Source of the DNA: Argiope bruennichi | Taxonomy: Eukaryota | Reading direction: 5' to 3' | DNA: 64,000 nt | NCBI RefSeq assembly: GCF_947563725.1 | Contig: NC_079159.1 | Coordinates: forward strand, 100,177,559-100,241,558 | In this document: in pieces, positions 1 through 64,000 of the stretch | Position numbering within the stretch: the stretch's first letter is position 1 | Layout: each line of letters opens with the position of its first letter | Made by a program: the position numbers and the translations under genes | Notes under the pieces: model-generated | The model's database searches: none | The model's input: the letters and a program-made list of their open reading frames with translations, nothing else | What the model was told of the DNA's origin: nothing

Positions 1-1270
1 CACTGAAAATATCATCCACATTGTACTAGAATTCAATGTTTTCTCTATATTTAAGGAAATTCATTATAACAAATTCTTTATTTCATCAGAAAAGAATCAA
101 AACAGTAAAATTTCTTAGAATGAAACTATTCAATTCTTTATAAAAAACATTGAAAACGTTAATTACAATTCAATGCAATTAATAAAGACCATTCAAAACC
201 CTTATTTAACCTTCTCTTGTAATCTTTTGAACATAATGATTAGATGATGGATATAAGTATAAAACATAATCTGAATTCTCTAATATATAGTCTAACTATA
301 AATTACCTTCACAAAAATTTTCCTTATATTTGTTCCACTGCAGTTTTAAAAATCAATGTTTGCAAACAAAATTCGTTATACCTATAGTAAAGATTATAGC
401 TATTGCACATCAAAGCAGATTTTATAGTGTAAATGCATTATATTAGAAAGTAATAATATGTTTAATACTAATTAAATTTGGTTAACAGTTGAATCGCAGA
501 GAATACAGTTTGTGTTATTTCTAATTAACTCTGCATAACTTAATGTTCATGATTCCTGCAAGAAAATATTGTCAAGTATCAAATTTTAATTTAAAAAATA
601 GCCTCATATTTGTTATGTACATTGTGTAAATGGAACAACCTAAAGTTATCAAGTCCCATGACATAGTGCTTTTAAAAATGTAACTTTTATGACTATCTTT
701 TAATTTTTTTATTTCTATATAAAGTACACAGATATTAAGCAAAATCCTTCCTTAGCTTTCAACATTGGAAGAAAATCATGCGATTAAATATTTGATGAAG
801 CAATGAAGATGGTTTGAACATTAGTTCAACAATAAAATCTGTTAGAAATTATGCCACGAAAAAAATTGTCAAAATTCAGGAAAAAATTGCATCAATATAG
901 ATCAGTATAGTTAAAGAAAATTCGTTAGAATTTCATATGTTCTAAAATTAAATAAGAATGTTTGAGATTCTTGTGGAAATATGCTTCTATCTTGCTTAAT
1001 TTTTTAATGAAATAAATTTTTTTAAATATTTGCCCATTCTGCAAAATTTATTGGCGCCAAATTTGGTAGCTGTAGGTAAAACGGTCTGGCTAGTAGAGTG
1101 CAATAAATACACATTTGCCTTTATTAATAGTAGAGATTATATATATATCATTTCTATGGATGGAAAACTTTTTAATTTATGAAAGAGCTTTTTAATAAAT
1201 TGACACAAAATATTCATTATACTTCTTTATTTTTCATAAAAATAAAGAAAGTAGATTCAATAGTATAGCA

Positions 1271-2892
1271 CAGGGGTGTTTGTGCTCCGGGGATTTTGAA
1301 CTTCGATACCCGGAAATTCCGGGGATCGTCGTTCAAAAGGAAGTAGGAATAATAATGAATTATTTATTTTGATCTGGGCGATTTTGTTTGCTTTGAAAGC
1401 AGAAAACGCAAGGTCAGCGTGTGTGGTGAAAACTTTTCCTTTCTTTCTCCAAAGGCAGTGATAATGCGTGAAAAGGGGGAAAAAACTTCTTTTTTGTTCT
1501 TTCCTTATTGCGAGTTATGACTCATTCCCCCGTTTCTCGGACATTCTCTTCTGGATTCTTTTCGGCAAGTAGGCACGGCAGAAAAAAAAAGGGAGAGACT
1601 TCGCGACCAGATGTGCGATCACGTGACTCTGGGTTCAAAGGTCTTATCTCTCCTGGCGTGGCGCCAATAAGTAGAGAAGGGGGATTTTTCGCCTTATTAG
1701 CTATTTGTCATTGATCGCTTCGCAACTTTTTTTTCTCCGCTGTGTAAAATTTTTGTTTCATTTATTGATGCACGTGTAAATTTTTCGTTTCTCTTATTGA
1801 AATATTTTTTTATTTATGTACGCAAGAGAATTTCACTTTGAAATTTCAGCATATGAAACAGAAATTACCCCTTAAAAATTCATATCTAATTAGTTTTACA
1901 GCATTAGATCCAGAGCTAAGAGGTAAAACCAGTACAATATTAGCTTTTGAAAAATTATCATGTCCCATATTTTTAGTGATAATGAAAAGTCAAAAGTAGA
2001 AGCTGAAATAAGGTTATACCAGAGTGATATTGATATCACCAAAGAAATGCTCTACACATCTGATGAAAGTGGAAATCAAGTCAAGTGTACAATTGATAAA
2101 TATTGGTCTAAAGTTTTTAATTTAAAAGATGATTTCACAAATGATTATAAGTATCCTACATTGGCTAAATTGGTCAAAGCCTGCCTTAGCTGCTTCCATG
2201 GCCCATTAGTGGAAAGTGCATTCAACTTAATGGATACACTTGTCACTGACTATAGAACCTCTCTTAAGATTGATTCCCTAGATGCAGTGCAGACTATTAA
2301 ATATGATTTAATGGCTTCTAAAGAAACCTCATGTGAAAAATATGGCTCAAAAAATCCAATTCACAAAGATCTCTAACTGAATATGAACAGAAGTTGGAAA
2401 ACATATCAAGAGGACTTAAAAACATGTATTTCAGATGAGTCACCTATAAAAGTCTCTGAAAAACCTTTTACATTAGCAGAAAAGCAAACTGCTTCTACCT
2501 CTGCATGTGCAGTTCTCGAGGAAATTTCTTCAACTGTAAATGAGGAAAATAAAAGTCAATCTTCCTGCAATTATGAAGTTCACCACAAAAGAAAGACAAG
2601 CCCACAAACATCAGAAAATAAAAAAAAGCAGCAGAAATTAGATAATTTTTTAAAAGAATTAATTCAGGTAATTTAAAATATTTGCATAAAATGTAGTAGT
2701 TTATATGTTTGAAAATTTATGGTTATTAATTTTGCAAAAAAAGTAATTCATTGAACTTTTATAATTAGGTCATTCAATATTTCATAATTGTAATTTTTCA
2801 TTTCTCCCCCCCCCCTTCTCGAAACTCCAAAATGCCGGTAGTAAGTCCGTAAAAGTTTCAGGGGATTTTTTGGGGTCCCACAAACACCCCTG
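1271..2892 (+). mobile_element. hAT-like non-autonomous (internally deleted) DNA transposon
   Basis: Seen directly: the terminal inverted repeats are CAGGGGTGTTTGTG (1271-1284) and CACAAACACCCCTG (2879-2892), a 14-bp perfect inverted pair. The CAGGG start is the canonical hAT-type terminus, as in Ac CAGGGATGAAA. A direct repeat ATAGCA immediately flanks both ends, which is a candidate target-site duplication. The element keeps only a hAT C-terminal ORF (1960-2376) and lacks the BED/DDE catalytic region. Confidence 0.6.
1960..2376 (+). CDS. Remnant of hAT transposase C-terminal dimerization (hATC) domain
   Basis: The translation is ...DKYWSKVFNLKDDFTNDYKYPTLAKLVKACLSCFHGPLVESAFNLMDTLVTDYRTSLKIDSLDAVQTIKYDL. 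It follows the hATC consensus (..WW..n...yP.Ls.lA...Lsip.ss..sER.FS..g.i.t..R..L....v..l.flk.n). The motifs KYPTLAKL, PLVESAF (for SER.FS) and the SL...D....IKYDL tail line up. The ORF ends where hAT transposases end. This is recognised from memory of the family, not from a database hit. Confidence 0.5.
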   Translation: MSHIFSDNEKSKVEAEIRLYQSDIDITKEMLYTSDESGNQVKCTIDKYWSKVFNLKDDFTNDYKYPTLAKLVKACLSCFHGPLVESAFNLMDTLVTDYRTSLKIDSLDAVQTIKYDLMASKETSCEKYGSKNPIHKDL

Positions 2893-4880
2893 ATAGCATA
2901 AAACTATTCTGCTACTTTTATTAATTTGGATGCACTATTTAACATATTTTTAAATTGAATCTAGTTATTCATTAATATGGTTTTATGCTTATGTGCAAAA
3001 TCTGGCTCAAATAGGGGTATTTGATTCCAATTCAGGATTGTTCCTATTAATCCAATACTTCATAGCAATTCTGCACAATACTACATAAAATATAGAAGGT
3101 AAAAAGTGATTTATTGTTATTTAAGGCTTCAAAGACATTCTCTTTTACAGGAATGATATTAACTTATTAAACAATAACTAAATTTACAAGAAAACAAATT
3201 TTTCATGTATCCTTCTGAAAGGTTATTTTATATAGTCAGTATAAATAGAGAAAGGTTAATTATAGTCAACATAATAGTTTTTTTCAAATTACTTTTCTAC
3301 TTAGACTGAACAACAGAAACAAATTTTGAAAAAGTTTTTTTTTTTCTTTCTTTCTTTCTACACATACGTGAATAATTTTTTCAACCGGATATCTCCTTGG
3401 ACTTCGCAGTATCAAGTCAAATTTGAGGAAGTACATTTACAGATCTGGATGGGATTTTGAGTTAGGCGTTTTTAGGAATATTCTAATAACGAAATAAACA
3501 TAATGTAACTTATATAGGAATCCCGCCAATTATACATGATTTAATAATAATCTTATCCTAATATTTTATCATTCTGAAAATTGTATTTTTTACAATTATA
3601 TATTTGGTAACTGCGAAAATAAAGTTTTTTAATCGATTTGCTTGCGACCCTAGCAACTATTTAATCTGTTTAATTGGAAATCCGCCCTGGCTGAATTCTT
3701 CACTATGTCACAAAAAGTTAAACAATTTATAGGACTAAAAGAATTTTTTCATGGTTAGTATATACCGGATAGCACAACCTGTCACGCAATATTGTATAAT
3801 ATCATCAATATTTAACGTTTTCATTATTCTTTTATATCAGTCAGTATTATACAAAATTACGAATATTGTTTAATAATATTATACAATATTTATATGATAC
3901 TAAAAGTTATAAAGATTACTTATTTGACACTTAAAAACATTGCTGGAATTTTTTGTTTCTTAGACCATTTACATACTCTTCAAATATTTATGGAATTAAC
4001 AAAATTTTACATTTTGAAACATGATTTTGCTCAGGTTTTACAAAACCTTGCTTTCGATGCACTTTAGTTTCATTACGAAGATTCCAACCGAAGTGTAATG
4101 AATCCATTGAAACGGATTTCCTACCGCAATCAATGTTCGAATACCATTCTACAACACGCTTGGATTGTTTTTGATTCAAATCATGCCGATTCAACATGAA
4201 ATAAAGAAAGTAAAAATGATCGTCTTGCTTTTAGAATCTTTTATAACAATAAATTAGTATCAGAGCGTTCAGAATTACTCTTTCCTAAAGCATTTTATTT
4301 CTATTTCCAACTAGAAATAAATTAACCAATTATATAGGGAATTACTGCCATGAATGTGTTTCAGGCGCATGTTAAATCTGATTTCAAGGATCAAATCCTC
4401 TTCAACTGAAGGACGCAATGTATTCACCATTTTGAACTGAATTACCATGACCATACTGTCATGGTTCAAAATTATGAAATTGATTCCGGAATAGTCCTCG
4501 TACTTCAGAACGAGGCATTAATCTGTAGTGAATGCCTGTCATAAATCATATATACATATTATAAATCATATATATCTATCAGAAATCATATCAAATATCT
4601 ACAGGCTCTGTCGAGGCTGTGTGTGAACGTAATTGGCGCGCCTTTCATCATCCGGGTATGCTTCTAAAGAAGCTATTCTCTTCGGAACTCTCTCGCGCAC
4701 TGCCTCGGTAAAGCTCGTAGTAAAAATCAAATGTTTAATTTCTTTAGTTAAATGTAAATAAAATTATTGTTCTAAAACGTCCCAATGATTGGAGTCGCAA
4801 CAATTACACGCAATTCTAATTACGATAAATCTAACAGTTTTCATCAGTCGTTTATACATTTCTTCTTCTAATTAAACGTA

Positions 4881-5167
4881 GGGCTGCGGTGGCCTGGTGG
4901 TAAGGTCTTGGCTTCGAAACCGGAGTGTTTCAGGTTCGAGACCCGATTCCACCGAAGAACCGTAGAGTAAGCGGGCCTGGTGCACGCTAAATCCGTTGGG
5001 GCCAAACATCCTCCCTCTGATGAGGTGCGGAAGTTTGAAAAGAGGGTGTCAACTCGGATGTCGCCCTCGTTATCTGACCGCGATTCAGAATTACGAGGTC
5101 TGTCTCAAAATAGCCCTAGTGCTGCTTTAAAACGCGTTATTAATGTAACTAAACCAAATCTAATTAG
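4881..5167 (+). mobile_element. tRNA-derived SINE, copy 1 (same family as 20381-20661)
   Basis: About 285 bp, collinear and roughly 75-80% identical to 20381-20661. The head has tRNA-like A/B-box-like motifs (GCCTGGTGGTAAGG ... GGTTCGAGACCCGATTCCACCGAAG) but does not fold into a valid cloverleaf. The body and tail (GCTGCTTTAAAACG...TAACTAAA) are shared between the two copies. Confidence 0.7.
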
Positions 5168-8100
5168 ACGTTTTTATAATTAAAATACCTCTTCAGTTTT
5201 CTCTCCTCGATTACCTCGTATATTAACATAGTATAAAATACAGGAAACAAAATTATGCTGCGATTTTTTTTAGTCTGCTTTTATTTTATTTTTTAAATCT
5301 CTTTCTATTTGTAGTAATTATTTTAGCACATCCGAGTAAAATTTACGATGACTGCAATTATACACTCGTCATGCTGTATTTACATCGTCATTTATGTACG
5401 AAGCAAAATTTAAAAACACATTGTCAGGAGTATAGAAAAACCAATCTGAAGTGATAAGTAAACCGGATTTTCCAGAATTACACTAAAATCTGAAATATTT
5501 TGAATTCATAGATGAAGGTCACTGCATTTTGAAAGTAATCAAAATATTTCTCCTTGAATTCGCTGATGTCATGTTTCTACACATTCTTTGAAATATTATT
5601 CAAAGAAGGTATCAATATATAAAAATGTGCTCGAGATGAAATGTCTTATTTTTTATGTGAAAATAAGATTGTTGGTTAGTAAAGTAGTTCTGATGCTGTA
5701 GTAACGAAAGCATAGATCCTGGTTATCCGTTTTGGGAGTCACCGCGAAGACAAAACACAAATGCATTTAATTTGATTTTTAGTGTTCAGTTTGGTAAAAG
5801 AAGTGTAAAAATTGTACTTTGCGTACTATTTTCAGTGGCATAACATACTATTTACCACCTTCTACAGGAATTGTTGTTCCTTTGACTGGATTTATTACGG
5901 AAACAAACCTAAATGGGAAAATGATTTTTAATTACATAAAACAATAAGGTAATAAAACAGTATAAATATAAAACAATAATTCTTGAGTAAAATCCAAGTT
6001 TTTATACATAAGAAATACTATGTACAAAATTTAGTTGTTTTAAATTGATTCGTTTCTTTTTAAATATTGATCATACTATTACATAAAAAAAATGAGGAAA
6101 ATATTTACTGAATTTTATAGTTTGAAAATAAATAAATAAATCCGATATCGTTTTCAGTTTTTGAAAAAAAAAAAAAAATCTGACATCGTTTTCAGAATTA
6201 ATCTTTCAAGAAAGCATTTTTATGTGCCTTTTTTTCTGTCAAAGCAGTAGATTTTCTTTTGAGTTCCTTTCCATGTTAGTTTGGGAGACATTCTTTGATT
6301 TCAAAGTTTATAAGGTTAACCATTCAGAACTGTTCGTGATAATCATTGTTTAAAATTTTGATCTTCCTTTCCTTTGCTGAGTTTTGGAATAGACCTCAAA
6401 TTTTCAGGGGATATAACTGTAGAAGTTGATGATATATTAGACTTATATTGGTGAAATTTAAATTACAGATGAAGGTAGAAACTCATTGTCAGCAAAAAGA
6501 TTCCCACTATAGGGAATAAAGGTTAATATTGAATCCTTTCATGATTTTATTTGGTCGTGGATTTGGTAAAAATAAATACAGCCAGTTTAGTTGCATCATG
6601 TATGACAACATGTTTACCTCTGATACTTGGGATTTAGTTGCTCATTGCCTAGTTGTAATTAGTTTTGAATGAAACAAATACACCTTTATCTCTATTCGAT
6701 CTTTGGTATGGATGAAAAGGCATGATAATCACATCATTGTTTTTGACCGTCTCAGTATTAGGAATGTCACGTGAATTTTATAGTTATCAATAAATAACAA
6801 AGCCTTAGGGCTAGGTTAGATATGATTGATAAAATTCTTGAATTAAAATGTCGCATTCGATGATCCAAGTTGTCTGCAGCAGTTGCACCAAGTGGAACTT
6901 CATTTAGCATGAATAGTTTGAAGTTCTCTCAAGGGAACAAAAATAGAAGGGGATTTTATTTCAAGCACTTACTGAAACTATTATTTCTATCAATGTCCCT
7001 CTTTAAGCAGAAATCCTCAACTGATTTGGATTTTTTCTTTCAGTGCTAAAACTTAAGAAGATCTATGAACCGTAACTATCTTCATTTCATATGTCAGGAA
7101 GTTGAAATGAATGACATTGAAGATTTTTTTTTTTTAATTTAGAGAAAAATTGCAAAGACAATCTCTTTATTGAAGGTTTGTAGCTTAGTTAAGCTTGTTC
7201 CTTGTGATTTTCTTACTAAGAATTATTATTGTGCATTTTCCAAATGTCTTGTAACCACTGTTTCCCTGATCTTTTATTCGCAATTCATGATGGATCTTAC
7301 TTTTTTTTATTGGCAATGATAAATTCATAAGCTAAACGCATTGCTTTGAAATTTTTAAAACCGAAATGCATTCAGCAGCTATGATTAAATAGTCTGCTAA
7401 CGTGAGTTCCTCATCCTCAACGATTGCCTTCATTAATTAGCTGAACAATGGGGTTATTGCAAATTCAGCATACGCAATTATTTTATTTAATTTAAATCCA
7501 AGATTACAATGGACTTCTTTATTTGAAAATGCCTTGAGGCCTCGTCAATTATCCTCTTTTATTTCTGCACAAATTTAATTTCGGTGTGCATCCCCTTTTA
7601 CTAGATTTTTTTTTTCTCATTATTCCTAGTCTTGCTTCTGGACATGACAACGAATTCCTTCAATAATTCAAAGAATATCATTATTATAGACTGTAAAAAT
7701 TTTTTTGAATAAATGCAAATAAATGATTTTTGCTTTACTATAAAACCTTTTTTTGTGTTTCTCTGGTCTTATCAATTTATATTTACACATAGGTATAAAC
7801 TCTTTAGAATGAAAAAAATATGTAAATATATTCAAATCATTGGAATATTTAAAATCCACAAACTTCAAATAAATAAGAAAGATTTTTGAAATTTCTTCAG
7901 AAGCGGTAAATTTTTTATTGTAAGCAGGGTCAATTTTATGCAGGATATTTTGTACTTTGAGTAAAACTTCAGGCACATTTTAAAAGAAAAAGGTTTTTCT
8001 TTTGCCGTTTGCAAGACGATATGATACCTCAAATGATTTTACTTAATACAATTGAATAAGTTTATCAACAAAATGCTTGACCATTTTCCCCAAAAAACTT

Positions 8101-11015
8101 TACCGCAACAAACATTTCAAGCTTTAATTTGACTCAATATCTTGGTTCAACATTTCATCGTATATTCATCAGATGTGTCATGCTAAGAAAAAGTTTAACC
8201 ATATTCATATCTGTTCTTCCTCTGATAATTTTCCCATTGACGAGCGGCCCCATTCCCAATTTGATTTATTTTAGAAATATTTGGAAGGGGTTGGTCATTT
8301 CTCATGAGCTATAAAATTGTGGAATCTCCCTCCTCCAAAAAATCTAAGAAATCTTTCGCACAGTGCATCAGGGGGCATTCTCCAAAATTGCAGAAGTAAA
8401 GACTTGTTTGAGGATCTCAAATTTGCCCAATAAAGTCTGGCGTCTGGATTTCTTGGAACGGACACACTTGACGTTTATCCTCAGTGATTCTTCGACAGAT
8501 ATTACAATTCGTTCAAATGCCTCTACACTGATTACTTTCTTATTAATCATATTAACCCTTATGTTCATTTTGTATAGTATACCATACAAACTTTATAAAA
8601 ATATACTACCACTATAAAATGATTTTTAACTTAGTTTTATTAAACACATGACATTTCTAGACGTTTATTTATACTTCAAAAATAAAAATAGTAGTTTATC
8701 TGTCATAATTTTAAATCAGTTGTGAAAAATAACCGTCAACATGCGCCTCTCAGGTTTATCTAAGGTAAGTTTTATTTTATTTTTATGTTTGTACCCCTAA
8801 ATATGTATGTTTATTATAAAATACACATGCCTAAATGTTTGTTCTTACACATTTTTATATATACATACCATTTTTTTTTCTTTTCTTCAAAAAAGCAATC
8901 TTGCCACGATGAGGGTTAAAATCAGAAAATTTCAAATGTGTTATAGCCTCTCCAAGTCATATTGCTCCTCGAATTATTAAGGTACTCATAAAGTAAGCAT
9001 AGAAATTACACGACTAGAAAAGTTTTGAGATAAAGGCACAATTGTTTTATTTTTACCTGTTCCTGGTGTAACATCGCCAAATTATACTTTAAATCGAAAT
9101 GTAACAAAAATTTTAAATCTAAAAGGTATTCCGAGATGAAGTTATATATTGATTTAAATAAAACTAGTAGCTTTAACTGTAGTTTGAATGAATAGATCTT
9201 TCGAATTATTTAAATTGGTGATTAAAAACAACAAGTTGATTTTAATGTTGATTGGTGATTGTTCAACAAGTTGAGAATAATAGCGCCAATTAAAAATTGT
9301 AAACAACGTATAAAGATAAAAACGAGCAAAAAGACGATCATTCGATGCCTTCTATCTGCAATAACATGATTGTCACTTTTATTGCTTTGTTCAGGTTCCT
9401 ATAAGGGAATGAAACATTTTTTTTGTTGTTGTTTTCAAAAATTGGCGAAATTTACAGTAATTAAAACTGTTCCACTCGTACATAATTAATGACTGGACCA
9501 TAGAAGCTAGATTCATTAAAAATTAGCAACGATCAGTTTTTCATCTGATTAATTTTACAATTTATGAATTTCCTATTACACTGAAAATGTAATATTTAAG
9601 ATAGATGTCCATTTTTTTTTCGGCAGCTGCTATGGCGTATGATTTCGTTCAGTTCTCAGTACAACGAAAGTTGTGTAGTGACCGCATAATGTAAATCACA
9701 ACTTTTGATCAATAGCGTATCATGAAATTTACAGTAAGTGTTACAAATAATATAATAATTTATAATACAAAAGACAGCAGGAAAATATTAAATCCGACTG
9801 TCAAATTCAGCTCAGCCAAAACGTGGCGCCAATAAAATTCAAAATCCGACAGTGAAATTCGAACTCGATTTTTTTTCTCATATCTCCTTAACTCTCAGGT
9901 TTTTAGGACACATATCCTTTTAGTAAGTTTGTTTGAGAGTTTATAGTTAAGAGTTATTTTCGAAAATATTGAGGTTTGTAAGCATGGATTAAATTAATAG
10001 ATGTGTGTGTTTTTAAAATCACAAAATTATGCTAGGAAGTTCCATCCCTAGTGGTGAAAACATAATTTAAGAAGCTTTACTCCAACCAATTCGGAATACT
10101 TTTTTTTTTGCAACTTCTGGGGAGAAACAAAATTATTGTTACATACATAATTGTAATATTTCTATACTATATGAAGTACGATATCTAAACAGCTTGCAGA
10201 CATGAAAGATTTAATTGGACGGAATGATGCATCATTTATACTTTTTGAAGTAATTAAGATTAAAATAACTGATGGAATGGCACAGGCTTTCCACATCTCA
10301 TGCATTTCATTGTCACTGTCATTGCCGAGTGCTGTTTCAATAACTTTTTTTTATACTGACATCAAATTTAATTATACACGTAGACGAAAGAGATCTACTA
10401 CGAATGCTTGACAGCAAAAGTATTGCTTGATTTCTATTGTATAAAAGGACCCTTTTTCTGGTCTTCTCTTCAAATATTGGAGTAGAAAATGTTGTTCTTG
10501 AGTGGTATAATTTCTTTGGGTTTGTCCCTACTTCTTGCATCAGGTAAATATATCTTAATTTTCCAATGTGCATATAATATCACTACGGAAGTAGATAGTC
10601 TCCATATGAGCAAACAGTATAGCGCCAATATATATGAAAAGTTTGATTTATAATACCAGATTTCATTATATATCTGATACAATGTGAAATAGGTTTAACA
10701 TACTTTTTATTAATTATATGAGCATTCCTCCAGATTTAACACGGACATGTTTTTTGCTTACGTGCATTGCGACCTCTTTTTACGATATGAGTATGTTAAA
10801 AGAATTTGCTAAATTTCTACTACATACTCAACATTTACTGGCATGCGCAATTAAACATTTTCATATAGATGTACTGCCTCCAAATTTTTAAAATTTTTAT
10901 ACTTTAATCTAATTTATTAGCTTAATTGGACTTGATTTCTCCAATAATTATTGATTGATAATTAATTCCTATTACAGATAAATAATTATTGATATTTCAA
11001 TGGATATAAACTATA

Positions 11016-11915
11016 CAGGGTGTTCCATAAAAGTGGAATGAGCGTCTTTTCCCTTCACTATTGCAATTAAACATGTACTTTTAATAACAAAGTTTTATTA
11101 AATAAGGTAGCCACTTTTGTGAAAATATTAGACTTCCTAGCGCGGGTATAGTAAAATTAAATTTTTTATAAAGCTTCTTTACCTAAAAAGTTTGAATAAA
11201 ATGTTTTTCCTCATTTATCTATAAGAAAATAAGGTTTCATGCTTCTGTCTATAAAGTTTGCTGAGATAATTAATAGTGAAATTTATTGACTTTTTCATAC
11301 CTCTAACCAGTGCCTGAGCGAGACTTTTTCAATTTCAACATACCACAAAAGATTATTAAAAGACAGAATCAAAAAATTATAACTCCTTTACTAAATTTTA
11401 TTAAAATTAAAAAATGAGCCACCTTTGTCATCTATATAAAGTTGCATTCTTTTAAAATACTAGAGGATATCCGATTGAACTTATCATTTGTTACTTAATG
11501 ACAGGTTTTTTGAATTCGCAGTCAAATATCTACGGGGGATATACTGCTAAAACCAATTCCTCCCTTAGTTCAGGCATAATGCCAATCAAAACTAACTGAA
11601 TGTGTCGGTCACCATTCAATGTAATATTGTTCAAAATGGAACCGAACAAAAAGATTCTAAAAAAGCCACATCCCATATTTATAGAAAATATCCACCGATG
11701 ATAAACCTCCTTTTCGAAGAATTGATTTTTACTATGCCAGAAGCGGTAGTTTCAAAGATCAATGCTTCTCTATTAAATAAAGCACCATTCGTCTGTCTAA
11801 ACAGCTTTTTTCAGAAAAAAGGATTTGAGATTGTCAAAAGTGAGACCAAATTGCAAGGTTCTGGACGTGTTGTCCATGTCGCTATTGTATCAGTCCATGG
11901 AATGCATGAATACTA
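11016..11915 (+). mobile_element. 5-prime-end fragment of a Tc1/mariner-type element (same TIR family) abutting element 11918-14167
   Basis: It starts with TA followed by CAGGGTGTTCCATAAAAGTGG, the same TACAGGGTGT-type terminus as the elements at 11918 and 15184. No matching inverted end was found before 11918. The internal ORF 11602-11958 has no recognisable domain. Confidence 0.3.
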
Positions 11916-11917
11916 TA

Positions 11918-12200
11918 CAGGTGTCTCAAAAATCTTGATCGCGGCTTTTATTTCTTAAATATTGTTCAGAGACATATACTGTTGTGTAAAAATACAAGTT
12001 GTGTAAAAAAAGGTGCAAAATGTAATGAAATCGATTGAAATTTTCAGCGGATTAAACCTAAAAAAAATACAAAATTTAAATTTTTATACGGACCCCGTAT
12101 AAAATAATCCCAATAAGTAAAATGTGCCCCATCCTCTAATAAGTCATGTACAAAATTTAATAATTTTATCATGAAAACTCTCAAAGATACGTTAAAACAA
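11918..12200. repeat. Left long TIR of the mariner-like element
   Basis: Inverted match to 13855-14167, read directly from the sequence. Confidence 0.7.
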
Positions 12201-12616
12201 TGTTGGTGGAGGGTCAATCACAAATTAAAATGCAAATGTTTACATCTTCAGCGCAGATGAAGCGACGCAGGAATGCCTCATAAGGAAATAAAAATATGCT
12301 TCATATCTTTAGTTTTAAATATAAATTTTAAAATCTATGCTTCCTGAAAAATACTTTAAAATTTTGTATCATGAATTAAAGAATATAACTTAAAAATAGC
12401 AAAGTCAATGAACTTGTAAAAAAACTTAGAAATGTTTGCATATGCAAATATATGCCTCTAATTGGTGGGTCCCATAATCTCAACAGACGCATCATTATAT
12501 TATGTTATTTCTGCTCTGTCATTGATCAATCGCATAGCTTACGTAAGGATAACTCGCACATCAATATTTCGCACTTCTGCTACATTTTGAGAATGCAATT
12601 AGCCTGTACAAACATT

Positions 12617-13477
12617 ATGTCACAATACAGCAATGAAGAACTTTTTGATATCCTAGTGCTTTACAGTTTATGCAATCGCAATGCTAGCGAAACTGCAAGG
12701 AAATTTCGGCGTAAATATCAATTCCCGACATCCTTCTGGGATCCTTATTTCCAGATTAGTACAACGAATGTGTGAAGCGTACATCCTGTAGGTGAACCTG
12801 GTAGGCGCATACTTCACTCAACTGATGAAGAAATTAATATTTTGGCTTACTTTTGCTGTCATCCACATAGTAGTGTTCGTATTGCTGCTTCAGAAATGAA
12901 CCTATCAAGAGCAGCAGTGTGGAGAATACTGAGACGGAATAGGTGGCATCCCTTTAGCATTCATGGTGTGCAGGAACAGGAGCCAACAGATTTTCTACGT
13001 CATCTAGAATTTTGTAATTAGGCTCTTAATCAAGAAGATGCTAATCCCTCTTTCTTGAAAAACATAATTTGGACAGTCGAATTCTGTTTTAAACAAGATG
13101 AATGCAAAAATCCTCAAAATGAACACTTTTGGTCACTTTTTTTTTTTGCTATTTATCATCAGAGGCATTTTTCTATGAATACATGGTGAGGTATTTCCAA
13201 AAACCGCTTTCATGGACCCATACTGTATGGTACGTTGACGGGAGACAGATATGTGAATGCGATTCTGAATGTGGTTATTCCTGATTTTACGCAGGAATTT
13301 CCTCTAACAGTGCTTCCACGTGTTTGATTCCAACATGATGGATCTCCAGCTCACCATGCTATAGTTGTGAAACACTGGTTAAATAACGAGTTTCCAGATA
13401 AGTGGATTGGCTTGCATGGTCCAATAGAATTTCCAACTAGATCGCATGATTTAACGCTTATGAATTTTCTTTCTTTC

Positions 13478-13509
<32 letters not shown>

Positions 13510-13688
13510 GGTGGAGTCGTTTAAGTACAACGGTTTATTTGTCACCTCCCTTAAATAAAACAGAATTGCAATAACGCATTTTAGAGGGTTGTCGTGACAT
13601 CACCGAACAAGAACTTGACAGAAGTATCATCAGACGAATGCATCTCTGTATTGGCATCGAAGGAAAACAATTTGAACAAGTTATGTAA
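12617..13688 (+). pseudogene. Tc1/mariner (maT-like, DDE_3) transposase pseudogene with frameshifts and stop codons
   Basis: The N-terminus is MSQYSNEELFDILVLYSLCNRNASETARKFRRKYQF (HTH of DUF4817 type).
Shifted frames then give GRRILHSTDEEINILAYFCCHPHSSVRIAASEMNLSRAAVWRILRRNRWHPFSIHGVQEQEPTDFLRHLEFCN (second HTH), then NIIWTVEFCFKQDECKNPQNEHFWS (the FSDE..F.L.G..N.QN.R.W block).
Next come YVNAILNVVIPDF...FQHDGSPAHHAIVVKHWLNNEFPDKWIGLHGPIEFPTRSHDLTLMNF (the FQQDGAPAH...GPIEWPARSPDL block), and a C-terminal ITEQELDRSIIRRMHLCIGIEGKQFEQVM followed by a stop.
Several frame changes are needed to read through. Confidence 0.75.
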
Positions 13689-13854
13689 TCTTTTCTTTAA
13701 GTTATTATTTTTACAAATTTTTAATACTTTTGAACCAATAAATAGCAAAATTATTATTTATTTATTCACTCATTACTTTCTTTATTAATTTGTGTACGAC
13801 CCCTAAAACACGAATATCCGACATGATTTTTCTCCTTTGCGAAATCTTATCCAG

Positions 13855-14167
13855 GCATCCAAAAGTGGTTTAAGTCAGCATTTATGTAGTTTCATATCTT
13901 TGAAAAATTTTGCGATAAAATGCTGAAATTTTATACATGACCTTATTAGAGGATGGGGCATATTTTACACACTGGACACTTTTTTGTACGGTATCCGTAT
14001 AAAAATTTAAATTTCGTATTTTTTTAAGTTTAATCCCTTGAAAATTTTATTCAATTTCATAACATTTTGCACCTTTTTTTTACGCAACTTGTAATTTGCA
14101 GTATACGTATGTCTATGATCAATATTTAACGAATAAAAGCCGCGGTCAAGGTTTTTGAGACACCCTG
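13855..14167. repeat. Right long TIR of the mariner-like element
   Basis: Reverse complement of 11918-12200, ending ...GAGACACCCTG followed by TA. Confidence 0.7.
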
Positions 14168-15183
14168 TATATATGCCAGTTATTAAGTAGAAATGTTCTC
14201 TATACTATCGATTTAGGAATGTTGAGTTCTGGACTTAGCATGATGGTAATTTGAAAAATAAGCCGAAACGTCAATTTCTACATCACATGCATAACATTAC
14301 AGCATCTTCCTCCTGTCCTCCTCTCCATTACTTTCCATGAAATTGAAGATCTTGCAGTTTTTAATTACTAAACAATTCTATTAATACACATCCTAGGAAG
14401 ATGCCGAGAATTCGGAAAACGATGTTTGTATTCTTCTATAACTAAGCCAGCATTATGATTACATAAGCATAAATCGCGTCATATACAATATTCCTTGTTT
14501 CTAAAATTCTTTTAGAAAGCGCACAAGTGCAAACAAAAAATTTGTTTTTCTTGTTCGACATTTTATATCATCTCGTAATATCTTTTGCTGTAATGTATTA
14601 TCTTGATAAGATATCTTGATTGTTCACCTTCTCAAGTCTCTCTTCTCTTTCATTAACCAATTAAAATGCTTGATTAGTATGATTAGAAATTATTTTGCTG
14701 ATTACTAAATTTTTTGAAGTCATGATGACTGGATGATGTATAATATTCGACAAATATTTACATATGACAAATTTTCTGTATTGAATAAGTGTACATTTCT
14801 GAAGAAAAAGCTTTCAGTTAAATTTGTGATTGAATTTTAAATAAGTATACCTCTGAAAATTTTGTTGATAAGAATGTGAAACTTTGAGTGTATATTGAAG
14901 AATGTAAAAGAAAAATTTTACTAACAGACACTTTTATATTATGGGGTACATAAAAAATTAATTAAAAAATTTTTTAATATCAACCTTTACAGTGTTTTTA
15001 TACAATTGCCTACTTTTATATAAAGAAATTTTGTTATTGGAAATATTTGTCTAGGTGCTATATTTTGGATAATAAAGGCTTGTTCCAATTTTTGGGGACT
15101 CAATGTATAATTTTAATAAAAAACAATGAACTTTCTCTAAATTACCACCCATATTTATCTCTTAAACAGGTATAATAAATATA

Positions 15184-15727
15184 CAGGGTGTCCCAAAAAA
15201 ATTTATACACATTTTAGCAGCTGATAACTAAGTTATTTCTTCTTTCTTTACTGACTGAACCCATTGAACCGAGTGATGGCAGACAGACTTGAATTTGAAG
15301 AAAGGAAATTTATTCTAAAATGCTACTGGAAGTATGAAAATGCAGTAGAAGTGCAAAGACAATTTAAGAGGGAGTTTAACAAAGAACCACCTACACGAGT
15401 TACTATCACTCGAATTAGAGCTAAGTTTGAAGCTGATGGAACTGTTCAGGACGTCCATAAACCTGCAACAGTTGTTCAATTGAGGGCAACCATTGAACAT
15501 GAATGTACGAATATCCCAAGGGAATTGTTCCATCATGTGTGCTATTCCATCGCTTCGCGTTGTCAGCAGTGTCTGGAGCAGAGCGGACATCAGTTTGAGA
15601 ACATGCGATAACAAGACAATAGAATGATATTTGTAGAATCTTTTACATGCTGAAAATTATTCGAATTATAATAAACCCCAAATTTACAATTATTTAAAGT
15701 GTGTATACTTTTTTTTGGGACACCCTG
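15184..15727 (+). mobile_element. MITE-like internal-deletion derivative of the same maT-like family (perfect 28-bp TIRs, TA TSD)
   Basis: The 5-prime TIR is ACAGGGTGTCCCAAAAAAATTTATACAC (15184-). The 3-prime end is GTGTATACTTTTTTTTGGGACACCCTGT (to 15727), which is its reverse complement with one extra A. TA is at 15182-15183 and at 15728-15729. The 544-bp element carries one 115-aa ORF. Confidence 0.85.
15264..15611 (+). CDS. Truncated transposase ORF: N-terminal DUF4817-type HTH fused in frame to the transposase C-terminal tail (DDE core deleted)
   Basis: MNRVMADRLEFEERKFILKCYWKYENAVEVQRQFKREFNKEPPTRVTITRIRAKFEADGTV... matches the HTH of the 12617 pseudogene. ...NIPRELFHHVCYSIASRCQQCLEQSGHQFENMR matches its C-terminal ITEQEL...CIGIEGKQFEQVM tail. 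Confidence 0.6.
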   Translation: MNRVMADRLEFEERKFILKCYWKYENAVEVQRQFKREFNKEPPTRVTITRIRAKFEADGTVQDVHKPATVVQLRATIEHECTNIPRELFHHVCYSIASRCQQCLEQSGHQFENMR

Positions 15728-16540
15728 TATATATATTTATTCATTTACTTTTGACAACAAAATCCTTTTTCGACTTTTTAATGCTTTATCTTAGGAAAGT
15801 AATAAATCCATTTCTTTATAGGCATATTAACAGAATATTTACTTTGTATTTGTTAACAGCTGATGTAGTTGTTACAGTGTTAAACTATTAGACAATACAG
15901 CCTCAATCTCGAGGAATTCGTCACTCTGTCCTTTACTCTTCTATTGAAAATGTTTGCCTGTCTTATAATAAACGTTTTCAGTAAAATAAATTTATTACTA
16001 ATGAAGGAAAACAAAAGATCCCAAATTTAGCCTTTTAATGATATGAAGAAGATTTTCTTTCCCTTAAAATCCTCATTTCGAAAGTTTATTTTCAGATCTT
16101 TTCTTACATAATGTAAAAGCCGAGTGTATTATATTTTTGTGCGAATTCTTCGATTGAAATTCCCATCAGCAACTCGTATTTTGCGTTAAAAGAAGAAATG
16201 TTGAAATGTATCTACTTCTAAGCATCGTTTTTTTTTTTTTGAGTGAGAGAGAGAGAGAGCTGAATATGCTGTGGAAAAATTATAAAATAGATTCTTTTTT
16301 TAGCTCAACAAACGCGGTGTCCCTCGAATGAAGTATGGTCGTATCCTGTCGATGGCTGCAATACATGCTTACCAGAACCGTTTTGTGAAACAAGACAAGA
16401 ATTTGGCTGTAACTGCAGAAGCGGATACACAAGAGAGATCTTCACTGGATTCTGCATTTCGAGAGCTCTTTGTCCACGTAAGTAGTTTATCATTAGTTTG
16501 CCATAACCAGAGCTCTAAAAAAAAGTTATTAACTATCTCT

Positions 16541-16938
16541 TTATGTAATCTCTGGCCATTTTGGATTACATGTGAACGTGATAAATAAACATGGTCGTCC
16601 ATATTCGCGCACGAAAGTCAGAGCATCCTGTATATATTCTTGCATATGACGTGGACTGCCTACGTACGATGATGGTAAAATGACATGGTTACCAATTTCG
16701 GCGACGTCGGCGTTGTTGTTGGTAGCGTCTCGCAAATGAATGTACTCTTCCGCGCGCAGCTTTTGTTGATTATATCGTAAGTATCGTAGTCGTTCGCTCT
16801 CAATCTTCGCGTACATGTCGACCATGAATTGTTGACAAAGCTCACGACATCGTAAAATGACGTTGTCCAGGCCACGTCTAATCATTAATCGGTACGCATA
16901 ATAATCCTTTGAGCTAACGTTCTTGTTTGTTTCAGCTC
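16541..16938 (-). CDS. Helitron Rep protein, exon 2 (Helitron_like_N core ending FITFTCNPKWPEIT)
   Basis: See the exon 1 and intron evidence. A stop follows PEIT. Downstream sequence (16305-16493, another frame) is degenerate. Confidence 0.6.
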
Positions 16939-17039
16939 CTGTAATATTTGTTCATAAAAATTAATTTAAATTTATTACGTTCAATAATTTAATTGTTTTG
17001 TTAAATGATTAATGATCAAATTAATAATGAATGAAGTAC
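16939..17039 (-). other. Predicted 101-bp intron in the Helitron Rep gene
   Basis: On the minus strand the donor is ATCAG|GTACTTCATTC and the acceptor is ...TTTTTATGAACAAATATTACAG|GAGCTG.
Splicing joins ...RDPVS-G-AETNKNVSSKDYYAYRLMIRRGLDNVIL... in frame.
This restores a continuous Helitron_like_N domain across ORFs 16981-18189 and 16541-16885. Confidence 0.5.
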
Positions 17040-18189
17040 CTGATACGGGATCTCGTTGTTTTATGTTTATGCAATATCCGTCTTGTCCTTTCCAGAATAT
17101 TAGCGGATATTGGAGAGCGTCATATGAACGATGTGTGTCAGCAATGAACTGAAGATTATTATTTCTTCTACGAATCAGAATTTCTCGTGCAGCTGTACAA
17201 TCGCCAACCATGATTCCAGCAACATCATCAACAACGGGTGCATTGAATCTACGAATATGCTCTCCAGCTGGTGTTTTATCAGGATTAATGACGATAGCGT
17301 GATTATCGCTTTGTAATTGGTGCATATGTGATTTGAATATTTTCAACAACTCGTTGTGCTCGTTCAAAAGAGCATCTAGCTCGCTGACGATGCGCCTGGC
17401 ATAAAGTGAATCAAGGTTATTATAATCACAACGTGCATTCACGCGATTGGCAAGTGCGCTTCCGGAATCCTCGCCGCCCATAAAGTAGATTTGTAAGAAT
17501 TTATGTGGTTCGTTTGGCATTGGCAGCAGTGAGCCCATTTTATGATAAACTTGGCTTCTGATTTTGAATGTAGAATTGAATTGTTGACCATTTGCATTAG
17601 TATTTCGAACTATTTCTGTTGCTCCGAACGATGTCATTTGAAAGCATGAATTGAATCTTCGAATTGACTTCAGGAACACGTTAGAATCTGGATCCGTGCC
17701 GATAAGTAAGCCGTTCAATGGTTCAGGTGGTGTTTCAATTTCAGGTAGTTGCACTTTTCCTGACGCGCAACACATCCCAGCTGGCTCATTTTTGAATTTC
17801 AGAGCATGACAATGCGGACATTCCTTGTCCATAGCACCAATTACCACTTTTGAATGAGCATAATATTCAATATCGGGCTCATACTGGAATGCTAGACGCA
17901 GGAATGAATCAGATATAAATGCTCGATGTACCTGCTGTCGTTGTTGGTCATTTGTTCTTCGTCTATTGACTGTGAAACGGCGTGATTGTCGTTGTTCTAA
18001 TCTTCTGCCTTCATTGCGTTCAGCTCGTGTATCTTCTGGCTCTTCTTGATGCAATTGCGCCATTCTGACACGTGCATCAGTATTTTGTTGCTGGATTTGT
18101 TCTTCTGTTCTTTCGGATCTGCTATTTCGCAAGTTTCGAGCTTTACTTGTACTGCGGCTCAAATCAGCCCCTTTGCGTTTTCTTGGCAT
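17040..18189 (-). CDS. Helitron Rep protein, exon 1 (N-terminal zinc-finger-like region and start of the Rep domain)
   Basis: A 402-aa ORF starts with Met at 18189. A predicted splice donor, DPVS then G|GTACTT, lies at 17040/17039 on the minus strand. Confidence 0.65.
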
Positions 18190-19439
18190 TGCTCACTGTA
18201 AAAATTGAAACTATGAAAATCTTAATTGTTCAATTACATTTTTTTAATAAAATTAAATTAAAATTACATTTTTATAAGATCAACAACATTTTCGATATAA
18301 ATAAAAAAAAGTATACTTACAACACAAAATCCGTTGTTATTGGAAGCTCGTGTCACGTGTTGAGTACTTTTGAGGTTATAAAATCACTTGATTAACTAAT
18401 CGTGCAAAATACACTCAAAATTGATAATTTAATTATTATTGATAAAATAGGAATGATTAAAAGTTAATATGAGAGTTACACTGAGATAGCAAAATAATAA
18501 TTGTCAACGTTACTACTACACTTGATGCATAAACAATAATGATGGCCGACAACTGTGTAGGGAGTGAGAAAGAAAGGAGACCGGCTTCGTTCTCATCCCT
18601 ACTCCGTGCTGTTTACTGGGTCAGAAGTGACACCTGTAGACATCTGGCGGGGATAACTAATTAAATGACGATTGATCAGTTTTCGACCGGAGAGGAAAAA
18701 TGATTAAATTACTAAAATGGCTATTAAAAAATAAGGGCTGATCGTAGAAGGGGGAAAATTGAGGATTGTATGTATTTTTGTATGTTGTATCATAAAAAAA
18801 TAGAAATTAAAAATTTTGTCTAAAAAAAAATAAAAAAAAATTAGGGGTGGACTACCCCTAACATTTAGGGGGATGAAAAATAGATGTTGGCCGATTCTCA
18901 TAGATACCGGATAAGCACAAAAAATTTCATCAAAATCGGTCAAGCCGTTTCGGAGGAGTATGGCAACGAAAACTGTGACACGAGAATTTTATATATTAGA
19001 TTGATTCTTCCAGCCATTCGATTCCAAAATTACATAGCATTATCTCTCGCGTCTTCCAGAATAGATGCTACTTTGATATTTTGGAAGAAGTTCTCATTCC
19101 GCTTTGAAATTGCCATTGAGCATGCAATTCATTGAAACTTCCACGTGCAACATTTTCAAAGCATCCAACATCTGAAAAGTATTGAAGAAATGCAAACATA
19201 TAGTTTGAGATGATTTTAGAATGGAGTACAAAAAATCACTCGACGTTTTTGATAGATCATTGTAAGATTTGTGTGGAAACATAAGGCATTTAGCTTAATA
19301 TTGTACTGCATTATATTGCTATAAACATTAATATTACTTGCAGGAAATTTCAGGCAAAAAATTGCCTCTAATTCCTCATCGACACCAACGGACGAAATAA
19401 ATGTTTGCCTGAAATATTCTCCTGGATGGCGACACATAA

Positions 19440-20240
19440 AGATATTAAAATTACCAGCTACAAAACGATAGATCAGCTGAGTTATTCTTACATCAATTGC
19501 TGGAAATTAGGAACGGAAAGGCGTTGGTTGATCCAATCTCAGGAATGATTTCATTGTTTCATAACTTCTGCAATTCGGAGACGTCAAAGGAAATATTAGT
19601 TGAAAAAGCATTTTCCAATATACAAAGCAGTTATAAGAAACAGGATTGGCTGAATGAATGAGCTATTCTTGCGACCAAGGAGAAAGACATCTACAAACTG
19701 AACAATATTATTTAGTCTAACTTTCAAAATGAGACAGTCACCTACAAGTCCGTCGACACTGTTATGGGAGCAGATGAAGTAGTTCATTAACCAACAAGTG
19801 TTTTGAATTCCCTCGATCTGCCAGGGAGGCTGCCGCACATGCTACAATTGAAAATCGGCGTGCAAATTATCATGTTACGAAATATCTATAAAGCAAAGCT
19901 TTGCAAAACCACACGGTTTGTCGTAGAAATGATGATGAGCAATATAGTAGAAACAATAATTTTGACAGGACCTTGCAAAAGTGAAGTTCTCCTCGCATTC
20001 CTATGATTCTAACAAATATGCCATTTCAGTTTACGAGATCGCAATTTTCTTTCGATTGGAGTTTGTAATTGACATTAACAAAACTCAGGGCCAATCTTTA
20101 AAATTGTGCGGTTTATATATGCTTTTCATATACACAATTCCAGATTTCCATGTTCTTAAGTCGGGTAACCAGACAATCTCAAAATTTGCAAAGACAATGG
20201 GACAACAAAAATATAGTATACTCATAAGCATTGTAAAATA
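19440..20240 (+). pseudogene. Pif1-like (Helitron-type) helicase C-terminal fragment, pseudogenised, plus strand
   Basis: Shifted plus-strand frames give LLEIRNGKALVDPISG (for LL.IGNG....I.IP), DWLNE*AILATKEKDIYKLNNII (for WL..RAILAPKN..VD.IN..IL) and VTYKSVDTV (for Y.S.DS).
They also give LDLPGRLPHMLQLKIGVQIIMLRNIYKAKLCKTTRFVV (for ...P..L.LKVG.PIMLLRNL....GLCNGTRL.V), IPRIPMIPSDMPFQFTRSQF (for IPRI.L.PSD...PF.F.R.QFP) and VIDINKTQGQSL (for AMTINKSQGQTL).
The fragment is interrupted by stops and frameshifts. Confidence 0.75.
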
Positions 20241-20380
20241 AAACATATTAGAAATATGCACTTTATCTTTTCTTTCTTTTCCATTTAGCCAACCTGAGAC
20301 AAAACAACACATGACCGGGTACAGCTAGGGTTCATTAAATTTTTAACTGTGTTTCAAATACATGCATTTATGTGTTCATC

Positions 20381-20661
20381 TGAGGCCACGGTGACCTGAT
20401 GGTAAGGTCTCGCCTTCGGAACTGGAGGGTGTCAGGTTCGAGACCCAATTCCACCGAAGAACCGTCGTGTAAGTGGGTCTGGTGCACGCTAAATCGTCCG
20501 GGCCAAATGTCCTCCCGCTGGTGTGGTGTGGAGAGAGGGGGTGCTGGCTCAGGTGTCGTCCTCGTCATCTGACCGGGGTTCAAATGTACGAGCTCCGTCC
20601 CCAAATAGCCCCCGTGTTGCTGTAAAACGAGACGTGAATATAACTAAAGTAAACTAAACTT
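20381..20661 (+). mobile_element. tRNA-derived SINE, copy 2 (same family as 4881-5167)
   Basis: Collinear with copy 1: GGTGACCTGATGGTAAGGTCTCGCCTTCGGAACTGGAGGGTGTCAGGTTCGAGACCCAATTCCACCGAAGAACCGT ... GTTGCTGTAAAACGAGACGTGAATATAACTAAAGTAAACTAAAC. It was inserted immediately downstream of the helicase pseudogene. Confidence 0.7.
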
Positions 20662-21216
20662 ATGTATTGACCTGCTTTCTGTATTTATTCCAAATAAGTG
20701 GTTATTTTTAACTTTAATGCATGTTATCCTTGGGTGTAAAGTTCATCTATACGATGAAACTAGATTTGGTATTTTGCTAAGGGTGAAATTTCGGCACTGC
20801 TTTGTTTGGAATACAAAATGAAATAATAATAATAATAATAATTTTTTGAAGTGATTGTTTTAACTTAGTATTGATTTGGTTTTGAAACTTTAGAATGATG
20901 TAACATTTCAATTAAATAGTTTTTGAATTATGCTTCTTTTCTTTCTAGATTAAAAAAAAAAAATATTTAAATTTAGTTATTCTCATACAGTTTCGTTAAC
21001 TTACTGCTACTTTTAGCAATAGCTGCTAAATAATAGGCAAGGCAAGTTTATGATCTGTGTCTTAATTGCGTCTCATTTGATTAGAACTAATATTTTTCTT
21101 CATAATCACGTCTGTACTGAATTAATGTTTGTATTGTTTATTATTATATTTTTCAAACTAACGATGTTCTTCAATTTTTATTACAATTTTATTATATTTG
21201 TTATGAATTTTTCTAG

Positions 21217-21370
21217 TGGCTCCTGCGACTGTTTCAACAATAACATCGACGAATTCCACAATGGAACCAACTAACACTTCCATGGAATCTACTACCCCTA
21301 CCATGGAATCTACTACCGCTACCATGGAACCAACTTCCGCTACCATGGAATTCAACTCTACAGCAACATG
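21217..21370 (+). other. Coding-like 21-bp tandem repeat (about 5 units, TMESTTP-type), a possible terminal exon of a Thr/Ser-rich mucin-like protein; the strand is ambiguous
   Basis: The units are ACCATGGAATCTACTACCCCT, ACCATGGAATCTACTACCGCT, ACCATGGAACCAACTTCCGCT and ACCATGGAATTCAACTCTACA. The plus frame reads APATVSTITSTNSTMEPTNTSMESTTPTMESTTATMEPTSATMEFNSTATA then stop, preceded by an acceptor-like TTTTTCTAG|T at 21209-21217. The minus strand carries a 101-aa ORF (21158-21463) with a hydrophobic N-terminus. A period of 21, which is 3 times 7, is consistent with coding. Confidence 0.3.
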
Positions 21371-22683
21371 AGCACTGAGATCAAAACTAAAAGAATATGA
21401 ATAGATAATTTTCAAATGGAAAAAACTGAATAATTTTAATAGTGAAACAGATAATAATGGCAAACTAGGATATTTTTTATCAATCTTTAAGACATTGAAA
21501 AAATAAAAAACGTTATCATTTCATCTCAGAAAACTTATGAAATAATACTGAAAATTTACCATTTCAAATTAAGGCTTTCAATCCCAACAGAAATATTGTC
21601 CTTCAACCAATTTAATTTGTTGGCAATAAGTCTTTTAAATAAATGAAACAAAGAGAGACCAAATAATATATAGAAAGATCACCAGAATCCAAAAATTTCT
21701 TTTTCACATAATCTTAAAAATAGGGAGGGGGACAGAATTTTTATCATTTCAAATAAATATGTTATGCACTTATTCAGAATGCTGAAAACATTCACAATAA
21801 TTTTATTTATTTTAAAATATTTTCTTCCACTGTTATATTTAATAAGAGTTATTTTTTAAATTTAATTCACAATTGAGAAAAGAAATGATATTGGAGATTG
21901 TTAGTTATTGATTTATTTGTCAATAAATTTCTGTAAGCACATAGAAAAAAAAATTTCTTCTGGAATGAAAATAACAATAATTTTTTCGATCACTTTCTTC
22001 TGAAAAACGATTTTTTTAACATAAAGATTTCTTTCCTTATAATGTATCCGACTCTCTGACTGGGTTTTCATGATTTCCGATATTCAACTTTATAATAAAG
22101 TAGTCAAAATACCAATTAATTTAAAACGCAAATATCATTTAAACGCACATAAAAATCTGAGGAGTCATTTGCATTCTTGTGCGCTTGGAAACAATAAATG
22201 CCACAATAAAATGCGGTGTTTAGTTAAAAAAAATATTAAAAATAAATTCAGAAGATAATAAATAATAAGGTGAATGATGGTAGAAAACTTTTATATTCCT
22301 CTCATATATGTAGTTGGCATTTTAAAGGATATTTATAATTTCTTTAGTATTTATTAAAGACTTTACTAAATTTATCTTTATTTGGTATTTACTAAGGGTT
22401 TTATTTTAACAAAGTTCTTCCAGAATTTCTTTTTTTTTTCTTATATAGGTTATTTTTTATATCAATAGAAATATTTATTTTATTTTACTGAATGCTTCTA
22501 AATTAGACTTACAAGTTATTACAGTATGCAGAAAACAAAAGGCGAGTTATATTCTCTAAAGGGAGCATAAAGTAATTACAGCTGGTTAAATAATGTGTGA
22601 TTAAAATGAAATAAATCTACAAATGCTGAATGCAAAATAGTTTGAATTGTTGCGCAAATAGTTTTATTAAACATAATAACAAG

Positions 22684-22817
<134 letters not shown>

Positions 22818-22945
22818 GCAATTAAACAGTATTCCAAATTTCAGAAATTATCAGTGATGCACTCTTGGCTTTGTTATCCAATGACTACTCTCCCTTTTCG
22901 AGGAATTCCGTTCATCACAAAATCATTTTTCTAACGTTTAATTTG

Positions 22946-23167
22946 CTACTTCATTAAAGCATCCTCCTTTGTATCTGTGTCAAAATATTCTTTGGGATCG
23001 ATGCACTTTTCATCAAGTCCCCTGACGAGTCCCTCTTCGCACACGCAACCTGGAACACAAATCCGGGTGCAAGGCAAAGGTTTCATCCAATTGGTGCAGT
23101 TTTTCTGATAGTGCGCTCGCTCTACAGGGGTCGAAACGTTCTTTGGGTGGACATCCCGCTTGATCAA
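22946..23167 (-). CDS. TIL-domain (trypsin-inhibitor-like cysteine-rich) exon, paralog 1, probably degenerate
   Basis: The translation is LIKRDVHPKNVSTPVERAHYQKNCTNWMKPLPCTRICVPGCVCEEGLVRGLDEKCIDPKEY.... It has the TIL signature ...C-x3-C-x3-C-x-C-x3-[FL]VR-x5-C-[IV]. Aligned to paralog 2, the C1, C2 and C3 positions are H, R and Y. The exon is preceded on the minus strand by a poly-T tract followed by CAG (acceptor-like) at 23168-23190. The M in the ORF track is really a TTG codon. Confidence 0.55.
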   Translation of the reverse strand: MIKRDVHPKNVSTPVERAHYQKNCTNWMKPLPCTRICVPGCVCEEGLVRGLDEKCIDPKEYFDTDTKEDALMK

Positions 23168-23285
23168 CTGAAAAAAAAAAAAAAAAAAATCGTCAATTTT
23201 AATACGCGTCGCACATTATACTTTAAAATGTAATATAGAATTTGAATTTGTAATTCTTTTTAATCAAGGGGAAAAACAATTTTCT

Positions 23286-24050
23286 CTTTCTCGTATACGG
23301 AGTGTATAGAAAGTACTGTAATAGTCAAAAAAAAAAAAAAAAAAAAAGAAATCGAACACGAGATTTTGGCGAATCTCCACATTTTTTACCACCCTAGGTT
23401 CGAAGAACACATTTTTGGAATTATGCATTTGTCTTCGTTCCAAGAAATAACTCACACACGCTTTGAGCTAGATGGATGGAATTTGGTCTTTACGCTAAAT
23501 TTGTAGATTTCTATCAAGTTTTGAGTAAAATCCATCCTGAGGGAGTTTGTCCGTTCAGCTCTTCAATATAAGTTGACACGATAACTACAAAACGAAGAGA
23601 ACTAGATGGATAAAATTTGGCACGCATATTTAACATCTGTATTGTAGAAACTTAACAAACTTCGAGCTAAATCCAATTAGGTGGGTGACCGTCTGTTGGT
23701 CCATACTTTACATGTAGACGCAATAATTCAAAAACGCTGACTGAGCTATATAACATGCGATTTTGTGACTACAAATATAGTTCTATATCACATTTTCGTT
23801 TCAATCGGTTGGGAAAAATGAGTCTAAAACACAAATTTGGTTTTCGGATACTCTTAATTGGCATGCAAGGGATTAATCAACAAAACTTTCCAATTATTAC
23901 ACGATAGATTCAGTAAAAATGCTAAATTCATGCCAAAGGTTAATATTTCATAACTATTGTACATTTATGTCATGCAAGGCATTCTCTGGGATAACATTTT
24001 TATTAGAGAATATGCGAGAAAGTTTTGGGGAAACCATTTCTACTGGTGAA
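23286..24050 (+). repeat. Dispersed non-autonomous repeat family, copy 1 of 4
   Basis: It shares long collinear blocks with 27930-28235, 29643-30557 and 40136-40645. Examples are AATCGAAC.CGAGATTTTGGCGAATCT, ACGCTTTGAGCTAGATGGATGGAATTTG, TAGATTTCTATCAAGTTTTGAG.AAAATC and ATTAGAGAATATGCGAGAAAGTTTTGGGGAAACCA. A short inverted terminal motif (CTTTCTCGTATAC ... GTATGCGAGAAAG) is present. It has no ORF. Confidence 0.65.
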
Positions 24051-24408
24051 AAAAAAGGAAGGGAAAAAATGGACTTTTGAAGAACTACTACAAGTCCTAA
24101 AAATTCACACTAATGCGCAGTTGTTCATTCATTTCCATTAGCTGCTCCATGACTTAAATATCTGCCGACGATATCTTAATCTCCATTGCATTATCTTCGA
24201 CTGCAATTGCAGCACTAATTATCCAATTAACGATATTTAAAATTGCGTGGTCGACCGCGAATTCTCGACTTTCACGCCGGTATAAAACGGACTTAATATT
24301 GCATATCTAAAAATTAATGCTTGTCAGAACACGTCGAATAGTTTTGTGCATTCAATAGTTTGGAAGAAAAGCAAGAATTCGAAACGAAAAAATATTTTCT
24401 CTTTCTGG

Positions 24409-24687
24409 TTAAAATTTGTTTTTCTCGGTACCTCGAATGTTTTGTAGATGGAGATGAATGAACTCGCTATTGGATAGACCTGTTCCCGAAGATCTTTTTA
24501 ATGAATATTTTTGCGGCGAAATGCAGTTGTTTTCGGGTCCTCTGACCTTCCCTTTTCTACAGACACAACCGAAGACGCAGATTTTTGAGCATAGCATGAC
24601 AGTATCTTTGTAATTGGAGCAATTTCTTAGACAGTGAGCATGGCATTCGCTCATCTCTTCACCGGCCGGGCAATCTGTATTCGCTGT
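24409..24687 (-). CDS. TIL-domain exon, paralog 2 (most complete N-terminal half)
   Basis: The translation is TANTDCPAGEEMSECHAHCLRNCSNYKDTVMLCSKICVFGCVCRKGKVRGPENNCISPQKY.... The cysteine spacing C-x8-C-x3-C-x3-C-x9-C-x3-C-x3-C-x-C-x11-C-I fits the TIL fold for C1-C9. The tenth cysteine is absent. An acceptor-like CTCTTTATTTCGAG|ACA lies on the minus strand at 24688-24700. The ORF is also open up to a Met at 24816, so a single-exon reading cannot be excluded. Confidence 0.6.
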   Translation of the reverse strand, partial: TANTDCPAGEEMSECHAHCLRNCSNYKDTVMLCSKICVFGCVCRKGKVRGPENNCISPQKYSLKRSSGTGLSNSEFIHLHLQNIRGTEKNKF

Positions 24688-25210
24688 CTCGAAATAAAGA
24701 GCGAATGTTAATATATTTGTATCCATTAAATTTTTTTCTGCAATGCAGCATGCAATGTTTAATGATATAATGCGTATTGTGCAAAATAATGATTTGATGT
24801 TGAACGTAGTGTTCAACGATGAAATTACACATCATATCTGATCATGACAAATTTGAGATGCATTTTGTTTCAATTTGCTGATTGAATAATTAAAAAATAA
24901 TAATTTTGCTGGATTAGGTTTCGACATCAAGTTGACTAGAGAGTTTAAGTCTACAATTAACGCTGGGGAAAATGGATAGATAATTGAAAATAGTTGAAAA
25001 AAATATGCTAATTTTATGATTTATAAATGATATACATTATTGCAATAAGGTACAATGAGGTATTAAATCTGTTGATGCACGAAATAGATAATAACTTTAT
25101 AATCATCTTCTATTCTTATTCATTAAAATATTAGTTATAATTATTTTTAATAAAATATTTGTTCCTAATTGCAAAACCCTTTATCTGCAATATAATATTT
25201 AAAATTTCCA

Positions 25211-25448
25211 TTAAAATCCCCTCATTCTTCGAATTTCTTCCATACTTGGAATTGAAATTTTATTTTCCGAACCATGGCAGTTTTTCTTTTTTATGCATTT
25301 GGTATTGTGCCCCCGGACGAATCCGCTGTCGCAGACGCACCCAGGAACACAGAAAAAGGGCAGACGACCGACTTGTTGAGGTCGCCGCAGTTTCTTTGGC
25401 AGCGTGCTGAGCAAGGTGCGAAGTGCTCATTCAGTGTACAACGAAGAC
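25211..25448 (-). pseudogene. TIL-domain exon, paralog 3, with an apparent 1-bp frameshift in an A5/T5 homopolymer
   Basis: One frame gives LRCTLNEHFAPCSARCQRNCGDLNKSVVCP. The +1 frame gives FFCVPGCVCDSGFVRGHNTKCIKKKNC. Together they make a complete 10-Cys TIL domain only if one T is added in the run CCCTTTTTC (plus-strand GAAAAAGGG at about 25343-25351). An acceptor-like pyrimidine tract followed by CCTAAG| lies at 25449-25475 on the minus strand. Confidence 0.55.
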
Positions 25449-26924
25449 CTTAGGAATGAAAATAATAATAATAATAATAATAATAATTTAAAAACATTAC
25501 AACCTTTTTCTATACCCCGTAAAGCACCTGAAAATGAATATGAATTTAAGAAAAAACTATAACACTTAATTTGAGAAAAATTAAAACCACCATTAGGTTT
25601 ACAATTGCAATTCTAAACTTCCAACTGATACTTGGGGACTACAAGGGATATGTATCATTGTTTTTAAGGTGTACGTACACACTAGAAGAATTTTTTTTTA
25701 AATTTTAACTTTAAAAATCCCTTTTTTTTCACAGTAGGTCATTAATATATGTTTAAACTCATTTTAGTGAGAAAAAACCATATTACACTAATTATTCATT
25801 AATTAAATAATATTTAATGAGCTAATTAGCATATTTTTTGAAACATGATATTTTAAATTCTAATTTGTACAGACACACAATTCTAGTTGGAAATTATGCC
25901 TAATATTAGTCTTCATGTTGTCTGCCTCAATCAAGTTATAAAAATACATAGTTTTTTTTAACGATTTTTTCATCACCGATGAATAGAAAAAGCGAGATTT
26001 TTTGTGTAATTTTAACTTTTAAATAGCTATCAAAAATTTATTTCTATGAATATAACTTTGATTGAAGCACAAAACATCCGCTATTTCATACAGATTATTT
26101 TGATATATAAATAATTGTATTTTGTTAATTTATTGTTGCGTTATGATTGTTTGAATGAAGCAACATAGTGGGAAAATATCATTTTTAATAAAATGAGTTG
26201 TTTTAAAAAAATCGTAACTAGAGTTTTTAATGAAAGCTCCTCAAGAAAAATAATTATAACTCGAGAAATATTTCGAATATTGACAACATCTTGGTATCGT
26301 TTGAAAGCTAAAGGATCAGAGAACATTATTAAGCAATAAAAAAAAATCGATATTTTGAACGATTTTCGAAGTTTCAAGTGTGTACATACACCTTAATTTA
26401 AACAAGCTCATGTGTGTATCTGATTCAACCCTATTATTCTTAATTTAAAGTATTTGTTATAATGGTTATTAACTGTGTAAAGCTAAAACATTCAACTTTT
26501 TTCATAAAATTGGTAGAATCAATTCTGGTTTTATAATAATGACCTGGTGTGTTTATAAGAAAGAACTGAGAGAAGAATAATCAAAGCATATAACATAAAT
26601 TTATATTTATTTTCTCTTATAATTTCCTTCGATACCTTTCATAATTACAATCCATGCTGTAGTTAACAGCAGACATAATCCTTAACATCAGTCATACAAA
26701 ATGTTATAAATTCTTATCGAATACTTGTACAAATTTTCGAAATATTATTTATATTTTCAGGGGCTTGAATTATAATTAACATTCTTTTCTAATTTTTAAA
26801 ATTACGTACAGCAATGTGGTCTGTAACAGTGAAACATTTCATTAATAGAACAGCAATTGAATTTTCATGTGTAAATGCGTAGTCTTAGATTCGGTTCAGA
26901 TAATCAATGAATGATCAGTTGATG

Positions 26925-26992
26925 GCCATTCCCCCCCCCCCCCCATCATCTGAATGATAATATGATGATGTATAAGGAAAGGGGGGGGAATA
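26925..26992. other. C16 ... G8 inverted homopolymers around a short palindrome (potential hairpin or cruciform)
   Basis: The sequence is TTCCCCCCCCCCCCCCCCATCATCTGAATGATAATATGATGATGTATAAGGAAAGGGGGGGGAAT. The inner ATCATC...GATGAT arms are complementary, and the outer C and G runs are complementary. Confidence 0.5.
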
Positions 26993-27929
26993 AAAGGAAA
27001 GGATAATTAAATTAATGATTGGGCTTTGAAAACGAAACATGAAAATTCTGAAATACAGAGAGAATCATTAAAAACAAATTGATTATAATGACTGGAATAA
27101 AAATTATTTCAATGAATGTTAAAAAAACTACGATAAGTTCCATTCTTGCATTATGCCTTGTTTATGTTAAATCATTTTATTATCTCTCAAAATGTTTTTT
27201 TATACTTTTTTGGAAATGCGGAAAATCATAGTTCCATAATAAAGACAAATCCTAACCTTTGTTGAGAATTGAATTACATAAAATAAGTTAAACAAGGAGA
27301 TGATTTCCACGACAGTCAAAGAGCAAAAAGCTGTTAGGCCATTCATATGATGATCATTGCTCGTTCTCTGTTGGTCAAAATGCCAAAAAAAAAAAAAAAA
27401 AAATTCATGTCATTAATTAAAGTTAAAAAATTCCAGTGCTTTGTCTCTTAATGAAAAAGATATCTGCAGTTTTATTTTAAATTAAATAACTGACATAAAA
27501 AAGATAAACTATTTTTAATTTGTGATGCATATAGTAAAAAAAAAAAAAAAAAATAGAATAAAAGAAAATTATTCTTTGCAACTTTTATTTAAAATATAGA
27601 ATATGATTGCACATCGTATTAAAAATTAAACTTTATTTATTTATTTATTTTTGCCTCGTCCAGAAAAATGCTTTCAGAGTGAGAAGTAGCTTTATATTTT
27701 TAAAGAACTTGGATTATTCCGTTTATATTTCATTAATTAATAGTTCATATTAATCAAATAACGAGATCTAGTTTTCTAAAAGTCAACCTCAGACGCAGCT
27801 TTCTGCTCGAATTTTACAATCAGTCTCTTTAAATGTACAATGTGGATAGATTGCGTGAAAGAAATATTGTAAAATTAATGGAAAAATATTTTCTTTTCCT
27901 TTTTTATTTCTTCTAACTTTTTACCATTC

Positions 27930-28235
27930 CCTATGCTAAGTAAACAGTACAGAAGTATACAAAGACAGTATATTGAAATCGCTAAATAATTTGAACTCGA
28001 AATTTTGACGAATCTCTACGTTTTAGACCTTTTCGAGTCCAGAAATATTTTTCAAATTATGTCTGTCTGTATGTGAACACGATAACTCAAAAGCACTTTG
28101 AGTTAGACGGACAAAATCCAATTTGAAATCTTTACATAAAATGTTTAGATTTCCACCATATGTTGCAAGAGATTTATTCTCTTGGGTTTTCCAGTGCACG
28201 TGAACACGACAATTAATGAATGTGCACCTTTCTTT
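27930..28235 (+). repeat. Dispersed repeat family, copy 2 (3-prime truncated)
   Basis: Matches the 5-prime third of copy 1: ...AATTTGAACTCGAAATTTTGACGAATCTCTACG...GCACTTTGAGTTAGACGGACAAAATCCAATTTGAAATCTTTACAT.... Confidence 0.5.
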
Positions 28236-29642
28236 GCAATGTTAGATTTTTTAAAAATTTAAATTAATTAAAAAATTGATTTGCTGATTTTTGCCTTTTT
28301 TCCACAATATCTTCCGGTAATAGTATTGCACAAAAATGAAACGAATTCTGCATCATTGTATAATATAAAAAAATTATTTTTTAATGATACTTATTTAATA
28401 ATCTTGCAAATTTTTGTTGAATTTTGTCATTTTTTTAAATTTTTGATCGATTTTTTTACATTGTTGTCCCCAAATTTAAACTGTTTTCAATGTTTCATCA
28501 AATATTTGATCACTTAATTTTCTTCCACTGTTGAAAACGAAAGAAAAAAGATTCTGTTTAATATCTGTGAAGTTTACAAGATAAAAAAGTGAAGTTACAA
28601 TATCACAAAATTTAGACTAAAAATGAATTAAATATTTATGTTTTAATAGCGCTATGATGTCATGAGAGTACCTCCATTTGTAAGGTTCCTGTACACAATA
28701 AACAGAATTCAAGTAAGACAATTAAAATACACGGCTTTAATGTCAGATAATTTGGAGAAATCAAAAACATGAAAATATAAAATACGCTTTTTCTAAAATC
28801 AAATATAACCAGTATTACCTACTACCAGCTGGTCGTCTTATAATATTTAAACAAATTTTTTATCAATTATTATCCGAAGATTTTCAAATTCCTTGTCAGA
28901 TTTCAAAATTTTCGGAATCTGAATAATATTAAATGAGCAGATTTTTATTGTCTGCGTGTATGCTTTGTCTTATTGAACAGAGGAAATTAAGTGCAAAAAT
29001 GCACGACAAAGCATATTTTTTCCTCTGGCGAGCAATTTTTAAATTTGAATAATTGTTTATAAAAAAAGGAACTAATTAAATAATGTGAAGTAAGCAAGAA
29101 GTTGATTGACTATAAAGGTGAAACGGTTAAAAGAAATATACACCAAATAAATAATTGAAAAGAACAAGATTGTACGGCATTCAAATTTGTACAAAATATT
29201 CTTGAAGAAGTTCGGTGTCCATACTTTAGCAATTAAATGAAAGTAAGAAAATTTGTTGGAATTAAACATTTTTTTACTTAATACATTGTTAAAATGATTC
29301 TGATATCTTATAATGGAGAGAATTTAGTTTATAGAAATTTATTGATTTATTGATAAGAAAGTAGCGATTTTTAATCGATCTGCTTGAGACCCTTCTTAGC
29401 TTATCTAATTCGACATTGGCTCTTAATAACGATAGCTACTGTGATGGACGGCTGAAAAGGAAGGCAAAAGAAGCTAGATTACTTTTATCAATATATTGCA
29501 AATTAGCTTAAATAGATCCATATCTTTCGAAAGCTAGCTTTTATTGTATTCTTAACAATCAAAACTTCGCCACTTTTATGCCATGTGCCAACAAAATTAT
29601 TACAAAAGATTTTAGTTAACTTAGTTATATTTACATTCTTTC

Positions 29643-30557
29643 TTACTTTCTCGTATATGAGGTATAAAAATTGTATTGCAATGGTCGAAAAAATTCGAAC
29701 TCGCAATTTTGACGAATCTTTCTGTTTTAGAGCTCCTTGAGTTCGGAAAACACATTTAAAAAATGTTCGTCAATCTGTCACAAAGATAACTATAAAACGC
29801 TTTGAGTTAAATGGATGTAATTTGTCATATGGGTTTTGGACCAAATATTGTAGATTTCTACGAAATTTTGAGCAAAATCTGTCCAAAGGAGTCTGTCTGT
29901 TCGATTATTCGAAATGGAGACAATTAGATGCATTAAATTCAGTGCACATATTTATCGCACAAAGTGTAAACACCTACAAATTCTAAGCCAAATCCAATGA
30001 GGCATTGACCATAAACCTGATAACTCAAAAATACACTGATATAAATGTATCAAATTTAGTATGTTTCTTTCGGAGTATAAGTGTAGTTCTGCGTCAAATT
30101 GTTTTTTCAATCGATTGTAAAACGCACAGTCTAATTTCGGATGTTATTAACTGCATGTTAGGGATCAATCGCCAAAATCTCCGCCAAGGAGCATAGGACC
30201 GATTAAAAGTGTTTTGGCCCATGATGGCTCATTAAAAAAAAGCATAATCACATAGAAATCAAACACAAAATTTTGGACTGTATTACCATTGTTTTATTTT
30301 GAAAACTCTCTGGAACACACTAAAGGGTTGTATCCTTTGGCCGTTTGATGGCGCTACAAAATTAGTAGACGGGGCATTCTGCTGACTTATTGGCGCCAAC
30401 GACAACAACAACAACAAAAAAAAAAAACATTGAATTTTCGCCAAAGGTCAATATTTCATAACTATAGTACGCCAATGCCATGCAAGACATTCTCTGAAAA
30501 CATACCTTTATTAGAGAGTATGCGAGAAAGTTTTGAAAAGACCACTCCCGCTGTTTA
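29643..30557 (+). repeat. Dispersed repeat family, copy 3 (longest)
   Basis: It runs from CTTTCTCGTATATGAGG...AATTCGAACTCGCAATTTTGACGAATCTTTCTG to ...GCCAAAGGTCAATATTTCATAACTATAGTAC...ATTAGAGAGTATGCGAGAAAGTTTTGAAAAGACCAC. Confidence 0.65.
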
Positions 30558-33500
30558 ATCTTCCAGTGGGCATGTTCTCTTTACCAACAAGAAAAGTTGC
30601 GCATATTTCCAGGATACACTATTGTAAAATATAAATTTTTAACGCATCTTAAGTGAGGAACGATTAAACTCGATTTATGTTTATTTTTAATAAAAGATAT
30701 GATAATAATCCTTTGATACAAATTATCGAATTATTTCAAAAGCCAAACAATTTTGGCTATTGTTCCAAAATAATTTTGTGCTCCAATTGCCCCCCCCCAA
30801 GAAAAAAACAAATCATCTGGTAAATGGAGAGAGTTTGGCAAGGGATCGCTCGCTTAGGTTGTGTTTAAGAGTTCAATTATGAAAAGTAGATTGCAATTGG
30901 GTAGAGGCTCAGAGGTCAATAAATAAAATTATTTTGAAAGAGCTATTATTTTTTAAAAATGGAACTTAAAACATAAGGTCAAAATAAAATGAACAAACAA
31001 ATTGGAAAAATAAAAGAACTGAAATTGTCAGTATTCCAAACGTATTATTTACATTTATAATACAAAACTGTAGGAACAATAAGGGAATTAAAAAAAATGG
31101 AATTCTGACATTTTTACAACTTTCACAACCAAACTCTATATTTGTAGAGTGTTTTTCATATTCGGTGGTTTGCCTCTTTTTCTCCTGATGACGGCATGTC
31201 TTCCTGTCTTCAAAAAATAATTTTTGTTTTGTTTTGTTTGTCCAATAATTTTAGTTTTAATTTGCTTTGTAAACAGATTGGCTTCATCTCTCAACGCATT
31301 CTTTTATTTCTAGTTTTGTAGATATTTTCTTCGAAGTAGTTTTTCTTTATTATTTATCGAATAAATAGTTGTTGATTGCAGCCACATTATAAAACACTTA
31401 ATAAAATAAAAAGAAAAGAAGATGTAGCAAAAATTTACGTCAACGGTCGCTCGCATCGTTGAAATATAAATAGACGATTGCAGAGTTCTATTAGCATCTT
31501 GAGTTCCAAACGTTAACCAACGCTTTGTCGAAAGGAGAATAGTTTAAGTCTCATTTTGAAACATATTTCGTAATTTTGAACCGTGGTTAGACAGCAATGA
31601 TGACTTGGGTCAGATCCCCCCCCCCGCATTCGTTCATATTTCCGTACCATACTACTTTACATGGTAAATGTGTAGGCCAAAGTTAATCCATCCAGCGTTT
31701 TAAGTTTTTTAATTACCGTGGTCACTTACTAGACAGACTAAAAATTTTTCTGAATGGATTTCAATCAAAATTTGATCGAAATTTACATATATGGTATAAA
31801 GATGATATCGTATGGTATAAGATTATATATCAAACTTTATCCAGGCAACGTAATTGAATTTACATATATACAAACAGACGGATTCCATTCCAAAAAAAAT
31901 GTTTTTCAGACTTAATAAGGTCTGAACGTTTGAAGATTACTCTCAGTGTATTTCGTATACGAAAAATTAATTACCATATCCTAAAGCTATCACATAGTTT
32001 AAAATCTGATGTTAATCTTGTAAATAAATTTTCTATGCAATTAGTCTTCTAGAAGAATTAAATTTTGAAGTTGTAAATTTAATATATATTTGAAACTTAA
32101 TTCATCTACTTCTGCAATCCAAATAAATAAATAAATAAAATAGCTTACTTTCAACCTCTCTGAAATTTAAATAACAATTCTAACTTGCATACTTTTTCTG
32201 ATACAAATTCATTATCAAGATTTTTTTAAAGTTATATACATTCAATTTTAAAATTTCAATCAATTTTGAGCAATGTAGAATTAATAATAACCAAAAAATG
32301 GCCCGTTAATTAATAATAACCAATTTAATGTGTAATATTGGAATTTCCGCATTGTGTTATAATAATTCTATTATTTAATGATAAATGTAACGATTTTCCT
32401 TTTTTCCTGTGTATAAATATGATCAGAATTAAGATTCTTTGTGTTGTGGGTGTCTTAATAATTATTGTACCCCATTAAATACATTAATAAGTTTTAAATC
32501 TCGTGAGCTAAAAAATACGTTTTTCTTTAAATGTAAAACATTTTCATTTAATTTACTATAAAGTTCTGACAATTTTGTTTTCAAAACGAGTTTTTCCAAA
32601 CCGATCCGATTTTCATACTAAAATCTGTTTCACATGTAAATAGGCAATAAATATTCACTTAACTAAAAAAATAAAACAACGATAAATAAATGAATGCAGC
32701 TTGTCCTAAATGGAAATTATTCCCCGAAAACACCAATCATCCCGATTCGATTGAAAACTTTAACTATGTTTTCATCTTTCTCCAAGGCCATTTGTTAATT
32801 TTTCGAATAAATTATGCTAATTTGTGTTTTGTCTTCGTGTGTGCTCGCGCATTCTCGTTTCTTCCCGAACTTTCACGCTTTTCTCAGTTTGATTTTGTCC
32901 TTAAACCGGAGCAGGTGTTTGGCTTATTTGTGTTAAATTTTAATATGCTGGCATTTGAAAGTGAACTTTGGCGAGTGCAATTTTATCTATGGATCTTATA
33001 CCTAATCATCACTCCGTATTGCTTGAACTCTCCTCTTTGTTGTACCTCTTCAGTTGAACCTTAGAACCCTAAACATGGACTGAATCGCATCAGCGAAACT
33101 GCTTTGTAATTGATAATTGGCTAAAACTTTACTTTGTTTTTGTGCGCGTTCTTGTGTTTGCAAATGAAATAGATAACAAGGGTTAACAGCCATTGTTGTT
33201 ATAAATCCCTACCTCCAACTTTTTTCAAGTTTATCGATAGCTTTCGTATGAGCCATACTGGAAGACTTTAACGAGTACAACTTTGATTTTTGGATCATCT
33301 TTAAAACATAAGAAAAAAGTTTATTTAAAAGAAGATAGAAATAACCATAACTTATACAAATAAACAAGAAAAGTTGATGAATATGGAATAAATCTGTTTG
33401 AATGTCATCTACGAATTCTATAAGCTATGGTAAGTTGATATTTACTGTAATATTTTTATTGCTGAAGTTCTCCGATTATTGCAGTAATAAGCTTGATTTT

Positions 33501-34989
33501 ATGATGAAAGTATTTTATTTATGCATGCAATTATTTGAGCATTGTTAGTATGTATTTTAGAGACGAAAAACTTTTGTATGTAATAAGGAATCGACATTAA
33601 AGAAAGATAATTAATTTGAATAATACGATAAAGCACTGTTTATTATCCTTTCTCAAGGAACTGAAATATTTTTAAATGAAATGGTGTGCAATCGAAATTT
33701 TAATAAACTTATTTTATTGTGTTATGCTGATAATGTGATTTCATTTATAAAGAATTTAAAAAATTTTAAGTTAGTGTGGTATTAAAAACAGTAATTATAT
33801 TCTTAAACATTTATCACAAAAGTACAAAAAAAGTCGTTCCATCATTGCTTATCCTTTTAGTACTTATTTTATATGATTTTTATATGCATGTAAATAGACA
33901 TCTAATTGGAAAATTCTTTAATCGTCTTCTGTATTGCTGATTGTCTATAAGTATTAAAAGCAGCATGAAACTATTTCAATTCTTTGAACATTCTGACAAA
34001 GTACTCGAAGCTTTTCGAGTTCTACTTCATTTTTAAAGAAAAGTGATAATAAAATTCTTAAGCATTGGGTGTATTACTAATACTAGATAAATTTCCCATT
34101 TAATTAATAAGTTGTGAATAATTCCGATGCCGTCATATCGTTATTACAGTTGCCATACTCCTCAAATGTAATCTCTGCTTTTGAAAAGTCGAGTCTTCAA
34201 AACCGAAGTAGATATAATCAAAGCGTTTCGTCCATTTTAGGTTATCAAAGAAATACTTATTCCTTACAGTGATTACGAATGAAGCGGTTTCTTGCTACCA
34301 TGTGATGAAATAATTTATAAATGAAAGCAGCATGAAAACGTATAAATGGTGCTTTACCGTAATTTTAATAGAAACTCATTTACGTACTGCATGTTAAAAA
34401 ACTATTTCATCAGAGTTTGTTGAAATAATTAGATTTGTAATTTTTTAAATTTAAGACTGATTTATCATTCAATGGCACTAGTAAAGTTTTAATTTTCGTG
34501 TCTTGATAAAGATTAAATATAAAGCAAACTAATAATTTCTTATTTGTGAATTATCTCTATATTTTAATTATTTTGGAATGTGATTTTCTTGCTACCATTA
34601 GTCAACGTTTCAATTAATTAAAACTTGCCAACAATCTGCAAAAGAATACAAATCAATTTCACTTAAAAAAAAATTAAGTTTGGCAATTTTGTCGTATTCT
34701 TTAGTTTATATAGTTCGAGTTCATATTAAAGAACTCGAACTAACAGAAACCAATCATCACTCCTTTGGATTTTAATTGTTTGTAAACTATCTTGAGCGAT
34801 GTGCATTTTGTTAAGCAAAACTAAATTAGTTTCAGAAAAATATAATTGGTTTTTGTGTAGTGCTATAATTTCGGAACGATGAGTATTTGAATTCGTTGCG
34901 ATTTTCTTTTCTTTTTTTTTTTGTATCGTAAAAAAAAATCATAGGAGATCTTATTTGAAAATTCTGACCATCTGTCCAAATCTAAAATG

Positions 34990-35018
<29 letters not shown>
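34990..35018. repeat. poly(A) tract, about 29 nt
   Basis: Read directly. Other A-rich runs nearby are at 35051-35090 and 35228-35258. Confidence 0.9.
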
Positions 35019-35021
<3 letters not shown>

Positions 35022-35753
35022 AGGATTTTTAATTTTGTTGGCGTTTTTTCTTTTCGTATGAAACTTGCATTTGGTTTCCCCCTCCCCTCCCCTCCCCATA
35101 TGAAACTACATGGCTTTTGCGCCAGAAAAACCGAAACAACCAAACCGAACCCCGTATGAAACTTGTAAAGGAAATATTTGTACACGAAGTCGATAAGTAG
35201 TGTGTAAAAGTCGCAAAAATTAAATTGTAATTTTCTTTTTTTTTCTTTTTTTTTTTTTGTATATAAATTAGGCCTAAGTGAAGATAAGTGTGCACCAGCT
35301 GTTTGTCACCAATATTGCAACCCATCGGATCCCTCTTATAGCAATCGTACTGATGTTTTGTTTATTACTTTTTCCAATGGTTGAGTTGTACATAAACTAC
35401 AATTACATTATGAAAAATGTTAAATTAAAAATATTAAAAAAATATCGATTAAAGATTTTAATTTTGTTCTTTATTATAATTAAAATTTATTAAATAAAGA
35501 AAGTTAAGCTTATAATTAAAAGTTATTTTCTTCTTTCTTTTTTTTAATGTGAATACGAACAGAAAATATTTATTCTTTTGCAATCTTTAATTGTCAGTGT
35601 GCGCTTTAAAAAAATCGTCTGCATTCTCACTTTAAAAGACAGCTGCAAAGGAATTCTTCGCAATTCTCGTAATTCTTTTGGTGTTATAATGGTTGGTTCC
35701 CTTCATAATTTATGTCGGGAGTATTTCGAACCTGTAGAATGGATGAAGGGTGA

Positions 35754-35756
<3 letters not shown>

Positions 35757-35822
<66 letters not shown>
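35757..35822. repeat. (TA)n microsatellite, about 33 units
   Basis: Read directly. The IYIYIY tail of ORF 35578-35829 is an artefact of it. Confidence 0.95.
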
Positions 35823-35828
<6 letters not shown>

Positions 35829-38800
35829 ATTTTACGAGTTGATGAAGTTGGGAAAAGGATGTTTGTTTGAAATTTTGTATGGAGAATGTTCCGATTGCTT
35901 ATTTCTCCGTTTTTTTCTTTTGGTTATGTACTGTTTCTGTTATCCACACAGTCTTTATGTTCAATGTGTTAGCGAAGTTATTTGGTTCCCGCTCCCGCTG
36001 CTAGCGAAGCCGTAGGATGTTTTTAAGTTAAAAAATTCTGCCCTTTATTGACGACTTGGCATTGTTGGCGCAGCTAGGTGCACACTAAATTCACTTTTAC
36101 CATAAATTATTTGAAGTATGCCCACTTTTGAGGTTGGATGAATCTAATGCACAAAATGTCCAGATTCAATGTTTAAATTTGAGTGCGTATAATTTTAAGT
36201 ATACTTTTCAAAGATGTCAATTGTATTCAAAGATGTCAAATGCATTTTAATGAATTAGGCTCATTCCAATTGTACTGGTATATAACCGACGATAGTTTTA
36301 TCAGCTAAAATGTCAGCTATATGTATTCTATTTTATAATCAAATTCTTAATTTCCAAGCGGTTATAATATGCATATACTTCTAATTGAATTCTTCTCTAA
36401 AATGATTTAAATAACAAAGAAATATATTCTATGATGTTAGTCATGAAGTGTTTTGCTGCAAAAATGATGAAATCTGAATGTTTTATATAATATTTGCCAG
36501 TGGATTCTAAAACCTTCCGCTCTTTTTCGTGTGTGTCAGAATGGGTTTAATTCGTCAAGAAAGGGGTGAGAGGATAGATGAAAGAAAGTGTTTTCATTTA
36601 ATAAAAAGTAAACTTGGATTTTCAAGGATGAAGCGTAAATATTGCAGATAATTCGCAATACTATCGGAAAAAGATACTAATTCGCTACTATAAAGGAACT
36701 CTATATCGGAAAAAGATACTAATAAAGTATTTTAGAGCATTTTTTATTTACTATAAGGGGCATAACCATTAAATTATGAATAAATGGAAGATTTCATCAT
36801 AAGATTAAATTAAAATTTGGTAACTTACTTTTTTTGGAAGATAATGATTTTTATCTTAAAATGCTTCTTTTTGGACATGTTATTGAACTTTTTGACAATA
36901 TTTTGAGGTAATCGAGATTTTGCTGTATTTAAAACATTTTTATTTCATTTATGGAGTTGCTGTAAATATGGAACGTCTTGAGAAGATTATAAATATTCTT
37001 TTTAAATGGTTTGTTTAAAAATATTATTAATAATGATTTTCTTACTTCAAAATATTATTATTATAAATATATTATATGAAGCAATCAGCGGAATTTGAAC
37101 CAGTGCTTGAATTAGCCACATAAACAATCAATACGCAATTTTGAATTAGAATAAAATAATGTCGTCAGAAACGAAACACGTGAAGGAAATTTGAACGAAA
37201 AAATATTTCATAGGGCGGAAATCAAGATCTAAGCATGACGAAGAATTCATCAAATCCTTCGTGCATTCTCATCCTTCCGCGTCTCACCCCTTAATGAGAT
37301 AGAATCGTGGAAAAGTAGTAGTCTTTTAATTACTTAATTATACAATAGATTATTATATATTTCTATATTAGATTGTCTTTTGTTTACTTAAACGGTCTCT
37401 GTGTGTAAGATCCTTCAATAATTGGAGGATTCTTGATAGAGGCCATTTTTGATTCAGGTAATAATAATTAAATTCAAAGTTTGTAATTCATTTTGTTTTA
37501 GCCGTTGAGGAGTGAAATGTATTTTCAAGTATAATGTAAATATTAAGAATATTTTTCTAAATATGATGGATGTTGGAACAGGAACTAAAAAAAATTTGTC
37601 ACCTTTTTTTCCCCTACCATTACATTGATTGATTCAAACGTCATAAAATTGTCATTCTTTACATCATTTAAATTTTCGATTCAAGTATAAACGCCCTTTG
37701 TATAATTTAATGAGATTGATATATGTCTGTTGAATGGAAAAGTGTATAGTTCGATGGAATTCTTAAATGAATCAAGAATTAAAAGAAATATGAAATTGAT
37801 TTATTTCAAAGTTGAATGAATTTTTATTCATCTTAAATTCTATTTTGTTAAACGAAGACAATCGATCCTTTTAATAATTATAATATGACATTTGAACTTC
37901 CTGACTATATATAAAGTGTAATTTCTATTGTACTTGAGTCAAGAAATTGCACTTCTGAATGATTTAAGTACATAATGTTGGATTTGCATTATGTATAAAT
38001 TCTATGCATGATCGAAAAGATTTGAATTGATTACGCTCAAGGGAGAATTATTATTTTAGAAAGGATGAAATTTTAAAAAATACTCATGAATTAGTCCTTT
38101 TATCTTTTGCATTGAAATAACCTAAATTGTGGATTAAATCGCAAAATATTTGATATTTAAATCTGAAAGTAGCAGTTCATTTTGAAAAATATTATATAGG
38201 GACATAAAATTATTACAGGTGTCATTTTCGCTTTTATATAAATATAATAGGAAATAAAGTTCCAAAATAAAATGTAGCGTATAATTAAAAATTTAAATTC
38301 ATAGATCAGGTGTAATATTCAAACTGGTTTCGATTTCAAAATCAGTTTCTTGTAATATTAATTGTAATTTCTTGTAATTCTAAAAAGACAATCTTGTATG
38401 TAATAAGTAAGTAAATTGTCCGCATGTATCAGGCACAAACATTATACCATGTATCATCGACGCATAGTTAAGTGACCGGATCAAAAGAAGTAGAAAAATT
38501 ATTTATGTATTTTGAAATATCTCAGAAACGGTGAAAAATATGCATTTCGTTATATGTACAATATATATTGTATGCTGACGATATATTGGATGTTATTTCT
38601 TCATATTGAATGGATGGCATTTTAAAGCAAACGCTAATTTTTCCCTTTCTTTTGATTTGAGCACTTTTTAATTGTATACCAATGACATTTAAAAATTTTT
38701 CATTTTCTTTAATAGTATTGTAAATTTTACTACCTAGAATGTCATTCCGTTTTATTTCTTTAAATTATTATTTATGTAAAAATATATGCAATACAATTTC

Positions 38801-39454
38801 TATTATATGAGCGAGAAGTTTTCATTGAAAGACAGCGATTTTTTTTTTTGATTAAGCAATATTCAATTTTTAGCCTCTTTTAAAATCGTTGTTAAATCCC
38901 TGAGTAGGGAGAGAAGCACTCGGAGTTTGCAAAATAGGAAAAGCTGGTCCCGTAGCATCAAATATCGTCAAAAAAATGTATTTGCTTTAAATTTATCTGA
39001 TCAAGCATTTATTTTAGCAATATTCATGCAAAGCGAGACCCCCCCCCCTCCTCGAGGTGCCTGGGAAAGCTAAAACTCCGCCAATTTTATTTTCTAACGT
39101 TTGAGTACAATTCAATTATTCTGAAAATAATTTGATTATAAATTTTTTTTTAAGAACAGGGATATACTAATTTATTAAATATATTGTACATCTTTCATAA
39201 TCTCATTTTAATGAGCAATGCATGGAAACATTTTGATATTTAACAGCACTATATAAAATAGTAGATAAGAAAAGAAAACGGTTCTATTATGATTTCAGTC
39301 GATTGTGATTTATGAAAAGAATCCACTGCTTAATTTCAGAATGTCGAGTATGTTGAACTTAGTGTACTGTTTTGTCTTTGCCCTAGATTTACGTATTTGT
39401 TACGTATAGATCAGCAGTAAAAATTTTAAAATTAAAATCACCAAAAGAATACTT

Positions 39455-39457
<3 letters not shown>

Positions 39458-39489
<32 letters not shown>
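39458..39489. repeat. poly(T) tract, about 32 nt
   Basis: Read directly. Confidence 0.9.
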
Positions 39490-39492
<3 letters not shown>

Positions 39493-40135
39493 CACAGAAT
39501 ATGGTTGCTCTGTTTATACGTATAACTGATTATGATTTAGACCTGTTTAAATTGCTGCATCAAAAAGCAGATGTCATCTTTTTCTTCTTTGGAAAAGAAA
39601 TTAGAATGACATGTATATTTTGAACTCGGAAATTTCCATGTGTGCTTGAACAGATCTCAGCAATTTCAGCCCTTCATTGTTATCTTGCGTTCATTTAGAA
39701 ATCACAGAAGTGGTTTTATTTAGTCTTTAATATGAATATCCAATAAACTTTTGTTCAGCTGTTAGTTGAAGTCTATAGTTTATAAAATAACAATTCATGC
39801 CGGAAAGTCTAATTCGTCTTTCATGCTGAGCAAAAAAAAAAAAAAAAAAAAAAAATATGCATACTTTTAACGTACAAGTAGAAAGTAAGGGAGAAGATTC
39901 TTTATGAATAAACCTTTTGAAATATGACGGAGCTATGCATGAATTATTTTTTTAATTGAGTTGTATTTTAAAAAAAATGTTTAAACAACTTGAGAATGCG
40001 TATGGATTATGCTGCCCAAGTAAAACTCTTCATTTCAGCTTTGTTGGAAAGAACTTTGCGTTCGTCAGCGAAAGCATACAAGTAACACGCCGAGTCTATT
40101 CTATTTTATCAGTTTATACTTCCTTGTTAGCGAAG

Positions 40136-40645
40136 TTGTAGATGTAATCGTCAAAAAATTCGATCTCGAGATTTTGACGAATCTTTACCTTTAATATGTC
40201 TCGGATGTCTTTTGGTCTATGACAAAGACGGTTTAAACGCTTCGAGCTATACGGATGAAATTTGATATTTGAACTTTACACCATTTATGAAGATTTCTAT
40301 CAAGTTTAGAGAAAAATCTATTCAGAGGAAATCTGTCTATCCGGTTATTCGAATATACTTTAACGATATTTACATAATGAAGAGAGCTCGATGGATAAAA
40401 TTCGATGGTGTAGCCGCTTATCAAATTTTGAAGCGAATTTAACAAGAGGTTGATCATCTATCTATAATTTCGGAAATATATAAAGGCAATAACTCAGCAC
40501 CATTGAATGAAATTTGGTATGTAATTTTGTGACTTCCATTGCAGTTTGGCAAATTTTGCTTTCCGTCGGTTGGATGTAAAGCATAAATTCACTTTTATTA
40601 GAGAGTACACGAGAAAGGTTTTGGGAGACCATTCCAATTAGTTCA
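40136..40645 (+). repeat. Dispersed repeat family, copy 4 (internally shorter)
   Basis: It runs from ...AATTCGATCTCGAGATTTTGACGAATCTTTACC...ACGCTTCGAGCTATACGGATGAAATTTGA...TAGATTTCTATCAAGTTTAGAG to ...TTATTAGAGAGTACACGAGAAAGGTTTTGGGAGACCATTCC. Confidence 0.6.
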
Positions 40646-42738
40646 GTCTAGTTGCGTGCTTTTATCTGCAAATGAAATCCAAACGAAGCGGCACACTCCA
40701 ACTTTGCATTTTCTCGAATTGCGGCTACATTCTTTCATTTTTGAGGGGAAAATGCGGTTAATCTATCGGTTAGAGATTCATTTGTATTTAACAACTGGAT
40801 AGACTGCTTTCATGTTGCGAGCACTCACATTCATATGTAGTCTATGTATATCTGATAAATAAAAATTGGTGTTTGAAATTAGATTCAAGTATAAGAAGAG
40901 CATAATAATAATATTTTGCATACTCAAAATATTTTTAGAAATAAGTTAAATGATCAAGTTTCCCTGATTCCATTCTAAAAATTCTAGAACTGTGGTATTA
41001 TTGGACATAGTCCAAAATATATGAAAATATAGGCAATTTCGACAAATATTTAATTTTTTTTAAATTTCATTAAAGCAAGATGCAATGTAACAAATAATTT
41101 GCTTTTGCTTTTCACATTTTTTCTTGTGGCCTTCGCTCTATTCTAGCACAAAGATATATTATGCAACATTTTTCTGAAAATGATCGCTTCTTCATGAAAT
41201 AAATATATTAGCAATGTTATTTTATATTTTTTATATTTGGTTATTACTTCTGAAATTTAAATACCCCCCTCCCCCCTCAAAAAAATCCATTTATACAAAT
41301 TTATGATGCCTAATCTATCCGAATTATAAAATTTTGAATATCACTAATTTTGGACAATCAGCAATTTAAAAATTTTAGACCAATCCGTCTTGTAGAAATT
41401 CCGGACACCGATTGTCTTATTTCTTTGATACGATCAATGATGCGTTCTAAAATCGTGCGTTTCTTATAAATTGTAATGTTTGAATTTTCATAACTCAGTC
41501 AAGGTTAGTCCCAATTGTGTGGACTTATCTTTTCATTTAAAAGATTAGTGTCCGAAGAATATTTTACTAAATATGACTGATAGCACCGACAATATATATA
41601 TATAATATATATAAACTGAATTTTTCTGACCCTTTATTGATTTAACTGCATAAAATGGTATGTTTTACATCATTTATACTGTTTCCTATTGTATATACAA
41701 GGTGGTTATAATTAAAGTTCCTCTTTGAAATGGTCATAAAAGGAAAACTACTGTACCGAATGTTATCAAATTTGATAATAGTTTAAAGGAAGCCAGAGGA
41801 ATTTTTTGCAGAAAAATAAACAAACTTGCCATCAGGGGGGAAATGGCGCTGTATGCAGAGATGCGATACATCGACCGTAACATTCCTCCTAAAATGTTAA
41901 GAGCTGCTATTAAAAATGCAGTATTACGACTTAACGTGCTTTCAGAAAATGATTGACGTCACATTCAACATGCTTTGTAAAACGTTTCAGAAATTATAAA
42001 ATACATTTCAAACCGATGTCTTCATATCCTATTTTGTTGAACGATAGTGAATACACCACCATTTCCTCCCCTGGTGGAGAGTTATTGAACTTTTTTTTGG
42101 GCGGAAAAGAAATTTCCATGACCTTCTTTTTAAACTATTACCAAGTTTGATAACATTTGGTCCAGTAGTTTCTCTTTTATGGCCACTTCAAAATGTAACT
42201 TTAATTATAACCGCTCTGTATATGCTTCTTACTAACAGTTTAGAATTTAGCTATTGGGGGTCTCAATTAGATTGGGCAACATGCGCATGTGTGTGTGATA
42301 TGCACACATAATATAAACTATGTTTGCCTTGTATACTATATATTACTAAACTAATAGTTTACAGAAGATTTGTCTTGCATTTTCTCGAATACATGTTTCA
42401 AGTTTATTTTATTTCTTACAAACTCGTGCTGAAACTTATTTTTCTCGGTTTAGTTTGTGGCAAGAGTTAATATTTTAATTTTCTGCTTTTGTCAATGTGA
42501 TGGCAACACGTTTATAAAAACTAATTCTTCCTATGCATGCTTAACGTGCAGCTTATTTTTATGTAATGCGAAATAAATTGTTGAAAAATATGCTTAAAAT
42601 ATTTGTTAAGAATTGCTAAAAAATAAGGTTAATTTTTAGGTTGAAAATACATTAAAAATAATTTTATGTATTTTTTTTGCACATTTCCACCCTCCAGGTT
42701 TTTTTTTTTTTGCCAGAATGGTTTAGCCTATAGAACGT

Positions 42739-42844
<106 letters not shown>

Positions 42845-45800
42845 TTATTATAAGTACAATTAATACCTGTTTAATCCTCAAAGGCAAATCCAATATCTCC
42901 GCTCTGTTTTCTCGCAGAAAGTGGAAGAAAAGGTAGATATTTTTGTCGATTATTATACTTTATTCACAAAAGTTTAAAAAAAAATTATAAGTTCTTTAAT
43001 CAAAATAGCAAATTTATTGTTTTGGGAGCTTTTCCTTGAAAATTTGAAGCATCGTTTTTATGCGAAACGTAAAGAACTTGAATAAGAATATTAAATTTTG
43101 CGATATCAGTAATGTCGGGCAGCTCGCATTTCAAGAAGTTTTCTGCTGTCATCTTTTTCAATCTTATATTCTGGTGTCTTTTGTAAAACGGCAACCTACA
43201 CTGTTGCTTCTAAATATGAAATTGTATATATATATATATATATTGCGTAAAATTTGATACAGCGAAATCCATTTGGAGTAGATATAAATGTGTACAAACG
43301 GCTCGTGATCGTCCGAGTTTCATGCATGATTTTTGATTTTTTCATATTTAATGTTATTTTGTATTCAGAACTTTTATTTGCTGTCTTTGTTTCATGTAAA
43401 TTATGCATAAGAATTCGCATTTAAAAATATTTACCCAAAATCAAATGCATTTGTACTGATATAATTCGTCATTTCAGGCATGGAAAATTTCAAGTTGGCC
43501 CATTTTCCGTTCGCTCATCATCGCACAGTTACAAGTTCATCTCTTCGCAAATGTAAGTGTTATTCCAGTTTTATTTTTTGCAAAGAAAATTTTTCTTGAA
43601 GAATTTGGTCAAATGCAATTTCTGTTTTCTTAACGAAACGCAATTTTTCAAATATATTTGGTTATTTAATAAAACAATGTTGTCCGCTATGGTTCAGCAA
43701 GAAGAGAATTGTTTTAAAGCAGGGTACTGAAATAATTAATTTATCAAGAGGAAGTTTAGGCTATTGGCTTTTTTTCCGGTAGGTTTTTTATGCGAGACCA
43801 GAAGTAATTAATATTAAGTTTCGATAGTTTATTGGTTGGATAAATTTTTTTGGATGGAAGGGTAGCAGCTTCTTGATCCGAAATTCGTTATTGTTTTGAA
43901 ATATCACTTTTCTGTGTGGCCTCGTTAGTCAAATCTAGTCATCAATTAAATTGTTCTGTGAATATACCATGCACAGTTTTGAACTGACTTGTTAACATGG
44001 AGTATAACAATTTCCATTGACTACTTTTCATAATGATGCGCTCTCTCAGCTATAATCCTTTGAATTTGAATCATAATTCGGAATGCAGTAAATAAGCCAG
44101 TGTTTCCTTCGTACAGACAATATAAAACAGTCTTTTCAGTTTTCTTCATAAGAGTCTGCATCTTCCAAACGTAGACGAAAGTTAGGGAGGGCGGCTGCGG
44201 GACTTCGAAGATCATGGCAAAGCCAGTAAGCAGGAATGAAAACGACATCCGTATGTAACGACAAAATATACCACATTTTGTATTTCGTAGTGAAATTTGC
44301 AAAACGAATATGAATCATGGTTGTTTTCTTTTCGTTCAATTGCATGAATCTTTTTTTGGTAAATAATTTTATTATCTTTTTAAAAATTATTCTATGGATC
44401 ACGTCACGAGATGGATTTATATTTGATATATTTCGTTTAAAATTTAGTAAATCTACAAATTTGTTTGGCCATGTACCAAAGTTTAGCCATTTTGTTCAAT
44501 GCGTTTTCGAATTAGCGTGCACAGGTTGAAAAGTAATTCTAAAAATGTATTTTTTGAACTCTGAGACAAGAATTTCGATGTCGAATTTTTTGACAAAATA
44601 TTTTTACTGAATATGCTACATAAATGTATTTATTATAAAGAAGAAGAAAAATGCGAATTCGTTAATTTGAAAAAGTTCGTCAAATCTCACCGACGATGAA
44701 GCTGCCACAGCAAATGTGCCTGTAACTTTGCTTTGCAAAGCGCGAACGCGTTTCCATAAATTTGAATAGGTTTTTAAAGATCGAAAGGCAGCGGATTAAA
44801 AATTTTGAATCTATGACTATTCGGCGCGAAATTCTCTGGATCACTAGTTGACGCCAAATCGGTAAAAGGCCGCCAAAACCAGTTGTGACTTAGAAAAGAG
44901 GGGGGGTGGATCATTATTTTGGGATGCAATGAGTAAGAAATTTGATATTTTGATGGGATTAGTGAAGCTGCTTGTAGATTAGCTACACAGACATAAAGCA
45001 GTGGAAATCTGTGTACATTTTTTTCACACTTTCAAATTTAAACGAACGATTTGTCTGAAAAGAAAGGAATTTATATATCGTATACTGTAAATTCTTTTAA
45101 TTTTTTTTAAAGTTAATTTCCAGGTAGGAACTATCAGTATATTTTGAATATAAAGACGAATTGATTATTATATCTCAAATGATGCAATCCGTTTATAGTC
45201 AGGAAAGTGTAAGCACACACTTTCATTTTTTTTATCCGATATGTGTGGAAATTTTAATTGCTTTTTCATATGTTTTAATATTTGTTTTTAGCGTGACATA
45301 TTCAGTTTTTATAATTTTAAAATTAGTTATTTATACGGTGGGGATGACAAAAGTCTATTTTCTCACAATTCCAAATGACAATGTCTGTTGTATTTAGCTT
45401 TCTAGTATCTTCGCGAACCGTGGTATTAATTTAATAAATAAAAATAGAATCTTTTGTATATGTTTTGTTTAATACTTATCAATATGTTTAGTTCAGAAAA
45501 TTTTGAATTCTGATAGAATAACATTTTTGAAGGGAAACCTAAATGCAGTAGAACATCTAGAATTTGTCTGATATGATTTTAATATTAGTTGGATTTTTTT
45601 TGTAAACAAACCATTTAAGAAATTTCAGAATTAAAATTCATAAAAATTGTATTTTATTGATGTATGTTGAAGGTGGTAAGTATTGATAATATGCTCCTGA
45701 CCCAAATTACCTGAAATATTTGTTGTAAGGTAAGTACTTTGAATTGCTTCATTAGATATGTGTATGTAATGCATTTTTATGACCCTTTGCTTTCCTATGG

Positions 45801-46724
45801 TCACTGTGATGATGGGGTATAACACACTACACTGATTTTCTTATTTAAATGATTGATTGAAATATCGCTTGCTAAAACTAAATTTAATTTATTAAAATAT
45901 TATTTTTTATTCTTATGTTTCGGAGTTCCCGAATTATCTTTTTCTTGTTTTGCAATCAAATGAGAAACATCTACATTGAATTTGCTTACTCTTCATCGAA
46001 AAGGGCTTATAACTTATATTCGCTTTTTTCTGTCATGGTATATATGCTGGGTATTCAGTATAATTTTAGGCCGTGAGCTGAATTTCCATTTAGATTCGAA
46101 CAGTGAATTAAGATATGGCATTTTTATAAAGTTACATTTAGGACTATTCGTTTTTCCTTCCCTTTTCATCTGCTTTAAATCCTATTTCGAGTTTTTGCCT
46201 CGTTTCATTCAAAAACACTCATAAACTTGATAATAGCTTGATAAATTTGTTTAAATGTTGAGCGATTTCTAAAAAAGGACCATTTTTCTTTGTTTGAGCC
46301 CTCGAATTCTGGAAAACATTTCAGCTATTCGCGAGTTATAGCTTCCATTGCAAGAGTTTTTCCAGTACTTGATCTTAAAAATAATTTGAGACTTAAAAAT
46401 TTAAATTTAAATATTCTGTTACGTGTAAAGAGAAGATAGAAATAACATCATATTAATGCAATCGGGTTATCCATGGCTGTAATTGAGATTCCAGATAAAG
46501 GCTGTTAAAGAAAATCCAAAATGAATTTGTTAAAAAAAACAGATCAATAATAATGAATTGGTTCGATCTTAAAAAAATCTTACGTTTTCTTCTCTTTGTT
46601 TCCTTTTCCTTGATCTACATAAGATGATCAGAAATCTCGTTAGGTAAAAAGAGGATTTACTGACACTACTTCCTTTAAAAATTATTTTATAGTTTCTTAA
46701 TATGTATTATTTTATTTATAATAT

Positions 46725-47335
46725 TGTTACGAATCTGTGATGCGACTTCCCAGCATAGTGGGTTCCATAGGAGCTCCCGGAGCTTTGCGACGTAGCGCCA
46801 AAATAGATTATACCCGAAACATCGAGAATTTTCCCGATCCGTCCAGTAGGAACCGAGTTACGCCTCGAACGTTCCTGATTGGTTGAGAGGTTTCTAGCCC
46901 CGCCTCCTGAGACCTATAAAAGGAGCTGCAGCTGCCGGGGAGTGGTGGTGAATTGAGTAGTCGGAAGCGACAGAGAAGAGGATCGTCGGTGAATTGAGTC
47001 GTAGACCGGAGGAGTCGTCGTCGTCGGAACCGACGGTAAAGAACTGGCCTTCCAGAGCAAGCGGAGCAGCGACGGAGTAAAGCTAGTGATGAACTAAGCT
47101 GTGTGCTACTGTCTGCAGTAGAGTCTGTTGTATGCTGCTGTGTATGCTGTTGTATGCTGCACGTCTCGGCTGAAGATAATCGTCTTCTGTGCTGTATGTA
47201 GTTGTCGTCTTTGTACTGTCCTGTGTGTCTTCGTGTAAATAAACGTCGTGGTTTTATTTTCTACTGCCGCCTGGTGATTGAGCGTTCTTCACACCATATA
47301 ACCCCCACTATCCAAACGAAAATTTCGTAACTATA
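46725..47335 (+). mobile_element. Putative solo LTR of an LTR retrotransposon (U3-R-U5 organisation)
   Basis: A roughly 600-bp GC-richer island sits in AT-rich DNA and begins TGTTACGAATCTGTGATGCG.... It carries a CCAAT box (GATTGG, 46877-46883), a TATA box TATAAAAG (46915-46922), and an AATAAA polyadenylation signal (47238-47243) followed by a GT/T-rich tract (GTCGTGGTTTTATTTTC). It ends ...TTTCGTAAC, partly inverse to the 5-prime TGTTACGAA. There is no PBS and no internal gag/pol, so it is most likely solo. The boundaries are uncertain by about 10 bp. Confidence 0.45.
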
Positions 47336-47587
47336 TAAAGGAAATCCTGGGCAAATCGACTTATTAATCATGAATATCAAGGCAAATCATGAAGATTTAC
47401 GCAATGAAATAATGAATAAAGAGAACAAATTTTTGAGCTGTCGTGCCACATCCAACGCTTTTATACTCTACAGTGTGAAATTTTTTTTAAAAAAATCATA
47501 AACACTTTGTTTCTCTGAAAATAATTTTTTAAAATTCTATATTTCTTTAATTTTTTGAAATATTTTGGCATAAACTGCATTAAGTAA

Positions 47588-47998
47588 TGTCCGCGATAGC
47601 CTGGTTGGTAGAGCGTTGGATTCGCGTCCCTTTGGTTGCGAGTTCGAACCCCATCGGCCGAAGATTCCCCGCGTGCTTGGTGGCTGACGCGCGTATAAAT
47701 CTGTCGTGGTCACAAAGTCTTTTCGAGTCTTCCATGTCGAGAGTAATACCACTGTGGGTACTGGATCAAGCGTGATGGTTCTCTTGATTCAGGTCTAAAT
47801 TACGATCTGTGGATGAGTGAATGAAATGCGAGAATGAAGTCCGCCCCGTAAAAAAGGGTTGTGACGTGTGTGTAGTTAAGCCGTACTCTTGGCCCTTCTG
47901 GGCACTACGATAAAAACAAGAGGCCCTTAGGCTTAAATCGGCTGTCTTCGAACAGCGGACTTGTCCGTGGCAAGTGCCATAAGTGACAACAACACAAT
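47588..47998 (+). mobile_element. tRNA-derived SINE of a related but distinct family
   Basis: The tRNA-like head is GTCCGCGATAGCCTGGTTGGTAGAGCGTTGGATTCGCGTCCCTTTGGTTGCGAGTTCGAACCCCATCGGCCGAAG. It has a D-arm-like TAGCCTGGTTGGTAGAGCG and a T-arm-like GAGTTCGAACC, but the T-stem does not pair, so it is not a functional tRNA. It shares GCCTGGT.GGTA and ...CCGAAG with the 4881 and 20381 SINE heads. A unique roughly 330-bp body follows, ending in a (CAA)n-like ACAACAACACAA. Confidence 0.5.
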
Positions 47999-49272
47999 GT
48001 ACTTTTTCTTTTTAGAAAATTTTATGAATATTCGTCTTAATACAGTTTACTAGAGTTCTTTTATCAATGAATGTTCATGATTTAGAATAAGTTATTTTTT
48101 ATAATTACCACAGGCATTCTTCTGCGATTATAAAATATTCACTTTTTACAAATAAACTTTCTTTAATTAGTTTTAACGATTCGAATTGCTTTAGTGAACA
48201 AGAAATGTTGTGGAAACGGCGAAAAAAAATACTCTTTATTTACATAATCTTTTTAGAGGAGACGACATACAAATTTAGTGACCCAACAAATAAAGATGAA
48301 ATTTTGGGAAGAAAAATGAATAATTATGATTTATTTAGTTTGCGTTATCAGAATGTGTGCAATTTAATTTTAGTGAGTTTGAATGGCATCGCACGAGTTT
48401 CAAACGATTCTTTGCTGTTAAAGAATATTTTTATGTAATTGACTCTATTTACATTCTCTGAGAAAATAAACATTCTTACGTACGGGGCTGAGAATTGTAA
48501 CGGAAGACTGACGTTTGTACCATGAACATCTCCCCAACAGGGCAGTACCGGATCACAGAATTTTTCTGCATTTACAACACCAGCTTTGTCAGAGGGACTC
48601 ATTTCATGTCAAGAAACCGAATACTGGCCGCTAAGTCCTTAGCATTTCTTGTTTTTTCCGCCTAAACTTTTCATTCCTAATCCCCCATATTGATGTACAG
48701 AAAATGCTTCTACTCTTATCTCTTTTACTACTCTTTTATCTACTCTTAAAAGTTTAGCTCTTGAATACAAGGATACCCTGTATTTGTTGAAATATAGTAA
48801 TCCCTTATCTAGCAGTTTAGTAACTCAGAATAAATTCTTGGAAGGCAATAAAAATCTCCCCTAATTAGCTAAGGGGAAAAAAGAGAAGAAGTAAATGACT
48901 TAATGATACGTCCGTTATACCAAGGATAAAATTTGGTCATACAATTTCGTTAAGAAAAAACAGTGTAACCCATAAAAAGTATGGTAATCCCTAAAATATT
49001 TATCGCTTAAATGAAAGAATAATTAGCTATCGCATCAAAACGATTCAGTCTAGGAGTTTGTTTCATAATTAAAGGCTGAAGCCAGTTTATATAAGTGATA
49101 TCGTGTATGGTTAGCTATGGTGAAAAAGTAACAATAGTGGAAAAATCGGTACAATCATCGGTCAACGCTAGGAAAGTGTACCATCACCGTAAAACTCAAA
49201 ATATGAGGTAATATGGCAAGAAGTAAATGCTATATCGGAAATAAAAACAATTGCGCAATAAAGAGTTAAAAA

Positions 49273-49279
49273 AATATGT

Positions 49280-49340
<61 letters not shown>
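49273..49340. repeat. (CA)n microsatellite, about 33 units
   Basis: Read directly. Confidence 0.95.
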
Positions 49341-49343
<3 letters not shown>

Positions 49344-52300
49344 TACTCAGAAATTAATTGAATAATATTAAAATAGATAACACTCAGAAGACAGATTCGG
49401 TTAAAAAAAAAAAAAAAAAAACGAATGTAACAAAAGAATGGAAACAATCGAGTGACTGTAAATCAGTCACATTACATCGAAGACCAAAAGTATAGAATTT
49501 TCTTAATAGAAGGTAATCATTTAACTTTGCACCTCTTTTAAACAATTCGCGTTATATCAAGTGGCCGTCAGAAAGCAAAGGGTTAATGTGTAAATGTAAT
49601 TAAGTGTATAATGCAATTGTAATTAAGTGTATATACATTTGCTATAATATATTAAAAAATGTATAAATTACAAATACGAATATTTTAATGCAGTTCCTTA
49701 ACTGCACATGAGTAAGTATAAAGAAATTCTCCCTCTCGTCAGTGTCACCATCCTACCTGTGTCTCTCCACCGTTCTTCTCGTTTCGTTGGGGGGACACCC
49801 TCGGCGCGACATTCTTCGGAAAGGGGCACGACGATGGCGCATTGTTGGCCAAGTATGGATTCGTCTTTTTGCAACCCGGTTTATCGGATGGGAGGGGATG
49901 AAAATTTGGTATTTCACAAGATGGGAAAATTTTAAAGGCATATCTTTACAGTGACGTTGAACTACAGTCCTAGATCAGAATTTTAACTAAAAAAATGGGG
50001 CATATGTGCCCCCATTCCTTAAGATCCATAGTCGAAAGGTTAAATCAATTTTAACTCAATATTTGCCAGCGATGATAACTGCGTTCCAGCTTAAAAACCA
50101 TAAGTGAAATTTCGAAAGTCACGGGTTCTGCGTACCTTTTGTATAACTTGAATTTTGCCAAAGTCGGATTTGCATACGCAGCCTTGAAAATGTGAACATT
50201 TGTGGGATTGGAGATAATTATGAGTTATTACAATAGATTTCAATAAATTCAATTTCCTATTGAAAAAAAATGGCATGTTAAAGTGTAATTTCCTTATAAC
50301 TTATTTATTTTATATGTTAATCTGTTCCTCGTTTAAAATGAATAGTTTATCTAAAAAAAAATTTGGATTCAAAACGTCCCTCATTTAAGACATAGCTCAA
50401 GCTCCTCCGCAGATTTTCTTTAAAAACATTAATTTGAAGGGAAAAAGTATAAATGCCGTAACTTGATTTAAAATTTGTTGAAAATAAAACTCAAAAATGC
50501 TAGTTCTTTTTAGATTTTATAACAAATATTAAAATATAAAAATTTTATTAAAGTTATTATACAAAAAATAGTATGCTCTTTAATATAATTAAAGAAGAGC
50601 TAGAGGTGGTTATAGTTTATAAGAGACGCACTATATTTTTCCAACGCAAATGCAAATCTTTTTTTAAGTTATTACCAATGTTTGACGTTTCTAATTCATT
50701 TTAAGGTTAAATAATGAATATAGTTTCATAGAGTTAAGCCATGAGCAACTGATATAACCAAATACAGAATTAGATTTCATATTCGCGAGAGAAGTTTTTG
50801 CTTGCATGGCTTCTGCTGTTATCAGTATCTGCGAAATGCAACTTACATCTGGAAATTTACATATTTGGAGGAATCAACATAAAATTTATTATTGAAAAAC
50901 TAGAAACTTTAAAAAAATTTATTAATTGAAAATATGGTGTCTGTTTTTTTCAATATCAAACAGCAAATTTTAATGAAATCAGGACCATGCCTTAGAATAA
51001 AATCAGGAAGTCGGCTCTCAATCCTATCTTATTTCTTTGAAATCTCACATAGGTGAGAAACCATAGATAAACTGGAAGTGAATGACGTGACAAGTGCACC
51101 TGTAATCACAGTGAAAATCTTTTTACCCCCCCCCCTTTCGAAATAAAATATTTTCTTTCTTATTACAGCATGCTCATCTATTGAAAACTATGTTAAGTAT
51201 CCGGTTCTAAGAGCTACATATATTAAAATATATGAACTTCATTTTAAGTTTGGAATAACCATCTAATAACGAATTTCATCTTGGCGTGCAATTCTTTCTG
51301 AAAAATTGAAACACACCACACAAAGATTGTAAAGCTGAGTGACTACTTTAATGATAAAATTATAAGATTTATTTTTCGAAAGCATTTGTTCTATGGCCCT
51401 TTTGTCTAATTATTGCCTTGTACAATTGCGCACTAATGCCGTGGAATACAGAAGTGAAAATATAACAAAATTCTGTTTTTTTATAATTGGCAGTTGTTGA
51501 GTTAAATTTGAATTTTTTTCGTATACATGTTTGATTAAAATGGTATGGTCATTATATTGTTCATTTATAAAAACTTTTAATTGTTCTATTTCTGGTTGAA
51601 AGCATATTCTGCATACTTTTGGTTTAAAAATCAAAAGCACCCATTCCGAAGATTATATTGCAAACTAAAGATACATAGAACGTTTGGTACTTCAGCGAAA
51701 ATTGAATTCGACTGCAGCTCTCTGTAATGGCTGTTATCTTATCACAAACTCGAGCAGTTTAGAGAGTCAACATAATCATTTTATACCAGGAGAGCGGTAC
51801 ATTTTGCAAACAATTTAGCAGCAAGAATTAAATGCTGCTTGATTTTTCAAATATTAGAAACTTTGCATTTTTCTTCTGTTATTCTACGAATTGAATACGA
51901 CTAAATTTGAAATTAATTCAAATGTCTATAGATGTATGTTTGGTTTAGAATAAATTAAAATCGCTAACTCAAATTTTTCACATTTAGAAATTAAAATAAT
52001 AAACATATTATTTTAGTTATTAAAGTTCAGCTTCTCGAATCCACGCTTGCGGCGTAATTTAATCACCCAGCTCAAATTTAGCACACATAAAATGTAGCAA
52101 TTGTTAAATTGGTGAATTTCATGTGAACGTAGATTCAAAATGGACGCTTTTCCAAATTATGAAAATATCTGGCACATTGTATGTGAAATTTTAAACACTT
52201 AAGATAACACCATACAATTCTGTCTGAATCTGTACCAATCATTGTCTCGGAACGCTTAATATTATTGTGAGCTTAAATGAATCTTGGTATTTTTTATAGA

Positions 52301-55300
52301 GAAAGAGAGTTAGCAAATTAAAAGACTTCAATAAAATGCTGTTTTTACTATGAAAGTGAGAGTAGAAATAAGTGAGCATTATAACGACGCTCTGTCAAAA
52401 TAATTAGTAATAATTTTAAAATTATATAAACAATATTTAATACTTTGATAAAGTTTCGACCAAGGGGTTCTGGAATTCCCTATAAATGGAATATGTCGAA
52501 TTTTGGCCCTATCGTTCTTCCAGAATTTTAGAAGGCTTAATATTTATTTGAACCAATAATAAAAGTTGTATTCTGATCATGACTGTAGTTCACATATACT
52601 GCTTGCTTTAGTGATTGTATAGTTGTCCTTTTTGACTTTGTTTCGCACACAGGAATTTCGCACCAAAAGTTCTTAATTCCTTGCATTTATTTGCTACTCT
52701 AATAAATGATGCTCGGAATTGTGAACTGCTCCAGAAATTTTAGACCGAAAAATCTTTGGAATTTTGCGAATTTTATAGAAGGTTGCATATTTTCTAAAAT
52801 ATTTTGGTAGTTAAAGGTTTTTGTCTTTGAAGATCAAACAAATAGTGCACAAGTCTAAATTTTCAAATTTCGTGACAAAAAAAAAAAAAAATGCATAAAA
52901 TATCCATAATTAACTTTTCTTTTTTCACATTTCGAATGTAAAAGGAGTACTAAATTATTTTTAAGAAAAAGAAAACGGGTAAGAAAGTGATCAGAAACAG
53001 GAAACATTTTGTTTCCTCTTTTTCTACTATCCGATCAAGATCTAATTATACCCTTCTCATCTAATAGACAATTAGAAGCCCTGGAAAAATTTAACGGATT
53101 AAGATATAAACAAAATATTTGTGGTAAATTATGGAATTTATAATCATCAAATACTGAATTGTAAAAAAAAAAAAATTAGGAAAGACGAAATCTAGTATCA
53201 ACAATAAATGCATGTTGGCAAATGATTAACAATAATTGGTATTACCGTTTAAAATGGCTTCGATATTAAAACACTCAAGAAAATAACTAGAAAAATATTT
53301 ATTTTCTAGGCTACTGTATTCTTGAACATCTATAGAAAATATTTCCTGAGATTCTGTATTTTTCCACATTTATAGAAAATATTTATTACCAATGTTTTTC
53401 GTAGAAGGTCGATGTCGAAGGGTAGAAATAAGGGACTGTAAAAGTCCATGGTACATTGAAATACTTACACAACGAGTTGAAAACAGGAAAATTATTTCGG
53501 ATCACTTAATCTGTTTCGATAATTCAATTTGCATTAATGATATGGTAAAACTTCTAATGTATTTTTTCAGATGATTTGCAAATTTGGTTTGATTTGATAA
53601 TATATGAAATTTAGAAGCTCAATAGGGAAATGTATTTTCTTTTGTGAACCAGCAATATTTGGCTATTGCCAAACCACCAACATGGAAGGAGCGAAAAGAC
53701 GTTTCGCCTTTATTTAATAACACCTATAGATTTATTCACAATATATTGGTTTTGACAGTCACAATTATTTTATTCAAAATGGAAAATATTTTAAAACTAT
53801 CCGTCGAATGTGTAGAAATTAAACTAATTTTATCTGTACTACATCCAATCAGTATCGAATAGTCAATCATGCTTTGTCTTTTAGGTGTTTTGTTTCTAAA
53901 ATCTTATGTTTTGGATTATACTTTTTTTTTTTTTTTCAATCTTTCTTTTGCCATTTTATTCAACTTTTTTGGAGTCTAGGAAAACTAATCTTTTCTAAGT
54001 TTCCTGTATGATATTCGATAGATTATCATTTTACATTTTTGCATCACTTTTACGCATCGTCATTCGTAAATGGTTTTATTTAGCTATTGTTTGCTTTTAT
54101 TTGTTATTATTCCATTTGCTGTTAATTGCTTTGCAAGAAGTGTAATCTTGAGCTCTAAAGTAGATTTCTTTCTATTTTACCTTTAATCGAGGATGTTAAC
54201 TGTCTAGAATCGTTTACTGTTTTTAAATATGTCGCTTAAAAATAAAAATGGGGAATCTCTTTATCGAATAAAAATCTATATGTAAAACGTTTACATGGCA
54301 CACAAAAATCCTTGTTCGTACTAACGAAAGATTGTGTATTCAGAAGAAGGACCAAAACCAATCAATCAATCAAAAGGAACTTTTTGCTTTTCTGATAGCA
54401 GTAAGAATCTTATTTCAGCGGATGCAAATCATATTTTATGCAAATTATGGCATGTTAAACTTGAAGCAATAACCTTGTGACATTGAAAGTTTATCTTAAA
54501 AGTAAAGACTTCTTTCAGATCTTCCCAAAATGAATTCTTTAGTACCTATTAAAGTGACTCGAATGATTTAGGTTGAAAGGTAGGTTCGGGGTGATATCTC
54601 TAAATTCTTTTGCTATCTTTTGTTAAATCTATGCAAAATTTATCTGTATTAAATTTTTTAAATGAAAAAATAAATGTCCTATGTGTATATTGCTTCCTAC
54701 TAAGAGAAGGTGCATTTTGCGAATAGGCAAGATAGTATTTGTATTCTTTCCGCAAAGTTCCCCATGAAATATTTTGCCACTGAAAAGTATGTCTACCAAA
54801 TGTTATCTCAACATCCAACTATCTGATTTATAGATTTCTAAAATAAGCGTCTTTCATTACATTAAAAAAAAAAAAAGCAATTCGAAGCAATTTTTTTCTA
54901 TTGATATGTTTCTTCTCGGGTAGTGGAATATTTTATTGAAATTAGTTTTGAATCTACTGAATAAATGTTGTTAAAACTAACATGAAAGCGCGATTGAATC
55001 TTGATTTGGGTTAGAATCAATTTATTGATTTAATACAGCCCTCAGTAAGTTCAGAATAAACAATACGCACATTTCTGTACGATACTCGAAATTGTGGAAT
55101 ATTTTATCCGAAATCAACGAGATTCGAATTCGGCTCAGCTTTCTTGAGTTTTAATCTAAAAAGCGTCATGGATGTAATCTAATAGTTATCATAGATTTTT
55201 GTGAAACGTTCCGCAATGTATATTCAACGGGATTCTTTTTAAATTTTTAACATTCAACAAAAACATATTTTGATATCTTGAATACTTAATGAAAACTAGG

Positions 55301-58300
55301 AAATTAAGATTATGTACTTATTTGCTAAAATAGCTTTTTACTTAAACAGGAAAATAAGACAATAACTGAGAACCCGAAAATTTGGATGTAAAAATATGCA
55401 GATTTTTTTTTTTATATATATAAAGCCTTGTTTTGCGTAGCAATAAGCAAGACTGCCAGCGAACTTTAAATCTCGAATTTTGAAAGATCCGTCTGTTTTA
55501 ATTCTTATAAAATACTGATGCTCTTTCTTATTTCTCTGATATGGGACTTTGTAAACTGTTTGGTATTCTGCCAATTTAAATTCATATATTCCATTGAAAT
55601 ATTGCATGATCCTTTTCATTGCATTATGCTGTATTGCGCTTCCAAAAAATTATAAAAATTGCCTCCCTCAATTACTGTCCTAAATATAAGCTTCAAACCA
55701 TCTGTTAAAGATTTAAAGGAACGCAATATTGGAAGGAAAAAGAAAACTCTGAAATAACGATTTTTTTTTTTTACATATTTCTATTCATGTTTAAACACAT
55801 GTCTTTTTAATATTTCAAAAGTTAGATTTTTATTTATAATGATAAATGAAAGGTATTTACAAATGATACCTGAAATGGAATTTTTTTCTCTCCATTTAAA
55901 TTTTTTTCCTTTTTACATATTTATTTTACAACTGCTGAAGTTTTTTTATTCAAGATACGGCTTTCAAATTTTTATACGCATTTATTGCTTTGTATATGAT
56001 AAAATGATTATTACTATCACTTAAATAAGACTTCTAGCTTATTTTTCTAGATACAGCGATATACCTCAATTTTTATTTCTAAATTTTCCTTCTTCATTGT
56101 AAATCAGAGTAAAAAAAATTTAAATACAAGTTCAGGCACAGCTTTGTTATATTTTTCTAAATCTGCTAGTAAAATTTAAAACAAAAGTATTCATAATGAA
56201 TGTTCACAAGAATTAACAGTATAATGGAAAAGCTATAAAAGTTTAATTTTTTTTAAAGAAAATTAATCTAAAATAGCGGATTAGGATTTTCTATTCAAGT
56301 TTATCTTAATTTAATGTAGAGCTTTAATATTCGAAATAAAATTTAAAAAAAATGTTAAACCCTGTACCCATTTAAATAAAAGTGATCCTTAAGAAAAGAG
56401 TGTTGCTTATGTTTTGATAAGAATGTTTGAATTTGTAGATTCAAATGCGTTTTATCTTGCATTTAAAAGCTATGCAAGAATGCTGACGCACTCGGATCTT
56501 TTAAACAAAACAAAAATTAATAATAAGCATATTTTTTGCAATAAAAATGCGTCAACAAAAGTAATGTGAAAATATTGCATTTTGGCGAGGAATTTCGATG
56601 CCCATTCCAACTCGAAAAAAATATTCTTGATCTAAATTTGAAATTTAGTGCAGAGATAAAAGAACATCAACTTTTTAACTCATCAAAGCAAATGCACGAA
56701 GCATCTTCTGATCTAGCGAAGATAAGATAGGATAAAAACTGTTTCAAATTCCTTTGATCAACTATATGTCTTCCTTTTTTAAGTAATGCCTTTTGGATAC
56801 TTCACATTCAGAACATAATAGAAATGTCCAATTTACCATCATAACTACAATACTTAAAACTTTATTTTACTTTTCTCGGAATTCTTGAGTTTTTTTCCCC
56901 CTGAAGCATTCGATAAGAATTGAATTTTAAGAAAACTGCACAGTTTTTATATTGTACAGTTTATTTAAAAGAAGACTTAACACATCTCTTATCTGTAAAT
57001 GCAATAAAACTATCTCCCAAGTATCGGAAAAATGGCGTTAATTTGGAACCATCAATCATCTGCCAATGGATTTTAATTATTTTAAAAGCCTTAATTTTTT
57101 AAGGTATTATTGGAGTTTCTTTTCACTGCTTTTGTATTTTAAAAGAAAAGGCTTTTATTTCTGTAAATTTTAGTTAGGACTTCCTTTTAAGCAAAGTCAA
57201 GATTTATTAGTGTGACTTTAAAGAGAAGCTGCCTAATTTTCGGCGACTTCCAACAATGAAATCTCGGAAGAATGTTTGTCATTAATAACCCAATAAGAAA
57301 GGGAATCAGCAGTTATTACATTTCATCAAAAAAGATTTTTTAAAATTTCTGATTTTTTAGCTCAAATTTAAGTTTATTGCAATGCATTTAGGATGTTCTA
57401 ATTATTTTACATTGATGTAAAGAAGATATTAAACATTTTAAAAATTATTAATGGTATCTTCAGATAATGATGCATTCTTCTCTTTCGAATTATTCGGCTG
57501 TGGCGGATCTTTATCTGATGACTTTGTAAGTCGCATCTGCTGCATTAAAAAGATTGTAATTGACTGTCATTAGCACGTATTCTTGTTTCAAGAATACGCG
57601 GGCATTTTCTATTAATTCTTGATGCTTTGTTTGATCACAATTCAGAATGTACCTAAATGATGAGTACTTTGTTTGTTTGCTGGGGAAATGGTTAAAGATT
57701 AAAATTTTAATTCACTGGCAACATCGAAATTGAGATAAAGCTTTTTGCATTAAGATTCGAGTTTTTGAATCTAAACCTTATATAACCCTTCATTCAAAAG
57801 GAATTCATATTTTCACAATTGGACGAATCATGAAGTTGATAATTAGGAATAACTTTAACTGTTGTTACTAAACTTGTTCTGAAAAATTACTGAAACTTCA
57901 GTTTTTCAAAAATTTTAAAATTTCTTGGAACACAATTTTTATTTTTATTATGTTCTAAAGATATGATTTACCGATATCGTGATAATTTAATAATAATTAC
58001 GTTGTTTATGTTGTATAATACTTCCAACAATTTTACAGTGAACTGTATTTGATTCAAAATTAAATTTAACCATATTTTAAAGAAAATTCTAAACTTTTCC
58101 CAGGACGAAGATCCACTTAATATTCCACCTGTCCGGGAACATCTATTCTTTTAAACTCCTTCAATGCGATACTGCTTTTTTAATTCTTTTGTTTTCGGAG
58201 AAAAATGTCTTCATTAATATTAACAAACAAATACCAAGAGAATACTTTTTAATTGCATTAAAACCTTACTTCAAATTTTAGGTTTTAAAATTGCTAATCA

Positions 58301-59324
58301 TTATGTCAATATATCATGTAGTGATATAACATCGCTGAATTCAAAAATAGCAATTTCTTTTTCCTGTATAAAACTTTGAAAAATTTGTATGAAAATATAT
58401 CTCTTCCCTATTCTTATATATGGAATCTATTAAAAAGATGTAGTTGTCTATGAACTGGTAATTCAAGTGTCATAGGAACGGAATTCTAATACGCAAGAAT
58501 TCTTTCATTTTCAAAAGCGACTGGCTGTATTAGCAAAGTACTGGAAAATTGGACTGCATAACATGTGACAACACGAATGGCATAATTATACCGTCTATTA
58601 TCATTATTAAGATCGACTTTGTACAATAAATGCACAACTAGGTTGCTCATTTAGTTTTGCAACGGCGTAGGTGAAGCAAATGGTGGGTCATTGCTTCAGA
58701 TTTACGCATTTGCATCAGTTCGCAAAAGTTCATTTAAATTTTCAAATCTGCTAATAAGGTTCATTTTGATAATTCTAAAGATAGTTTTGTGTTTAATTTC
58801 ATTATTTTTTTCCTTCTTAACTTTATATTTTTATCATTTTAAGAATTAGACTTTTTTTAATAGCAAATAAGAAAATGTTTGTGTAATAAGCATAATTTAT
58901 TTTGCATCTTTATCATTTAAAATTCTAGATTAAAAAGTTAAGTAGATTTTATAAAACTTATTGAAACTCAAAACAATGTTTTAAAATTTTTTTAAATGTT
59001 CCAAAATTTTAAAATTATGATGTTGTGATTCCAAAATTTTATAAAAATTGTTATTAATATAATGCGATTGTAATTATTTACATAAAAAGGTTGGGATACC
59101 AAAACGTAAGACATAGAATTTTTTAAAATGAATCTGATTTTTTGCCCCGATGTATCTTTTAAATTTTCTTATTACATTTGTATAACTTTTGTGCCAGTGA
59201 ATTGAGTGTTTCTGTGAAATTATAAAAATAGCATTATATATTTGAAGAATTTAAACTTAAAAAAAACTCTTTAAAATAGAAAGGTAAGCTTGGCGTTTAC
59301 AAAATAAAACAAGCTTTGTAGTTA

Positions 59325-60041
59325 AAAGCTTAAAATTAAAAAAGCTGCAGAGCTCGAAATTTAAAAAAAATGCTAGAGAGCTCGAAATTTAAAAAAAATG
59401 CTAGAGAGCTCGAAATTAAAAAAAAAATGCTAGAGAACTTGAAATTAAAAAAAAAAAAAAAATGCTGGAGAGCTCGAAATTAAAAAAAAATGCTAGAGAA
59501 CTTGAAATTAAAAAAAAAAAAAAATGCTGGAGAGCTCGAAATTAAAAAAAAATGCTAGAGAGCTCGAAATTAAAAAAAAAAATGCTAGAGAGCTCGAAAT
59601 TAAAAAAAAAAATGCTAGAGAGTTCGAAATTAAAAAAAAAAAATGCTAGAGAGCTCGAAATTAAAAAAAAAAATGCTAGAGAGCTCGAAATTAAAAAAAA
59701 AATGCTAGAAAGCTCGAAATTAAAAAAAAAAATGCTAGAGAGCTCGAAATTAAAAAAAAAAATGCTAGAGAGCTCGAAATTAAAAAAAAAATGCTAGAGA
59801 GCTCGAAATTAAAAAAAAAATGCTGGAAAGCTCGAAATTAAAAAAAAAAAATGCTGGAGAGCTCGAAATTAAAAAAAAAAATGCTGGAGAGCTCGAAATT
59901 AAAAAAAAAATGCTGGAGAGCTCGAAATTAAAAAAAAAAATGCTGGAGAGCTCGAAATTAAAAAAAAAAAAAAAAATGCTGGAGAGCTCGAAATTAAAAA
60001 AAAAAATGCTAGAGAGCTCGAAATTAAAAAAAAAAAAAGCT
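59325..60041. repeat. Minisatellite: about 24-25 tandem units of a 19-bp core, TGCT(A/G)GAGAGCTCGAAATT, each followed by a variable poly(A) of 8-17 nt (period about 27-36 bp)
   Basis: Read directly. Core variants are GCTAGAGAGCTC, GCTGGAGAGCTC, GCTAGAGAACTTG, GCTAGAGAGTTC and GCTGGAAAGCTC. The GCTGG variants cluster at the 3-prime end (59820-59995). A 2-unit higher-order repeat (AACTTG unit with A15, then GCTGG unit with A9) occurs twice at 59437-59545. The ORFs 59552-59797, 59820-60107 (MLESSKLKKK...) and 59780-60058 are artefacts of the array. Confidence 0.95.
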
Positions 60042-60786
60042 GTGCTTAGTATTTGCATTAAAATATTTCAGAAACGTTCAAATTTACTGCAAGCATTCAT
60101 TTTGTAATATTTTTAAAGTGTTACTTCAAAAAAAGCATTGCGCTCAAAATCATGTTTTAAAATTGAACGATATGCATTGTGTTTAAAGACTATTTTCTTT
60201 CTATATTCCATTTGTATCGCATTTACATACTTTAGATATTTTAAGAGTATTTGAAATGTTAATTATACATTTCAATTACAAACGTAAATATGTTAAAAAA
60301 TGATTTTTAAAATATTTTTTGAATTTTAAAAGCTTTTGAATTGTTGTTTAAAATTTTTAGTACAAATTATATATATATTAATGCAATAAATCTGCATTAG
60401 CTGACACTAGCGTTTGTCAAAATATATCTTCAATAATTTTAAAATTTGATGCATTTAAAATATGAATACTACTTTTTTTCGAAAACTGCAACATCATAAA
60501 TTATTTGATGGCTTGAAAAATGTTACAAAATACACTGGACAGTGACTGCTGATGTAGTCCATGCACTGTATTAAAATACTTTGTAATTAGTGTCGGAACT
60601 ATTTGAAAACTGAATGCCTGCTGCTCAAGAACTAAAAAGACTTAATACTGTGTACACTGTCACTTCAAACTTTTTACTAGAACCTTTTATCGAGATTTAC
60701 TTGGTGTGCTAATCGAACTGAAACAACTGGCAGATAAGGCCCTGGACTAAAAAATGCCCTTCGTAACCCATTAGTGACGAATATTA

Positions 60787-61560
60787 TGTCCAAGATTCGT
60801 GTTCAGGAAACGGAAAAAAAAAATCCTGAACCAACTGTGAAGTTCTATAAAACCAATAGGCATCTTTCTAATGACGGCATAGCTACTAATATCAAGCAGC
60901 ACTCTTTCACGGAAAGGTTGCAGAATATAGAAGGATATCTATAGATCTGTTTCTTAGACTTTCTGAACTGAGGCTTCGGCTGTCGCATATATTGCTGAAG
61001 CCTTTTATAAAGAGATCTGCCTACCAATGAATCTATGGAGGTGTGCCATGGAGAATCTCTCCTGTTCTCACAGGACCTCTTTGAACATAATACAGAGAGC
61101 AACATGTTATGCCAAAGACATTTTTCTGTGTAAAGAACCTATTGCCGGTTATCTACATGTCCTTGTAATACCTTAGTCCAAGATTCGTGTTTTAGATACG
61201 GGAGGGGGAAAAAAAAAAAAAAAAAACCGTGCCTCAACCGATTGACAGACTATGAAGCCAACATGCTTCTTTCTGATGATGGCGTAGCTTGTGTCAAATA
61301 GCAACCTTTCTTGGAAAATGTGTGAGACATGTAAGAAGCTTTAATGCTTTAATGATACTTGAACTGAAACATCAATGGTTGCAAAAGCTGCTGGAAAGTA
61401 CGAGACGATTTCGGATAAAGGTATCTGTCTACCTATGTACCATGGATTTGCACCTTAACAAAACTCTGCTGTCCTCACAGAACCTCTTCAACCTTATATA
61501 CAAAGAGATATTGTGCCAAAGACACTTTCTGCGTTAAGACCGTATTATCCAGCAATCTGC
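60787..61560. repeat. Diverged tandem duplication of a roughly 387-bp unit (2 copies)
   Basis: Unit 1 (60787-61173) and unit 2 (61174-61560) are collinear. Shared blocks include GTCCAAGATTCGTGTT, poly-A, CTATGAAG..AACATGCTTCTTTCTGATGATGGCGTAGCT, TCAAATAGCAACC, CTGTCCTCACAGAACCTCTTCAACCTTATATACAAAGAGATATTGTGCCAAAGACACTTTCTG and TAAGACCGTATTATCC. Identity is roughly 65-75%. Confidence 0.7.
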
Positions 61561-63854
61561 ATTCAATATATCGGATCTACTCATAAACCAATAAAATCAA
61601 TGCTGCCAATCGAAATGAATGGTCTCTTCAAGCTGTAACCTACTCAGCACTGACTTTTATTACCTGTCTTTGAGAGCATAGCAAAGGCAGTTCTGATAGT
61701 CGTTGGAAATAGAGATGAGGTCATTGTGACTGCTTTTATGTATTTAGCTGGATATAAATAAGTCACGTGCTTAGCTTGATTATGATAGACCATTGATCTT
61801 TGACGGTGCACTTGGTCTATTAACGAGTGAACCCCCTCCTCCCACCCTTTGTGTCTGTGGGCTAAGGAGGAGGGGGTAGAATGTAGTAGCATTCGAACTT
61901 ATGACGTACGAAATGATGGACAGCAGAGAGAGATATTTGCCACGTCAAGACTCTTGAAACAAAATAATATTAAAAAAAAAAATAAAAAAAAACCCTTCTG
62001 TGACACTTCTTGTTGCCACCTCAACAAATACTTCATATTTCAGTGCATTCGTCTGCAAATTATTTACCAACCACCTCTCAGTCCATGTTACAACTAATGT
62101 AAACAAACTTTTATCGGAACTTTCACATAGATATCCATTCATTTCATATAATGACAAGCTATTATTTAAACGCATCAATAACCTTCAGGCTCCTGCTGTT
62201 AGGACCAACAACTGACATTGGAAATTGTTTTGAAGATACTGAAATTATCAATATGAATACATAAAGATTTTCAGTGTACATATTCTCTTTGTACAGACTT
62301 TGGTGATGCAGTTTTCAAAAATGGTAGTATTAATAATTGGATTGTCAGAATATAGTGTTTACCATCTAGTAACATATTAACTTTTATAAACTAATGAGCG
62401 GAAGAAAAAAATATTCAAAAATGTTTATCCTAAACATGGAACGTCTTTTCCAGGTTTAGTCATATGTGTAGTAAACATTTCTATTTGAATACTGTAACAT
62501 ACATTGGCGCAAAAAAATTCATTTAATAATATGTATACTTTTAAACGAACTCGTGTAATTTTTGTGAGCGGTTTCAAATGTTAATATTGATTTTTATTTT
62601 GTAAAACTATAGAAATACTGAAATTTTATTTACTCTCACAAGAGATCAAAGCGTTTTTTTTTTAAATTGAATTTGTAATTCGATTCTAAAGTAGAAAAAA
62701 TAAGCATTTCTGATTTCAAAAAAAAAAAAAAAAAAAGCTTATTTCTTTTTTTAAATTTAAGGATACTTTTTTACTAAAACGTTTACAAATTTGTTTAAAT
62801 GAAATGCTTTTCATTTTGGTATCCCAGTTCTGTAATTATATTTTCGAATTCTTAATAAATAAAAGAATTCCTGAATTTAATCTGTGATATGAATACATGG
62901 GCCGAGCTGCTCTGAAAGTAACTTCTGGGCATGCTCGGATATCATTTCGAAATTCTACAATCTCTCAATCAAGAAACATTCTGTATAAAAGTAATTAATA
63001 GAATGTCTTATGTCTATCAACCTTTATAATCTTGATTATAATATTGTATATTTTAAATTCTTAAATTCACATTTCATTTTAAATATTTTTGGTATTGTAA
63101 AATTTGTCGACTGTACATAGAATTCTCATTTTGTGCATGTGACAAATTAAAAACTGAAACCCATGCAGTTCTAGTAAGAATTTTAATTTTTGCTTGTTGA
63201 ACTGTTTAAAGTATTTTCGTTGTGATTTTAAATTAAGATATTAACTGTCTTTATGTGATTTGATTTACTATAAGCATAGTATAATATAAAGAAAGAAATA
63301 TAAAGAAATTTTTGTTTTAAAGCTTTGTCTTCAGAGTGTCATTGTTTTGTCTGCTATAATGGGAGAAAAAAATATAAAAAATAAATAAAGAAAAATAAAA
63401 AAAAAGAAAGAAAAAGAGAATAAAGAAAAAAAAATAAAAAAAAGAAATAAAAAAAAAGAAACAGAAAAAAAAGAAAAAAAATACAAAAGAAAAAAAAAGG
63501 AAAAAAAATTAAAGTACTCCCTTTAAGTGATATATTTTTTGTAAATATTGATATGCTTTATCAACTTTGTGATTTTTGAATTGTATAGTTGAGATGTGTT
63601 ATATTAGAAAAAGAAAAGTGTATGTACATGTTTTATTAAATATATATGTAAATACATAAACTCCTTAACTTGTTAACTGGGTATGACGAAATATTTCAAT
63701 GCAAAACGAATTGAACATAAGTTAATTACCCGGTTAACAGGTTAAAGAAAAAAATTGCCTGCCATAAAAATTTTCAAAATGCCCGAAGATACAACATAAT
63801 AAGTATTAAGTTACCTTAATTTCTAGTCAAGCAAGCTAAATAATGGCTAAAAGG

Positions 63855-63886
<32 letters not shown>

Positions 63887-64000
63887 GCATTTCTAACCTT
63901 GTTAAAAATTACGAATACATTGCTATAGTTGGGTAATATTTTTCTGCTGCATATTAAAAATGTGGCTCAAATTATATTCATCAATATTATTTATTGATGA

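Follow-up and report, generated by a model that had tools for sequence, protein, structure and literature searches.

The minus-strand and plus-strand Helitron pieces described here are very probably a nested pair of dead fragments without present function, in which a Hel2 element would have inserted into an old helicase and a deletion would then have followed. The locus lies within a 64-kb stretch of DNA (the window). A Rep relic on the minus strand and a Pif1-like helicase relic on the plus strand had been reported in the original prediction; Pfam confirms the existence of both (2e-32 and 2e-9, respectively), whereas the coordinates had to be revised. Sequence comparison supports the assignment of the minus piece (family A) and the plus piece (family B) to separate Helitron families that differ greatly in age, because the former is about 98.6% identical in DNA to a complete copy from Trichonephila clavipes (L001), whereas the latter shows 36-43% protein identity to family A. 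The alignment of the fragments to family references, which had been proposed as a check, gave the outcome that had been named in advance as refuting the prediction, namely different Helitron families.

The minus-strand piece (positions 16544..19000) is a 3'-truncated copy of an autonomous Hel2-family Helitron, comprising the 5' 2.46 kb of an element of about 5.95 kb. Its 5' terminus, the host A at 19001 followed by TCTAATATATAAAATTCTCGTGTCACAGTT (18971..19000), is the same end as in the T. clavipes and Drosophila ananassae (L002) copies and conforms to the canonical Helitron 5' end, A(19001)|TC(19000-18999). The conserved 5' core CTCCTCCGAAACGGCTTGACCGAT at 18958 occurs only once in the window. 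A non-coding leader of 811 bp (18190..19000, minus strand) shows 95.5% identity to positions 8934-9726 of the T. clavipes copy by blastn. RepHel exon 1 (17040..18189), which encodes the N-terminal domain in 383 codons plus 1 nt, is intact as judged from the ORF list, its relatives and in-silico splicing, and the partial exon 2 (16544..16938) gives the Pfam match to Helitron_like_N (2e-32, minus-strand ORF 16541-16885), spanning profile positions 12-128 of 191. The intron between them (16939..17039) is AT-rich, 101 nt long and in phase 1, with GT..AG borders and stops in all frames, and contiguous blastn alignments indicate that it is also present in the T. clavipes and D. ananassae copies. Its removal in silico yields 515 aa, which align without gaps to residues 1-515 of P0160. 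The Rep half had been described as open, with 402 aa plus 133 aa; the openness is confirmed, but the two frames are two exons separated by the intron (17039-16939), giving 515 aa when spliced. The 402-aa ORF (16981-18189, minus strand) has hundreds of Helitron homologues, and relatives of exon 1 are found in many arthropods at 87-99% amino acid identity.

No stop or frameshift was found across the 1.55 kb of coding sequence, and the 515-aa frame exceeds every other ORF in the window by a wide margin. Comparison by blastn with the T. clavipes copy, with low-complexity filtering on because of the (TA)n microsatellite, revealed 98.6% identity over 16543-18204 and 95.5% over 18207-19001, and the Rep side is 98-99% identical at the protein level. 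The corresponding values for the D. ananassae copy are 97.8% over 16832-18193 and 98.4% over 18870-18998. The undamaged 515-aa frame is explained by the youth of the Hel2 remnant.

At the other end, the truncation point reads '...FITFTCNPKWPEIT', and the identity to the T. clavipes copy ceases after ...GAGAT(T/C)ACAT. The family A content of the window therefore corresponds to residues 1-515 of a RepHel of about 1,500 aa and ends past the first Rep motif. The window copy lacks the HUH motif, the catalytic tyrosines, the helicase and the 3' end, making the label 'Rep' generous for a piece that holds the N-terminal domain and the first Rep motif. Permissive tblastn of 15700-16560 returned only noise (best E-values about 0.3-1), with no RepHel resemblance in 15700-16543. 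The Rep relic had been placed at 16305-18189; its homology ends at 16544, and the element runs on as leader to the 5' terminus at 19000. A blastn comparison with the T. clavipes copy detected no further family A DNA elsewhere in the 64-kb window, and the family A 3' end, sought as GTCTGCCGGGTAAGCTAG with up to 3 mismatches and as CCGGGTANNCTAG, has no match in the window. Viral contigs scanned with the N-terminal ORF in search of a bracovirus copy contained no relatives. Having neither the catalytic motifs nor a 3' end, the Hel2 remnant is, judged by its sequence, predicted to be unable either to transpose by itself or to be moved in the way of an ordinary non-autonomous element.

The plus-strand piece (19001..20328) is a 5'-truncated, decayed relic of the other family, with 75.7% DNA identity to positions 8364-9693 of a termite locus (L003), the non-coding 3' end included. 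Its helicase part begins 4 aa past Walker A and extends to the C-terminus; the 3' UTR and the terminus follow. The 3' terminus CCGGGTACAGCTAG (20315..20328, plus strand) is common to the termite copy and closes with CTAG at 20325-20328, right after which the flanks of the two copies diverge. The common terminus and the diverging flanks argue that the 3' end of family B is genuine; against this, the base following CTAG is G in the window, where the termite has the canonical T. The hairpin region in front of it (-2.5 kcal/mol, z = 0.02) folds no better than shuffled sequence. The suggested inspection of termini recovered the 5' TC in family A and the CTAG in family B. The helicase fragment had been started at 19440, whereas the relic begins at 19001 and extends past the ORF to the CTAG at 20328. 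The gap of 1.25 kb that had been left unexplained between the two pieces is fully accounted for, mostly by the family A leader and for the rest by family B helicase. The central helicase motifs had been reported as missing; motifs Ia, II ('IV*DDF') and III ('AGNFRQ') are present, and Walker A alone is missing.

Pfam assigns Pif1_2B to the relic (2e-9, plus strand), and its only PDB match at E <= 0.01 is the Helraiser transposase (E = 5e-28), with no cellular Pif1 passing this threshold. Its protein identity is 60% to P0121 and P0262, 43% to P0160 of family A and 40% to Hel_c35; at the DNA level it does not align with the T. clavipes copy, to whose helicase it shows 36% protein identity. The earlier description of this half as riddled with stops holds: there are 18 in-frame stops in the single-frame HSP and, in our own reading, at least 10 on the best path, with at least 6 frame changes. 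The 5' end of family B is absent from the window, and no further family B protein signal was found across the whole window. The 5' core motif of Hel1 and Hel2 is absent from the termite family B locus, so that family B is not placed in Hel1/Hel2. In P0262 and P0258, both close relatives, a single protein contains Helitron_like_N as well as PIF1 domains, and bats also have family B relatives.

The two pieces meet at 19000/19001. On the minus strand the junction reads host ...GAATCAA|TCTAATATATAAAATTCTCG, and the same terminus stands behind unrelated flanks in both T. clavipes, with (TA)n|TCTATATAT..., and D. ananassae, with ...ACAA|TCTAATAT.... Across the junction, the old helicase picks up again precisely at 'LILPAIR...', corresponding to 'GKTFLIR|LILAAIR' in P0121, and the counterpart in the termite locus is ...CTAATTAGA|CTGATTCTG. 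The site is an A|T located four codons after Walker A of the old helicase. Such an arrangement, in which the intact 5' end of family A directly adjoins the old helicase at A|T, is characteristic of a nested insertion, and the sequence on both sides suggests that 19000/19001 is a genuine transposition junction. The six junction bases ATTAGA fit the Hel2 terminus and the family B sequence alike, and a microhomology-mediated join would be formally possible. Against such a join, the D. ananassae copy has TCTAAT... as its natural Hel2 terminus. To the left of the Hel2 piece, from 16543 downwards, the sequence does not continue family B; therefore, the nested history needs an extra, unobserved deletion.

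Based on these comparisons, we propose a history of three steps. First, a family B Helitron would have integrated in plus orientation so that its 3' end came to lie at 20328; decay would have followed. An autonomous Hel2 Helitron would subsequently have entered the A|T site within the old helicase ORF in the opposite orientation by rolling-circle transposition, four codons after Walker A, leaving its 5' TC at 19000. A later deletion or rearrangement with a breakpoint at 16543/16544 might then have taken the terminal ~3.2 kb of the Hel2 element, which would have held the HUH and Tyr motifs, the helicase, the 3' hairpin and the CTAG, along with all family B sequence that lay upstream of the insertion.

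A SINE-like repeat (~20385..20660, plus strand) with a tRNA-like head starts about 57 bp downstream of the family B terminus. A second copy in the window at 4887-5163 is 78% identical over about 275 bp and has unrelated flanks. Inspection of the sequence shows the B-box-like GGTTCGAGACC, and ARAGORN and Rfam call no tRNA in the repeat. A SINE inserted right after the helicase fragment had been predicted; the repeated element is indeed downstream, but some 57 bp further on and not recognised as a tRNA by either program. The host genome is AT-rich and arthropod-like, with TIL-domain exons.

An assembly artefact could underlie the left junction (16543/16544) or even the entire juxtaposition, since both elements are multi-copy repeats of the kind that assemblers mis-join. 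We regard this as very unlikely, because 19000/19001 has the exact structure of a real Helitron insertion, and the sequence left of 16543 is unique and recurs nowhere else in the window. A shade less probable is that the Hel2 copy was shortened during transposition at a cryptic 3' signal, which would make 16544 its original end and not a deletion breakpoint. The read-through/cryptic-termination model does let cryptic sequences serve as termination signals (PMC6544945). However, the end reads ...GAGATTACAT|A, with neither CTRR nor a following T, and the left flank should then continue the family B helicase (...GGTGKT...ATTAGA), which it does not. The 515-aa frame might also have been kept because its product, the N-terminal protein of a truncated RepHel, is made and has a use, such as the regulation of Helitron activity. 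The frame is the longest in the window by far, and the tandem deletion derivatives in D. ananassae retain just this ORF, annotated as a gene. Against this, youth alone explains the intactness at about 1.4% divergence from the T. clavipes copy, and dN/dS is about 1.1 versus the D. ananassae copies and 0.5 versus the T. clavipes copy, the latter from 17 changes only; these substitutions look neutral, and we give a useful protein less credence than premature termination.

More improbable still is a single RepHel element in which an inversion and a deletion split Rep from helicase, as the original prediction had offered. Both halves are Helitron-derived, roughly complementary and on opposite strands about 0.8-1.25 kb apart. 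However, Rep is 98-99% identical to the T. clavipes protein, against 36% for the helicase, which has no DNA alignment to it; the helicase is of the other family (75.7% DNA identity to the termite locus, 60% amino acid identity to P0121); and the Rep side has a canonical 5' terminus of its own exactly at the junction. The family and age data thus refute this origin. The other scenario offered, two independent truncated insertions, was right as to different families and ages, whereas the pieces did not simply land side by side, the junction being that of a nested insertion. Least probable of all is that a cellular PIF1 gene, reduced to a pseudogene fragment, gave rise to the plus-strand helicase, an origin that had been named as grounds for rejecting the Helitron interpretation. 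The Pfam match is to the generic Pif1 2B domain, and many relatives are automatically named 'ATP-dependent DNA helicase PIF1-like'. Nevertheless, Helraiser (5e-28) is the sole structure matched, the relatives P0262 and P0258 combine Helitron_like_N with PIF1, and the DNA identity to the termite locus runs through non-coding sequence to the common CTAG terminus; the Helraiser match and this terminus exclude a cellular origin. The nested insertion followed by a deletion is therefore preferred.

The locus is ordinary transposon debris, a textbook nested-transposon relic. It matters little biologically, and its use lies mainly in correct repeat annotation, with two elements, two families and three breakpoints. 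The T. clavipes reference is a complete 5.95-kb copy that encodes, collinearly and on the same strand, the N-terminal part, Helitron_like_N and PIF1, and the RepHel P0160 is one protein of 1,504 aa; Rep and helicase are thus collinear at the family level, and the window has parts alone. The 3' end of the T. clavipes copy is ...GCCGGGTCAGCTAG|T. Hairpins at the 3' end were read from the sequence as GGCAAA-acaacg-TTTGCC in T. clavipes and GGCAG-tgcgaagt-CTGCC in D. ananassae. The latter species has tandem arrays of deletion derivatives that keep the N-terminal ORF, where it is annotated as a gene.

The window copy shows about 98% nucleotide identity to the T. clavipes and D. ananassae copies, intron and synonymous sites included. 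Proteins at 87-99% identity occur in other orb-weavers, a scorpion, wasps, aphids, moths, butterflies, tephritid flies, beetles and a sawfly. From these identities, we consider it an evenly balanced proposition that Hel2 has recently and widely been transferred horizontally, the window copy being one footprint of an arachnid-insect network. The near-identity between spiders and flies adds to the well-documented rampant horizontal transfer of Helitrons among arthropods, and such transfer, if true, would be an extension of known work and not a surprise. No description of a Hel2 transfer network comparable to that of Hel_c35 was found in the literature.

In the standard Helitron scheme, family membership requires at least 80% identity over the terminal 30 bp. 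The 5' 30 bp of the Hel2 exemplar Ptep_Hel2Ca are 90% identical to the window copy and 93% to the T. clavipes copy in its Fig. S5 version, and 87% and 90%, respectively, in the machine-read sequence file. The 3' 30 bp of the T. clavipes copy (TGGCAAAACAACGTTTGCCGGGTCAGCTAG) are 100% identical to those of Ptep_Hel2Ca, and those of a D. ananassae deletion derivative 77%; in addition, a 2.7-kb internal alignment shows 83.9% identity to the T. clavipes copy. The exemplar and family A have the conserved 5' core ...ACTCCTCCGAAACGGCTTGACCGATTTTGATGAAATTTT in common. On these terminal comparisons, family A can be assigned to Hel2, by the window copy for the 5' end and via the T. clavipes copy for the 3' end. 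Ptep_Hel2Ca is itself internally deleted and has lost the N-terminal region that is kept in the window copy. Hel2 has been reported from Parasteatoda tepidariorum only (Han et al. 2019, Mob DNA 10:25, PMC6544945), and near-identical family A copies were found here in nephilid and araneid spiders, a scorpion and several insect orders.

Hel1, including Ncla_Hel1Aa of Nephila clavipes, was defined in the same study (Han et al. 2019, PMC6544945). It has the same 5' layout, TCT-(TA)n ... CTCCTCC-AAACGGCT-GACCGATTTTGATGAAA, and related 3' ends (...GGGT-C/A-AGCTAG). Its 5' 30 bp are 70-77% identical to family A, and its 3' 30 bp 60-77% to the ends of A and B, except for Cvic_Hel1Ca, whose 3' end is 93% identical to that of the T. 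clavipes copy and 77% to that of family B. Hel_c35, an autonomous Helitron of animals with a length of ~5.3 kb, comes from Cotesia vestalis bracovirus segment c35; for it Heringer & Kuhn (2017 and 2022) use a criterion of >80% nucleotide identity (HQ009558.1) (PMC5714489, PMC9389653). It shares the RepHel architecture and the horizontal spread among insects and spiders, with Cotesia among its hosts. Its RepHel (P0276, CvBV_c35) is 54% identical to family A Rep plus Hel, 51% to the 515 aa of the window and 40% to the family B relic. The identity of family A with Hel_c35 was rejected on the protein-level comparison, the CvBV_c35 RepHel being merely 54% identical. Helraiser/Helibat (PDB 7LCC), the reconstructed bat transposase, matches the family B relic at residues 1080-1441. 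Helraiser is of a distant family and a functional reconstruction, whereas the family B relic is 5'-truncated and stop-filled; the match indicates that the relic carries a Helitron-type Pif1-like helicase domain.

Database searches confirmed two Helitron relics, a Rep piece on the minus strand and a helicase piece on the plus strand, both far beyond chance (Pfam E = 2e-32 and 2e-9, respectively). However, the boundaries in the original prediction were off, as the minus-strand element (family A, 16544-19000) reaches 19000 and the helicase relic (family B, 19001-20328) starts at 19001. The 1.25 kb between the two pieces, previously unexplained, is fully filled, with the family-A leader at 18190-19000 and N-terminal helicase sequence of family B at 19001-19440.

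No ORF in the 64 kb is longer than the one that encodes 402 residues in family A (16981-18189 on the minus strand). It is followed by a 114-aa ORF (16541-16885, minus) that matches Helitron_like_N at an E value of 2e-32 over profile positions 12-128 of 191. The Rep half had been described as open in pieces of 402 and 133 residues; the frame is indeed intact, but the pieces are two exons around a 101-nt AT-rich GT..AG segment (17039-16939, minus). In-silico splicing yields a product of 515 residues, which aligns without gaps to residues 1-515 of P0160, a 1,504-residue family-A RepHel protein. The same phase-1 intron of the RepHel gene (16939-17039, minus) is also found in the Trichonephila clavipes and Drosophila ananassae copies, whereas P0160, a related full-length RepHel on a 5.4-kb contig, reads through without it. 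A protein search with the 402-aa ORF returned relatives in the hundreds, those of 87-99% identity coming from the spiders Trichonephila, Nephila, Argiope and Caerostris, a scorpion, Drosophila ananassae, Cotesia glomerata, aphids, moths, butterflies, tephritid flies and beetles. A sawfly is also among the hosts of such proteins, as are wasps and Lepidoptera.

The T. clavipes copy carries the N-terminal part, Rep and the Pif1 helicase, all collinear, in a full element of 5,951 bp (8935-14885 of that locus). Comparison by blastn revealed 98.6% DNA identity with the window over 16543-18204 and 95.5% over 18207-19001, both on the minus strand, and no DNA match in the 64 kb outside the 16543-19001 region. 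About 260 bp of the T. clavipes leader (9727-9985) are absent from the window copy at 18204-18207, reflecting either an insertion in the former or a deletion in the latter. The D. ananassae copies match the window at 97.8% identity over 16832-18193 and at 98.4% over 18870-18998. In the D. ananassae locus (7431-14497 of that locus, on JACRYV020000002.1), units of a Hel2-type deletion derivative are repeated in tandem, head to tail, with a period of 2,081 bp. The sequence at the internal junctions is ...GCCGGGTAAGCTAG-TT-TAATATATAAAATTC, and the 5' TC is accordingly missing from all units but the first; every unit retains the N-terminal ORF of about 400 residues, annotated as gene LOC26515330.

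Family A extends past the ATG at 18189 through an 811-bp leader up to 19000, where the minus-strand junction with the host is ...GAATCAA|TCTAATATATAAAATTCTCGTGTCAC. The same 5' terminus is embedded in unrelated flanks in T. clavipes, (TA)n|TCTATATATATAAAATTC..., and in D. ananassae, ...ACAA|TCTAATATAAAATTC... Position 19000 is a canonical Helitron 5' end, with TC behind a host A, judged by the family hallmarks summarized in PMC6544945. At the other side the frame ends in ...FITFTCNPKWPEIT, directly beyond which identity to the T. clavipes copy is lost, and a permissive search of 15700-16543 found no Rep-like sequence. Therefore, this copy carries neither HUH nor the catalytic tyrosines, and both the helicase and the 3' end are missing. 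No family-A 3' end turned up in a terminus search of the 64 kb, and the copy is short by about 3.2 kb compared with the T. clavipes element. Comparing the young ORF with the D. ananassae copies gives a dN/dS of ~1.1, and comparing it with T. clavipes gives 0.5, a value derived from 17 changes only. This pattern is compatible with neutrality, and therefore the intact reading frame reflects youth rather than function.

The family-B relic was delimited by reading the three plus frames and by tblastn with the T. clavipes helicase and closer relatives. It starts at 19001 with 'LILPAIRFQNYIALSLASSRIDATLI', four residues past the Walker A motif 'GGTGKT', and its helicase parts run up to about 20240. 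The central helicase motifs, reported missing, are present: motif II ('IV*DDF') and motif III ('AGNFRQ') are followed by the 2B domain (Pif1 2B match in the plus-strand ORF 19803-20006, E = 2e-9) and the C-terminal motifs. The relic is heavily decayed: the longest single-frame HSP contains 18 in-frame stops, the best path as read by eye has 10 or more, and the frame changes at least six times. Searched against solved structures, its stitched translation gave a single match, Helraiser, a Helitron transposase (E = 5e-28); no cellular Pif1 was hit. Its nearest database relatives (56-63% identity) are not the ones retrieved with the Rep piece, and full RepHel proteins that carry Helitron_like_N are among them. 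In addition, 18995-20328 shows 75.7% DNA identity with an element of the termite Cryptotermes secundus. The alignment spans the non-coding 3' region and ends at a common ...CCGGGTACAGCTAG, beyond which the flanks differ; family B therefore has its genuine 3' end at 20328. Folding revealed no significant hairpin before this end in the decayed window copy, and the base following it is G, not T.

The original prediction left open whether two independent insertions or an inversion within one element had produced the arrangement. An inversion is contradicted by the sequences, as the two pieces belong to different Helitron families: the relic is 60% identical to its family-B relative P0121, compared with 43% to P0160, 36% to the T. 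clavipes helicase and 40% to Hel_c35, while intact helicases of the two families share 66%. Independent insertion was right and can be stated more sharply. At 19000/19001 the young element has its 5' terminus, and the same boundary falls inside the old helicase ORF, the corresponding termite site being ...CTAATTAGA|CTGATTCTG; a junction of this kind is what one Helitron inserting into another at an A|T dinucleotide would leave. The complete T. clavipes copy sits in a (TA)n tract (flanks 8887-8934 and 14886-14961), which agrees with A|T being the target. At the junction (18995-19003), the hexamer ATTAGA fits both the reverse-complemented Hel2 5' terminus and family-B helicase codons (CTAATTAGACTG in the termite), an overlap that may be chance or may hint at target preference or microhomology. 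We treat it as coincidence rather than as evidence of such a join, because the D. ananassae copy starts TCTAAT... independently.

We propose that a young Hel2 copy inserted into an A|T dinucleotide within the helicase of an older Helitron of another family. No family-B continuation was found to the left of this young copy, and therefore one further deletion or rearrangement is needed, which would have taken the 3' 3.2 kb of the young element together with the upstream half of family B. Premature termination during transposition could also leave a truncated Hel2 copy, but it is unlikely, since the end is without CTRR and a following T, and its far side is without family-B sequence. Nesting followed by truncation is very probably the history of this locus.

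The surrounding DNA has a eukaryotic character and is rich in AT (~30% GC), with a local GC rise to 39% at 46000-48000 that contains no long ORF, and a long (TA)n microsatellite at ~22660-22820. A repeat does lie behind the helicase, as predicted, but it is SINE-like only and starts ~57 bp past the family-B terminus. It spans ~275 bp (about 20385-20660) and has a second copy at 4887-5163 (78% identical). The heads of these repeats look tRNA-like with a B-box-like GGTTCGAGACC, and neither ARAGORN nor Rfam called a tRNA or known RNA in them. A miniature mariner/Tc1-like element at 15174-15737 is bounded by terminal inverted repeats of 38 bp that match at 92%. It contains a 115-aa ORF in which what remains of a transposase C-terminus appears to be joined to a DUF4817 helix-turn-helix domain (5e-16). 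Minus-strand ORFs at 22946-23167 and 24409-24816 encode trypsin-inhibitor-like (TIL) cysteine-rich domains (6e-8 and 6e-10) and probably represent host exons, from a single gene or several.

Hel_c35, a bracovirus-borne Helitron reported from numerous insects and from two spider species (PMC5714489, PMC9389653), was rejected as family A, its CvBV_c35 RepHel being just 54% identical. Ptep_Hel2Ca, an element of the spider Parasteatoda tepidariorum that serves as the defining exemplar of Hel2 (sequence supplement of Han et al. 2019, PMC6544945), shares 90% of its 5' 30 bp with the window copy and 93% with T. clavipes, 100% of its 3' 30 bp with T. clavipes, and 83.9% over the internal 2.7 kb with the latter, notwithstanding machine-reading errors in the PDF. 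Therefore, family A is Hel2. Hel2 was described from one spider species only (PMC6544945), and our literature search found no published account of its horizontal transfer. The ~98% nucleotide identity of the window copy to copies in an orb-weaver and a fruit fly, together with the high protein identity in many arthropods, suggests that Hel2 may quite possibly have moved horizontally among arthropods in recent times. The locus itself is ordinary transposon archaeology of a known family, with this hint as a mildly interesting by-product. The 3' end of family B is related to that of Hel2 (80% over 30 bp); family B is kept as a separate, unnamed family because the termite copy is without the conserved 5' core of Hel1/Hel2 and the family-B protein is only 56-66% identical to that of family A.

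Follow-up and report, generated by a model that had tools for sequence, protein, structure and literature searches.

Three cysteine-rich exons lie on the minus strand of the 64,000-nt stretch of Argiope bruennichi DNA analysed here (the window), and the locus raises the question of whether they represent three small protease inhibitor genes, one gene, or the remains of one. The initial annotation had read them as a tandem cluster of three paralogous trypsin inhibitor-like (TIL) genes with ten cysteines each, belonging to a fast-evolving local family. The peptide strings quoted in that annotation are present in the minus-strand translation at the places given there, and the TIL identity was borne out by the profile search. 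All three exons, named C, B, and A in reading order, passed the gathering score of the Pfam TIL profile (PF01826, 24.5 bits), with frame-repaired scores of 49.3, 40.6, and 39.0 bits, respectively, and E-values from 5.5e-13 to 9e-10; the unrepaired open reading frames scored 33.2 (exon A) and 29.9 bits, both above the same threshold. When the 2952 six-frame fragments of the window were all scanned with a custom araneid TIL HMM, exons C, B, and A were recovered together with one plus-strand exon. The other fragments were noise, beginning at E-values of at least 2, which places the three exons far beyond chance. The nearest solved structure is that of the honeybee chymotrypsin inhibitor AMCI-1 (PDB 1CCV), with which the domain of exon C aligns Cys for Cys. 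Judged by their sequences, exons C, B, and A are TIL (PF01826) domains of the Ascaris/AMCI inhibitor type. The ten-cysteine scaffold, on the other hand, holds only for exon C (10/10), and there only when a 1-bp frameshift is repaired to the T6 reading found in another assembly; exon B retains 9/10 (Cys10 replaced by Tyr), and exon A, which also carries a 4-bp frameshift, retains 8/10 (Cys3 and Cys10 replaced by Tyr).

The arrangement of the exons points to a single gene copy. Joined in the order C-B-A, they aligned colinearly with dom1-dom2-dom3 of a 236-aa unnamed product of Larinioides sclopetarius (61% identity, 95% query coverage) and, again colinearly, with an A. bruennichi gene model named "Serine protease inhibitor swm-1 like protein". 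All exon boundaries are of phase 1 and join in frame across introns of 562 bp (C-B) and 1300 bp (B-A), and a stop codon occurs in the last exon only. The junction between exons C and B (...KISIP|TNTDC) corresponds to ...KISIA|TNADC in the swm-1 like gene, and the linker between dom2 and dom3 is 19 aa long in the window copy, the swm-1 like gene, and Larinioides alike. Each exon matched its Larinioides counterpart at 59-76% and its neighbors in the window at about 37-54%. The divergence outside the cysteine scaffold, previously taken as a sign of local diversification, is therefore old and lies between domains. On this sequence comparison, the three exons are consecutive phase-1 domain exons (dom1 to dom3) of one gene copy rather than three paralogous genes. 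Their coordinates are given in Table 1.

Table 1. Positions of the exons, lesions, and related segments (window coordinates unless an accession is given)
Feature	Position	Strand	Details
Exon C (dom1 TIL exon)	25448-25246	-	Phase 1-1; acceptor ...cattcctaag|GT, donor CCAA|gtatgg; peptide LRC TLNEHFAP C SAR C QRN C GDLNKSVV C PF(F) C VPG C V C DSGFVRGHNTK C IKKKN C HGSENKISIP
Exon B (dom2 TIL exon and linker)	24683-24468	-	Phase 1-1; acceptor tttcgagacag|CG; peptide TNTD C PAGEEMSE C HAH C LRN C SNYKDTVML C SKI C VFG C V C RKGKVRGPENN C ISPQK Y SLKRSSGTGLSN
Exon A (dom3 TIL exon, C-terminal tail, TAG stop at 22948-22946)	23167-22946	-	Acceptor tttttttcag|TT, phase 1; repaired peptide IDQAG C PPKERFDP C RAH Y QKN C TNWMKPLP C TRI C VPG C V C EEGLVRGLDEK C IDPKE Y FDTDTKEDALMK*
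T5 run, one base short	25353..25357	-	Between Cys5 and Cys6 of dom1, P1' codon
Cys10 of dom2, TGT>TAT (Tyr)	24505..24507	-	Partner Cys4 left unpaired
Exon B splice donor, GT>GC	24466..24467	-	AATA|gcgagt; parent AACA|gtgagt
4-bp tandem duplication, AGCGAGCG	23114..23121	-	Between Cys2 and former Cys3 of dom3
Cys3 of dom3, TGT>TAT (Tyr)	23108..23110	-	Partner Cys5 left unpaired
Cys10 of dom3, TGT>TAT (Tyr)	22985..22987	-	Partner Cys4 left unpaired
Secreted 8-Cys TIL-like gene, three exons	10489-21371	+	Overlooked in the initial annotation
Segment paralogous to the parent locus (L001)	18988..28216		Matches L001 16349-36237 (blastn)
Parent locus (L001), swm-1 like inhibitor gene	CM027190.1:1652572-1689801		About 1.65 Mb, same chromosome as L002, the counterpart of the window

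Comparison with an older assembly (GCA_015342795.1) allowed the origin of this copy to be traced. Window positions 611-29145 match the same locus there (L002, CM027190.1:98571479-98602313) at 96-98% identity, and a shorter segment is paralogous to the swm-1 like gene, hereafter the parent. In blastn blocks this segment, with its introns and 3' flank, is 83-91% identical to the parent locus; 7-12% of the aligned columns are mismatched, and the repaired exon peptides share about 86% amino acid identity with the parent. The alignment of introns and flank indicates that the introns were retained in the window copy. The parent contains four TIL domains, one per phase-1 exon (dom0 to dom3), and its first exon may encode a signal peptide. 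The three TIL exons, their order, the phase-1 junctions, and the stop codon are common to both copies, whereas the upstream dom0 exon and the first exon are found only in the parent, in which, unlike in the window copy, the 40 Cys are also complete and the donor is GT. The one defect of the parent, seen in that assembly, is a shift at an A4/A5 homopolymer in dom2; it puts the public protein model out of frame for the last ~90 aa. The older assembly is error-prone, with a 2-4% difference from the window where the two cover the same locus, so some of the differences in the parent copy may be errors. The Larinioides orthologue of the parent, from another genus and used here as the outgroup, has the same domain layout (dom0, partial in the product, followed by dom1, dom2, and dom3, the order of the window exons), is wholly in frame, and has every Cys present.

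Homology to the parent ends at window position 28216 (L001 16349), inside the dom0-dom1 intron, the first long intron of the parent. Searches of the full 64 kb with blastn, tblastn, and HMM gave no trace of dom0 or of the parent's upstream exon; the 36 kb of the window upstream of exon C yielded no credible Met-plus-hydrophobic exon with a phase-1 donor, and no signal-peptide-like exon was found between exons C, B, and A. The window copy has neither the dom0 exon nor the putative signal-peptide exon. Signal-peptide exons had not been located in the initial annotation either, which was correct in that none accompanies exons C, B, and A in the window, but which had called its gene models incomplete for that reason. 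The signal peptide is missing because the 5' exons lie outside the duplicated segment, not because of a gap in the gene model.

Beyond this truncation, the copy has accumulated lesions that the parent does not share. Two of them alter the reading frame (the T5 run and the 4-bp duplication), three replace TGT by TAT, and one turns the GT donor into GC. The T5 run shifts the frame of exon C, and a stop follows 20 codons on in the as-is translation. In a three-way alignment, the other assembly has T6 at the same locus (in-frame CPFFC) and the parent copy has TTTTGTC (CPFVC); as T5 is seen in one assembly only, it could reflect a polymorphism or an error in a homopolymer. The T6 version can be read without interruption across exons C and B and into exon A. 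In exon A the window carries a tandem duplication in place of the single AGCG of the parent, which shifts the frame such that, read from exon B, a stop is reached 37 codons on, inside dom3. This duplication is present in the window and in both copies of the locus in the other assembly and is thus not an assembly error. The GC donor and both Cys>Tyr changes of dom3 likewise recur in the independent assembly; the exceptions are the T5 run and the Cys>Tyr change of dom2, a position at which Cys is found in the parent copy and in Larinioides. Intact elements of the window copy are the splice acceptors, the donor of exon C, and the stop codon, and GC splice donors can function. When placed on the TIL disulfide map (1-7, 2-6, 3-5, 4-10, 8-9; PMC10004685), the Cys losses strike one partner only of each affected disulfide (4-10 in dom2, 3-5 and 4-10 in dom3), a pattern that fits decay rather than adaptive remodeling.

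Measures of selective constraint gave a less sharp picture. Polarization by Larinioides assigned 16 amino acid changes to the window copy and 6 to the parent, a borderline difference (binomial p=0.05), and the window-copy substitutions include the conserved VRGP motif (P>H in dom1, P>L in dom3). The pairwise dN/dS between the window copy and the parent was 0.49, which, as a two-branch average, is no proof of neutrality. The mismatch relative to the parent was 7% in exons, slightly below the 8-12% in introns and flank.

Taken together, the feature is probably a non-processed, intron-retaining, 5'-truncated pseudogene copy of a secreted multi-TIL serine protease inhibitor gene. A segmental duplication of roughly 9 kb would have taken in only dom1-dom3, the 3' flank, and the dom0-dom1 intron from its middle onward, and placed them at about 98.6 Mb; the new copy lacks a promoter, start codon, signal peptide, and dom0. 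Since then it has gained the frameshifting 4-bp duplication, the GT>GC donor, three uncoordinated Cys>Tyr changes and, in this assembly alone, the 1-bp deletion. Most likely, the window copy yields no functional inhibitor, and we infer that it is not expressed; the public annotation of GCA_015342795.1 has no gene called over exons C, B, and A.

Other explanations can be set against the same evidence. Three separate tandem genes for single-TIL peptides (Api m 6-like venom, immune, or seminal), each with its own unseen signal exon and evolving rapidly as a family, would agree with every exon being one whole TIL unit that passes Pfam and with the existence of single-domain TIL peptides in arthropods (AMCI-1, 1CCV), as well as in the neighboring plus-strand gene. 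This reading is nevertheless extremely improbable, given the colinearity with dom1-dom3 in two other gene copies, one of them from another species, the conserved junction residues and linker length, the phase-1 acceptor/donor pairs that join in frame toward a single terminal stop, the closer match of each exon to Larinioides than to its neighbors, and the failure to find signal-peptide-like exons between or upstream of the exons. It is also highly unlikely that the lesions are assembly artifacts concealing a second copy of the multi-TIL gene that is intact and functional. The exon C shift does lie in a homopolymer that differs between assemblies, and the older assembly does contain indel errors (in the tail of the neighboring gene and in the A4/A5 run of parent dom2), but two independent assemblies agree exactly on the 4-bp duplication, the TAT codons of dom3, and the GC donor, none of which is an error of the homopolymer type, and the lack of dom0 and the 5' exons is a structural feature.

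A still-active, restructured paralog is a further reading, which we consider unlikely. It would require T6 to be the correct sequence and the start codon and signal peptide to come from a new exon farther upstream, lying outside the homologous segment or beyond the window. Translation would then give a shortened inhibitor in which dom1 (P1 Phe) is intact, dom2 carries a free Cys, and the tail is frameshifted. The frame that T6 opens from exons C and B into A, the ten Cys of dom1, the intact acceptors and exon C donor, and the slightly better conservation of exons than introns would all be consistent with this. Against it stand the lack of any start or signal exon in the 36 kb upstream, an in-frame stop directly upstream of the exon C acceptor, the GC donor of exon B, the free Cys of dom2, the early stop in dom3 common to both assemblies, the excess of substitutions on the window copy, VRGP motif included, and the missing public gene model. 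A related and rather more doubtful scenario is a copy in transition, in which T5 (null) and T6 (open) alleles segregate and a shortened secreted inhibitor is transcribed from a newly recruited upstream exon. If this were true, the T6 product would keep its chymotrypsin-type dom1 intact, with P1' changed from Val to Phe, and the free cysteine of dom2 could serve covalent attachment or multimerization, for example in silk or glue; the locus would then offer an observable birth of a new gene from a partial duplicate.

What the pseudogene copy derives from can be sketched by analogy. Each domain of the parent would be a canonical (Laskowski) inhibitor whose Cys5-Cys6 loop binds the protease as a substrate analogue, as in the Ascaris/AMCI inhibitors. 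By alignment, the loop of dom1 (C-P-F-(F/V)-C) lies opposite C-T-M-Q-C of AMCI, and those of dom2 and dom3 read C-S-K-I-C and C-T-R-I-C. The reactive sites are Met30-Gln31 in AMCI and Arg-Glu in the Ascaris inhibitor ATI, and with these as guides the P1 residue of dom1 would be Phe, suited to chymotrypsin-like targets, and those of dom2 and dom3 would be Lys and Arg, suited to trypsin-like targets. AMCI-1 of Apis mellifera and the relatives of Api m 6 share the 10-Cys scaffold and the reactive loop with the window domains, but they are single-domain secreted peptides of shown activity, whereas the window domains are exons of a truncated and damaged multi-domain copy. The name of the parent comes from Caenorhabditis elegans SWM-1, a secreted inhibitor with two tandem TIL domains that restrains the seminal protease TRY-5 (PMC3219595). 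The spider gene has a multi-TIL layout in common with it. For the spider gene, "swm-1 like" reflects automated similarity and does not imply a role in sperm activation; one-to-one orthology with nematode SWM-1 is unlikely.

The initial annotation had further described the three exons as the only convincing host coding sequences in the 64 kb, which is contradicted by the three-exon plus-strand gene for a secreted TIL-like protein. In its domain, Cys2 is replaced by Pro and Cys6 by Gln, together one disulfide pair, the same two residues that are absent from the 8-Cys TIL inhibitors BmSPI38/39 of Bombyx, BmFPI-F, and CvT-TIL (PMC10004685). This coordinated loss of a pair differs from the minus-strand exons, which instead lose single partners of different disulfides. 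In the older annotation, the plus-strand gene was probably truncated by assembly indels.

The locus leaves the current understanding of these inhibitors unchallenged, and its importance is mainly one of annotation, for which the proper label is a partial duplicated pseudogene of a swm-1-like multi-TIL gene. If such TIL-like exons were counted as genes, the spider TIL family would look larger and faster in turnover than it is. As a pseudogene copy, the locus adds a further example of birth-and-death turnover through segmental duplication in an arthropod protease inhibitor family.

The initial annotation had described the minus-strand sequence at 22946-25475 as three paralogous peptide exons of the trypsin-inhibitor-like (TIL) type, and had suggested that they form a fast-evolving local family. 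Translation confirmed that the cysteine-rich stretches are present as quoted, and their assignment to the TIL family (Pfam PF01826) was right. When run against Pfam-A, the frame-repaired translations of exons C, B, and A scored 49.3, 40.6, and 39.0 bits, relative to a gathering score of 24.5 bits, and ORFs left without repair also exceeded this score (33.2 and 29.9 bits). A custom HMM built from araneid TIL domains and applied to the complete set of 2952 six-frame fragments retrieved only the three minus-strand exons and one plus-strand exon, the other fragments being noise (E of at least 2). This separation from noise, together with the Pfam scores, indicates that the observation is real and well beyond chance. 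Splice-like signals bound every exon, the introns between them measure 562 and 1300 bp, and a stop occurs in exon A alone; because every junction is in phase 1, the three exons join in frame.

The domain family thus stood, but the gene model and its evolutionary reading did not. Our protein search with the concatenated exons returned a handful of matches, every one a multi-TIL protein, led by a 236-aa protein of Larinioides sclopetarius (61% identity over 95% of the query) and followed by the A. bruennichi "Serine protease inhibitor swm-1 like protein". The domain order in the two proteins is dom0-dom1-dom2-dom3, and exons C, B, and A are colinear with dom1, dom2, and dom3, which speaks against three paralogous genes. 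The junction ...KISIP/TNTDC in the window matches ...KISIA/TNADC in the A. bruennichi protein, and the linker between dom2 and dom3 comprises 19 residues in the window copy, the parent, and the Larinioides protein alike. Each window exon shares 59-76% identity with its Larinioides counterpart, compared with about 37-54% with the other window exons, so the divergence outside the cysteine scaffold is old, inter-domain divergence within one gene.

Features of the window, with positions in the window unless marked L001 (parent locus); slashes mark splice boundaries
Feature	Position	Strand	Remarks
Exon C (dom1)	25448-25246	-	...cattcctaag/GT...CCAA/gtatgg
Exon B (dom2)	24683-24468	-	...cgagacag/CG...AATA/gcgagt
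Exon A (dom3)	23167-22946	-	...tttttcag/TT..., TAG at end
T5 run in exon C, frameshift at P1' codon	25357-25353	-	T6 in second assembly, in frame, CPFFC
dom2 Cys10, TGT to TAT	24507-24505	-	window vs parent; second assembly too noisy at site
Exon B donor, GT to GC	24467-24466	-	also in second assembly
4-bp tandem duplication AGCG in exon A, frameshift	23121-23114	-	also in both L002 copies
dom3 Cys3, TGT to TAT	23110-23108	-	also in second assembly
dom3 Cys10, TGT to TAT	22987-22985	-	also in second assembly
Three-exon gene HNY73_017006	10489-10543, 16304-16477, 21217-21371	+	intact; all junctions phase 1
Helitron fragment	16544-18192	-	Helitron_like_N 120 bits; also a 402-aa ORF without Pfam match
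DUF4817 helix-turn-helix ORF	15255-15608	+	58 bits; intron of plus-strand gene
ORF fragments	12389-13555	+	sub-threshold Pfam only: DUF4817 16 bits, HTH_24 17 bits
Dispersed repeat, ~170-260 bp	23307-23476, 29640-29897, 40143-40404; L001 16454-16624, 26792-27050		66-71% between copies
Long (TA)n microsatellites	22684-22817; 35755-35830		first in 3' flank of the probable pseudogene
~560-bp stretch	59545-60104		translates to repeating peptide motif (...LESSKLKKK...)

The locus of the four-TIL parent gene (L001, CM027190.1:1652572-1689801 in the older assembly GCA_015342795.1) aligned with window 28216-18988 at 83-91% identity, introns and 3' flank included. One reading of this match would make the two loci orthologues from different Argiope species and the window copy a unitary pseudogene; we rejected it because the plus-strand TIL-like exon matches A. 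bruennichi HNY73_017006, a gene at CM027190.1:98571479-98602313 (L002), with 100% identity, and because L002 matches window 611-29145 at 96-98% identity. Judging from these identities, the window corresponds to the region near 98.6 Mb on A. bruennichi chromosome CM027190.1, in another assembly or individual or in a very close relative. Given the match to L002, L001 is a paralog, located on this chromosome at a distance of about 97 Mb. In the older assembly, L002 21061-24646 (corresponding to window 21500-25138) contains an extra, indel-ridden copy (about 92%) beside a clean partial copy (97%), owing to which exon A is present twice; a haplotig or a polishing artefact seems a better account of the extra copy than a real tandem duplication. 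Homology to the parent ends within an intron (window 28216, L001 16349), about 1.4 kb downstream of the parental dom0 exon (L001 14737-14946), and one copy of the dispersed repeat lies near this upstream end of the duplicated segment. Sensitive blastn, tblastn, and the araneid TIL HMM on six-frame fragments detected no trace of dom0 or the parental first exon in the whole 64 kb. A scan upstream of exon C for a Met, a hydrophobic stretch, and a phase-1 donor yielded no credible signal-peptide exon, and an in-frame stop codon immediately precedes the exon C acceptor. The plus-strand TIL-like exon was also considered as a dom0 moved by inversion, and was rejected because it shares only 38% identity with dom0 and is part of a separate gene that has three exons and a signal peptide of its own.

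Lesions were called base by base against the parent and against L002, the version of the window locus in the second assembly. As it stands, the spliced sequence reaches a stop within exon C. The 1-bp deletion in exon C was downgraded from a firm lesion, since T6 in the other assembly reads in frame, and the T5 run may represent a polymorphism or a homopolymer error. With T6, the frame remains open through exons C and B and ends 37 codons past the duplication in exon A. Together, the frameshifts of exon C (-1) and exon A (+4) amount to +3, and in the window assembly the final two thirds of exon A thereby return to the original frame; the three stops in between make this restoration look coincidental. 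According to the TIL disulfide map (PMC10004685), which includes pairs 4-10 and 3-5, each loss removes just one partner of a disulfide (4-10 in dom2, 3-5 and 4-10 in dom3), a pattern of decay rather than of coordinated remodelling. Pairwise dN/dS between the window copy and the parent was 0.49 (dS = 0.13). With Larinioides as the outgroup, 16 replacements were assigned to the window copy and 6 to the parent (binomial p = 0.05), two of those on the window copy lying in the conserved VRGP motif, and the exon mismatch (6.9-7.4%) was only slightly below that of introns and flank (7.7-12.4%). These figures fit, without proving, relaxed constraint on the window copy, and part of the differences may stem from errors in the older assembly, whose sequence at the window locus differs from the window by 2-4%. 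The best explanation, which we consider probable, is a non-processed pseudogene, truncated at its 5' end, of a multi-TIL inhibitor gene. The copy lacks a start, a signal peptide, and dom0, its dom3 is broken, and some of its cysteines are unpaired; most likely it makes no functional product. The public annotation calls no gene over the three exons, and a literature search joining Argiope bruennichi with "TIL domain" found nothing; the locus is an unannotated but ordinary case, as TIL inhibitors, multi-TIL proteins, and pseudogenes arising by duplication are each familiar.

The claim that the three exons are the sole host coding sequence was contradicted by the intact plus-strand gene HNY73_017006, which is convergent with the probable pseudogene and has its last exon within the duplicated segment. 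Its product comprises a signal peptide (MLFLSGIISLGLSLLLAS), an 8-Cys TIL-like domain (Pfam TIL score of 18.3 bits, under threshold), and a Thr-rich tail. Exactly two cysteines are lost from the domain, with Cys2 replaced by Pro and Cys6 by Gln, the same pattern as in the antifungal inhibitors BmSPI38/39 of Bombyx (PMC10004685). An Araneus ventricosus orthologue shares 73% identity. The Thr-rich last exon encodes 51 aa in the window, whereas the public protein ends 20 aa into it (...STNSTRENQN; L002 ~20770-20835) because of small indels in the older assembly; the annotated 96-aa protein is probably artificially truncated. The TE-rich context described initially was corroborated by Helitron_like_N and DUF4817 matches in the introns of this gene, the Helitron fragment lying in intron 2 and starting 67 bp downstream of the TIL-like exon. 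The DUF4817 helix-turn-helix is of a type found in transposases. By eye, the sub-threshold ORF fragments look like a decayed mariner-type transposase (FQHDGSPAHH...), and an ORF at 1951-2373 had no Pfam match.

The swm-1-like parent resembles C. elegans SWM-1 in being a multi-TIL protein (PMC3219595), "swm-1 like" being an automated label. Its public model (P0002) begins at an internal Met (MIY) and not at the putative signal-peptide exon at L001 9962-10010 (MTMTHFTYALFICMIY/G, donor ATG/gtatgt), which together with GLFEAESS resembles a signal peptide and is possibly the true first exon. The dom2 exon (L001 25717-25931) has A4 in the parent vs A5 in the window copy, placing P0002 out of frame from ...LLCSK (SASPVVSVEKG...) to a premature end; the A4 is likely a homopolymer assembly error and not a real lesion. 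The closest solved structure to dom1, honeybee AMCI-1 (1CCV), aligns Cys for Cys, and the parent family is of the Ascaris/AMCI type, a canonical serine-protease inhibitor. The P1-P1' pair is Met30-Gln31 in AMCI and R/E within C-T-R/E-C in the Ascaris trypsin inhibitor, P1 being the second residue after Cys5. By this position rule, P1 would be Phe in dom1, Lys in dom2, and Arg in dom3, and the intact parent protein would be predicted to inhibit one chymotrypsin-like protease and two trypsin-like ones.

What the first reader, a model, noticed from the sequence alone, without database searches (positions are those of the whole stretch)
25300..25448. TIL paralog 3: a complete 10-Cys domain exists only across a +1 frameshift inside a T5 (plus-strand A5) homopolymer
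The upstream frame reads CTLNEHFAPCSARCQRNCGDLNKSVVCP. The downstream frame reads FFCVPGCVCDSGFVRGHNTKCIKKKNC. Inserting one T in the run CCCTTTTTC would give ...VVCPFFCVPGCVC... with canonical C5-x3-C6 spacing, and this is the only copy retaining C10. Either this is a very recent pseudogenisation, or it is a homopolymer indel error in the assembly. If it is an assembly error, this is the intact functional member of the cluster.
Basis: seen in the sequence. Interest (0 to 1): 0.6.

Follow-up and report, generated by a model that had tools for sequence, protein, structure and literature searches.

The report
Frameshifted protease-inhibitor exon in decaying spider gene
The split cysteine-rich domain is real, but it is one exon of a multi-domain spider protease-inhibitor gene that carries several other disabling mutations in this genome, so it is most likely an ordinary decaying pseudogene and not a hidden intact gene.

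Summary
On the minus strand a full 10-Cys TIL (trypsin-inhibitor-like) domain can be read only by changing frame at a T5 run. The coordinates are slightly off: Cys1-Cys10 span 25440-25277 and the run is at 25353-25357.

The window is spider DNA, collinear at about 90% identity with Argiope bruennichi chromosome CM027190.1. The three "paralogs" are three consecutive phase-1/phase-1 exons of one multi-TIL gene. Its orthologues are A. bruennichi "serine protease inhibitor swm-1 like", a Larinioides protein and a Trichonephila protein.

In A. bruennichi this exon is intact and reads CCTTTTGTCTGTG (Cys-Pro-Phe-Val-Cys). The window reads CCTTTT-TCTGTG, so the missing base is the G of a conserved Val codon in the reactive-site loop. 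The T5 run was made by that deletion. It is not a shortened T6.

The same gene in the window also has:
- a 4-nt tandem duplication in exon P1;
- three Cys-to-Tyr changes;
- a GT-to-GC splice donor;
- no detectable upstream domain exon;
- 16 versus 6 lineage-specific amino-acid replacements.

Best reading: a real lineage-specific pseudogene (about 0.8). An assembly error is not excluded (about 0.12). This is ordinary and of low interest.

The parts
25246..25448 (-). Exon P3 of the multi-TIL gene. It is 203 nt here and 204 nt in A. bruennichi. Acceptor AG at 25450-25449, donor GT at 25245-25244, phase 1 at both ends.
   Evidence: The splice junctions were checked by splicing the A. bruennichi exons, which reproduces the annotated protein P0030 exactly.
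25277..25440 (-). TIL domain P3, from Cys1 (25440-25438) to Cys10 (25279-25277). Cys1-5 lie in one frame and Cys6-10 in the frame shifted by one base.
25353..25357 (-). T5 run (plus-strand A5) holding the frameshift. Relative to the orthologue, one G is missing between 25354 and 25353, inside the Val codon of the Cys5-Pro-Phe-Val-Cys6 reactive-site loop.
   Evidence: window CCTTTT-TCTGTG against A. bruennichi CCTTTTGTCTGTG, G at L001 23383. Val is also present in Larinioides and Trichonephila clavata.
25291..25293 (-). Premature TAA stop reached in the unrepaired upstream frame.
24468..24683 (-). Exon P2 (216 nt, open frame). Cys10 is changed TGT to TAT (Tyr) at 24507-24505. The donor at 24467-24466 is GC where A. 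bruennichi has GT.
22946..23167 (-). Terminal exon P1 (222 nt against 218 nt in A. bruennichi). It has a 4-nt tandem duplication GAGC|GAGC at 23122-23115 that shifts the frame, Cys3 to Tyr at 23110-23108, Cys10 to Tyr at 22987-22985, and the stop TAG at 22948-22946.

Best explanation
The feature is exon P3 of the orthologue of a conserved orb-weaver (Araneidae) gene for a secreted protein made of tandem TIL / Ascaris-type serine-protease-inhibitor domains.

The gene layout is a signal peptide, an atypical domain P4, then P3, P2 and P1, with each domain on its own phase-1/phase-1 exon. In the intact protein each domain would present a canonical inhibitory loop between Cys5 and Cys6. The P1 residue is Phe in P3, and Lys or Arg in P2 and P1. 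That would make it a compound chymotrypsin-type and trypsin-type inhibitor.

In the genome of this window the gene is a decaying unitary pseudogene. A 1-bp deletion removed the G of the Val codon in the P3 reactive-site loop. This created the T5 run and leads to a stop 20 codons later. It is one of at least five or six disabling changes in the gene.

What is shown here: orthology and synteny, exon structure, the identity of the missing base, and the other lesions. What is inferred: that the deletion exists in the animal and not only in the assembly, that the locus is not expressed as a functional inhibitor, and the inhibitor specificities.
For: Organism and synteny:
- An exhaustive HMMER search found P0030, with 54% identity overall and about 90% over P3. 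It is encoded on GCA_015342795.1 CM027190.1, which is A. bruennichi, and is named 'Serine protease inhibitor swm-1 like protein'.
- Window 18.9-28.2 kb is collinear with that locus at 83-91% nucleotide identity.

One gene, not three:
- The Larinioides protein P0151 carries P4-P3-P2-P1 in one chain, with 10 Cys in each of P3, P2 and P1. T. clavata P0152 adds a signal peptide.
- Exon lengths in A. bruennichi are 204, 215 and 218 nt. Splicing them reproduces the C-terminus of P0030 exactly.

The lesion:
- The missing base is G. Val is conserved in three orthologues.

Other lesions in the same gene:
- A 4-nt tandem duplication, three Cys-to-Tyr changes and a GT-to-GC donor.
- The P4 exon and everything upstream of L001 16349 have no homologue anywhere in the 64-kb window.

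Rates:
- With Larinioides as outgroup, there are 16 replacements on the window lineage and 6 on the A. bruennichi lineage (binomial p = 0.052). For P3 alone the counts are 5 and 1.
- dN/dS is 0.49.
- Exons differ by 7.2% and flanking non-coding DNA by 10.0%. Non-coding DNA shows 10.4 indel events per kb between the two species, so a neutrally evolving 203-nt exon is expected to collect about one indel per lineage.

Family:
- Pfam TIL.
- PDB relatives are the small TIL inhibitors LL-TIL, AMCI (1ccv), NAPc2 and BSTI.
- The disulfide map and the position of the reactive loop between Cys V and Cys VI come from PMC3606364.
Against: - No read-level or transcript data for the window species could be reached, so an assembly deletion at this base is not excluded.
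- All ten Cys codons of P3 are still intact, with only synonymous TGC/TGT differences at three of them, and dN/dS for P3 is 0.40. P3 is therefore the best-preserved exon and was constrained for much of the time since the split.
- The 16-versus-6 asymmetry is only borderline significant, and fast evolution is normal for secreted inhibitors.
- Absence of the 5' exons from the window could reflect an insertion of more than 36 kb and not a loss.
- The A. bruennichi reference itself has a frameshift in P2, so 'intact in the relative' holds exon by exon, not for the whole annotated gene.
Confidence: 0.8

Rival explanations
1. Assembly indel error. The real genome has 204 nt in exon P3, with either TTTTGTC as in the orthologue or TTTTTTC. 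P3 would then be an intact 10-Cys inhibitor domain, possibly still expressed.
For: - The lesion sits in or next to a homopolymer, where long-read consensus errors concentrate.
- P3 keeps all 10 Cys and the Phe at P1, and has dN/dS 0.40.
- The related A. bruennichi assembly shows a homopolymer-length frameshift (A4 against A5) in the neighbouring exon, and its authors state that residual errors remain. Such artefacts therefore do occur in spider assemblies.
Against: - The missing base is a G and not a T, so this is not a pure run-length miscall.
- Five other lesions in the same gene are of kinds that consensus errors do not produce.
- Only 4 of 14 single-base indels in the flanking non-coding alignment lie in runs of 3 or more bases. 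That gives no sign of a pervasive homopolymer problem.
- The real neutral indel density, about 5 per kb per lineage, is orders of magnitude above any plausible consensus error rate. The error-rate figure rests on my general knowledge.
- Even with P3 repaired, the transcript would run into a GC donor, a P2 lacking Cys10 and a frameshifted P1.
Confidence: 0.12
2. The deletion is real but is a segregating null allele, heterozygous or at low frequency, captured by the reference haplotype. Other individuals or the other haplotype would carry an intact P3.
For: - P3 is the least decayed exon, which fits a young mutation.
- Nothing here tests population frequency.
Against: - The accumulated lesions in P2 and P1, and the excess of replacements, indicate long-standing relaxation of the whole gene. 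There is then no selection to keep an intact P3 allele.
- The question is not testable with these tools.
Confidence: 0.06
3. The frame is restored during expression by programmed +1 ribosomal frameshifting or transcriptional slippage on the T5/A5 run, so the exon is functional as it stands.
For: Only the presence of a short homopolymer at the shift site.
Against: - Orthologues encode the domain in a single frame with no run at this site.
- A run of five is short for slippage, and no stimulatory element is evident.
- The rest of the gene is damaged.
Confidence: 0.01

Closest known systems
Argiope bruennichi 'Serine protease inhibitor swm-1 like protein' (P0030; GCA_015342795.1, CM027190.1)
   Same: It is the positional orthologue. 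The flanks are collinear, the P3-P2-P1 exon order, phases and splice sites match, and the P3 exon is 93% identical in DNA.
   Different: There P3 and P1 are intact 10-Cys domains and P2 keeps Cys10. The only lesion is an A4-versus-A5 frameshift in P2. The window copy has the G deletion, the 4-nt duplication, three Cys-to-Tyr changes, a GC donor and no detectable P4 exon.
Larinioides sclopetarius P0151 and Trichonephila clavata P0152 (multi-TIL proteins, the latter annotated 'mucin-19')
   Same: They have the same domain series in one polypeptide. The Cys5-x-x-Val-Cys6 loop is conserved in the P3 equivalent (CPFVC and CPAVC), and Lys or Arg sits at P1 of the later domains.
   Different: They are intact throughout. 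T. clavata has extra repeated domains and shows the signal peptide, which could not be located in the window.
Single-domain Ascaris-type / TIL inhibitors: AMCI-1 (PDB 1ccv), LL-TIL (8hwu), BSTI (1hx2), NAPc2 (1cou), scorpion SjAPI
   Same: They share the 10-Cys framework and Pfam family. The reactive loop lies between Cys V and Cys VI.
   Different: Those are short secreted single-domain peptides with demonstrated activity. This is one module of a multi-domain gene and is frameshifted.

Membership tests
TIL domain (Pfam PF01826) / Ascaris-type inhibitor fold | Match to the family profile above the curated cut-off (24.5 bits) | tested here: met
The downstream half alone scores 28.0 bits and the upstream half alone 22.2 bits.
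TIL domain (Pfam PF01826) / Ascaris-type inhibitor fold | Ten cysteines with canonical spacing in one continuous reading frame | tested here: not met
   Cys1-5 and Cys6-10 lie in frames one base apart. The as-is frame stops at 25293-25291. The feature is met only after adding one base.
Functional secreted TIL protease inhibitor | Intact reactive-site loop between Cys V and Cys VI | tested here: not met
   The deletion falls in the Val codon of Cys-Pro-Phe-Val-Cys. The loop position is taken from PMC3606364.
Functional secreted TIL protease inhibitor | Signal peptide / 5' exons present upstream | tested here: not met
   Neither protein nor DNA searches find a match to the P4 or signal region of the A. 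bruennichi, Larinioides or T. clavata orthologues upstream of P3 in the window. Synteny ends at window 28216. The exons could lie beyond the window.
Functional secreted TIL protease inhibitor | Protease-inhibiting activity and expression | not testable with these tools
   No transcript or protein record for this species was found.
Unitary (orthologous) pseudogene | Syntenic orthologue with the corresponding exon intact in a related species | tested here: met
Unitary (orthologous) pseudogene | Multiple independent disabling lesions | tested here: met
   The lesions are a G deletion, a 4-nt duplication, three Cys-to-Tyr changes and a GT-to-GC donor.
Unitary (orthologous) pseudogene | Relaxed constraint on this lineage | tested here: inconclusive
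   There are 16 versus 6 polarised replacements (p = 0.052). Pairwise dN/dS is 0.49. Exon divergence is 7.2% against 10.0% for non-coding DNA.
Homopolymer-length assembly artefact | The indel is a pure change in run length relative to orthologues | tested here: not met
   The orthologue has TTTTGTC, so the absent base is G.
Homopolymer-length assembly artefact | Raw reads disagree with the consensus | not testable with these tools
   No reads or independent assemblies of this species were available.

The most novel reading that the evidence does not exclude
A conserved orb-weaver multi-TIL inhibitor gene is being lost independently within the genus Argiope. The window species carries the G deletion, the duplication and the Cys losses. 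A. bruennichi carries a different frameshift, in P2, which would have to be real and not an assembly error. That pattern would point to a recent change in the protease or inhibitor requirements of these spiders, for example in venom, silk or digestive fluid.
Probability: 0.15. Interest if true: 0.3.

Novelty: new member of a known kind. Interest (0 to 1): 0.12.

Why it matters
It matters little beyond annotation. The finding shows that this locus should be annotated as a pseudogene, or at least flagged as low quality, and not rescued as an intact inhibitor. It shows that the three 'paralogs' are exons of one gene. It also flags that the A. bruennichi reference protein for the orthologue has a frameshifted, meaningless C-terminal third. 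As a method point, an orthologue comparison can separate 'the homopolymer was shortened' from 'a different base was deleted and created the homopolymer'.

Tried and rejected
- A word-indexed protein search with the repaired domain found nothing. The exhaustive search was needed.
- DNA for the Larinioides and T. clavata orthologues is not on record, so synonymous changes could not be polarised.
- Exact-product look-ups of four window ORFs found no independent contigs of the window species. There is therefore no read-independent check of the T5.
- Rfam found nothing in the window.
- I considered that removing one A from the A5 run next to the P1 shift would restore its frame. I rejected this because the orthologue alignment shows a 4-nt tandem duplication instead.
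- I considered P2's ATG (MDTNIL...) as a separate gene start. I rejected this because there is no signal peptide and the orthologues splice through an acceptor at 24685-24684.
- I considered the plus-strand TIL-like stretch at 16303-16476 as the displaced P4 exon. It is only 36-39% identical to P4, against about 85-90% for the true orthologous exons, so I treat it as a different gene.
- The -1 shift in P3 and the +4 shift in P1 cancel arithmetically, but stops intervene.

Full report
**1. What is in the sequence**

- Read on the minus strand, 25448-25246 begins right after a CCTAAG acceptor. It encodes LRCTLNEHFAPCSARCQRNCGDLNKSVVCPF, then runs into unrelated residues and a TAA stop at 25293-25291.
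- The frame shifted by one base reads PFFCVPGCVCDSGFVRGHNTKCIKKKNCH.
- tblastn with the joined peptide gives two abutting 100%-identity matches in different frames.
- Pfam TIL (PF01826, cut-off 24.5 bits) scores 49.7 bits over the whole 55-position profile for the joined peptide. The upstream half alone scores 22.2 bits (profile 1-28) and the downstream half alone 28.0 bits (profile 31-55).
- The coordinates need adjusting. Cys1 is at 25440-25438 and Cys10 at 25279-25277. The T5 run (plus-strand A5) is at 25353-25357.

**2. What organism and what gene**

- The window is 30% G+C, full of microsatellites, and carries Helitron and DUF4817 fragments. It is eukaryotic.
- The word-indexed protein search found nothing.
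- The exhaustive HMMER search returned 644 TIL proteins. P0030 stood out at 54% overall identity.
- P0030 is encoded on GCA_015342795.1 CM027190.1. This is the Argiope bruennichi chromosome-level assembly. The protein is named 'Serine protease inhibitor swm-1 like protein'.
- Window 18.9-28.2 kb is collinear with that locus (L001 16.3-36.2 kb) at 83-91% nucleotide identity.
- The window therefore comes from a close relative of A. bruennichi, probably a congener. The species was not identified.

**3. The 'paralogs' are exons of one gene**

- P0030 contains an atypical TIL (P4), then the P3 equivalent, then P2 and P1.
- The Larinioides sclopetarius protein P0151 has P4-P3-P2-P1 in one chain, with 10 Cys in each of P3, P2 and P1. 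Trichonephila clavata P0152 starts with a signal peptide followed by P4 and further TIL repeats.
- In A. bruennichi the three exons are 204, 215 and 218 nt. In the window they are 203, 216 and 222 nt.
- All three start with two bases that complete a codon. P3 and P2 also end with one extra base, so they are symmetric phase-1 modules.
- Splicing the A. bruennichi exons at these junctions reproduces the C-terminal part of P0030 exactly, which validates the junctions.

**4. The nature of the frameshift**

- In the DNA alignment A. bruennichi reads TGT CCT TTT GTC TGT (Cys-Pro-Phe-Val-Cys). The window reads TGC CCT TTT -TC TGT (the G is at L001 23383).
- Removing that single G from the A. bruennichi sequence gives the window sequence exactly. 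The T5 run is thus the product of the deletion.
- Val at this position is also present in Larinioides (CPFVC) and T. clavata (CPAVC).
- In Ascaris-type inhibitors the reactive-site loop lies between Cys V and Cys VI, bounded by the II-VI and III-V disulfides (PMC3606364). The deletion therefore hits the functional loop.
- From my own knowledge of AMCI-1 and the Ascaris inhibitors, the middle residue of Cys5-x-x-x-Cys6 is the P1 residue. That makes Phe the P1 here and Val the P1'.

**5. The rest of the gene in the window**

- P1 has a 4-nt tandem duplication (GAGC GAGC, 23122-23115) that shifts the frame. It also has Cys3 TGT-to-TAT (23110-23108) and Cys10 TGT-to-TAT (22987-22985).
- P2 has Cys10 TGT-to-TAT (24507-24505). 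Its donor is GC (24467-24466) where A. bruennichi has a consensus GTGAGT.
- In A. bruennichi, P1 is a complete 10-Cys domain and P2 keeps Cys10.
- A duplication and three substitutions are not the kind of change produced by homopolymer miscalls.
- No homologue of the P4 exon, or of any of the 16 kb upstream of L001 16349, exists anywhere in the window. This includes the 38 kb upstream of P3. This fits a 5' truncation, although a very large insertion is not excluded.

**6. Rates**

- With Larinioides as outgroup, 16 amino-acid replacements map to the window lineage and 6 to A. bruennichi (p = 0.052).
- In P3 alone the counts are 5 and 1. The P3 changes include loss of the Pro in the VRGP motif that is conserved in the orthologues. 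The same Pro is also lost in window P1.
- Pairwise dN/dS is 0.49 overall and 0.40 for P3.
- Exons differ by 7.2% and flanking non-coding DNA by 10.0%. Non-coding DNA shows 10.4 indel events per kb.
- A neutrally evolving 203-nt exon is therefore expected to pick up roughly one indel on each lineage. One real 1-bp deletion is what decay predicts.
- A consensus error at this exact exon would be a much rarer event (inference; the assembly error-rate figure comes from general knowledge).

**7. Verdict**

- The most likely explanation (about 0.8) is a real 1-bp deletion in an exon of a lineage-specific, already decaying pseudogene of a conserved araneid multi-TIL inhibitor gene.
- P3 is the best-preserved exon. 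All 10 Cys codons are intact, with synonymous TGC/TGT differences at three of them.
- An assembly error remains possible (about 0.12). It could not be tested, because no independent contigs or proteins of this species are on record.
- Programmed frameshifting is very unlikely.
- This is a known family and a known kind of event, so interest is low.

**8. Side result**

- The A. bruennichi reference has A4 where the window has A5 in TGC TCA AAA ATC TGC of P2 (L001 25814-25817). This shifts the frame.
- As a result, the last 65 or so residues of the deposited protein P0030 are out-of-frame translation.
- That assembly is 21.8x PacBio assembled with wtdbg2 and polished with 19.8x Illumina. Its authors note residual errors.
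- Of the two frameshifts, this is the one that looks like a homopolymer artefact.

Noticed in passing
L001 25814-25817 (A. bruennichi CM027190.1), homologous to window 24582-24586: The A. bruennichi reference has A4 where the window has A5, inside the Cys5-Ser-Lys-Ile-Cys6 loop of exon P2. This frameshifts the exon. The annotated protein P0030 therefore ends in about 65 residues of out-of-frame sequence. The cause may be a residual homopolymer error of the PacBio/Pilon assembly or a real lesion.
   Followed up: partly
window 16303-16476 (+): A degenerate TIL-like exon (QQTRCPSNEVW...GCNTC...GCNCRSGYTR...CISRALCP; Pfam TIL 18.6 bits, below the cut-off) lies on the opposite strand. It is 36-39% identical to the atypical P4 domain of the orthologues and shares the CNTC motif. 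It probably belongs to a convergently oriented neighbouring TIL gene.
   Followed up: partly
window 16541-18189 (-) and 15264-15611 (+): Transposon remains lie next to the plus-strand TIL-like exon. The ORF at 16541-16885 matches Helitron_like_N (113 bits). A 402-aa ORF upstream of it has no Pfam hit. A third ORF matches the DUF4817 helix-turn-helix domain (58.5 bits).
   Followed up: partly
window 28216 / L001 16349: Collinearity with A. bruennichi stops abruptly here. Nothing in window 28.2-64 kb matches the 16 kb of A. bruennichi sequence that holds the P4 exon and the annotated start. The cause, deletion, rearrangement or a very large insertion, was not resolved.
   Followed up: partly
window 25463-25490 (-): The polypyrimidine tract in front of the P3 acceptor, a T17 run in A. 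bruennichi, is replaced by an (ATT)n microsatellite in the window. This may weaken the acceptor.
   Followed up: no
window 25353-25357 and 23115-23122: The -1 shift in P3 and the +4 shift in P1 cancel, so the last 54 codons of P1 are back in the original frame of a spliced transcript. Stops intervene, so this looks coincidental.
   Followed up: yes
window 22700-22860, 42740-42860, 49270-49340, 59550-60110: The window contains long (AT)n and (GT)n microsatellites and a roughly 30-nt tandem repeat array that creates spurious repetitive ORFs (MLESSKLKKK...).
   Followed up: no
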